This document shows positions 1-47,704 of a DNA stretch of 47,704 bases, piece after piece. Source of the stretch: Parasitella parasitica NRRL 2501 (taxonomy: Eukaryota; Fungi; Mucoromycota); NCBI GenBank assembly GCA_025201805.1, contig MU619409.1:3112-50815 (forward strand), written 5' to 3'. The position numbers and the translations under genes are program-made. The number at the start of each line of letters is the position of its first letter. The first letter of the stretch is position 1. The notes beneath the pieces were generated by a model. The model had not been told where the DNA came from, did not search any database, and worked only from the letters and a program-made list of their open reading frames with translations.

Positions 1-1260
1 GCAAGCAGGAGACAGAAAGAAGGCAGAAATAAAACAGTGTAATAGCAATTGGCAAGGAATTTTGTGACGGAGGATCAGTTGCCCTGGGCCAGCACAAAGT
101 GCGATATGATTTTGTAGAGAATTCAGTTCAACAATGCCCAGTGCCGTTGGAAAAACATATATATTGATAAACAAAATAAACAAGGTGGTATGGACCACAG
201 TATGATCATCTACTGGCAGAAAGATAGTAGCTTGAGACAATTCAGTTTACCCAGTGCCAAGTACCATTTTGCAAAATTGAAATAAACAGAGAATTCAAAA
301 GATTGCTTTATTGGACAAAGGCAGAGATCGTGATCAGTGATCATGATGTAAGCAATGAAGCTAGATAACTGGGCCAGTAAGCCGAGTTGAGAGATGAAGA
401 AATCGTATCGATATTGGTATTATGAGCAAGTTCAATATGAGGCTGATTGGAGGGAAGCTTGGACATGACGCTCGCGTCCTTGTGCAAACCTCTTGTAATG
501 ACTTTAGGCCATGATTTTTTCGGATTGTTGAAGGACATCGAGCCCTCTCAAGCTACAGCTGGCAGGGCTTGTGCAAAATCATGTCCAAGAACAACTGGAA
601 TGCCGCCAATAGGCTTGGTCTACCGTTTCAAAATACTTTTTTCGTCTTGAAGAGGAACCTCTCATCCGAAGTAAGCAAGTTAACCCTGCGCCGAAAATCA
701 GCAATGTCGTCTTGCATCGAGAAAGAGCATATCGAGTCGGAGAACAGCGACGAAGGGATCTTGAATAAAAAGTGAAAGGGCAACAACAAAGCAGCGATTG
801 CGGAAGATACAATACATGCGACGATCTTGGCTTCACTTCTCAAGTACCTGCAAAGAAGGTTGTATGAAAAGTCTTTTCCGGTTCCTCCAGTTCTGTTGAT
901 GAAAAATTGAGCGCAGCCATTGCTGAAAGAGATGTCATTTAGAAGAACGAATAGGAGCTTCCACTGCCGTTATTACGGTATGGACAGCATTTTTGCTGAT
1001 CCTCGTTTAGCTTTTCGTATTTTTGCTGAAACAAAGCACCTCCCAAAGTTGCATCCCGAGAGAATATCTTGAGAAGAAACTTGTTTGATTTACGCACTGC
1101 TTCCTTGGTGTGGCTCAAGAGGCTGTCTCGATCAGCACCAAAATTTGGCAAGTGGCAAGTACTGTACCTTGGGCCTTTTCCTTTGAGTTTCAATTTTCTT
1201 GGGAGGGAGTCTTATGCTTTAATATATTGTAGACAAGATGCTTCACCAACATCCCCCATT
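1..1260 (-). pseudogene. Degenerate L1-like non-LTR retrotransposon ORF2 fragment (zf-RVT region), running off the window start
   Basis: Manual minus-strand translation of 1-75 gives ILRHKIPCQLLLHCFISAFFLSPAC, resembling the zf-RVT segment FINNCIPHQSLLQRIFPTVHTSSLC of the LINE at 37742-40423. The remainder is broken by stops and frameshifts, so the right boundary is approximate. Confidence 0.45.
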
Positions 1261-1486
1261 CTGATCTTTCGTAATCATTGAATAAGCTTAAACCTGTTGT
1301 ACCAGTGGGCACAGCAGACGATTGTATATGACAATAAAAATGAAAACGTCATAAAGACTTCATTAGCCAGATATAAAATCATTGTTTTTATTGATTGATA
1401 TGTAGTTGTCTATTTACACGTTTTAGAGTAAATCTACATGATTCAATCTATAAACACAGTCAGGTGAAAGGATATGATAATCAAAA

Positions 1487-2931
1487 TTACAACTTGGCTT
1501 CCAAGAATTCAGCTCTGTTTTTCTGTTTGGAAGCAGCCTTGTTGTAGTCTTCTTGAGTAATATGTCTTGCTTCAACAGCAGGATTGTAACCCACATGAGG
1601 CTGACAGGAGCCTTGAGTAGCCTTCTTGTAGATGGTGACAACGACAGCACCGCCTAAACCAACATTGTGTTGAAGAGCATAATTGACATTGGCAACTTGA
1701 CGATCGCCAGTCCAGTTTCGCAATTGCCAGACCAGCTCGGTACATTGAGCAAGACCAGTGGCACCGAGAGGGTGGCCCTTTGAAATAAGCCCACCGGACG
1801 GATTAATAACGTATTTACCACCATAGGTATTATCGCCTGAATCGATCAAAGTATGAGCTTTGCCTTGCGGAGTCAAGCCAAGACTGTCGTAAGTCAAAAG
1901 TTCATTGGCAGAGAAACAATCATGAAGCTCGATGACTTGGACGTCGTTGGGAGTGATTCCAGCCTTTTGATAGGCTTGAGCGGCTGCACGACGAGTCATG
2001 TCACAGCCAGCCCACTCAATAGCATCGGTGGTCAGCATACGAGGAGAGTCGGTAGCCATGACCTGAGCAACAATCTCCACAGCCTGATCCCACAAGTTGT
2101 GTTTCTTGACAAACGCTTCGCTTGCGACAATAGAGCAGCCAGCGCCGTCAGAAGTGGGGCAGCACTGCAGTTTTGTAAGAGGACCGTATACTTTGGGTGC
2201 CTGTTCAACCTGTTCTAAAGAATAAATGTCCCTGAACTGAGAGTACGGATTGCGAGCACTGTGGCGATGATTCTTTTCGGCAATTTTAGCCAAGTGCTGG
2301 GGTGTAGCGCCGTACTTTTCCATGTAAGCAATGCCGGCGTTACCAAAAATCTGGGCAGCACCAGGAGCTTTGGGATCAAAGCCTTTTTCCTGCATCATGA
2401 CCATCATTACATGGTCTTTATATAATCAGTTAGCAGGGTTGGATGAGAAAATAATGCCATGCAATCGTTTTTTTTTTGTTTTACCAAGAGGGTTTGTGCG
2501 ATCTGAGAAAGTCGAAGAAAGAGAGCCTCTAGCCATTTTCTCGAACCCAAGAGCCATGGCACATTCTACAGTGCCGGAAGCAACTGCGTTGCGTGCCTGA
2601 TAAAGAGCAGTTGAGCCAGTGGAGCAGTTGTTGTTGACATTGATGATGGGAATTTGCGTCATTCCCAATTGATACAGGACACGCTGTCCGGCTGTGCTGT
2701 CGCCGTAGACATATCCTACAGAGGCATATTCAACCGCATCGTAAGATACACCGGCATCATTTAGTGCTTTTACAGCTGCCTCAAGGGCAAATTCTGTATG
2801 ATGGATGCTTAGCAATTTCAAAGAACGCCTTTCATGGACTACTTGTTTTTACCTGGATAATCGACCTCTCCGCGAGGTTTGATGAACTTGGACATGCCAA
2901 CACCAATAACGTATACTTTGTTTTGAGTCAT
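1487..2931 (-). CDS. Peroxisomal SCP2-type thiolase (propanoyl-CoA C-acyltransferase-like), 3 exons, no fused SCP2 domain
   Basis: Spliced protein begins [16 protein letters not shown]. It has catalytic [30 protein letters not shown] and [10 protein letters not shown] motifs, and ends in PTS1 -AKL. Introns at ~2794-2853 and ~2417-2484. Confidence 0.93.
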
Positions 2932-3724
2932 TTTTTTGATCAATGTGAAAAAGAAGGAAAAGAAAAGCAAAGGGCAGAAAGATGCTTATAAAGTTCCATT
3001 CAAATGTGGGGAAATTACACCAGCAGTCCATCACATGCGATACAGTGCAACCCTGATCGTAAATTAGGATAATTTGCAATGACAGAAGTGAGGGAGTTCG
3101 AAAGGGGGAGGGGATAGCTTGCATAAACAACTTTTTGATCCAGGTAGATGGATGGCCTGTATGCTTGGCAAAAGACGAGGTACGACTTTACATGTGTATC
3201 TACAAAGGGTCGTATTGAGAAAACTGGTGAAAAGCTTTGTGAGAACTGTTTGCCCGTCAAAATAGTACCAAAAAGTGACAACTAACACGAGTCAGAATTT
3301 ACGGATTTTGGTCGTTCCTTTAACAGATGTCTTTTTGAAAACATTTCTTTAACCTCATCAGCCATATGGATCAGAGCATTGTCTATAGCGATGTGACATA
3401 CGTTAATGTAGTCTGGATGTACCGGCTATTATCTTTATTAAACCCCCTCCCCTCCCCCCCGCCAAGCCCTTCTTTGATCGTTTAAAGCACCATTCAACTC
3501 AATAATAGTTGAATTGTTCCTTCCAGTGCTTGGCATTTGCAGTGTCTGCAAATCAAAACAATCAGTGAGTCTCTGTATTGGGTAGTTTAATTATGTTATT
3601 GTTGACAATCTTAAGAAGCTGCATTGTGGCTTCCAAATTGCTCATGAGTTTAAATCCGAATTTTTTTTCTGCGATGGATATTTTTTTTTTTTTTTTTTTC
3701 AATTATTATTATCTCTGCCCAAAA

Positions 3725-4670
3725 ATGCAAACACAATTTAACACTCGAGGAAACGCCTGGCGAGGCTCGAATCCGTCAAGACAGCTAGACGGATTGTCTC
3801 AAGCACAGGCTCGGCCACTCGAGGCTATGAGTGGACACGAATTAAAAACACAATACGAAAAGATCAGTACTATGCTAATTAACCCGTAAGTATGTTCATG
3901 GCTTAAACAACACACACACACACCATACCAAACACTCGAATAAATAGCAATCTGAAACTGCCTGACGGTGGAGCTAAGCTGAAGGCTAAATTAAAACAAC
4001 TTGAAGCACTGTTAGATGCGCAACAAGTAAATGCTAATGTCATTTCAGACAAAGTGTCAGAATTGTCCTTGCATGAGAAACCCGATGTTCGTAAAGCAAC
4101 GGTACTACGATCCAACCAAACTCAGGTTCATTCTGACAATCTGCTACGAGCTCACCCTACGTCAAACAACTACAAAGCATGCAGTCAAGTGGCACATGTG
4201 AGTTTTGATGCCCTTTTTTTTTATTCTTTTCTCATTTTTATGACTAGAGCACTCAAATGATGAGTCTGGAGGAATCCATGCAACTGCAAGAAGCGCAGCA
4301 AAAGGATATTAAATTGGCAAATATGAGAAAGAAAATACAGTCAATTCGAGGGTCTTCTGCTAGACATACAAGCGAAAGTTTGGCCGACGATTTGTCATTG
4401 ACTATGAATAGGCTGCAATTGGATCCGGAGACTCGTCAGCCTCGCCCAGATGATGACAACCCTGAGGACATGGAAGGAGAGGACGCTGATAATGACGATG
4501 ACGATAACGGTGACGATGACGATGACGATGACACGACGGACTCGGACGAAGATGATGATTTCGATGATGTGGATGGCTACGAAAGATATGACGACGAGGG
4601 CTACGAGGAAGACGACCAAAATGTGTTTGAAGACGGTCAACATCACAACAATAACAATAGACGCTTGTAA
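3725..4670 (+). CDS. Gdown1/GRINL1A (POLR2M)-like protein, 3 exons, acidic C-terminal tail
   Basis: GT-AG introns 3886-3947 and 4198-4247 join in frame to give ...ELKTQYEKISTMLINPNLKLPDGGAKLKAKLKQLE... and ...STQMMSLEESMQLQEAQQK..., matching the Gdown1 LPDKG and L-S-I-EES-x-x-LQ motifs as recalled. Confidence 0.7.
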
Positions 4671-4877
4671 TGTCTGCTGAAAATAAAGGGTTATTCTGCA
4701 TAAATATTGGCTGCTTAAAATTGAACATTGACAAGCGTATTTGGTCCATGTGCCAGCAATTTGTATTTGACAAATGATTGGACCAAATGCGAATTCTACC
4801 ACAGCTACACTTTTACCCACCAAAACAAAGCAAAGCAAAAAAAAAAGCCTTTTCTCTTTTCCATTCCACACTGGGGG

Positions 4878-4913
<36 letters not shown>

Positions 4914-4916
<3 letters not shown>

Positions 4917-5972
4917 AACAGCCGATATCGTGAACGAAAGTACAACACATCAGATAACGATCGCTTATTAAGAGCATTGTCCCAGCCTGTCCAAGCTTGG
5001 TAACGTGCATCTAGCCGAGATAAAAAAAAAACGCGTATTTAAACAGTGAATGTAGGGAGAAGAAATGGACACCGCAAGCCAACTCAAAGACATTTCATAC
5101 CTTTAAATGGGTCAAATGTAAGCGAATTGATACAATTGCGGGCACATTAGCTAACACTGTGTCTCACTGACCCAATAGCTGACAAAGTGATTGAATTTGA
5201 GCAAGATGAAGAGAGTGACGAAGAACCTGAGCCCATGGACACTGACCAGACGCACATTGCAGCAGCTGTTAGTTTGGACACCAAAGCAGAAAGCACCACA
5301 AATCAAGCCGCTGGTAGCACTGGCATTGCTGTCTCAGAAACTGCGATTTCAAAAGACACCGTCGATGGGCAGGAGAAAATCTCTTTGGGTTCTCAGCAAC
5401 CAGAGACCGCATTGAATGCAGCAAGCGATACAGCTACATCAACCACTACAACTCTAGAAAATGCAGCTAAAAAATTAGATGAATCCGCCATCCCCGGAGG
5501 ACCCAGTTCTATTATATCCAACAAGGCACTTTCATCCATCGTTGCTGAGGAAGAAGAGGACGACGACCAGAGATCCCAAACACCAAAATTAGACGATATT
5601 TCTGACGAGGAAAAGACCAACGCAGACGATGATGAGGAGAACGATGTAGACAGCATAAACGATCCCTCCAAACATCCTGCTTTAGCACCCCATGCTCAGG
5701 CCCATATGACAGACGATGATATGACAGACTCGACTGTCGCCACACCTCAAACTACAACCGAAGGAAACACGCCTATGCCCTTGCTAGAGGATGATGCCAT
5801 GGACGAAACGCCAAACACATTGCCTCATCCCCTAAGCCAAGAGATACTGACTGGCACCACTGCTTTCATGAATAATGAAGATACAGCCTCCTTGAACAAC
5901 GACTCTCCTGCAATTCAAACACCTGAAGACCATGTTACTCAACACGAACCAGAGGCAATGGAAGAGCAGTAA
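4914..5972 (+). CDS. BCL7/Rtt102-like SWI/SNF-associated protein, 3 exons, long acidic disordered tail
   Basis: Introns 5000-5055 and 5118-5178 splice to give MNSRYRERKYNTSDNDRLLRALSQPVQAWEKKWTPQANSKTFHTFKWVK, similar to the BCL_N motif (VRKWEKKWV...IYKWVP). Confidence 0.65.
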
Positions 5973-6133
5973 TCTATCTTTTATTTATCAGCATCATCCA
6001 CAACTGATCTTTTTGTTAAATTCTTATATGGTAATAATCCTGGCAGTGTTTCAATAATAATAAAACGGACTCGCCTTTTTTTTTTTTTTTTTNNNNNNNN
6101 NNNNNNNNNNNNNNNNNNNNNNNNNNNCAAAAT

Positions 6134-7908
6134 ATGAAATTCTTGTACAGTAACTTGTACAAGCACTCACACTATCAAAGCAAAATTTCTCCCAACAACT
6201 ACTATGTAGCAAACGTAGTAGATAATCGACTAGTCCTAAGAAAAAACGACCAAGACCTGATGGTTCTTCAAGTGCACGAAACACGCCGACCGATTGACTA
6301 TGTACAATGGGCACCTGATTCGCAATACATATTGTGCGTCAATTACGAAAATTGTAGAGTAGACGTGCGATCAGTCACTGATTCCAAGTGGCAGGCCTCT
6401 ATTTCAGACAAAACATTTCCATTTGTGCGAGTCAAATGGAGCCCTGATTCAAAAAATATCATATGCGTAGCTGAACTTGGGGTAGTATCAAATTAACAGC
6501 AATACGAATATCTGTGCTGAACCCCGCTATTTTAGCTAAGAATTGCTATATGGAACTTGTCCACCACAGTCATGAAATTCATAAACCATGCAAAATATTC
6601 AGAGAAAGGTTTCAACTTTTCCAGCAAAAAAACAAATGAACATTTGTTTGACTTTTTTTTTCGTTTTAGGGATTGAAACAAGTCCAAACGGCGAACACAC
6701 TGCCATAATAGAAAAATACGACGGAAAGGATTATGTTAGCATATATCATGCCAATTCGTTCATTTTGTTACAGGTAAACATGCTCTGTGAGCTTGGGCTA
6801 ATGTCGAATGACCTAACAAACAGCATAGCGATTTGAATTGGATACAGTGGATGTGGAAAATATAAAATGGTCTCCAAACAGCATGTATATCGCAGCTTGG
6901 GATGCTTGTCTTTATGTAACTATGAAATCAGTGAGGAAAACAAGCAATTCTAATCCTTTTCCGTAGCATAAACTATCAGTGTACCGTCAGGATGGGGCTC
7001 TCATCAAATCTTATTCTGGATATGAGTATGGTTTAGGCATAAAATCTGTCCATTGGAGCCCTACTAGTCAAATCATTGCTCTGGGCAATTTTGATGATAC
7101 GGTAAGCCCCGATTATTTTCATATGGAATATACCGAAAAATCTCAACGACCAATTAGATACATGTTTTATCCACATTGTCATGGCAACTGGTTGGAACCT
7201 TACGGCATCCAACCACACTAGGTGCATCAACAGAGACGGTAAATACATTTTCACCGGAAGCACATATTAATGAAAATGACGTTTACAGTGCCTCTGTCTT
7301 GTAGAATATCTTTGAGGAAACGGTGTCACAAAGGCCAGAAGTTTCGACATTTCCTACCAGCAATATATATTGTAAATGCAAGAACGAACGTATACACTGT
7401 GGCTATTTTCTCACTATTGAACTAGATCGACATGCTTTGAAACGTCCGTTCAATATTCCAGCACGTAGAGTAGACTACAACGAGTTCGATCCTAAAGTTG
7501 GCATTGGATCATTTTCCTTTAGTTCTGACGGATTGTACATTTGTAGTAAGAGCGATTTGATGCCGTCTGTGGTGTGGATTTGGCAACTGTCTACTCTAAA
7601 ATGCATACACTTGTTGGTATTCAAAAATCCCATCAAACAAGCCATGTGGAATCCAGCGCAGGATCATTCGCTGGCTTTGACATGCAATGATAAAAATATC
7701 CATTTTATTGAGTTGACAGTCGAGAATGAGGGAATTGATGCGATGCCAATGACGGTGCCAACAGGTAAGTCAGTGGTGATAACTTGCAGCCTTTCATTTG
7801 ACATTTGACATAGATGACTTTTCAATCAAACAATTTAAATGGAGTCGTAAGGGAGATACCATGTTGCTTTTAGATCAGGATTTGTTTTGTTTGGCAATGA
7901 CTCAGTAA
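6134..7908 (+). CDS. WRAP73: WD40-repeat protein WRAP73/WDR8 (spindle-pole/centrosome factor), multi-exon
   Basis: WD repeats with family-typical segments VKWSPDSKNIICVAELG-LRIAIWNL, GKDYVSIY, YEYGLGIKSVHWSP, PKVGIGSFSFSSDG and MPSVVWIWQL. Many short GT-AG introns; stop TAA at 7906-7908. Confidence 0.85.
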
Positions 7909-8811
7909 AATATGTTTTCTTGGCAACGCTATGAGTTGCAAAGATTTATATTGATCTACAGCCTGTGCCTGAAAATGAAACGCATTGGCCTAGAGTTTAA
8001 TGCCCTTGTGATATATAATTTTCACCATTAGTATTCATGAATTAGTTTTTTGTATGTTTCTGTGATTACAGCAACACTTTGAAGTTTGATTGGGCAGCCA
8101 CATCTTTTGTTCAGTATGAAGAATTAGAGTCCTGTTCACAGCTATGTACGGTAGGTCGCTTCTGCCATTGTGTGCTCATTTAAAGCCCTCAAGTGACTCG
8201 AAGGATGTGTCTCACCCAAAGTATTTAATCAAGCCCACTACACGGTACTTTTTTGACCTTTGGGTAATCAATTTAATACAATCTAGAGACCTAAAACATG
8301 TCGACATCATTGAGAAGCTCTTGATGCTATGATTTACACTTTTTTTTTTTTTNNNNNNNNNNNNNNNNNNNNNNNNNNNNNNNNNNNNNNNNNNNNNNNN
8401 NNTGACTCTCTCTTGCTAAGAAGCTATTTCTTTCGCTTCATAAATACTCACGCAAATGTTTCATAAATATCGAATATTTGGTAACGCAAATAAAAAAAAG
8501 TTGGCAAGGTAAGCAAATATGCACAAAATGGATTTAAGCTTTAATTGCCATACAAACGGAAAAAAAAAGTATTCGTAATGGGATTATTGCACACAAAAGT
8601 TGTATATATTCGCCCGATTCTTCATCTACTGCTTTGCGTCTAATTTTGCTATCGGAATAGTTTTCATCTGCAAAACACCAGTCTGGCAATAAGGTTGAAG
8701 GGGCGGGAGAAAGCATGCTTTTTTCACCGTTCCACGTGCACATTCAAAAATGACGAATTAAAAGAAATCCAAAAGATAAAAAGGAGACTTGCTGTTATTT
8801 AGCGATAAATA

Positions 8812-9978
8812 ATGGGACAATCATCATCAGTATCTAATACCAACACAGCACCATCTTCAAGACATGACAATGCATCTACCCGGACATTACACTCAACCTC
8901 TATCCGTTCACAAAGGCCAGTCTCCTTCTTTAGACGAATATCTAACCGACTTCAAGCAACACATCCTGCACGCAGATTTGGGATACCTAGTCGGCACAAC
9001 CAACAAACTACTTCAGCGTCTTCGACAACATCCAGTGTCCGTCGAGCAACGCAAGAAGCAACAAGGCAAGCAGCAGCAGCAACTGGGCCACCGACTAATT
9101 TTCTGATACAGTCATCTTCCCTATCGCCAACGCCCTCACCTCCACCTGTACCTCTGAATAGTAGTAGAAACAGCATCATGTCGTCAGATACTCATACAAA
9201 CGATCAGTTGCCATCTGCAGCATTCAGAGATAATAACAGCGTTTACTCGTCAAGTCATGAGTCTCAACGAGGTAATTCATTCCAAAGATACCTGCAAGCA
9301 CCACTTAGAATGCAGGACACTCCACCACAGTCTTCAGCGTCATCTGCTACATCGAGAAGAATGCATATACTAGTTATAGAGTACCGCACTAACAATAGCA
9401 ACAGCATCAACAGCATCAACAGCAACAACAGCATACCAGAAGACACTACAGCTCCATTAACACCACCTCCTACATATAGATTCTTGGGACTACGACGACC
9501 AAGATCACAAGTATCTACCACATCGTCCACAGAAACCATTCGGTCCATGCCCTTATCCATGAACTCTGCACAAACAAATATTCGCAATGCATCTCAAGCA
9601 CAGCAAGAAGGCCAATGGATTGTCTATGTATTGAATAGCAACAATCTCAATAGCAATAGTGCACCACTACAAACTTTATCTTCTCCGTTCGCTCTTGACG
9701 ATAATCCGTCGTATGAAGATTTACTCTGGTTGACCAATATGCTGGGGCCTGCGAGACCCAGTACAACAACCCAAGCAGCAGTAGATGAGGCAATTCCAGT
9801 GACACAATGGTCAAGCGAAATCAAAGATGACCAATGCCTTGTGTGTCTCGATGAATTTGCCGTCAAGCAGCCAGTTCGAGTCTTGAAATGTCATCATGTT
9901 TTCCATCGAGAATGTGTGGATCGTTGGTTGTGTGAGGCACATAATTCGTGTCCTGTATGTCGTGGTGTTCCGGTATAA
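8812..9978 (+). CDS. RING-H2 E3 ubiquitin ligase with predicted N-myristoylation
   Basis: C-terminal CLVC...C-H-H-VFH-RECVDRWL...CPVCR RING-H2, preceded by SYEDLLWL..LGPARP. N-terminus MGQSSS. Intronless 388-aa ORF. Confidence 0.9.
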   Translation: MGQSSSVSNTNTAPSSRHDNASTRTLHSTSIRSQRPVSFFRRISNRLQATHPARRFGIPSRHNQQTTSASSTTSSVRRATQEATRQAAAATGPPTNFLIQSSSLSPTPSPPPVPLNSSRNSIMSSDTHTNDQLPSAAFRDNNSVYSSSHESQRGNSFQRYLQAPLRMQDTPPQSSASSATSRRMHILVIEYRTNNSNSINSINSNNSIPEDTTAPLTPPPTYRFLGLRRPRSQVSTTSSTETIRSMPLSMNSAQTNIRNASQAQQEGQWIVYVLNSNNLNSNSAPLQTLSSPFALDDNPSYEDLLWLTNMLGPARPSTTTQAAVDEAIPVTQWSSEIKDDQCLVCLDEFAVKQPVRVLKCHHVFHRECVDRWLCEAHNSCPVCRGVPV

Positions 9979-10505
9979 AGGTATTTCCTTTGACATCATT
10001 TGAAATGAATCCAATCAAATGTGCCAGACCCAAACAATTAACCTTGTTTCTATTAAAGCTATATCGTATAATTACCAATACCGTATCTGTGTCATGGAAC
10101 AAGGTTGCCATGGTGACCGTACCTGAACAATTCCCAAGCGATATTCCAAGTTTTTCTTTTTTTTTTGTTTTTTTTTTTTTAGCATCCTATTTTTCACTCA
10201 AAGTCCTTCATCTATTCATAAATTGTCATATAAAAACATGAATTTAATTAAATCCTGCTAATCGTGTGAACCAACCAAAACCAACCAACCCCCACATTAT
10301 TTTTGTCCATCAGAGCCAATTGAAACATTTGAACCTTCTTTATATTTTATATCTCAAAAAGGAAAAAGAAGAATACTCATGTGAAATCATGAAACCCACT
10401 TTTTTTTTTTTGGTATAAAAAAGAAAAGGGCAAGTAGGAAAAATCTCTTTTCACTTCACCCTTCCTTTACTTTTTACTATACAACAGTTAGTTAGTTAAC
10501 CAAAA

Positions 10506-12045
10506 ATGACTATTTCAAATCAACCCAAAGTATTAAATACAGACAACATGAACCCACTCATCAAGAACGTAGAGTATGCTGTTCGTGGTCGTTTGGCCAT
10601 AAGGGCAGAGGAAATCCGCACCGACATTGAGAAAGGCACAAAGTATCCATTTGACAAAGTGGTCAACTGTAATATTGGTAACCCTCAACAGTTGAACCAA
10701 ACACCCATTTCGTTCTTCCGCCAAGTTGCCTCTCTATGCGACAACCCCGATTTGTTGAAGCAGGAACATCGTTCTCTTGTGTCTCAATTGTATCCTCTAG
10801 ACGCCATTTCCCGTGCAGAGACCCTGCTGGCATCCATTGGAAGCGTTGGTGCTTATTCTCATTCCCAAGGCGTGCCTCATATCCGAGATACAGTAGCCAA
10901 GTTTATCGAGGAACGCGATGGCTACCCAGCAGATCCCAATCACATCTATCTTACTCAAGGCGCTTCTGCAGGCGTGCAGACTCTTTTGAGCATGTTGACC
11001 GAAAACGAAAAATCCGGCATCATGATTCCTATTCCTCAATACCCTCTTTATTCAGCCACGCTGTCTCTCTACGGCGCAACGCCGGTGCATTATTATCTCG
11101 ATGAATCAACTGGCTGGAGTCTGGACGTGAAGCAGCTGACGCAAGTAGTAACTAGTGCACGCAAGCAAGGAACAGATGTGAGGGCTTTGGTCATTATCAA
11201 CCCTGGCAACCCCACCGGCCAGTGTCTGGATGCTGAAAATTTGCAAGAGATTGCTTCATTTTGCTACAAAGAAAGATTGGTGCTGCTGGCTGACGAAGTG
11301 TATCAGACAAATATTTACGAACCAGAGCTACGCCCCTTTATTAGTTTCAAGAAGGCATTGATGGGCCATCCCGATGCAGAGGTAAGGCAAGGGGTAGAGT
11401 TGGTTTCGTTCCACTCCATCTCCAAAGGTATGGTTGGCGAGTGTGGTCGTCGTGGCGGCTATTTTGAGTGCGTCAACTTGGACCAAGGCATACTGGATCA
11501 AATATACAAGATGGCGTCTGTTTCGCTATGTCCCAACTTGCATGGCCAAATCCTGGTGGATCTCATGTGTAACCCTCCACGTCTCGGGGACCCTTCCTAT
11601 GAGTCATACACGGCAGAAATTAAAACCATTTACGATTCCTTGCGCCGTCGATCCACAAAATTAGAGGCTTGCTTCAACCGTCTGGAGGGCGTGAGCTGTG
11701 AGCCGGCTCAAGGCGCCATGTACTTGTTTCCTAAAGTCACTCTTTCCAACAAGGCCGTTCAAGAGGCTGCAAAGGCCGACGTTGCTCCTGATGCTTACTA
11801 CTCTCATGCCATGCTGGAAGCGACTGGTGTTTGCGTCGTTCCTGGTAAGTTATTTTTCCCACGCTAGGGTGTTGCACTGCAGAAACTAACTCTCTGAAAA
11901 AAAAAACACAGGTTCTGGTTTCGGCCAGCAAGATAATACATGGCACTTTAGGTCGACCTTTTTGCCCGAGGAGCATTTGTTTGACCAGTTTTGTGCAGAT
12001 CTCGAAGCATTCCACTGCAAATTCCTCAAAGACCATAGAGATTAA
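10506..12045 (+). CDS. ALT1: Alanine aminotransferase (PLP-dependent), 2 exons
   Basis: Motifs VEYAVRG, CNIGNPQQL, GAYSHSQG, INPGNPTGQ, LADEVYQ and PLP-lysine SFHSISKG..GECGRRGG. Intron ~11846-11911, then GSGFGQQDNTWHFRSTFLP. Confidence 0.95.
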
Positions 12046-12581
12046 TCCGTTATATCGTATTTATTATCAGCATCTTGTTGTATACATTAAATGAACTTGC
12101 AAAGCTGTCAAGTTTATTGCATATGCATCCCCCAAGTGGCATGTCATGCAAAATAAACCCGAGCATATATGTATGGCTTCTACGGGTTCTTTAGCCCACT
12201 AACTAGTACGGTATTAAAGCTGACACTCAATAGTCTACCACTTTTTAAAAGCGTCTAAATCGCACTGCCAAACACTGTATCAAATTTGCAGACTAGGAAA
12301 GCGCGTGATAGGCACTACTGCATGTACTGTACCGTATCTGTTTGCGCAAAATTTTACCTTGATGGCTCGCAGCCTCGAAGCAGTCCGAAGATCTGCATAC
12401 CAATGAACTCTCGCACGGGATCGTGTTGAGAAGCAGGCCACTGAGTCGAGACGACTTGAGGCGTTTATACGCAGAAGCTCGAGGCTATAATCTGTGCCGA
12501 GATTTTGTTTACTTGAGTCTGCAAGCCATCTCGTGCTGTTTGTTTAAAAGATCCTTCCTTCACTGCAAAATGCCATTGGGT

Positions 12582-12637
12582 AACGCGACATTATCGCGTT
12601 GCCATGATACGGTATTTTTTAAAAGTCAAGGCCGCGT
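12582..12637. promoter_or_regulatory. MCB/SCB-like CGCG elements upstream of CTF4
   Basis: Palindrome AACGCGA-CATTA-TCGCGTT (12582-12600) and CCGCGT (12632-12637), 100-150 bp upstream of the ATG of a replisome gene. Confidence 0.45.
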
Positions 12638-12734
12638 TCATCAAAGATGATGGTTTAAAAAAAAAAAAAAAAAAAAAAAAACCTTGGAAATCTTCACAAA
12701 CCTCTTTTCTCTGTTAGAGTTTACAAAAGTTGCA

Positions 12735-15700
12735 ATGGCCATTATTTACGAAGACGTCAAAGTAATCTATGGTTTCCCAGATGGAAAAACCGCTGTTGCG
12801 TACAAAGCAGACGGAAGGTAAGTCGACTCTCATGTCGAGGTACGAATGTCTCATAGCTGAACGCAACGACAACTCAGGGAGGCTGTTGTGGGCGGCGCAC
12901 AAGGCTCAGGGCTGAAAATCTACGAAACAGACGCAATTGACGAAGAGTACCAGCATGTTGAAGTTACAGAGCACATTGATAATGTCACTTGTGTGGCAAC
13001 TAATGTAGGAACTTGTTGAAAACGGTGCAAAAGATTTATTAACTTGTTGTCAACAGGGGAGTGGCGCTTTTGCGTCTGGGGGAACGGACGGCATTGTAAA
13101 CTTATATACCAAGGACAACAAGTTTGACAGAATTCTGGTCAGAAGCACTACTCCCATACGAGATATCAGTTTCCATCCTAACGGATCAAAGCTGGCTATT
13201 GCTGCAGAGTTAGTACAAAAAAAAGGGGGGGGCGGGTGGGTGCTGCTATACTTGTACCTGATCTAATAAAGTCTCGTAGCGACAACGTTATCCGCATTAT
13301 ACTCTGCGCCGATAACTCTAAAATCGTCAACCTTGAAGGACACAAACACCTCGTCAAATCGGTGGATTACGACTGCCGTGGCAACTATATTATTTCATCC
13401 GACACGCAAGGCAACATCCGTATCTGGAACGTATCGGCAGAGGAACCAGCACCAAAATGTGTAAAAGTGCTGACAGAGTACAGCTACCAAGCAGATATGG
13501 ATTCTGCATTACAAACCAGGGTGGAATGGCACCCTGACGGCAGCTGCTTTGCATTCCCTGGCACAAACAATGACATCCGTGTCTTTAAATCAGACATTTG
13601 GACGTCTTATTACACACTGGAGGGACAGCATACGTCAAGCGTTGTTACATTAGCTTGGTCTCCCAACGGCTACTATTTGGCTAGCTCTTCCGACGACAGC
13701 ACTTTTGCCATTTGGGACACTAAAACCAAGGCCAGTGTTCGACTTGAAATCACATCAGCGACAATCACAGGCATTGCTTGGCATCCTACTGAAAACGAGG
13801 TGTTTTTAACCGACGTGGACGGGGCTCTCCGAATCTGGAAGGAAGCTATACCTACCAATGACAGCAACTACCCACACCCAGCCAAAATTCGCAAAAAGCC
13901 TACTTCTGGCATTTCTGCCTCTCAGCAGATATTCAAAGCCGACAAAGAAGATGTCTCCAGCAGTGTTCCACCGCTTAGTTCGAGCCTTTTTGCTGACGAG
14001 GAAGCTGAAGACGATGATGAAGAAGGCGATGATGTGAATATGGATGACATTGGAGAAGACGTTGATGACGAGGATGAGGAGCTGGGCGAGAATGACATGG
14101 GCGATTTCGTTATCGATGACGATGGGGCTGGCTATGTGGAAACACCCGAGCAAATAAACGAACAAAGGAAGCAATCGAGAATAAGCGTGTCAAACAGCGG
14201 CAGTGGCGGATCAGCAGTAGCCAATGCAGCACTAGTTCAGCGCCAACGCAAATTGGAAGCAGCATTTGATCCACCTACTTTGTTTCAGCCTGGAGAGACG
14301 CCCTACCATAAGCCTGAACCAAACACTTTGTTTGCACCAAAGCACGGCGAAAGACGATACATGGCTTATAACCTGGTTGGCGCTATTTCCACAATCTTTG
14401 AAGACGGGCACTCTATTATCAGTGTCGAGTTTCACGACCAATCAGAATACCGCAATTTCCATTTCACAGACGTACTGAACTTTACAATGGGAGCCATCAG
14501 CTCTGCAGGCACAGTCTATGCAGTGGAAGGTAAAGAGACAGTAAAGAAGACCAAGCGCGGAGGGCCCGATGGGGATGACTTGCTCGATTCAGACGATTCA
14601 GACAATGATGAAGAGGAAACTACTCGGATCAATTCGACATTATACTTTAGACCTAATAATACCGGCGCAGAGAAAGACTGGACACATCACATGCTACCAG
14701 GGGAAGATGTTGTGAGTATAGCTATCAATCGCATCTCTGTGGTGGCAACGACTTCTTTAGGTTATGTCCGTATTTTCTCTATATCAGGTGTACAGCGCCA
14801 TGTCTTTTCATTGGAGAATGTAGTGTCTATCACTGCCATGACGGATCTCGCATTGCTCGTGTACTCTGCCGGGCCAGCATTCGGACATCAACAGAATTTA
14901 GACTTTATGCTGCTGAATACGGAGACCAATGAAATGTTGCAGAAGGACAAGATCCAATTAACAACAGACAGTGAATTGAATTGGATCGGATTCTCAGAAA
15001 CAAACCAGGCTGTAACATTTGATTCCGCGGGCGTCTTGCGTTTGCTCTATCATCAGCGCCGTCCGTTCCAGGGCCGATGGATTCCTGTATTTGATGGTAA
15101 AGCCTACGCTACAGCAAATGGCAGAACCGAGAAATACTGGCCCGTGGGTGTACTGCGCGACCGACTGATGTGCGTTATTCTGCGTGGCAGCAACGCTTAT
15201 CCCTTTTTTCCTCGCCCTCCTGTCAAAGACATTCCATTGCGAATGCCCTTGTTGGAGCAATCAACAGAGGTGGGCGACCTGGAAGAGAGTGTCCTGCGCA
15301 TTGAAACATGCAATGCTCATGAAAGAGATGAGGCTGAAGCCACCAACACTGCGGATGACTACGCCGACACATTTAATGAATCCGATGCAGAAATGGACAT
15401 GGCGCTGTTAAAGCTGATCAATATAGCGTGCAAGGCTGAGAAAGTATCAAAGGCATTGGATTTGACGTACATTCTTCATTCGTCCGATTCAGTCGACAGA
15501 GCCATCAAGATTGCAGTATTTCATCACTACACTACTTTGGCAGAGAAGATGACCAAAATCAAGCAGGTAAGTCGCCGAGTGAGCTCATGCGCATGTGTAT
15601 ATTTACTTTGAGCTGCTGTAGGCCAAATTCATCAACGAATCCTTACCAACGCCGTCTACATTGGCTGATTCGTTAGCAGCACTCCCGAGTATTTACCCAT

Positions 15701-15864
15701 CCACGCAACCCACATTAGAAGGCGACCTTTCGTTAGTCCGAAAAGACAAGGGCAAAGAAAGGGAAACCAGTAACAAGCGAAATATGTTTGACGCTGATGA
15801 TGAGGATCTCTCGATGGATACGCCGTCCAGTAAGAAATCAAGGCCGTTCCAGTTCTCCACATAA
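12735..15864 (+). CDS. CTF4: Ctf4/Mcl1/AND-1 (WDHD1) replisome hub protein, multi-exon
   Basis: N-terminal WD40, acidic linker (GDFVIDDDGAGY) and SepB domain FQPGETP...RRYMAYNLVGAI...VEFHD, GRWIPV, KYWPVGV. Start MAIIYEDV at 12735; last exon ends at 15864. Confidence 0.93.
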
Positions 15865-16053
15865 TATTAGACAAATAAACGCAATGTTACACTTGAACGA
15901 TTTGACGTTGTTAATATAGAAATTTTACCTCTCCTTAATTTTGTAAGAGTGTATGTAATTTACACAAAGGACACACACATACACATTCTCCCTCTTTCTC
16001 TCTTTCTCTCTGTTTCTCTCTCTTTCTCTCTCTTTCTCTCTCTTTTTCTCTCG

Positions 16054-16094
<41 letters not shown>

Positions 16095-16180
16095 CTTTTT
16101 TTTTTATATTATTATTATTATCATCATTTTCTGCGCACACATTATATACATATACATATATATTATATACACACAAAAAG

Positions 16181-17719
16181 ATGCCCATCAACAAGAGTAA
16201 CTTTCAACCAAAAGATGCCAGAACTATCTCCGTATCTTATCGGGATGATGACGAGGATGATATGAGCGATTTGTTCCCCAACGAAAAATCATCACCAGCA
16301 AACGGTAGGAAGATGATGACGGGGACGCAAGCACTAGTTGAATTCCTCAAGACGACAAGCCCAGAGGAATTCCAAAGGACTACGCCAGAAAGATCAGTAA
16401 ACAATCTTTTCTCCCGAATGCGAAAGAACAAAAGAAGCACAGCTCCAGCAGCAGCCACCATCATTCCTACGCCTTCCATGTCGAGTCACTCTGTTCCGTC
16501 CACCACGACCTCCCTGCTTGCCTCCACCCTCACAGCACCAACATCCTATCATGGCAGTGACATTATCAACAGCCACACAATCCCCAGAAAAAACTACATT
16601 GAGATAGTACCTCAGCAGTACCAGAAAATGGTGGCAAAAAGCGCTGGCAGTAGTCGATCTCCTTCTTTTGATACAACATCAATCCAGTCATTTGTGTTAC
16701 GTAACAACAGCATCAATACAAACAATAGCAATAACAACAACAACAACAGCCACACCAACAACAACAGCAACAACACCAACAACAGCCACACCAACAACAA
16801 CCAGACAGGCGAGCCTATTTTGCCAAACAAAAAGCGAGAGAGCAGCCTGTACAGCGGCTCTCTTCGCCATTCTGTATCCATCCGATCCCAACTGAGCACC
16901 GCTACCTCGAATCGCACTCGGCCCCTGGCTAGAGACACTAGCCAGAGATTAGATGCAAAGGCCACAGAGGAATTCTTGAGCTTGGCCGATGGAATGGACT
17001 CGATTGAATCTGCTCTGCTGCAGAGACTCGAGAGGATTCGTTTGATCGATGCTGCCATTCCAAGTGATCAAGTAGCTGCTGGTTTAGCTACAGAGCATGT
17101 TAGAGCCTTGGGAATAACGCATACATTAGACAACCAACATCACGAGAGCGACAAGAGAAAAGTGCGACACATGCAAGTGCAGACCGAAAACACCTTCATT
17201 AGCAGTAATAATGGATTGCTTGACCCAACGAGCAGCAGCAGCAGCAGCAGTAGCAGCAGCAGGAGTAGCAGTAGCAGCGGTAGCAACAGAAGCAGAAGCA
17301 GCAGCAACAGCAACAAAATCAACATGACACAAGCGCACGACGACGACTTGGAGTCAAGAGCGCGAAGGGCTGAGGCGGCTTTGGAAGATGCGTTGGATCA
17401 TTTCGAGGTGATTAGCGGGTTGGCGTATAAAAAACTCAGAGAGCTATGGGAAGAAAAGATGCGATGGGAAAATGCCTGCATGGAGTTGAGAGATAGACTT
17501 GTTGTCATGGAACAAAAGCGGTTTCCATACCAACAACAACAACCACAACAACAATCACAACAACAACAGCAGCAGCAGCAGCAGCAGCAACAGCAACAAC
17601 AGCAGCAGCAACAACAGCAAACCAATGATCATGGCATCCTGCGTGAGGATTTGTTTTTGGAGGAAAATGAAGAAGAGGACGAATTGGGCTTATCAGAGTT
17701 TCCTTGCAGTGAAAATTAG
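16181..17719 (+). CDS. Uncharacterised low-complexity protein with poly-N/S/Q tracts and C-terminal coiled coil
   Basis: 512-aa intronless ORF with islands GTQALVEFLKTTSPEEF, KVRHMQVQT and LDHFEVISGLAYKKLRELWEEKMRWENACMELR. Confidence 0.75.
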   Translation: MPINKSNFQPKDARTISVSYRDDDEDDMSDLFPNEKSSPANGRKMMTGTQALVEFLKTTSPEEFQRTTPERSVNNLFSRMRKNKRSTAPAAATIIPTPSMSSHSVPSTTTSLLASTLTAPTSYHGSDIINSHTIPRKNYIEIVPQQYQKMVAKSAGSSRSPSFDTTSIQSFVLRNNSINTNNSNNNNNNSHTNNNSNNTNNSHTNNNQTGEPILPNKKRESSLYSGSLRHSVSIRSQLSTATSNRTRPLARDTSQRLDAKATEEFLSLADGMDSIESALLQRLERIRLIDAAIPSDQVAAGLATEHVRALGITHTLDNQHHESDKRKVRHMQVQTENTFISSNNGLLDPTSSSSSSSSSSRSSSSSGSNRSRSSSNSNKINMTQAHDDDLESRARRAEAALEDALDHFEVISGLAYKKLRELWEEKMRWENACMELRDRLVVMEQKRFPYQQQQPQQQSQQQQQQQQQQQQQQQQQQQQQTNDHGILREDLFLEENEEEDELGLSEFPCSEN

Positions 17720-18724
17720 TTCTTGAATAATAAATAATAATAAAAAAAAAAAAAAAAAAAAGAGGCTTTCCTTAATGTATAATGCGATGGTGGTGGTTTT
17801 TCGAATTTCATTTCATTGGTGTCTGAATGATAAACACGCCCAAGATCTTGTGGCCCTTTCACACAGTATTAGTATATATATACTTGTGCTCTTGTAACTG
17901 TAACAATGAATCCTAATTTTCTTCAAACCACCTTGAAAAAAAAAAAAAAAAAAAAAAAAACACATACGTCGGCTCATGTGCATACATTTCCGAATCTGGA
18001 ATAACAACAATATGCCAATGATAAAAGCTTATCCATTAATAAAGCTTACAATATATGAATACGGTAAAGAAAAAAAAAAAAATGCAAGTTTTTCGATGCG
18101 CATGCTCATGGCTTTTTTTGGGTGGGACCAGACTATCCATGTACTGTATACTACGTACATATAAATTGGTCTGTGTGCTTTGTTTGCATTATACAGACAC
18201 TGGCATGTTTCAAACAATATAGCACGTAGTACGATATGTATAATTGTTTGCCGTTCCCGCATTGTTGCAACACTATCACAGGTCCTCCAGTCATGAGCCC
18301 CCCCCCCTTTTATTGATCTGATAAAAAAAAAAAAAAAAAAAAAAGAGAATCACACTGAAGACTGACTTTTAATGTGAAAAGATGTGATCTCCCTACAAAC
18401 ATCTTGAAGAAGGGTTACCCACCCTTCCTTTTTCATTCCTTTTTCCTTAAACAGCTGTTTCTCCTGGCCTCTCCTTCAAGTCAATAGACAATCATCAATT
18501 GAATGTGAAAATGACTGACTATTGTAAATTCATCTTTACGCAGCATTTAAAATGGTAACTGGATTTTCAATTTAAGAATAGGATGGCTGGACTCACATTT
18601 TGTGCAGCTTCTTTTACCTTTCTTTCATTATTATGAGTGATTCGTTCACTGCACTACTGAATGTCCTGCTTTGCAATTATCTCGGTAGCGCATGAGCTAT
18701 AATTTCCTTGAACTTTGCATTGAC

Positions 18725-19413
18725 ATGAATTCTTTAGATTTGTTTATAACGTTCTACCACACACAATACCCATTTTACCTAACACCACTCGACAACAATG
18801 ATACCACTACCGCGACAAGAGACCCTACATCCACAAGCACAAAAAAGCCAGCGCCATTGCTGGTGGATACGGCCTGTCCACCTAACAAAGATGCCTGCAC
18901 AAACACTATTCAGTTTAAAAAGACTCGATACCAGAGCTATAGCGAGGATTGTCACCACAGTCATCCTCAATTGGCAAACTGCGATGTGCCTCCACTCCTT
19001 TTCTCTCCAACTTCCTCCGTGTCCTCCTTTGGCAGCACTTGCAATTGGAGCCCTAAGCTGAGCAACGCTGGCAAAAGGTCCAAAGTGGAAGAAATGATTC
19101 ACTTTTTCGAGAACGGACATTGCTCTATGGATCAGCACAGACGGTACAGTATCGATTCACATTTGAACTGCCGTAAAAAGACTCACATCCGAGAGCGCTG
19201 GTACGAATATCAACCGACGGTGGGTGAATGGAATAAACGTATAAACGGCGACTTTCCGTCTATGCAGTTGTCTGAATCAAAATCAACGTAAGTGCATGCC
19301 AGCCAATCGCTTTAGATGCAAAGACTCACTCTAGTTACGAACGTAGACCTGTTCAACGGTCCAAACGGAAAATGATACCTGTAATGGAAGCAAGCAAATC
19401 ACTCTGGGGTTGA
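18725..19413 (+). CDS. Uncharacterised protein, 2 exons
   Basis: ORF from ATG 18725 (MNSLDLFITF...) with intron 19288-19346 splicing in frame to a TGA at 19411-19413. Contains KVEEMIHFFE and YQPTVGEWNKRI. Confidence 0.6.
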
Positions 19414-19831
19414 CTTTTTTTTTTATGGAACAATGCTACTATATAATCACTAATCTTCTTAATATATTACAACTGTACATTTTCTTTCCGTCTCAACCGC
19501 TTGACAATACTACATATAACTGTGTGCGGATATGAAAGGGTCACGAGTGCATACGCTATGCAGGGTCTTTACCTTTGCTCTTTTTTTTTTTTTTTGTTAT
19601 ACCAGTGTGGCAGTGCTTTGATCATACTAATGCGGTGATTTCATGTCCTAACCCGTCCTTGTATTTTCATGCTGGGTTGCATTAAAAGACTGCTGCAGAA
19701 TGTATTGTTTCTCTTGCTAAATACGCTTCTCGTTTGGCAGTTTTGTCATTGATCTGCTTGTATGAGCGTTATTTAGACTGGCCTGAGGAGGTACGGCCCT
19801 TTACATACTTTTTTCTTTTTTTTTTTTGGTA

Positions 19832-19868
19832 TTTGGTTTTTGGTTTTTGGTTTTTGGTTTTTGGTTTT
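19832..19868. repeat. (TTTTTGG)n heptamer microsatellite, ~5 copies
   Basis: Directly visible sequence tttggtttttggtttttggtttttggtttttggtttt. Confidence 0.85.
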
Positions 19869-19991
19869 GCTGTCTAGAGGACATTTGATATAAAGAAATT
19901 CTTCCTATTTTATTTTGTTATTTATTACTCTAAAACTATTTACAACAAACAATCAACATAGTGTTGATATGCACAATTTTTTTTTTTTTAT

Positions 19992-20428
19992 TCACCAGTC
20001 CAACCAAGTTTTGAAATACTCGCAATTCATGGGAGAAATGGGCCCATCCTCCACGCAGAATGAAAACACAGGACATTTGCCACAGGGGATTTCTGTCAAT
20101 GCTTCCGTGGGTAAACGACTGGCCACCTTTCTGATAGCTTTATACGACCATAGCACAGACCCATCCCCGTCGTCCTCATCATCGCTGAAATCCTCCATAC
20201 CTGCCATAAAGGGAAGCTTTTTTTCCACTACTCCATCATAGACAAGGACGTCTAGTAAGCTGGTGATATCTTTTACGGACAGATCAATAGACGAGATGCG
20301 GGACTCTGTAATGAAGCGTCTGACTTCTGTGGCTGTCGGATAGTGTTCATGGTCGGCACCGAAAACAGCATCGTTTATGCCTTCTACTCTGGGAAAGCTC
20401 TGCAAGACATGTCAGCATACACAGATCC

Positions 20429-20495
<67 letters not shown>

Positions 20496-21270
20496 GGACA
20501 CAAAAAAACTTACTCTGGACATGATGTATTTCAGACAGGCAGCCTTCAAACTGTCAATGAAATCAGTGTCTAATTCTTGGTCGGTATACCACGCACCACC
20601 AGTAACCTCGCTGGATGGAGACAAACTGAATAGCATGTAGATTTTGCGAGTTGGATATTTGACATGTTTAACAGCCTTGATTTCCTGTTTTTGTTCTAAT
20701 GACTTGAGAGTACGATTCAGGACGATGGTGTGCAGGTTTGTCTTTTTTTTCAGGTCTTTTGTCCAAATACCGTTGTTGCCGGCAGATCGAATGGCATTGT
20801 ATACAAGACGAGCGTCATCGTTCAGCTTGCTTGCCCTTTGTTTTTGTGTCAAGAGAGGGATATTAGTAACCGTCATTCCTGCCCTTGTTGTAGCTATTTT
20901 TACTTTTCAGCGTCTCTCAGATCAATTGCTTTCAACATGTTTTCCCCATTTAAAGTAACCACTTCCAAAGTATTCTACCAGCACTGGGATCAGTTAGCGT
21001 ACTTTTGTAAACCGTGCCCAAGCTACCTTTTTCAAGAGCGAGTTCATGGCTAGATATGACTCCTGAACATCCATATCGTCGGGACGATCTGTGAATTTGA
21101 CACCCTGATGACATGTAAATTTAAGGCTTATCTTTCCAAATCACTTTAACAGTTACCTTGACAGAATTGCGGACAAACTGATAGAATTTCCATTCCCCAG
21201 TTGACAAGCCAAAAGGTGCCTCTTGGCCATCGGACACCTCTCCCATAGCTGCATCGCGTAAGTCATCCAT
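19992..21270 (-). CDS. RPC34: RNA polymerase III subunit RPC34/RPC6, multi-exon
   Basis: AGNNGIWTKDLKKKTNLH, YPTRKIYMLFSLSPSSEVTGGAWYTDQELD and C-terminal Fe-S motif PCGKCPVFSFC...ISPMNCEYFKTWL. Start MDDLRD at 21270. Confidence 0.95.
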
Positions 21271-21939
21271 TTACCAAGCTGCTTTATTGTAAGAAATCAN
21301 NNNNNNNNNNNNNNNNNNNNNNNNNNNNNNNNNNNNNNNNNNNNAAAGCCAAGTTTAAAAACGTCACAGCGCTTCACCGCCGAAAGGTCGTAATCATGCC
21401 AACCACAATATATACAGTAGTGTAGAAACGTGTAAATCTAGGGCTGATACGGTATACCGGTAGTGCACAATCTGGACAATACAAAAAAAGCCTATTGTGA
21501 ATGTACACGCCAGGATTTGAAAGGCAGTAAGAGTCGTTTCAGCGTTCCCTCAACAACCATGCTCAGCCAATGAATCACAACATCAACCATCATTTTACTT
21601 GCATGCTTTACAAAAAAAAAAAAAAAGTCTTATGTCATTCGTACTTGATTTGCGCAAAAGTTGCTTAATTGGTATTGTTAATGAGGAAACCCAAGTGGTG
21701 GATCAGCCAGTCGAGCCATCTCTCAAAGGTTGTGGCTGTCCCTGAAAGGCTTTATAGTTTGTAACATTTTCACAAGTACGAGCTGTCCCACTTGACACAA
21801 TGCTAAATCAAACGAAATAAAAAACAACGAGTGGAAATCATATTTATGTATTGTACCATAAAGATTAAGATATATTATGATTGTTTGTTTTTTTTTTTTT
21901 TTTTTTTTCGAGTCAAGTTGGTTAATTACGAAAAATCTC

Positions 21940-22620
21940 ACTTTAGACAACGTTTGATGTACCATATAAAGGTACTCCATCTTGACTTGGATGATGATTA
22001 AGAAGTAACTAAAATTTTGATGTTTCTGAGCATCATGACTGGCGAGCCAATTTTTAACTTGAGCTGGTGAGCAATGAGGTGACATGTTTGTTGTTGAGCC
22101 GAGTGTTTGTAAATGCGGCCATAAGGCTTGAGAACACAATGCGTGCATGAATGATTTCTTTTTTTTTTTTCACTGCCATGAGGAACAACAGGTGAAACTT
22201 GACGAAAATCACCGCCAAATACAATAAGTTTTCCTCCAAAGCGAGCATCTGCCAGTCCTTTGCCTACTTGCTTCATGATATTTTTAAATGTCCTGTCTGC
22301 TGTTTCGAGAACATCAAGGCTGATGATCGATGCTTCATCCCATACAATAAGTCTTGCGCCAGGAGATCCGGTCGCAAAGAACACACAGATGAATCATTGC
22401 AGCCAAGAGGGATTCTAAACCTTGGAATGAGCAGTACGGCCACCTTTTAACAGTGAAGAACAGCTGTACCACTTACTGCAACAGAAAGAGCCATGTTACT
22501 TGTTCTTCTAGCGGATTGAAGGATGGCATTAAAAGGAGTGTTTTCTCAGTACCCCCCCCCCCCCCCGCCAGGACCGTCAACAAAAAATACGACGATTCAA
22601 TTTCAAGCCCTACTGACGAT
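21940..22620 (-). pseudogene. Helitron-type PIF1 helicase relic
   Basis: Degenerate Walker A FFVDGPGG..TEKT, LIVWDEAS, FGGKLIVFGGDFRQVSPVV and LKLKIGSPVMMLRNI. Frameshifts and large internal deletions. Confidence 0.85.
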
Positions 22621-22802
22621 TTTGTACCGTATAATTAATGTAGTCCAGGTAATAACTTCTGAAAGATGTACAGTAGTACCAATTTCCAAAAAGTAAAATC
22701 CTGTATAATCTTTTGCTTGCAGGATTTGCAACTCAATCATTGAAAATGCCGCGTTCTTTTTCTGCGTTGTTTTGAGGCTTCTTTTACATCCCCACAAAAA
22801 AA

Positions 22803-24883
22803 ATGGCACAGCTAGAAATTTTACACTTTAATGATGTCTACCATGTATCGCCAAGCAAAGAAGAGCCTGTCGGTGGCTCGTCACGGTTTGTTGGCAAAAT
22901 CAATCAAATATTGGCAGCATCGACTGCGCAAGACAAGCCGACCGTGTTGTTTTCGGGCGATGCTTTCAACCCAAGTCTAGAAGGAACCATTACTCGCGGC
23001 GCTCATATGTAACGTATACCGTCTGCTTCCAAGCATAAGCTAACCACTCACATAACAGCCCTGGTATTCTGAATCAGTGCCATATCGCAGCAGCATGTGT
23101 GGGGAACCATGACTTTGATTTTGGCATGCCACAGCTGGAGAAGCTCATAGGACACACTGCATTTCCATGGCTGCTATCAAATGTTCTAAACAGCGACAAG
23201 AGTGCCTCTTCAGACAGGATCAAGCGGTTCATCATCACCGAGCAGCCCAATACCGGCTTGCGTCTTGGGATTATTGGGCTGGTAGAGGAGGAGTGGATCC
23301 AGACTATCCCCTCGTTTCCTCCCGAATTGACTTACTACGACTTTATACAGGTGGCCCAAGACCTGTCCAGACAGCTGAGAGACCCTAATGGGCCGCACAA
23401 GGTGGACCTGGTAATTGCACTCACGCACATGCGAGTTCCAAACGACATAAAGCTAGCAAAGGCCTGTCGACGAGAAATCGATCTGATTCTGGGAGGACAC
23501 GACCATTTCTACTACGTATCAAAGTCGATTGACATTGTGGGAGACAACTGGACTCGAGAAAACAACGTGGCGGATGTGGGGTTCGACCCTGAGGAGGAGC
23601 AGGTAGACTTCCCTGTGCGTGTGGTGAAGAGTGGCACTGATTTCAGAGAGTTTTCGTGGCTCAAGCTGGACATTGGCACCCACTCGGATGGGCAGCGGTA
23701 CATTCAGCACATGACTGCACAAAGAGAAATTGTCACGTCTGACGTTGTGCCTGATCCTGAGACGGAGCGCCTGGTGCAGGAGGTGAGGAGCCAAGTTGCT
23801 TCCAAGACGGCCACAGCAATCGGCTACACTACTGTCCCGCTGGATGGCCGCAGCATGTCTGTTAGGTCAGAGGAAACAAACCTGGGCAACCTTACTGCTG
23901 ATTTAATGGTCGGCTTCTACCGGGCGGCCTCTTGTCCCCCCGTCGACATTGGCTTCTGCGTAGGTGGAACCATCCGAAATGACAGTGTTATTGAAGCCGG
24001 TGAAATTACCTTGGGAGACATACTTACGGCGTTTCCGTTCCTCGACCCAGTGGTTGTGATCCGCATCACTGGACAACAGCTATGGGAAGCGCTTGAAAAC
24101 AGTGTTTCCGAGTACCCTAAACAGGAAGGGCGGTTTCCACAGTTATCCGGCGTTCGTCTTGAATGGAATCCCAACGCCCCTTCCGGAAGCAGAGTTCGCC
24201 GCGTCTACACTGTAAGAAAAGGTGCGCAGTACGTTGCCACCAACGCACGTCGGCGCTCATTGACATTTCCCCACACGGTCGATTCTGGAGATAAATACCG
24301 TCCAGAGAACATGGACCCGCTGGACATGGCCAAAGACTACGTGGTTGCCACCCGCGCCTACCTGATTGGTGGCTATGATGGATATACGTCGCTGAAGGTG
24401 TCTGCGGATAGGATCATTGTCGACGAAGAGGCAGGCGTCCTGATTTCGACCATGTATCGAAAGTTCTTTTTGGGGCTCAAGTACATCAACGCCTTCCGCG
24501 AATACCAAGCCAACCATGTGCACCGGAAAGACCGCATCAATCAGCTAGTCGCCTCTGCTGCAGCGCACTGGCGTGATCTATCGTTTCAATTCAAGCGACA
24601 CAACCACCCTAACGATGGGCGTAGCTGCGACTGTGAGACCAGCAGCCAAGACGGCCAGTCCTTCCTCGACAGCGCCATTGCGGATCGTGCCAACTACCAC
24701 ATCTCCAAGCAGGGCATCCAAGACGCCTTTGTAGACGCAAGCAAAGGCCACCCCAGCTGCATCGCTGCAGAAGAAGACGAAGACCGAGGCAAATATGACC
24801 AGGAAAATGACCTCACCTGGGTCAAGAGATGGGCCAGTATCTCGCCTGCTGTGGAGGGAAGAATTGTGAGGGTGGATGATTAG
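22803..24883 (+). CDS. 5'-nucleotidase family metallophosphoesterase (calcineurin-like plus 5'-nucleotidase C domain), 2 exons, no signal peptide
   Basis: Motifs HFNDVY, SGDAFNPS, GNHDFD, ALTHMR, LGGHDH, ETNLGNL, GGTIRND and EGRFPQLSG. Intron 23009-23058. Confidence 0.92.
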
Positions 24884-25142
24884 ATTTCCGGGCATGAAAN
24901 NNNNNNNNNNNNNNNNNNNNNNNNNNNNNNNNNNNNNNNNNNNNNNNNNNNNNNNNNNNNNNNNNNNNNNNNNNNNNNNNNNNNNNNNNNNNNNNNNNNN
25001 NNNNNNNNNNNNNNNNNNNNNNNNNNNNNNNNNNNNNNNNNNNNNNNNNNNNNNNNNNNNNNNNNNNNNNNNNNNNNNNNNNNNNNNNNNNNNNNNNNNN
25101 NNNNNNNNNNNNNNNNNNNNNNNNTTCTTTTTTATTGCTCAA

Positions 25143-26736
25143 ATGAACTCTACAGCTACAGCAGACGCTCTGCAAATCTCGGCAGTCGCTGCTGCAAAAT
25201 ACGTGGCTAAAGGAGTTGGAAGACTATTCTACATTGTCTCCCCACAAGAAACCACTTTTGCCCACTATAAACAGGTACCCGACTACATTGCAGAGGCCAT
25301 CCCGTTCTTTGTGCTGACAATCGCCTTGGAGTTTCTGACACTGGCAATCAAGGACGGAGGAAAAGGCCTCAGGAAGCTGCGTCTGTGGGACGCCGGCAGG
25401 CTTTCTGTCAATGATGTTGTGGGCAGTATTGGGGTAAGTTTTGTATTCGCTGCAACAGTGAACAAGAAAAAGAGTGCGTAATGCTTTACAGGCAGGCATG
25501 CTGCAGCAGTTGAGCAAGTTCTTTATATACAACATGTCGCTCAATTCCTACTTGTACGTCTACAATCACTTTCGGCTTGCTGACCTGGACCCTACAAAGC
25601 TGTGGGTCTGGGTAGCAGGCTTTCTTGCTGTCGATCTCGGATATTACCTGTTTCATCGCGGAGCGCATGAAATCAACCTGTTCTGGGCTGCACATGTAGT
25701 AAGTGGGGGCTGGGCGTTTTTTTTTTTTTTTTTTCATATAATATATATATATATGGCGGATTGGTCTTTATAAACACATTGAGATATTTAGGTACATCAT
25801 TCGTCTGAATACTACAACCAGACAACGGCTTTGCGTCAGAGCATCTTGCAACCTTACACCTCTTGGATATTTGACCTGCCCAGTGCTCTATTCTTGCCGC
25901 CGTCGCTGTATGTTATGCACAAACAGTTCAACACATTGTTCCAGTACTGGATCCACACCCAAGTCGTTGGCAGTCTGGGACCGCTTGAATACATCATCAA
26001 CACGCCATCCGCACACCGAGTTCACCATGGACGCAACCCTTACTGCATCGACAAGAATTACGCCGGCACCCTGATCATTTGGGACATTCTGTTTGGCACA
26101 TTCGAATTGGAGCGCACGTCTCTGCTGGGCAAGACTCAAGCCGAGCCCGTTGCGTTTGGACTGACGCACCCCATCAACACATTTGATCCGTTTACTATCC
26201 AGTTTCACCATCTCTCGCATGTACTAAAGACGTGTTGGTCGACACAAGGCTTCCGAAACAGGCTCAAAGTGCTCTTTTACGGCCCTGGATGGCACGACGA
26301 TACGCCGAGAACAGGCTTGTTGGAGGAAATACCACCCATTGCCAAGGACACGCCGCCGCGCAAATACGATCCGTCAGTGTCGCTTGGAATAAACGTGTAC
26401 GCTGTATTCCACTTTGCGGTGTTGGTCGTGGTAAATGGCATGGTCTTGGACTATAGCCCAGGGCAGCTCGACTTTTTCGTAGTCTTGGCTGCCACAGCTT
26501 ACATTTTCGCCACGTTAACTGTTTTTGGGTGGATATTTGACCTCAAGCCCTATGCCATTGAAAGCGAATTCATTCGATCCGTCTTGGTTTGCGGTGCAAT
26601 TGAACTTGCCCAGTATAAATCAATTCTGCCAAGACAGATGGCCATATTCCAAGTCTTGCAGTTTGTCAGTAGCCTATGGCTCCTGTTGACTCAGAGAAAA
26701 CAACAAGGAAATCTCAGTAACTGCAAAACCGAATAA
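25143..26736 (+). CDS. AGMO: Alkylglycerol monooxygenase (TMEM195, fatty-acid hydroxylase family), 3 exons
   Basis: [58 protein letters not shown] and [29 protein letters not shown] match AGMO His boxes. Confidence 0.92.
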
Positions 26737-26939
26737 AAAATTGCCAAAGGGCATATCTATTTAACCTTTCGCAAGTGACGGAAAGCCTATACAGCAATGA
26801 AGGGCTTTCGCCACCACTCTTGCACTCTTTCTCTTTACTTTTTTTCTTTCATGGCAAAAAAAAAACCCCCCCTAAAATTACTGGGCAACAGAAATAAACA
26901 AGAGCATTTATTAAGTGTTGGATCGATATATGATTACAT

Positions 26940-27375
26940 TTAATCAAAGAGACCTATGTGGTTAAAAAAAATGAGTCTTTCGCTTGCTTTCATCAAGAGT
27001 CAACTCGACTTACCAAAGCCCATATCATCGTCGGACTCTTCCTTTTCTTCTACCTTCTCCTCCTCAGCAGGGGCATCAGCAGCACTGCCGGCAGCAGCAC
27101 CACCAGAGACAGCAGGGCCGGAGCCAGGGGCACCGACGTTCAAGAGAAGAGCCTTGAGGTCTTGACCAGCGAGGGCCTTGGCATAGAGGGAGAACCAGAT
27201 GGGCTCAACCTCGACACCAGCGGCAGCAACCAAAGTTTGGAGCTTATCAGCCTACAAATGCATGCGTAAAATGAGATACATGGTACATCCGTCATTTACC
27301 ACCACCTACAGTGATTTCAACGTTGTCATCCTCAAGGATGAGAGCGGCATAGACAACAGCAAGTTCGGCAGACAT
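26940..27375 (-). CDS. RPP1: 60S acidic ribosomal protein P1, 3 exons
   Basis: [41 protein letters not shown]...[13 protein letters not shown]. Confidence 0.96.
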
Positions 27376-28004
27376 GATTATAATAGATGGATGTCGCAAG
27401 TAACGATTTAACCCGAAGGATACAAGACGATTAAAGAGTGTCTAATTCTGCTTGACACATGTGGGAATATATAGCAATATTTTCGCCCTGTTAAAAAGTC
27501 CGGTTGCTGGCCTGATTATTCCCGGATCGGAAACGACAGCCTTGATCTGCACCGTCAAAATTCGTGTTGCATTATCAAAAAAAACATGCCGAGCAGCTCT
27601 CTTTTTCATTTTACACAGGGAAACAGTGCCTCTAGCAAAAGGCAGAGACGGCTATGTGTACCAGCATTTCCCTTGAGAACAAGATGCAAGCACAGCTTCA
27701 ATAACGTCGATGAGCACACGAGCACACGAATACATCAATGCATCGCCTTTAATCCTACGCTACTCTAGCTCGCTCAGACAGCAGCAGGCCATTCCATATC
27801 GAAATATAGACACATCAAATCAGATATCCGCTATTTTTCTTGGGAACACTGTTTTCCTCTCCTTGTTCACGCACAGCACAGTAAAAGAGCCAATGCTTAC
27901 AGCATGTTTATATTTGTTCGTCTCATGCATTTATTCAAGAATATACCGTCGGTTGTTGCAAAATGATAGTCGAAAAAAAAAAAAGAAGAAAAAAAAAAGC
28001 TAAT

Positions 28005-28463
28005 TTAGATCTCTGCCAATTCACGGAGACGACGGACAGTGGAACGAACAGTGGCAGCAGCAGTAGTGCTGTACAAGCATGTTAGTACGAGCAGATTGCA
28101 CATGTATGGACAAAACTTACGAGACAGTGTAGGCACCGCCAGCCATGGTCTTCTTGCAGCCCTTGCACTTCCAGATACCAACGGCAGTACGCTTGACGGC
28201 ATCCTTACCGCAGAAGGTACAGGTGTAGGTGGAATGTTGGGTGATTTCCATCTTCTTTACTGTCTTTCTGAGAGAGGCACCATAACGGGTACCGTATTTA
28301 CCGGTGATTCCGACTAGACAAGTCGTTGACATTAGCATCCATGTATCGCGTTGGACCTGGTTCATTTACCTTTCTTTGTGCGCTTAGCCTAATGGTGGTG
28401 GATACCGGGCAGTTAGTAGAGTTCGCTTGCTTTGATTGATGGATGGATGCTGTAACTTACCAT
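28005..28463 (-). CDS. RPL43: 60S ribosomal protein eL43 (L37a); first coding exon is ATG only
   Basis: [24 protein letters not shown]...[19 protein letters not shown]...[16 protein letters not shown]. Confidence 0.97.
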
Positions 28464-29142
28464 TATGAATAAGGATAATAAGAGGGGGAAATCAACGGTT
28501 CCATTTTGCGAGAAACTGAAATAGCTCCTGCCGGGGAAAAAAAAAAAAGAAAAAAAAAGAGTCTCTGCTCCGGCTATTACCGATTTATTGGCTGGGAAGA
28601 AAGTTCAAGGCAAGTCTGAATATAATGATCTCTCTCTCTCTACCTTGACAAACTGTGTCTGCTACATCATCCTTTCAGTGATTGTACAACTTGTATTGTG
28701 TGCAATATTTCACGAAAAAAATGCCACTGCTCGAAAGATGAAGATGTGCAAGTGAACTGATTTGAATTTGCCAATTCTATCTATAGAATTTCACAAGCAA
28801 AAAACCTATCACTATTTACGCTACCGCGACATCTGTGAGATTGCCTAGCTCTACGGGATGATCTGGGGGGGGGGGGAGGTTGGCTAACCTGGCAGCTATC
28901 AATTTTCAAGAAAGCATGCAGGCTATTTGTGTCTAGCAATTACCTGTCAATGGAATGGCAGAAATCAGCATTGTAGCTAAAGTTCAAGACAACGTAGCTT
29001 TGGACAATGAGCCTGTATCTTTGAGCCTGCCCACTAGGACTACGACCTCCACAATATCTACCACCAACACAAAAGCCAGGTACAAAAGAGAAGAATTCCC
29101 TGATAAAAAGCTACTTGATATCAAAAGAAGCTTGGGCTTTAT

Positions 29143-31132
29143 TTACACGACTGTAACTTGTTGTAAACCTTCAGTCGCATTTGAATCTTCACCGTCATCT
29201 TCCGCAATAATCTTGTCGCTCAAGTGCTTTTGATCTTTACCCAAATAAATAGCTTTTTTCTCGCCAGAAACCACCTTGCTGTTTATAACAACTTGCTCAA
29301 CGCATGAAGCCGGTGTGTCGTACATTGGATCCAACAGCAGATTCTCCTATCAATGGGTGCATTTAGCAACAATAACACGAGCGTCATCTCTCTCTCTCTC
29401 GTTACCATGATACGGCGCAATCCTCTTGCACCCGTCTTTTTTTCCAGTGCCAGTTCAGCTATCTTTCGTAGTGCTGTTTTACTAAATCTAAGATTCACCT
29501 TACTCAATGCAAACAAGCCTTGGTACTGCTTTAATAGCGAGTTTTTCGGCTCAGTCAGTACTCGCACCAAGTCGTCTATTGTCAGGTTCTCTACAGAAGC
29601 AATCACGGGTAATCGGCCAACAAATTCAGGGATTAGGCCATACTTGACTAGATCTACAATGTATGCAAAAGAAAGAAAGAAAAAAAAATAAGGAAAAAAT
29701 GTTGGACTGTGGGATCAGGTCAAACCCAATACCTGCTGGTTCCGTCAAGCTGAGAGGGTGCAGAAACTGCTTTTTTCCGCCCAGCAGACTTGATGTAATT
29801 TGAATTTTATCATCATCCGAGGCTTTCATCAAGGCATTGAATCCAATCGACTATGTGGCCATCACTTGCGGTTAGGACATTTGGTTTCCTGCATAATTTC
29901 ATGCAATTTACATACTCCCTTGTTCATTCTATCTTGGATAGTCTTGTCCAATCCCACAAAGGCACCGCTTAGAATAAACAGTATGTTGCTAGTGTCTACC
30001 GCATACGTTTCTCCTTTTCCACTTTGGCCGAGCCCACCGTTGCCGGCGCTGTTTCCGCCAGACTGCCCGTTTCCAATAGGGCTGCCTGCCATGCCGCCAC
30101 GTCTGTTGCTGCTGTTTTGTGAACTGCTGCTGCTTGCGCCCTTGTCGGTTACATTGACGATTGTTCCTTCCAACATGCGCAGCAATGACTGCTGTACGCC
30201 TTCACCAGAGACATCTCGCGAGGCAGACATTGAGTCTGATCTCCTAGAGATTTTATCAATTTCGTCGATAAACACGATGCCCGTCTCTGCTCTTTTAACG
30301 TCATAGTCGCAAGCTTGAAGCAGTCTTTGAATCACCAATTCGACGTCTTCGCCTACGTAGCCTGCCTGCGTGAAAGGGGTTGCATCCGACATTGAAAATG
30401 GCACTTGCAGTATCTGGGCGAGCGTTCTAGCCAGTAGCGTTTTCCCTGAGCCAGTCGGGCCGATCAGCATGACATTGCTCTTCTCGTACACTGTAAGATC
30501 GTCCGACGCCAGGCTTTGTTTCTTTTTCAGCTCTTGGGACTTGCTGCGACTGATGGCGGCATTGGAGGTGGTGGTAGGTGGGTTTTCCCAATTCCGGCGC
30601 TGATGCTGATGATAATCTCCATTTGAACTGATTCTTTCTGCAGGAACCAGATCGAGCCCCACGCTTTGAAGAGCCGTATCGTTTGGCAACGAAGGGTGGT
30701 GGTGCTCAGCATGCGGCTTATCGTCGTCATACTGCTCCTGCTCAAGCTGCTGCTGCTGCTGCTGCTCCAATTGGCCGACCAAGTTGGAGCGCACCCGACT
30801 GTAGTGGTTGAACACGGCGACTGCCAGCGTCTTTTTTGCTCTATCTTGGCCGATAACATAGTCATTTAAATGCTTTACAATCTGCTAAAGCGCTTAGTAG
30901 CCACCCCAGAGACGCATTAAAAACTTACTGTCCTAGGATCGGATACTATCGTCGAATCAAGGTGGTTTGGCCAGTCTGATAGGCTGTTTGCTGACGAGGA
31001 AGAGGAAGAGGAAGAGGAGGGGTCGCCAAAATGAATGCTACTGCTGTAACCACGGTTCGCAGTAAAACTAGCCGACAACACTCTCACGTTAATGGCTTGG
31101 ATGAGTAATCTGGTATGGCATTTATAGAGCAT
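29143..31132 (-). CDS. CLPX: Mitochondrial ClpX (Mcx1) AAA+ unfoldase, multi-exon
   Basis: [72 protein letters not shown] and TGARGLR. The N-terminus resembles a presequence. Confidence 0.95.
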
Positions 31133-31254
31133 GATTTATTACAGTTGAAAAAAAACCAGGCAAAAAAAAAAGAGAAAGAAAGAAAGGATAGTAAAAAGAG
31201 AAAGAAAAAGAGAAATGCAAAAAAAAACCAACACCAATATCATGCCCCTCCTTT

Positions 31255-32341
31255 TCAGCGTATGACGGCAGGACTATCCACATCTCGCACCTTCAATCTA
31301 ATTTTGGCAATAACTGTGAGTTTCTCAAGCATTTTACGCAAAGCTCCTTCTTTGCTTTCCTGCAACTCATCCAGCCAGTCGGGACCGTATATCTCTTCTG
31401 CTGCTGCTATGATGTCTCTACACGACTTGAAGCCTTGGTCGTCGTCATCGTCATCGTAGGTGGCTGCCGCAAATATAGCCAACGTGGGATTGTACTCTCC
31501 ATCCGGGTCTAAATAGCGTTTCAGATACTCGTCTGAGCAGTGGCTGTATTGGAGTGTAATCAACGCTAGTAGTGCCAAGGTGGATTGCTTTTTGTTATTT
31601 GAGCTATCAGTAGACAGCACTGCCTGCAAATCCTCGAGCCCTGCCTCCAGCAACTTGTTTGCCTCTTCTTCGTCTTCCTGGTTGTCGCCCTCGTCCTCAC
31701 TAGCGTCACTGCTGCTGTACAGCCGACCTGTTCGGCCTCTTCTTGTCCTTAGGAATCCGCCTAAATTATGGCTGCTGCTTTCGAACACACGATACAATGT
31801 ATTAATTTGTCGAAGAATCCGTATAATGGCTGCTAAATCCTCGAGGATTTCGCTGTTTGTTCTTAATGCGAGTCGATAAATGTCGGCTCGTGATCTTGAG
31901 AAATACTCTGTGATTGTGTCATCGTCTTCGTCCTCTTGCTCTTGCTCTTGCTCTTGCTCTTGCTCTTGCTCTTGCTCTTGCTCTGGATTGTCTGTGTTTT
32001 CGTCATTGTTGCTGGTTATAATAACAAAGCTTTCATCGTCTTGCTGACCATCCCCGTCATTGCTGCCGTCCTCGTCTTCCAGCTCGCTTCCCCGGCCGTC
32101 GTCGCTCATTTGTCTTTGCAGCAATGGCCGTAGCAATGCTCTTCTGGCAAACCTTTGTCGTCCTCTATCCAGGGTCAACAAGCCATTGTCGTCATCGCCT
32201 GGAAAATATTCAAATCTCGATGTTCTGCTGCTTGCGTTGTTTATCTGTTTGTTTTTTTTGTTTTTTTTTGTTTTTTTGTTTTTTTGCTTAGCAAGTCTTT
32301 GCATACAGGACCTTCATACTTACGCTGTGTACAAGAGGCAT
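31255..32341 (-). CDS. Uncharacterised acidic protein with (EQ)n repeat, probably 2 exons
   Basis: Long ORF. Plausible start MPLVHS at 32341, with a GTAAGT intron to an acceptor at ~32245. Helical C-terminal region. Confidence 0.65.
31934..31984. repeat. (CTCTTG)n hexamer repeat encoding EQEQ
   Basis: Directly visible, ~8 copies. Confidence 0.9.
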
Positions 32342-32569
32342 TTTTGCTTTTCTTTAATCGGCACTAATTGAAACAAAATGGAGCAAAAGGGAGAGAAAAT
32401 GAGATTTAAATTATTTTTTATTTTTATTTACACTACCGTTCTAATAAAGAAAAAGAGAGAAAAAAAGGGAAAGATTGCTGTAGTAAACAAATTGCATAAA
32501 AAAACGGTCGGATAAAATGTTTGAGATTGATGCGCTGCGAAAAGATGAGAAATTTTGGGAATAAACTAT

Positions 32570-33389
32570 TTAATAGCCACCACGGCCACCACGGCCTCCA
32601 CGACCTCCACCGAATCCGCCACGGCCTCCACGGGCTCCTCCGCGGCCTCCACGATCTCCACCGAACCCGCCACGGCCTCCACGGGCTCCTCCACGGCCAC
32701 CACGATCTCCACCGAATCCACCACGGCCGCCACGAGCAGATCCACCACGGCCGCCACGGGCAGATCCACCACGACCTTGTTGACCGGTTGGCTTGCCGAC
32801 TAATACTTGCATTAATTAATCAGATCAAGGCGTCCTGTTTAATGCTAATACTGTACCTTTTCCAGCTACCTTGGGCTTGGGTAAGAAGCGATCAAGGGGC
32901 AGAAGCTTGTCAGTTCCAATGAAAACTTTATCATCTGCCTTGAAGGATTTAGCAATCATGCCCTCTTGCATCTTGACAGTAAAGTAGACCTCGTTCAAAG
33001 GGCCCAAAATTTCATCCACTTTGCCAATTTGAGACTTGTTTTCGAGAAAGATAGGTGCATTAAAGTAAGGGATCTTGGCGTTGATTGATTTGCAAACCAT
33101 TTCTCCTTCACATGCGTGGACAAACGAACCCATGGCTACATGGAAACCAACTGGTCAGCATGTTGGAAAATACAAGGCAAATCTCTGCTACTTACGGACA
33201 ACTTCAGCGGGAGGTCCTTGATTGAATCCAGCTCCACCAAATCCACCACGGCCTCCACCACGACCTGTCAAAATCATACGTTAATCCAGCATTCACATTT
33301 TTCAAATGTGAAAAATAGGTACCTCCACGGAATCCACCACGGGCACCGCCACGGGCACCGCCACGTTCTCCAAATCCACCTTTACCCAT
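32570..33389 (-). CDS. GAR1: H/ACA snoRNP subunit Gar1, multi-exon
   Basis: RGG-rich termini flank the core [45 protein letters not shown]...[13 protein letters not shown]. Confidence 0.97.
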
Positions 33390-33422
33390 TTTTAATTATG
33401 TATCTGATATAAAGAAAGTTGG

Positions 33423-33455
<33 letters not shown>

Positions 33456-34037
33456 TGAAAATATTTTTCTTCTACATCGACCTGATTTACCCAATTCGCC
33501 CACTTCGATTGGCTGCCACCGCCATCATTGCCCTCTATTTTTGGCCTTCTTTAGGATGGAATATGCCCAGCCAAGCCTCACCCTCGTCACTATACGGTCA
33601 CTGCAAGTTTGGCATTGCCTTTTGCCAAGGCAATCTTTTAGTCTGAACTGGATGATGTCTTTTTTAAAATGTTTTATCGCTGGTACACGAATACTAATTA
33701 TACCTCTTGTATTAATTGTTTTCTATACTAATTAAAGAGGTCTGCAAAGCGGTATTTTTTTTTTGTTTTAAATAAACCCCCCAAGTCAATCGATAAAAAT
33801 TGGCGTTATTTACATTGTAAAAAGCTTTGTCTTTCAGCGTAATTGACAAAATCATATCAACATACTATGACCTTGGAGCAACTATTTGACATGACACAGA
33901 CGGCTGCTTGTGGCTAATTTCTTCTTTTTAAATGGTGATTGGCAATATTTCGACAATATTGAACTTCTCGTATGCGCTCCACTCCACTTGCCAGTTCGTT
34001 ACAGGCTTTCTTCTTCCTCATGACGTCTTTTCCAGTC

Positions 34038-34098
34038 TTTGCCTTCGCCTTTGCCTTTGCCTTTGCCTTTGCCTTTGCCTTTGCCTTTGCCTTTGCCT
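34038..34098. repeat. (TTTGCC)n hexamer microsatellite, ~10 copies
   Basis: Directly visible. Confidence 0.9.
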
Positions 34099-34484
34099 TC
34101 AAAGGCATTTACACCATGGTGACGTCTATTGCATGAACACATTGTTCCTGGTTGCATCGAATTGTATCTGTGCCCTTTGTGGTATCGCTGCACAGGAATT
34201 ATATTACTTTGCTGCTGGGTGCTCTTTTGAGACAGACTGCTGGCGAGATGTTGTGTCCCTGTTGTCTCGGCAGGATCTTGCGTTGGCTTCTTTTTCTGAT
34301 TGTACTTGGCGCTGCGTTTACAACACTTTGGAAATGTTATTGACGATGTGTCAGCGACACTGAGCCTTGGATACCTTCTGTCGCTTTGAAGACAGCTTGG
34401 CCCTTTTGTGGTCTTTACATTGAAAATAGCATTTCATGGTGAAAGTTAATTAAAATACACTTTAATACAAGAAAATAATAATAA

Positions 34485-35605
34485 TTAAAGTGCTATTTCC
34501 TCCTCCTCCTCCTCCTCCTCCTCCTCCTCACCAACAGCTGTTTGAACTGGAATTTCAGAAGTTTGTAGAGCCTTCTCCTGTTCTTTTCTTTGCGCTTGTT
34601 CCCGGTTTTTCTTCCTTTCGATAATCAGCGCCAAAGCATTTGATCTGCTCATTTTATAAGTATCTTCGTCCTCGGACGAGTCGTCAAAGACAATCTTTCG
34701 TTTATTCTGTTGCTGTGAAGGTGTAAATAAGGGCTGTTCATCATCTTCATCGTCATCGTCTTCTTCTTCTTCAACATCGGAGTCTATGACGGCCTTTGTT
34801 CTTGGCTTAGATATTGCGTTGGATTTTGGCTTTGATTTCGGTTTTGAGTTGGCTTGCTTTGCTTGAGCATCCACCGCTCTGGATGTATTTATGCTGGTAA
34901 CAGGGAAAAATAATGGCCTGTTGTCGTCTTCTGAGGATTCATCGTCAGCCGGGACAGGTTGATTTTCGTCGCTGGCTTCCTCGTCTACTCGAGCCCATTA
35001 GATTTAAAAAAAAAAAAAAGTGTTCAGAACCGTTAAGACAGCTTTACCTCCCACTGTTCTTCCTGACAACTCGTTTCTGACGTCCAGTCTGATCTGCCTT
35101 CTATCACGATACTCGTTGCTCCATTGGTCCATCATATTTTTTACTGCTTTGTTTTTTGCTGGCGTTAGTACTCTTCTTGAAAAGTCCTTCATTAGAAGAC
35201 CTGGATATAGGTTGTTGGCCCAAATTGTATAATAGGTCATCAGTTTTTTCAAATCTTGATCCTAGTGGCGTAAAGCAGTAAACATCAAGCAGCCCGTTAG
35301 TTTGGATTGACTAGATTACCTCTTGCCCTTTCTTCTTTGAAAACTTGAGGTGTTGTGATTCACTCTTTAGCAGTGGCAATCCCTTGGGCTCCAATAATCT
35401 ATCATTCACGCATTAGGGTTCGTTTCGTTACTACACAATTCAACACTTGCAAATTGGCATCAAACTTCTGCTTAGTCTGTCTTTTGGTGCCGGATGTTTC
35501 TGCTTCGTTATTTGCATTGTCGTCGTCTGATTTATTCGGTTGGGCTTCCTCAAAAGAGTCAATATTGTAATTGTCTAGCAAAATATCATCGAATTCGATG
35601 TCCAT
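34485..35605 (-). CDS. CSM3: Csm3/Swi3/Tipin replication fork protection protein, multi-exon
   Basis: Spliced Swi3 domain KFDANL-LLEPKGLPLL...KGQE-DQDLKKLMTYYTIWANNLYP...DF. Start MDIEFDD at 35605; acidic tail. Confidence 0.82.
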
Positions 35606-35929
35606 AATGTGTGTTTCAGTGCAAAATGACGAAAAAGATTTGAAGTTTATGGACATACAAACAAATTCAAATACGCGAGCCACAATCGTCACATTATTAC
35701 TCTACTACAGTGTCGTGCATTGTTGGAAGTTACTTTTTTTTTTTTTCAACCAATGAAGAAGATGAATGAGTGAATGTATAATTAAGTCCTGACCTGCCAC
35801 GAAACGTCGTTTATTATTAGAGCCCTGAAGTCAGAAATCATGTATAGACCTTCACATTTCCGATTTATCATATTAAACAAAATACATATCAACCATTATT
35901 TTTTCGCATTTAATCTTGTTAATAACAAC

Positions 35930-37628
35930 ATGTCATCTATGTCATCTGCTTTTAATGGCCTTACTGCTATTAATGATTGAAAAGAACAAATAGCAGATCA
36001 GTCAGTCTTGCGGACCAATCAGCACTTGATCAGCCAATTTACTTTCATGATGCATGCACTCAACGACAATCATAACCAAGAAGTCGGGAATAACTCTCAC
36101 CACAATTCTCTGTTAAATACAATATCCTTTCAGTTGCAGCAAGACATAATCCAAACATTGAAAACAAACCAGCAGTTTCTGAAATCGCAGCTACAGCTTG
36201 CTTTAGGCAGGCTAAGGATACTGTAAATAATTGATAAATTGAGAATTTGGACCAACACAGATAAAAACTGGTTCCAAATACCACATCCCATCCAAAACTA
36301 GCAAAGAAGACAGATTTTAAGTGTTTTTTTTTTCTTAGCATTGTTGTATGATTGCCGCCAGACATGAGGTTCAAAAAAAAATAGTTAGAATGTTATGTTA
36401 CAGGCTCAACCATCATCAACGCTCCAGCTTCTTTTCTGAAGCCATCCAGTGGGCTTCGAAAGCAGAGTTTAGACATCGAAAGAAAAAAAAGAGATTACTG
36501 GAATGCCCTGCAGTTGCGATTTCGAACCTGTCTTGACGCTCAATTGTGCATTGCAAAAAAAAAAAAAAAAAAATGAGCAGTGCATTTTCTTTATTAAAAA
36601 TCATTGTACTAGAATACCCAAAGGTGTAGTGCAAGAAGCAGAAGCAAAAATCAAGAGACCAGGAAAAATCACAACAATGTTAAACACCGCATATAAACAG
36701 AATAAAAAGGCTACAAGTCCAAAGAAAAATTATGAATACTGGACAGAATTTGTGGAAGCTGGTGCTTTTGAACATTTGACTCTGCCTCGCGCTCCCACTT
36801 TAGGCTCCAAGCAAATCAACCAAGATACCGGCTTGGCTAGTTTTACTAATTCGTTGACTTGAGAAAAAAAAAAAAAAAAAAGACCACAGAGGACGGGTAC
36901 ATAGTTTTGGAGATGGAAAAGGATCTTGGAAAAAAAAATAGCCTTTATCACGGCTCAACAGGTGATGGTTTGGAGCAAGCCTATTAGCATCACACTAATG
37001 CGCGCGCATTGTTGCGCTCATTCTATTACAGTCAATCTATGGCAAAAAGAAGAAGACGGCTGGAACTCTCTTACAAAAAAGATTCTGACAGACTAGCAGC
37101 TTACGAGAGAAAGAGAAAGAGTTCTGGTGCAGAGAAGCGGATTATGTTTGTCGGTGATCGTAGACACGGATTCGGCTCTCGCATATAGGGGGCACAGACG
37201 ATTTGGTGGGTTCTGGAAACAGCAGCGACATGACCGCTATACACCAACACTGGTAACAAATAAACATAATTACGTCGCAAACGTGTATTTTCTGCTTCTA
37301 CAAGCTCTCTAAACTTGTGGCTGCTCTCAATGGCAAAATACAGCGAACAGCTGGTTCATTTCTTTGCTTAAATTCCGAATGCCGCATTGCTTTCAAGACA
37401 ACGCGCCGCCACCAAGTCTCAGCACTTGCAATTGGTCTTGCTGGTCTTGGTTGCCTTTTGTTTGGAGTAACTTTCCCCTGTTTCGACCCAAACCCCACCT
37501 TTGCCAAGCGCACACAATTCAAAAATTTTGCCCTATCTTTGTACAGAAAACAGGTACTGGGCTCGCCCTTCAATGGAGTCAATACTCTTTTTTTTTTTTT
37601 AAAGGTTTTTATTGTTTGCTCCGTGTAG
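35930..37628 (+). pseudogene. Degenerate Fanzor1-like (TnpB-derived RuvC nuclease) gene
   Basis: Frameshift-bridged translation: LLRSFYYSQSMAKRRRRLEL..DRLAAYER...IMFVGDRRHGFGSRI*GHRRFGGFWKQQRHDRYTPTLVTN(K)HNTSQTCIFCFYKL...GSFLCLNSEC...TRR(H)QVSALAIGLAGL..LLFGVTFPCFDP. This follows the TnpB/Fanzor RuvC-II, CxxC...CxxxxC and RuvC-III layout. Confidence 0.8.
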
Positions 37629-37672
37629 ATTAAAGTAGCGAGACTGTAACCAAGAGGCGGGCGCAATTTATA
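37560..37672 (+). ncRNA. Candidate Fanzor omegaRNA scaffold / element right end
   Basis: Lies immediately 3' of (and overlapping) the Fanzor CDS, where OMEGA systems encode the omegaRNA. It ends in a GC-rich block GAGACTGTAACCAAGAGGCGGGCGCAA within AT-rich flanks. Positional inference only. Confidence 0.4.
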
Positions 37673-37741
37673 TTGATAGTAGTAATAAAAAATAGAAAGA
37701 CAAGTAGGAGAAGGAAAGAGATAATACTAAAAAAAAGAAAA

Positions 37742-40700
37742 TTACAACATAGAGTGAACTTGATCTTCGTCGATCATCTTGGAGATGTCAAGTCGGATGC
37801 GATTCAAAATAGAGGTTGCCGAAAAAGGTTGTTGTTGAAAAATAAAGCGAAAGTGAGCCTTCCAGACATTTGCCAAAGTAATAATGACGATAATGTAGGA
37901 GGGGGCCAGGGGCTTTTGACTGTATCGAATGTTGTAAAAATCAAGGTTGAGGATAGAGTGACGGATATCAGCGATAGTTACTTTGGGCCATAAAAATTCA
38001 GAGATGACACCTTGCCAAACAGAAGCCTTCGATGGACATGTAAATAAGAAGTGATCCACAGAGTCTTCAACAGAGGAGCAAACAGCACACAAGGAAGATG
38101 TATGTACAGTAGGAAAAATCCGTTGAAGAAGAGACTGATGCGGAATGCAGTTATTGATGAAACGATATAAGACATTGCGTTGGATCATGGTTAATGATAA
38201 ACACCAAAAGGATGACCAAGCAGTAGCTGGAATGGACGATAAATAAGGGGGAACAATGGATGAAGAGCAGGCCTGCCGGAAAGTCTTGGAAGTAATCCTG
38301 GAGGAGATGACAGTACGATCATTGGGAAAGATAAGTTGCTCTGCAAAAGGAAGAAGAGTGATGGATGTTGATTCAGGAGAATCCTCAGTTTGAGGGGTGC
38401 AAAGAGGACGAAAGAAAGGTTGGAGTTGGATGTGGCCAGAGGCAATACCTCTGTAAATCTGTTTTGGTGCTTGTTTCCAGATAGTTACGGTTGGATCATT
38501 AGAATCCTTCCAATGTAAAAAGTGATGAGTGGGATGGAGTTGAAAGACATCCGACACAAACATGGCCGAAATCTTTTGAGGGATTCGGAATGTACTGTGG
38601 GTAGGCTTGTAAAGAATGGTAGAAAGAGGAAGAAGAAGACCGGTGGCAATATTGAGAGAGACACTATCATAATCACGAGGAATCATATCAATTGATTTGT
38701 AGAGCATATCAATAGTTGACACCCGGCGTTTTCTGGTTAATAATCTGCGAGATACAGGTAGCAGCAGTGGAACTTGATGTAGTGAGGAACTATTATGATT
38801 ATTAATGTGATGAATAAGCATTCCGATTAACGAATTATCAGTCGTAGATGTTGAATTGGTCAAGAGTAAAGGTTGAATCCACCGAAAGTAGAGAGCCGAA
38901 TACTGCTTTGGAACATCCAGAATACCAAGGCCACCTTGGCTTCGTGGCAGAGTCCAGGTGCTCCACGGAATAGCAAGAAAAATGCCTTTGCGCAAGAATT
39001 GGATAGCAATAGAAGTGATTTGTTGTAAGTCGTGTGTAGTCAGAGGAGTGACACGAAAGATATACCAACATTTTGAGAGTATTAGAGAGTTGACAATCGT
39101 AGCTTTACCTACCACCGACAATGACCGGCCTGAATGAAATTGCAATGCTTGTTTAAGTGTACGAAGGAGAGAGCTAACATAGCTAACTCGTTGTTGCGTG
39201 CTTTGTATCAAAGGAAAACCAAGATAGATAATAGGATCAGTATCTTTAGCAGAATGTAGGTGATGAATATTCATAGCAGCAAGGAGCCTGTTCCAAAAAG
39301 GCGACGTATCCCGACCAGAAACTGAAAAAGCTTCCACTTTTGAATAGTTGAATCTTGCGTTGGAAGCTCGACAGAACAGATCCATATAGTATCTGAGCAA
39401 TCTTAAATCTTGGCGATCATGAACAAACACTAATGCATCATCAGCATAACACAAAATTTTTGTGGTAATCACCGAGGAATTCTGAGAGTCAGCCATGGCA
39501 TACGGTGTGGTGGAGGGAGTAGCAGCTATCGCACCCATTTGATATCCTTGGAAATCAGGATCTTGTAAAATTGCCCTGAGAAAAGGTTCAAATGCTAAAT
39601 CATAGCAAATGCAAGAAATTGGGTCGCCTTGTTTAAAACCACGGAGCTTGGAGACCTCCTCAGTAAAATATCCATTAATGTTGATCTTGATTTTGTTGAG
39701 CGCCATCAAATTGTACAAACAGTTGATAATACTTAACGGAAATCCAAAACGATTGAGAACAGCACGAAAATATGAAAGGTTGACACGATCGTACGCCTTT
39801 TCTTGATCCAGAAGCAGCCCAAGGTCATTGTCAAGCGAGGATTGAGTAGACTTTTGTTCCGCAAGTAACCATTTGAATTCAGCATCTTCCATGATCAACT
39901 GGCAACGGAGACCATTTTCCGCAATGTATTTTCCTGGTATGAAGCCGATTTGATTGCAATTAATCAACTTGGTAGATACAGTCATCATACGTTGGTTGAG
40001 GATCTTTGTGAAGCTTTTATAGTCGCAATTGGCTAAGCTAAGCGGCCTATAGTTGCCCATATTCTTGGAGTCACCCTTCTTTTTGAGCAGTGTCATGATA
40101 GAGTCATTCCACGAGGCAGGAAAAAGAGCCTGATTGAGAGCCGTATTGAAGACGTTGATCAGCAACTCCTTGTAGGCAGGAAAACGCATAACAAGATTCA
40201 TAATTTCATAAGGTAGCCCGTCAGCTCCAGGGCTCGAACGTCTAGGTGATGTCTTTAAGACGTCAAGAATATCGTCAAAGTCAATGGGAGCGACTAGGAT
40301 GGACTTGTCGTCAGCATTCAACCTAAGTTCACTTGGAATAGAGGATAGAAGTTCCTGTATGTCAGTAGGATCCACCATAGTTGGCGTGAAGAGATCAGCG
40401 TAAAAGTTGGTAGCAATACGCATTTTACTAGCTTGATCATCATGGACTGTATTTGTGCTGGGATCAGTGAGTGCTGTGATATTTTCCTTTGTCCCTCGCG
40501 GATTATAAAGGTTCGTTTTAAATATACTGCCATCTTTTCACCTTTCTCTCTCCAGTTTTTACCCGATTTTAAAGCTTGTATTTCTGCAGTGGATTCCTGT
40601 AAAGATCCAATTTGTAATTCAATAGTTTCCCGAACTTGAAAGTATAATCCTCTGTTCTTTTGTTGACGAAGCATCCTATTCCGCTTCTTCTGTAATCTTT

Positions 40701-41687
40701 TCAGCTGCTTGACTCTCCAATTGGTATCTTCAAGTTGAAATGACTTTACAAAAAGTTTGACATCGGCCTTGATCCAATCCCAGGTTTGTTGAGGAGAAGA
40801 AAATGATTGAATGGCTGCAAAGTCTTCCATTTTGAGGTGTAAATGCTGTGCTAAGGCTGATCTGAATGGCTTGCTTTTGGCGAGAAAGGGGTTAGCTTTC
40901 CAGGCCCCGGGTCCCCGACGAGAAGAATCAACAAACTGGAAAGAGATACCCAATAGTGCATGATCAGTCCAGTTCTTTGAGATAAAGCTATGATTCAAAT
41001 CATCCATCTTGTAGTGCGACCCTGAATCACAGAAAATAAAATCAATGATAGAAGAGCGAGAGGCGAGTTGCCACGTTGGTTTCTTCTGGTCTTTGAAGCA
41101 GTCTATGTAATGTTCATCCAGTAGAGAGATCCAAGAAGTCGGGGCACTTGTTAATGAGCCATCTGTAAGTCTGTGCCTTTCATATGAATAGTTGAAATCA
41201 CCCATAATTAGGGTTGGAGACGTACTAGTGTTGGTTAATGTATCAGTAATGATTGGAGAAGATCGAGGAGCGCTGTATAAAACGCAAAGCGTTGAGAGTG
41301 AATGCCAGATCTTCCATAAATGTTGAGTATTGTTGCGATGGTGTTGCCTGATAGTAAATCAGCACCATCCTCTATTGTTGCTGTAAGTTGAATTTGAGCA
41401 AGGATGAATCGACCTCCATCAACGCCATCCTGAACGACATGTATGCTGTATTTATTGTTAAGGCTAACAATGCCACAGTGTGGAGTCCAATGACTTGATG
41501 TTGTTATAAATTGTGTGTTGAGTTCTTGTATAATTTGTGGATTGATTGCATGTGTTTCTTGAAGTACTAAGATATCATAGCCTAATGTGCGAAGATATCG
41601 AATAAATTGTTGTCGTTTTTTTGGATTATTTTCTTTTCTGAGGCTACGACAATTAAGTGTGGCAATGGTGAGTTTTTGGTCTATCAT
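37742..41687 (-). pseudogene. LINE ORF2 (APE endonuclease, reverse transcriptase, zf-RVT) with two frameshifts
   Basis: APE: TLNCRSL, LQETH, MGDFN, IDFIF, TDH. RT: SPGADG, NYRPLSL, LDQEKAYDRV, QGDPIS, YADD, YLG. Zinc finger CAVC..EDSVDHFLFTC. Frameshifts at ~41260 and ~40475. Confidence 0.93.
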
Positions 41688-41695
41688 AATAATAA

Positions 41696-43201
41696 TTATT
41701 GTAGGTTGGGAAAGGATGATGCCTGACCACTAGAGTGGGAATCATCAAAGTGTTCAGTACTGTCATACAGGTTAACATTATCATAATCGTTTGTTTCGTG
41801 TTCAGTGTCAATGCCCTGACCTAGTTTCTGACGTCTAGCCGTGACATCCGTAGAACCCTTGGTCTTAGCAACCTTTGTGATATCCTGAGGTTCAGGAATG
41901 GTGGATCTGCCATTGGCAGCCTTAGGCTTGAGGTGTACAGCTTCCCCCATATCAAAATCAGTATTGCTATAAGTGACAGTGGCATTATCCGAGTTGTCAG
42001 CAGCGTCATTTTGGATGCGCTGGCTTGTTTCAGCAATTTTGTCAATTGACTGGTGTTGAGCAATGCGGCTACCTCGATTTTCCGGAACTTCAGGAGAGGG
42101 AGAAGCAGGCAATTGAGCTAGTGGTTTATCAACTATCATGGGAGAAACAGTCGAGTTGTTCACCTTTAGAGGAGCCTTGCGACTAATCATCTTGGTAGAG
42201 TTAGAAACAGCTCTGCTTTTATTGGGAGCTTCATGACCAAGGGCAGTGTTGCTGCGAGGACAATTTTTCCAAATGTGTCCGGTGTGATTACAGTTGTAGC
42301 ACTTTAACCAACTCTTCAAGTCAGGGCAATCAGCACGGCAGTGTTTGGAAGATCCACAGAGTCGACAAAAATCGGGCATGGCATCCCAGGAGAGAAGCAC
42401 CTTACGGAAGTCTTCATCATCCTCATCCCATATGATTTCTCGTTGTAAAGATTCATGGTGTACATGATCTACGATACAGGCTGTACCATGACAAGGTTTT
42501 TCAGTAGGAAGCTCAATAGTGGCATAACCGCCACCGACGTAATAACCATCCTTTTTACTAAGACCGAAATCTAAAACTTTTCCAAAACGTTGCAAACGTT
42601 TCACTAAATCTTTCTTCAAAATAGGAAGTTGAAGAAAGGGAAGACCAGACAAGGATAAACGAACAATAGACGAATCAGCTGAGTAGGATGGGAATCCTTT
42701 AATGAAGGTATTATCAGACAACATGATACCCTCCTTAACAATCGTGTTGTACGACGCAGAGTGAGGTGCCCAGAGGGTTTCCATGTAAACGTGGTTCAAA
42801 TAGGTACGAGTTTTTTCACAGCGGCCCAAGAATTCATTGTAGCCACGTCCATCAGTATCAGCATCTTTGTTGAAGGCGTCCAAGGCCTCATGCAACAAGT
42901 TGTGATTCTTGACATGGGTAATATCAATCAGTACAACAGAACCTTGTTCGATACCTTTAAGAAAGGGAACGACAAGTTCGACTGGAGCTGGAGCAGGTTG
43001 ACCAGACAGTGCCTGGTTGGACTCCGTGGTGGAACGAATAGGCTGTGCAAACGTTGGTTTAAAGGAAATGAGTTCTTGTTGTTTTTTGTTTCGATGTTTG
43101 CCTTTGCCAGCAGTGACGACTGACCAAGGAACAGCAGGGTTGATGGAACTAGCAGGTGCTGGTTCGGTTGAATTTGCGCTACTATGGGTTATGTTGACCA
43201 T
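41696..43201 (-). CDS. LINE ORF1 (gag-like, two CCHC zinc knuckles)
   Basis: CRLCGSSKHCRADC and CYNCNHTGHIWKNC, plus RRM-like RLSLSGLPF...FGKVLDFG. Intact 501 aa. Confidence 0.9.
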   Translation of the reverse strand: MVNITHSSANSTEPAPASSINPAVPWSVVTAGKGKHRNKKQQELISFKPTFAQPIRSTTESNQALSGQPAPAPVELVVPFLKGIEQGSVVLIDITHVKNHNLLHEALDAFNKDADTDGRGYNEFLGRCEKTRTYLNHVYMETLWAPHSASYNTIVKEGIMLSDNTFIKGFPSYSADSSIVRLSLSGLPFLQLPILKKDLVKRLQRFGKVLDFGLSKKDGYYVGGGYATIELPTEKPCHGTACIVDHVHHESLQREIIWDEDDEDFRKVLLSWDAMPDFCRLCGSSKHCRADCPDLKSWLKCYNCNHTGHIWKNCPRSNTALGHEAPNKSRAVSNSTKMISRKAPLKVNNSTVSPMIVDKPLAQLPASPSPEVPENRGSRIAQHQSIDKIAETSQRIQNDAADNSDNATVTYSNTDFDMGEAVHLKPKAANGRSTIPEPQDITKVAKTKGSTDVTARRQKLGQGIDTEHETNDYDNVNLYDSTEHFDDSHSSGQASSFPNLQ

Positions 43202-43570
43202 GCGAAAAAATCTGTGCGTGTGTTTTCGTCAATACTCTTTCAAGGTTAGTAAACAAATATAAAAAGTTGGGATGACTCAATATTAATCGAGCGCTGCATC
43301 TTTGGTTTTGACCTTTTAAGATTGATAGGTCAGTGACATTCCGATTTATAAATTGCTTATAAACATCAACTGTTTTCTTCTTTCGGAATTTAGCTTGCTA
43401 TACGGATACAGTAACTCTACTCCTTCCACGTCTCCATCATAGTTAATGAGTTGCTCCACAACTTATTGCGCATTGAAGTTTCCAAATATTTTGATGCACC
43501 AATTCTAAAACCGGATGTCAATATTATGCAAACACATATTAAAGAGTAAAACACCAGATCATAAGATAAT

Positions 43571-44400
43571 TTAATGTGACATTTGGGATAGATACAATCT
43601 ACCTTTCACCTTTGCCCAGAACTCTTCAATACGATTTAAAAATGGCGAATATGACGGCAGGTAAGCAGCTTTGTAGCCACGCTCACTGATATATGCCTGA
43701 ACTTCATCCGTTTTGTGTATACTCGTATTGTCCATAACGACATATCTTCCACGCATGTCGTTTTGATCCAAACATGTCATAACGCCATCAAGAAACTCAA
43801 GAAAACGAATGGCCCTAGTGCCAACTCTTCCGCCATTGGTTCCGTCGACGTTTTCTTCTACAAAGTTGTCATTTTTTTTTTGTTTCTTCTTTTCACCTGA
43901 AGCTGCCTTTCTTGCAACTGCTTCAGGCTTTCTCAGTATCAAATCAAGTACACCAAGTTCGCATACGGCGCTAATGGCTGAGATTGTGACACCTTTATCT
44001 GATGGCACAACTTGCTTAGCGGGCGTTCCTCTTTTCGATCTTCCAAAATTCCTACGTAAGTGCATGTTGAAACCAGCTTCATCAACAAATACGCAGTTAG
44101 TAGTATAGTCCATATCCGGATCAGCTTCCCATTCATTGATCCGCTCGATTCGTGTATCAATCATCGTTTTTAGAGAATTTCTCTTTGCCAAAAGCCTATC
44201 CAAATTCTTTGGTGTAAGACTACACAATGCTTGATCGAATGCCTGTGAAATGCACTTGAATCAATGACAGCGTAGGAAACTCCGCATACAAAGCATCGCG
44301 TGCCTCCCATAGCACGGCCGATGGATTTTCGCCGAAAAATCTTGATGTGCTCTTCGGGCATCTTACGATAGTTGCCTCCAAGACGATTCATTTTCTTGCC
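43571..44400 (-). mobile_element. Tc1/mariner (IS630-like) DD34E transposase relic, truncated
   Basis: VFVDEAGF, then VVMDNTSIH and LPSYSPFLNRIEEFWAKVK with 34 residues between D and E. The N-terminus is frameshifted and the C-terminal helix is missing. Confidence 0.9.
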
Positions 44401-44659
44401 TGGAATGTTGTGCCAGTGTCAAAGGGCGCATCGAGATGTTGTGTAAATGTTATATAAAAGAAGTAATAACTAACTTTTTCTGAATAAAACCAGATACAAA
44501 ACCGAAGACTTTTATTGATATAAGATATGATCTTTATTTATACTAAAATATATCCCAATCAATGTTTATCCATATAACATCTGATGTTTGAAAAGAAGTG
44601 TCAAACCTTATTAAATCACAGCATTTCCAGGACAGACCTATTCTTCTATTTTACAGTAC

Positions 44660-45300
44660 ATTAAAGAGAAGATTGGGTAGGATGCCTTTCCGACATCCCG
44701 CGATCTGATCTTGATGTATTCTTTGATTAAGCCTGGAACCTTGCAAGACGTCAAATTACGACTTGTAGCTTATTTCGTATTTGTAAAAGAATTACCAACA
44801 ATTAATATCATAGTTGTAGTACATTCTAACTAGGTTAGATATGACCTATTAAGCCTTTATATGGATACAACATGGAAGCCATTTGGGTTCTTGCTTGATC
44901 TTGTACTGTTGATTGTAGTTTTGTGCAATCTTGATTATAATTCCTGTCATAATCGCTGCTCTTCTGGCTGACAGACCACAGAAAATTGTCAGATCTATCA
45001 ACTCTTGAATTTGTTATTGTGTGTATTCTCTGTAAAGTCTTCTTTTTTGTGGATTTGTGCTCCTATTCATCGTTTTACGAGCCCCATTCTTCTCGTTTTC
45101 CAGCTTGTTTACCTCGACCTGTCATAAACCTGTTAAGCCTTCAAGGCAAAACAATTATACATCTTGATCTAAAAATACATATCACCTCGCTCTTCCCAAA
45201 TCGATCCGCATTGCATTCTTCTTGCCTCACTCATCCACAGTATACTATTGACTGATTGATCCACATTATAGGAAATAGTCTGATTCACATTTCAGTAAAC
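44660..45300 (-). pseudogene. Possible heavily eroded Ty3/gypsy pol fragment
   Basis: Minus-strand GLIKEYIKIRSRDVGKASY (~44677-44733) loosely resembles LTR-RT DLxKGYHQIRI..EDVxKTAF, with KGLIGHI*PS upstream. Many stops. Confidence 0.28.
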
Positions 45301-45519
45301 TAGATAGCTCGCAAAAAAGTTTAAATAGAGGCCAATTTTGACCAGCAAAAAAGAGTTTTCTTTGTCAGATTTCCTCATCTAATTCCCTTATTAAATATAC
45401 CTAGCCATTTTCTTATCTTTCTCCACCTTCATCAGTCGATGGTCAGAGCCAAGAGACAGATCAGACTCAACCACCAGCTGAGCATCCAAGAAAGCAGACT
45501 CTCCAATATTTGTCAGAAA

Positions 45520-46098
45520 CAGGTCGCATTTCGTTGCCACCACGAAAAGCAGAGTAGGTGTTCACACCAAAGGCCAAAGACGCATTGAGCACAGACAAAC
45601 TATGTTCATCAAACCAAGGTTTGAGAGCATTTCCACGAGCATTGGAGATAGAATCCCCAGTCAAAGGACCCAACCTAGCATTAAAGTCGCCACACAGAAC
45701 AGTACCTCGAGTCAGAGGCAGAGAGTTGAGAGTCGAGAGCACCCTATCAGATGATAGTGGTGGTGTGGTAGGTAAACACAATGAACCGTAAGGGTGCCAA
45801 CCTTGAGGGACAGAGTGTGCGGGTTGTAGGACGGAAGCTGGGAGACAGGAAAAGGACAGAAAGGAGAGACTAAAGCCGAGACACCACCAGAACCACGGTT
45901 AAAAGCACCAGGTACTTTCGAACCATACAAGTGGAACTGGGACCAGTCTATTGGATAGGAGCCAGAGGTGAGCCAAGTTTCAGTAACAAACAGAACATGA
46001 GTACTCAAAACATGGGAGATAACATCAGGAACTGTAGTTTGAGTAAGACCATTAGCATTCCAGAGAGAGAGAGACAAAAACCGGGGGGACAAGCACAT
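45520..46098 (-). pseudogene. Second non-LTR element: ORF2 APE endonuclease, frameshifted and 3'-truncated before the RT
   Basis: LWNANGL, FVTETWL, GVSALV, CVYLP/PP and LCGDFNARLG motifs. Frameshift at ~45770; similarity ends at ~45520. Confidence 0.85.
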
Positions 46099-46143
46099 TA
46101 CAATTATTTACAGCCAGTATAGGGGAATCAGAGATAGAGCTCA

Positions 46144-47136
46144 TTAATTCTCCAGATCAGACATATCACTGTCAGAGGCAACCGGTTTTCCATGGTCCAG
46201 CTTGCGGCGGAACGTAAAAGCAGCCTTCTTGGGCTCTTTCTCGGCCAGACGGTCCATAGCAGCAGCAACAGCACAAGAGAGATCAGCAGAATCGTTCCAG
46301 CAGCCTTCCTCAACAAAGTACTTACCAACACCACTGACATTAAGAGGACGCAGGAAAGACAGAGTCTGGAGGCAACGGGCTTCAGTAAACTGGTGGATCA
46401 GAGCATGACGTTCATTGTCGGACAGACTGGCATACTTGGGATCAGCAATATTATCAGGGTTCAAAGGATCAAAGTCAGTATACAGTTCACCTTTAGCAAC
46501 CTTGATCAGTTCAGTAAATTCCTGGATATACTGAACGTGCAACAGAACACCAATGACTTGGGAAGCAGGGAAACAGATATCCAAGACACGACCCAGATCG
46601 ACTTGAGCACTCTTAAGATGCGTGCGCACTTCAGAGCGTTGGATCTTGCGAGACCGACCAATGTAGACGTAATGGTACCCTTGTTCACCCTTACTAGCAG
46701 TAGAGGTAAAGACACGACCAGCAGCGAGACGTTTTCTGTCATTCTTCTTATCAGTAGTCGGCTTGTGAGCAGCGGCAGTAGCGACCTGACTGAAGCTTGG
46801 AGCTCCAGCAGTAGAACCGTGAGACGTTTTGGTGGCAGGCTTGGAAGACGTTGGAGTGGCAGTTGGATGAGACGTTGGCATAGCAGACACGTGATTCAGA
46901 ACCTGACCCTGTAATTTCTGAATTTCATAGTCCTTGTCTTGTAAAATTTTTTTCAGATCCTTGTTCTCTTGCTCCAGAACTGCTAAACGTTGAAGAAGAT
47001 CCTCGTGCTTGTTGACTTTCTCTGTTACCAAAGTAAGTTGTTGTTGAATTTGTTGCAGTATAACTGGAAACTGATTCATATCCAGGGCTTGTAGGCTGGT
47101 GTCCATGGCGGTGAATACTTTTTGAAATTTCGACAA
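46144..47136 (-). CDS. ORF1 of the second non-LTR retrotransposon (coiled coil plus C-terminal domain); ATG probably at 47105
   Basis: A 330-aa ORF lying directly upstream of the APE ORF, with a coiled-coil N-terminus and GYHYVYI.RSRKIQRSEVR..L...VD.GRVLDI.FPA. Confidence 0.75.
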   Translation of the reverse strand: MSKFQKVFTAMDTSLQALDMNQFPVILQQIQQQLTLVTEKVNKHEDLLQRLAVLEQENKDLKKILQDKDYEIQKLQGQVLNHVSAMPTSHPTATPTSSKPATKTSHGSTAGAPSFSQVATAAAHKPTTDKKNDRKRLAAGRVFTSTASKGEQGYHYVYIGRSRKIQRSEVRTHLKSAQVDLGRVLDICFPASQVIGVLLHVQYIQEFTELIKVAKGELYTDFDPLNPDNIADPKYASLSDNERHALIHQFTEARCLQTLSFLRPLNVSGVGKYFVEEGCWNDSADLSCAVAAAMDRLAEKEPKKAAFTFRRKLDHGKPVASDSDMSDLEN

Positions 47137-47704
47137 TCTGAAAAAGTATGAAGCAGGTGTACGACAAGTCTGAAACTATAACACAATAAACTGTTGATGA
47201 TAACAAGTATACTGGTGCAATTCCAAGGTGGTTGGCGTACTGGTTGATAGGTTTTTTACGTTATTTGTTGTTTGGCAAATTTTTTTTCCGAAACTGGTAA
47301 AAAAAGTGATGAATAACGGGAAGAGATGCTCGTTTAGCTCAGTTTAAGATTGAATTTTATTAATAGTATCTAATGCATTAATCGATATGATCATAGGTTG
47401 CTATACTAAGAGAATCTATTACAATAAAAAAGTTTATAACTACGATGTCAGATCCATTCAGGTATCATCGGGATGATACCAAGAAAGGAAATGCATAGTC
47501 GATCGTCGGAATAAACTTGAATAAAGTTGTAATGTCAGGAAAAAGGAGTACGGGAAAAAAGATAAAGGAAGGCTGATAGAGAAGTTGTCGTGTATGATCA
47601 CAGTGCAATAGAGGAGACCTCGACCGGCATACAGCAGCACAAACAAAACTAACAGACGCAACCAGAGAAAGCACAAAAAAAGCGAGAAAAAAAGGAGAGA
47701 CCGA

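Follow-up and report, generated by a model that had tools for sequence, protein, structure and literature searches.

Human Gdown1 (POLR2M/GRINL1A) is the closest described system; its 368-aa reference is represented by PDB chain 28jc_M (entry 9t5h) and by the Pfam family PF15328 (GCOM2). Three Pol II-binding regions are described for this protein (PMC13443923): the RPB10-binding region (RBR, residues 19–73) on RPB10 and RPB3, the EBR (residues 224–255) on RPB2 and RPB12, and the protrusion-binding region (PBR, residues 290–334/344) on the RPB2 protrusion. Within the PBR, L303 and L304 are reported to be needed for inhibition (PMC13443923), and the PBR is described as clashing with TFIIF and slightly with TFIIB (PMC13486763). 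The latter study states that the cellular job of Gdown1 is unclear: the protein is a strong repressor in vitro and mostly cytoplasmic in animal cells, where its acute depletion has little effect on transcription. Human Gdown1 is described as having two export signals together with a cytoplasmic anchor based on arginines (PMC9728996). Another protein with the LPDKG motif in common is TTF2/Lodestar, an SNF2-family termination factor (PMC4007455), for which competition at the RPB10 site is predicted (PMC13486763).

In papers dating from 2020 up to August 2026, Gdown1 has been called “metazoan-specific” or “metazoan-restricted” (PMC13443923, from 2026; PMC8887472; PMC7704258), and a statement in PMC7704258 places it as absent from yeasts. 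Among the titles and abstract openings covered by a literature search, with most subscription papers outside its range, no report of a fungal or protist Gdown1 was found, and the string “fung” has zero occurrences in the 2026 structure papers PMC13443923 and PMC13486763 and their supplements. Judged by its sequence, the Parasitella gene described here is a new member of the known Gdown1 family outside this stated animal range. As an analogy of distribution only, a Fanconi anaemia complex (PMC11061109) and TORC1 regulators (PMC11836306), both unrelated to Gdown1, are described as shared with animals and kept in non-Dikarya fungi.

Gene structure and protein features

The gene lies on the forward strand of the window, the whole 47,704-nt stretch of Parasitella parasitica DNA that was analysed, and runs from the start ATG at 3725 to a stop codon at 4668–4670, with a product of 277 aa. 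Exon 1 (3725..3885, aa 1–54) encodes helix 1 of the RPB10-binding-like region and is followed by intron 1 (3886..3947, 62 nt, GTAAGT..TAG, phase 2). Exon 2 (3948..4197, aa 54–137) encodes the LPDGG turn, helix 2, a first export-signal-like motif and a Mucorales-specific middle block. After intron 2 (4198..4247, 50 nt, GTGAGT..TAG, phase 0), exon 3 (4248..4670, aa 138–277) encodes the protrusion-binding-like helix, a second export-signal-like motif, the acidic tail and the stop. The original prediction had proposed that two canonical introns join three fragments into one protein, and a transcript check bore this out: one assembled transcript contig from run X1 matches 3720–4813 letter for letter, with 3885 joined directly to 3948 and 4197 to 4248. 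The recorded type of run X1 is a guess; in four neighbouring genes (1300–8000), however, 14 canonical introns are absent from its contigs, so the run is spliced cDNA. Seven other splice choices, among eight open-frame combinations, were ruled out by the same contig. Both peptides quoted in the prediction are present in the order proposed, LPDGG at aa 58–62 and MMSLEES at aa 141–147.

Residues 50–277 are identical to the public Parasitella parasitica entry KAI8636548.1 (P0013), annotated as “hypothetical protein”. This model begins at Met50, without exon 1, and loses the first helix and half of the RPB10-binding-like region, while homologue comparison places the start of the relatives at the same Met as exon 1. 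An N-terminus missing in the same way was also observed in several other public models of the family.

Six features were located along the protein, all on the forward strand. The RBR match (3815..4026, aa 31–80, 19.2 bits) spans intron 1 and is a predicted helix-turn-helix around LPDGG. It is followed by the first class-1a nuclear-export-signal consensus match (4042..4071, aa 86–95), putative in function and found in 23 of the 29 Mucorales rows, and by the conserved middle block (4078..4155, aa 98–123), which contains one predicted helix, is recognised within Mucorales only and has no detectable animal EBR match. The PBR match (4248..4346, aa 138–170, 16.0 bits) places MMSLEES opposite human L303/L304 onward. 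The second export-signal consensus match (4380..4421, aa 182–195, with the class-1a pattern at aa 186–195) is present in all 26 Mucorales rows that cover it. The acidic tail (4449..4667) has low pLDDT in a relative's model and 51% D/E over the last 77 aa; it is preceded by R200 and R203, as anchoring arginines precede it in human Gdown1, a likeness judged by position only.

The class-1a export-signal pattern applied to the Parasitella protein (aa 86–95 and 186–195) is a weak predictor: two or more matches arise in 1.7% of 5,000 shuffles, and on the jerboa protein the pattern found the NES1 stretch and missed NES2. The Mucorales rows that share the matches are related and so do not count as independent. 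In addition, the animal PBR profile aligns Parasitella L182, L186 and L188 with L332, L336 and I338 of human NES2 (residues as given in PMC9728996).

An AlphaFold2 model of the Mucor circinelloides relative (P0003; mean pLDDT 63.5, pTM 0.26) contains confident helices at 37–52, 63–91 and 139–167, the remainder being of low confidence. Foldseek comparison of this model with the PDB gave generic helical hairpins alone and no match at E ≤ 0.001. A complex prediction of the P0003 RBR (26–90) with Lobosporangium RPB10 (P0322) and zinc, run without alignments or control folds, scored 0.28 against a mark of 0.34, which gives no verdict.

In overall layout, the Parasitella protein resembles human Gdown1: an RBR hairpin with LPDxG is followed by a PBR helix (hydrophobic-hydrophobic-S-L-E-E-S), a leucine-rich stretch aligned with NES2, arginines and an acidic end, and the protein is mostly disordered elsewhere, as indicated by the low-confidence parts of the relative's model. 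In contrast to the human protein, it is about 90 aa shorter, its RBR–PBR linker has about 60 rather than about 215 aa, its hairpin motif reads LPDGG with a two-residue deletion, R33 is not kept and the EBR is not detectable. The acidic tail is also longer than in human Gdown1, and the first export motif stands directly after the RBR.

Homology to Gdown1 and distribution of the family

A search with exon 3 returned 10 proteins, and a search with their alignment returned 32. The Mucorales alignment comprises 29 of these; a weak match and two sequences nearly identical to Mucor rows were left out. Against the PDB (177,635 sequences), the 10-sequence profile identified human GRINL1A as its top match (E 0.0013), and for the 29-sequence profile GRINL1A (E 1.9e-6) was the sole match at E ≤ 10. 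The matched stretches of the human protein, 10–72 and 284–336 (the second weak alone, at 6.7 bits), fall on the first and third of the three Pol II-binding regions, the RBR and PBR, in order. A single-sequence search of the PDB with P0013 did not find GRINL1A.

In the reciprocal direction, profiles built from nine named animal sequences gave the 19.2 bits (RBR) and 16.0 bits (PBR) noted above, and 0 of 4,000 shuffles (2,000 global and 2,000 local) reached either score. When each animal was left out in turn, the Parasitella scores stayed at 15.8–21.7 bits for the RBR and 11.7–17.8 bits for the PBR. The animal sequences had been chosen by the fungal profile, which favours this test; the PDB search is free of that bias. 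Profile–profile comparison with hhalign, with 25 rows on the animal side, part of them taxon-verified, gave 98.6% (E 9.6e-16) for the RBR and 96.9% (E 1.5e-10) for the PBR, with cross-region controls at or below 0.25%. The proposed homology to Gdown1 was thus upheld by the forward PDB search and by the reciprocal animal profiles, with both regions in the right order. An RBR with an LPDKG-type motif (reading LPDGG) and a PBR with the counterpart of the L303/L304 pair occur in the Parasitella protein, the RBR before the PBR in one helicase-free chain, and there is little doubt from these comparisons that it represents a divergent homologue of Gdown1.

Among 1.84 billion proteins, the 29-sequence profile had 161 matches at E ≤ 0.001, of which 150 were listed and 141 of those were new. 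Eighty-three of the newly listed proteins had at least 170 aa; 57 of these 83 match GCOM2 at E ≤ 0.01, with 36 reaching its gathering cut-off of 27 bits, and 60 carry both regions, the RBR preceding the PBR in all 60. The EBR profile gave no match in the Parasitella protein, in any of the 29 Mucorales rows or in 8 further proteins from outside the animals; the same profile misses many animals, finding only 5 of 7 named animals in leave-one-out runs and scoring above every shuffle for only 6 of 16 animal-like rows that had been held out. A comparison of the linker with those of animals likewise gave no match in the Parasitella protein.

The GCOM2 profile proposed as a check gave a split outcome. 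No match was obtained for the separate exon frames, for P0013 (aa 50–277) or for the seven closest relatives (P0001–P0007), whereas three more distant Mucorales relatives, from Lichtheimia, Fennellomyces and Zychaea (P0020, P0029 and P0030), scored above the cut-off at 31.8, 34.7 and 31.1 bits. Apophysomyces and Syncephalastrum proteins matched under the cut-off (20.6–25.7 bits). The Mucoraceae form, with LPDGG and the two-residue deletion, is the most drifted and is therefore without annotation. Some Mucorales proteins were seen to carry a precomputed PF15328 assignment and yet to be named “hypothetical”; the Gdown1 signal in Mucorales is already present, unnoticed, in databases.

The 29 Mucorales proteins share an LPDxG hairpin, the middle block, an (M/I/L)SLEES helix and, ahead of the acidic tail, a leucine-rich stretch. 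At the contact positions (human numbering), L24, L44, P45, D46, G48, E308, S309 and L312 do not vary across 23 Mucorales rows. All 23 have K or R at the R30 position and M, I or L at the L303/L304 positions, the pair being M141/M142 in the Parasitella protein. The R33 contact position is variable in Mucorales and is T in Parasitella. The Parasitella RBR is divergent, with LPDGG in place of LPDKG and the two-residue deletion ahead of the motif; the motif of sea-cucumber GRINL1A (P0099) is likewise LPDGG. In Fennellomyces sp. T-0311, two divergent family members (P0029 and P0031) were observed, which suggests a duplication in Lichtheimiaceae.

Twenty profile matches were looked up for taxon: 10 were animal-like, nine non-animal and one unnamed. 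Seven of the 10 animal-like matches fall in clusters that include animal proteins called GRINL1A (jerboa, sea cucumber, acorn worm, Bradysia, Leptidea, Gigantopelta and Daphnia), and three are unnamed. Fungal matches came from Cunninghamella, Calcarisporiella, Glomus, Tieghemiomyces, Entophlyctis and Batrachochytrium, and matches that were neither fungal nor animal came from the ichthyosporean Amoebidium and the amoebozoans Ceratiomyxa and Tieghemostelium. Both regions beat shuffles of the protein's own sequence in Amoebidium (GCOM2 36.9 bits, above the cut-off), Glomus, Calcarisporiella, Tieghemiomyces, Entophlyctis, Batrachochytrium and Ceratiomyxa, where 0 of 300 shuffles reached either region of the transcriptome protein P0092. 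Relatives with two regions therefore include glomeromycete, zoopagomycete and chytrid fungi, one ichthyosporean and one amoebozoan. In two dictyostelid-type proteins the RBR was clear and the PBR weak (7 and 4 of 300 shuffles at best; Tieghemostelium 7 of 300). In the ESM Atlas, the family's own cluster (score 0.91) has 82 members, mostly Mucoromycota, 11% of them with GCOM2; an arthropod GCOM2 cluster (0.88) and a basidiomycete cluster (0.87) are leads only.

Both regions in several fungal lineages and in an ichthyosporean firmly place the origin of Gdown1, as read from sequence, before the animal–fungal split, in agreement with the original prediction. An origin before the amoebozoan split is plausible, with one transcriptome protein and the weak dictyostelid matches pointing to it. 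Since relatives carrying both regions occur in several non-animal lineages, the simplest history is one of vertical descent with losses. A tree of 28 named proteins over the 81 RBR and PBR columns had mostly less than 60% support on deep branches and placed Ceratiomyxa on a long branch among Mucoraceae; given this weak support, it is uninformative about transfer or the order of events. The RBR and PBR appear to be ancient, and probably the export signals as well. A fuller scenario can be offered tentatively, with the balance tipped slightly against it as a whole: Gdown1 would go back at least to the ancestor that amoebozoans, fungi and animals have in common, it would have begun as a compact, export-signal-bearing cytoplasmic chaperone of new Pol II with two anchors (the RPB10 hairpin and the RPB2-protrusion helix), and the EBR and the mitotic or Mediator-linked repression would be animal additions. 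A compact mould orthologue would in any case move the origin of Gdown1 before the animal–fungal split and show which of its parts are ancient.

Proposed function and rival readings

There are good grounds, by analogy with the human protein, to expect that the Parasitella protein binds Pol II, and it is likely to be a true Gdown1 orthologue acting mainly as a cytoplasmic Pol II clamp. Following the human structures, RPB10/RPB3 would be the docking site of the N-terminal helical hairpin, and the RPB2 protrusion that of the C-terminal helix; the protrusion helix would compete with TFIIF, and the hairpin with TTF2-type LPDxG proteins at RPB10. Among the partners originally proposed (Rpb1, Rpb5, Rpb3 and Rpb10), RPB3 and RPB10 fit this arrangement, whereas the RPB1 jaw/RPB5 is described as the RPAP2 site in the 2026 structures (PMC13443923, PMC13486763). 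The two leucine-rich motifs may direct CRM1-dependent export and keep the protein mainly cytoplasmic, where, ahead of import, it would occupy RPB2 sub-assemblies as well as completed Pol II and shield the newly built polymerase.

Moulds are haploid and transformable, and the gene can be used there to ask which of two roles, polymerase assembly or transcription shut-down, is the core job of Gdown1. Mucorales may keep the nuclear envelope during mitosis. If the envelope persists, the route that the animal protein takes into the mitotic nucleus would be closed, and this would make for a sharp test.

Alternative readings differ in how much of the Gdown1 likeness they accept. The protein could be a true orthologue with a chiefly nuclear role, a Pol II(G)-type repressor imposing a need for Mediator, which is the model of the original prediction. 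The conserved PBR would suit such a role, since in the human protein its L303/L304 pair is needed for inhibition and its position conflicts with that of TFIIF and, to a slight degree, of TFIIB (PMC13486763). We regard this as unlikely: animal Gdown1 itself is described as mostly cytoplasmic, with little transcriptional effect of acute depletion (PMC13486763). A homologue that has drifted in function, binding RPB10 weakly or within another polymerase, or using its middle block and acidic tail for a role specific to Mucorales, would account for the divergent RBR of Mucoraceae, the restriction of the middle block to Mucorales and the undetected EBR (its profile being insensitive in many animals too). 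RPB10 is also common to Pol I, II and III, and its database entries are named as the shared subunit RPABC5. The Pol II-specific PBR residues are, however, invariant or conservatively changed in 23 of 23 Mucorales rows, and drift of this kind seems rather improbable.

It is harder still to credit that the protein is unrelated to Gdown1, a coiled-coil protein with a mobile LPDxG hairpin and a chance likeness in its second helix. The N-terminal motif, which the original prediction had treated as a mark of Gdown1, is not diagnostic alone, as TTF2 has it too (PMC4007455); two hairpin-only proteins (P0067 and P0167) score 16–30 bits for the RBR, and there is an Atlas cluster (score 0.82) with GCOM2 on 55% of its members, mostly from plants as far as its few taxa are recorded, which is no more than a lead. 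These hairpin-only proteins have no PBR, whereas in the Parasitella protein the PBR matches independently by hhalign at the values given above, far from the cross-region controls. TTF2, compared by description, has an SNF2 helicase domain; the 277-aa Parasitella product has a PBR and no helicase match. The independent PBR match, the order of regions kept in 60 of 60 two-region proteins and the lack of a helicase domain favour Gdown1 over another hairpin user, and the reading as an unrelated hairpin protein appears largely refuted by the PBR match. The reading as a mainly cytoplasmic Gdown1 orthologue is the one we retain as likely.

The two hairpin-only proteins are unrelated and of a different build. 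P0067 is a long protein without a PBR that carries four LPDGG hairpin copies in tandem before a PB1 domain, and P0167 carries three copies in a long, low-complexity protein, also without a PBR. Because both have the hairpin without the PBR, the LPDGG hairpin may be a mobile module with a wider use in RPB10 docking.

Neighbouring genes in the window

A thiolase-family gene (Thiolase_N, Thiolase_C_1) lies on the reverse strand at 1487–2925, divergent from the Gdown1-like gene and about 800 bp upstream of it, with two introns joined in transcript. The downstream neighbour on the forward strand (4914–5972) has three exons joined in a transcript contig and an acidic low-complexity tail. Single-exon scans of Pfam and the PDB found nothing for this gene; its short N-terminus, with WEKKW and FKWVK motifs, presumably recalls the BCL7/Rtt102 domain of BAF/SWI-SNF subunits. 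It is followed on the same strand by a multi-exon WD40 beta-propeller gene (6130–7910), with eight introns joined in transcript and weak WD40 family matches.

From 8809 to 31000, ordinary housekeeping genes were observed. Pfam-type domain scans identified a RING-H2 protein (8809–9978), an aminotransferase I/II (10500–11867), Ctf4/Mcl1 (13182–15611), a 5'-nucleotidase (23039–24883), an alkylglycerol monooxygenase-like fatty-acid hydroxylase (25792–26736) and an AAA ATPase (29862–30884). Further along, non-LTR retrotransposon-like frames occupy 37742–43228 on the reverse strand and include an endonuclease (40318–41358) and a reverse transcriptase with zf-RVT (37742–40537) in overlapping frames. 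A further, unassigned frame of 510 aa was observed upstream in this element.
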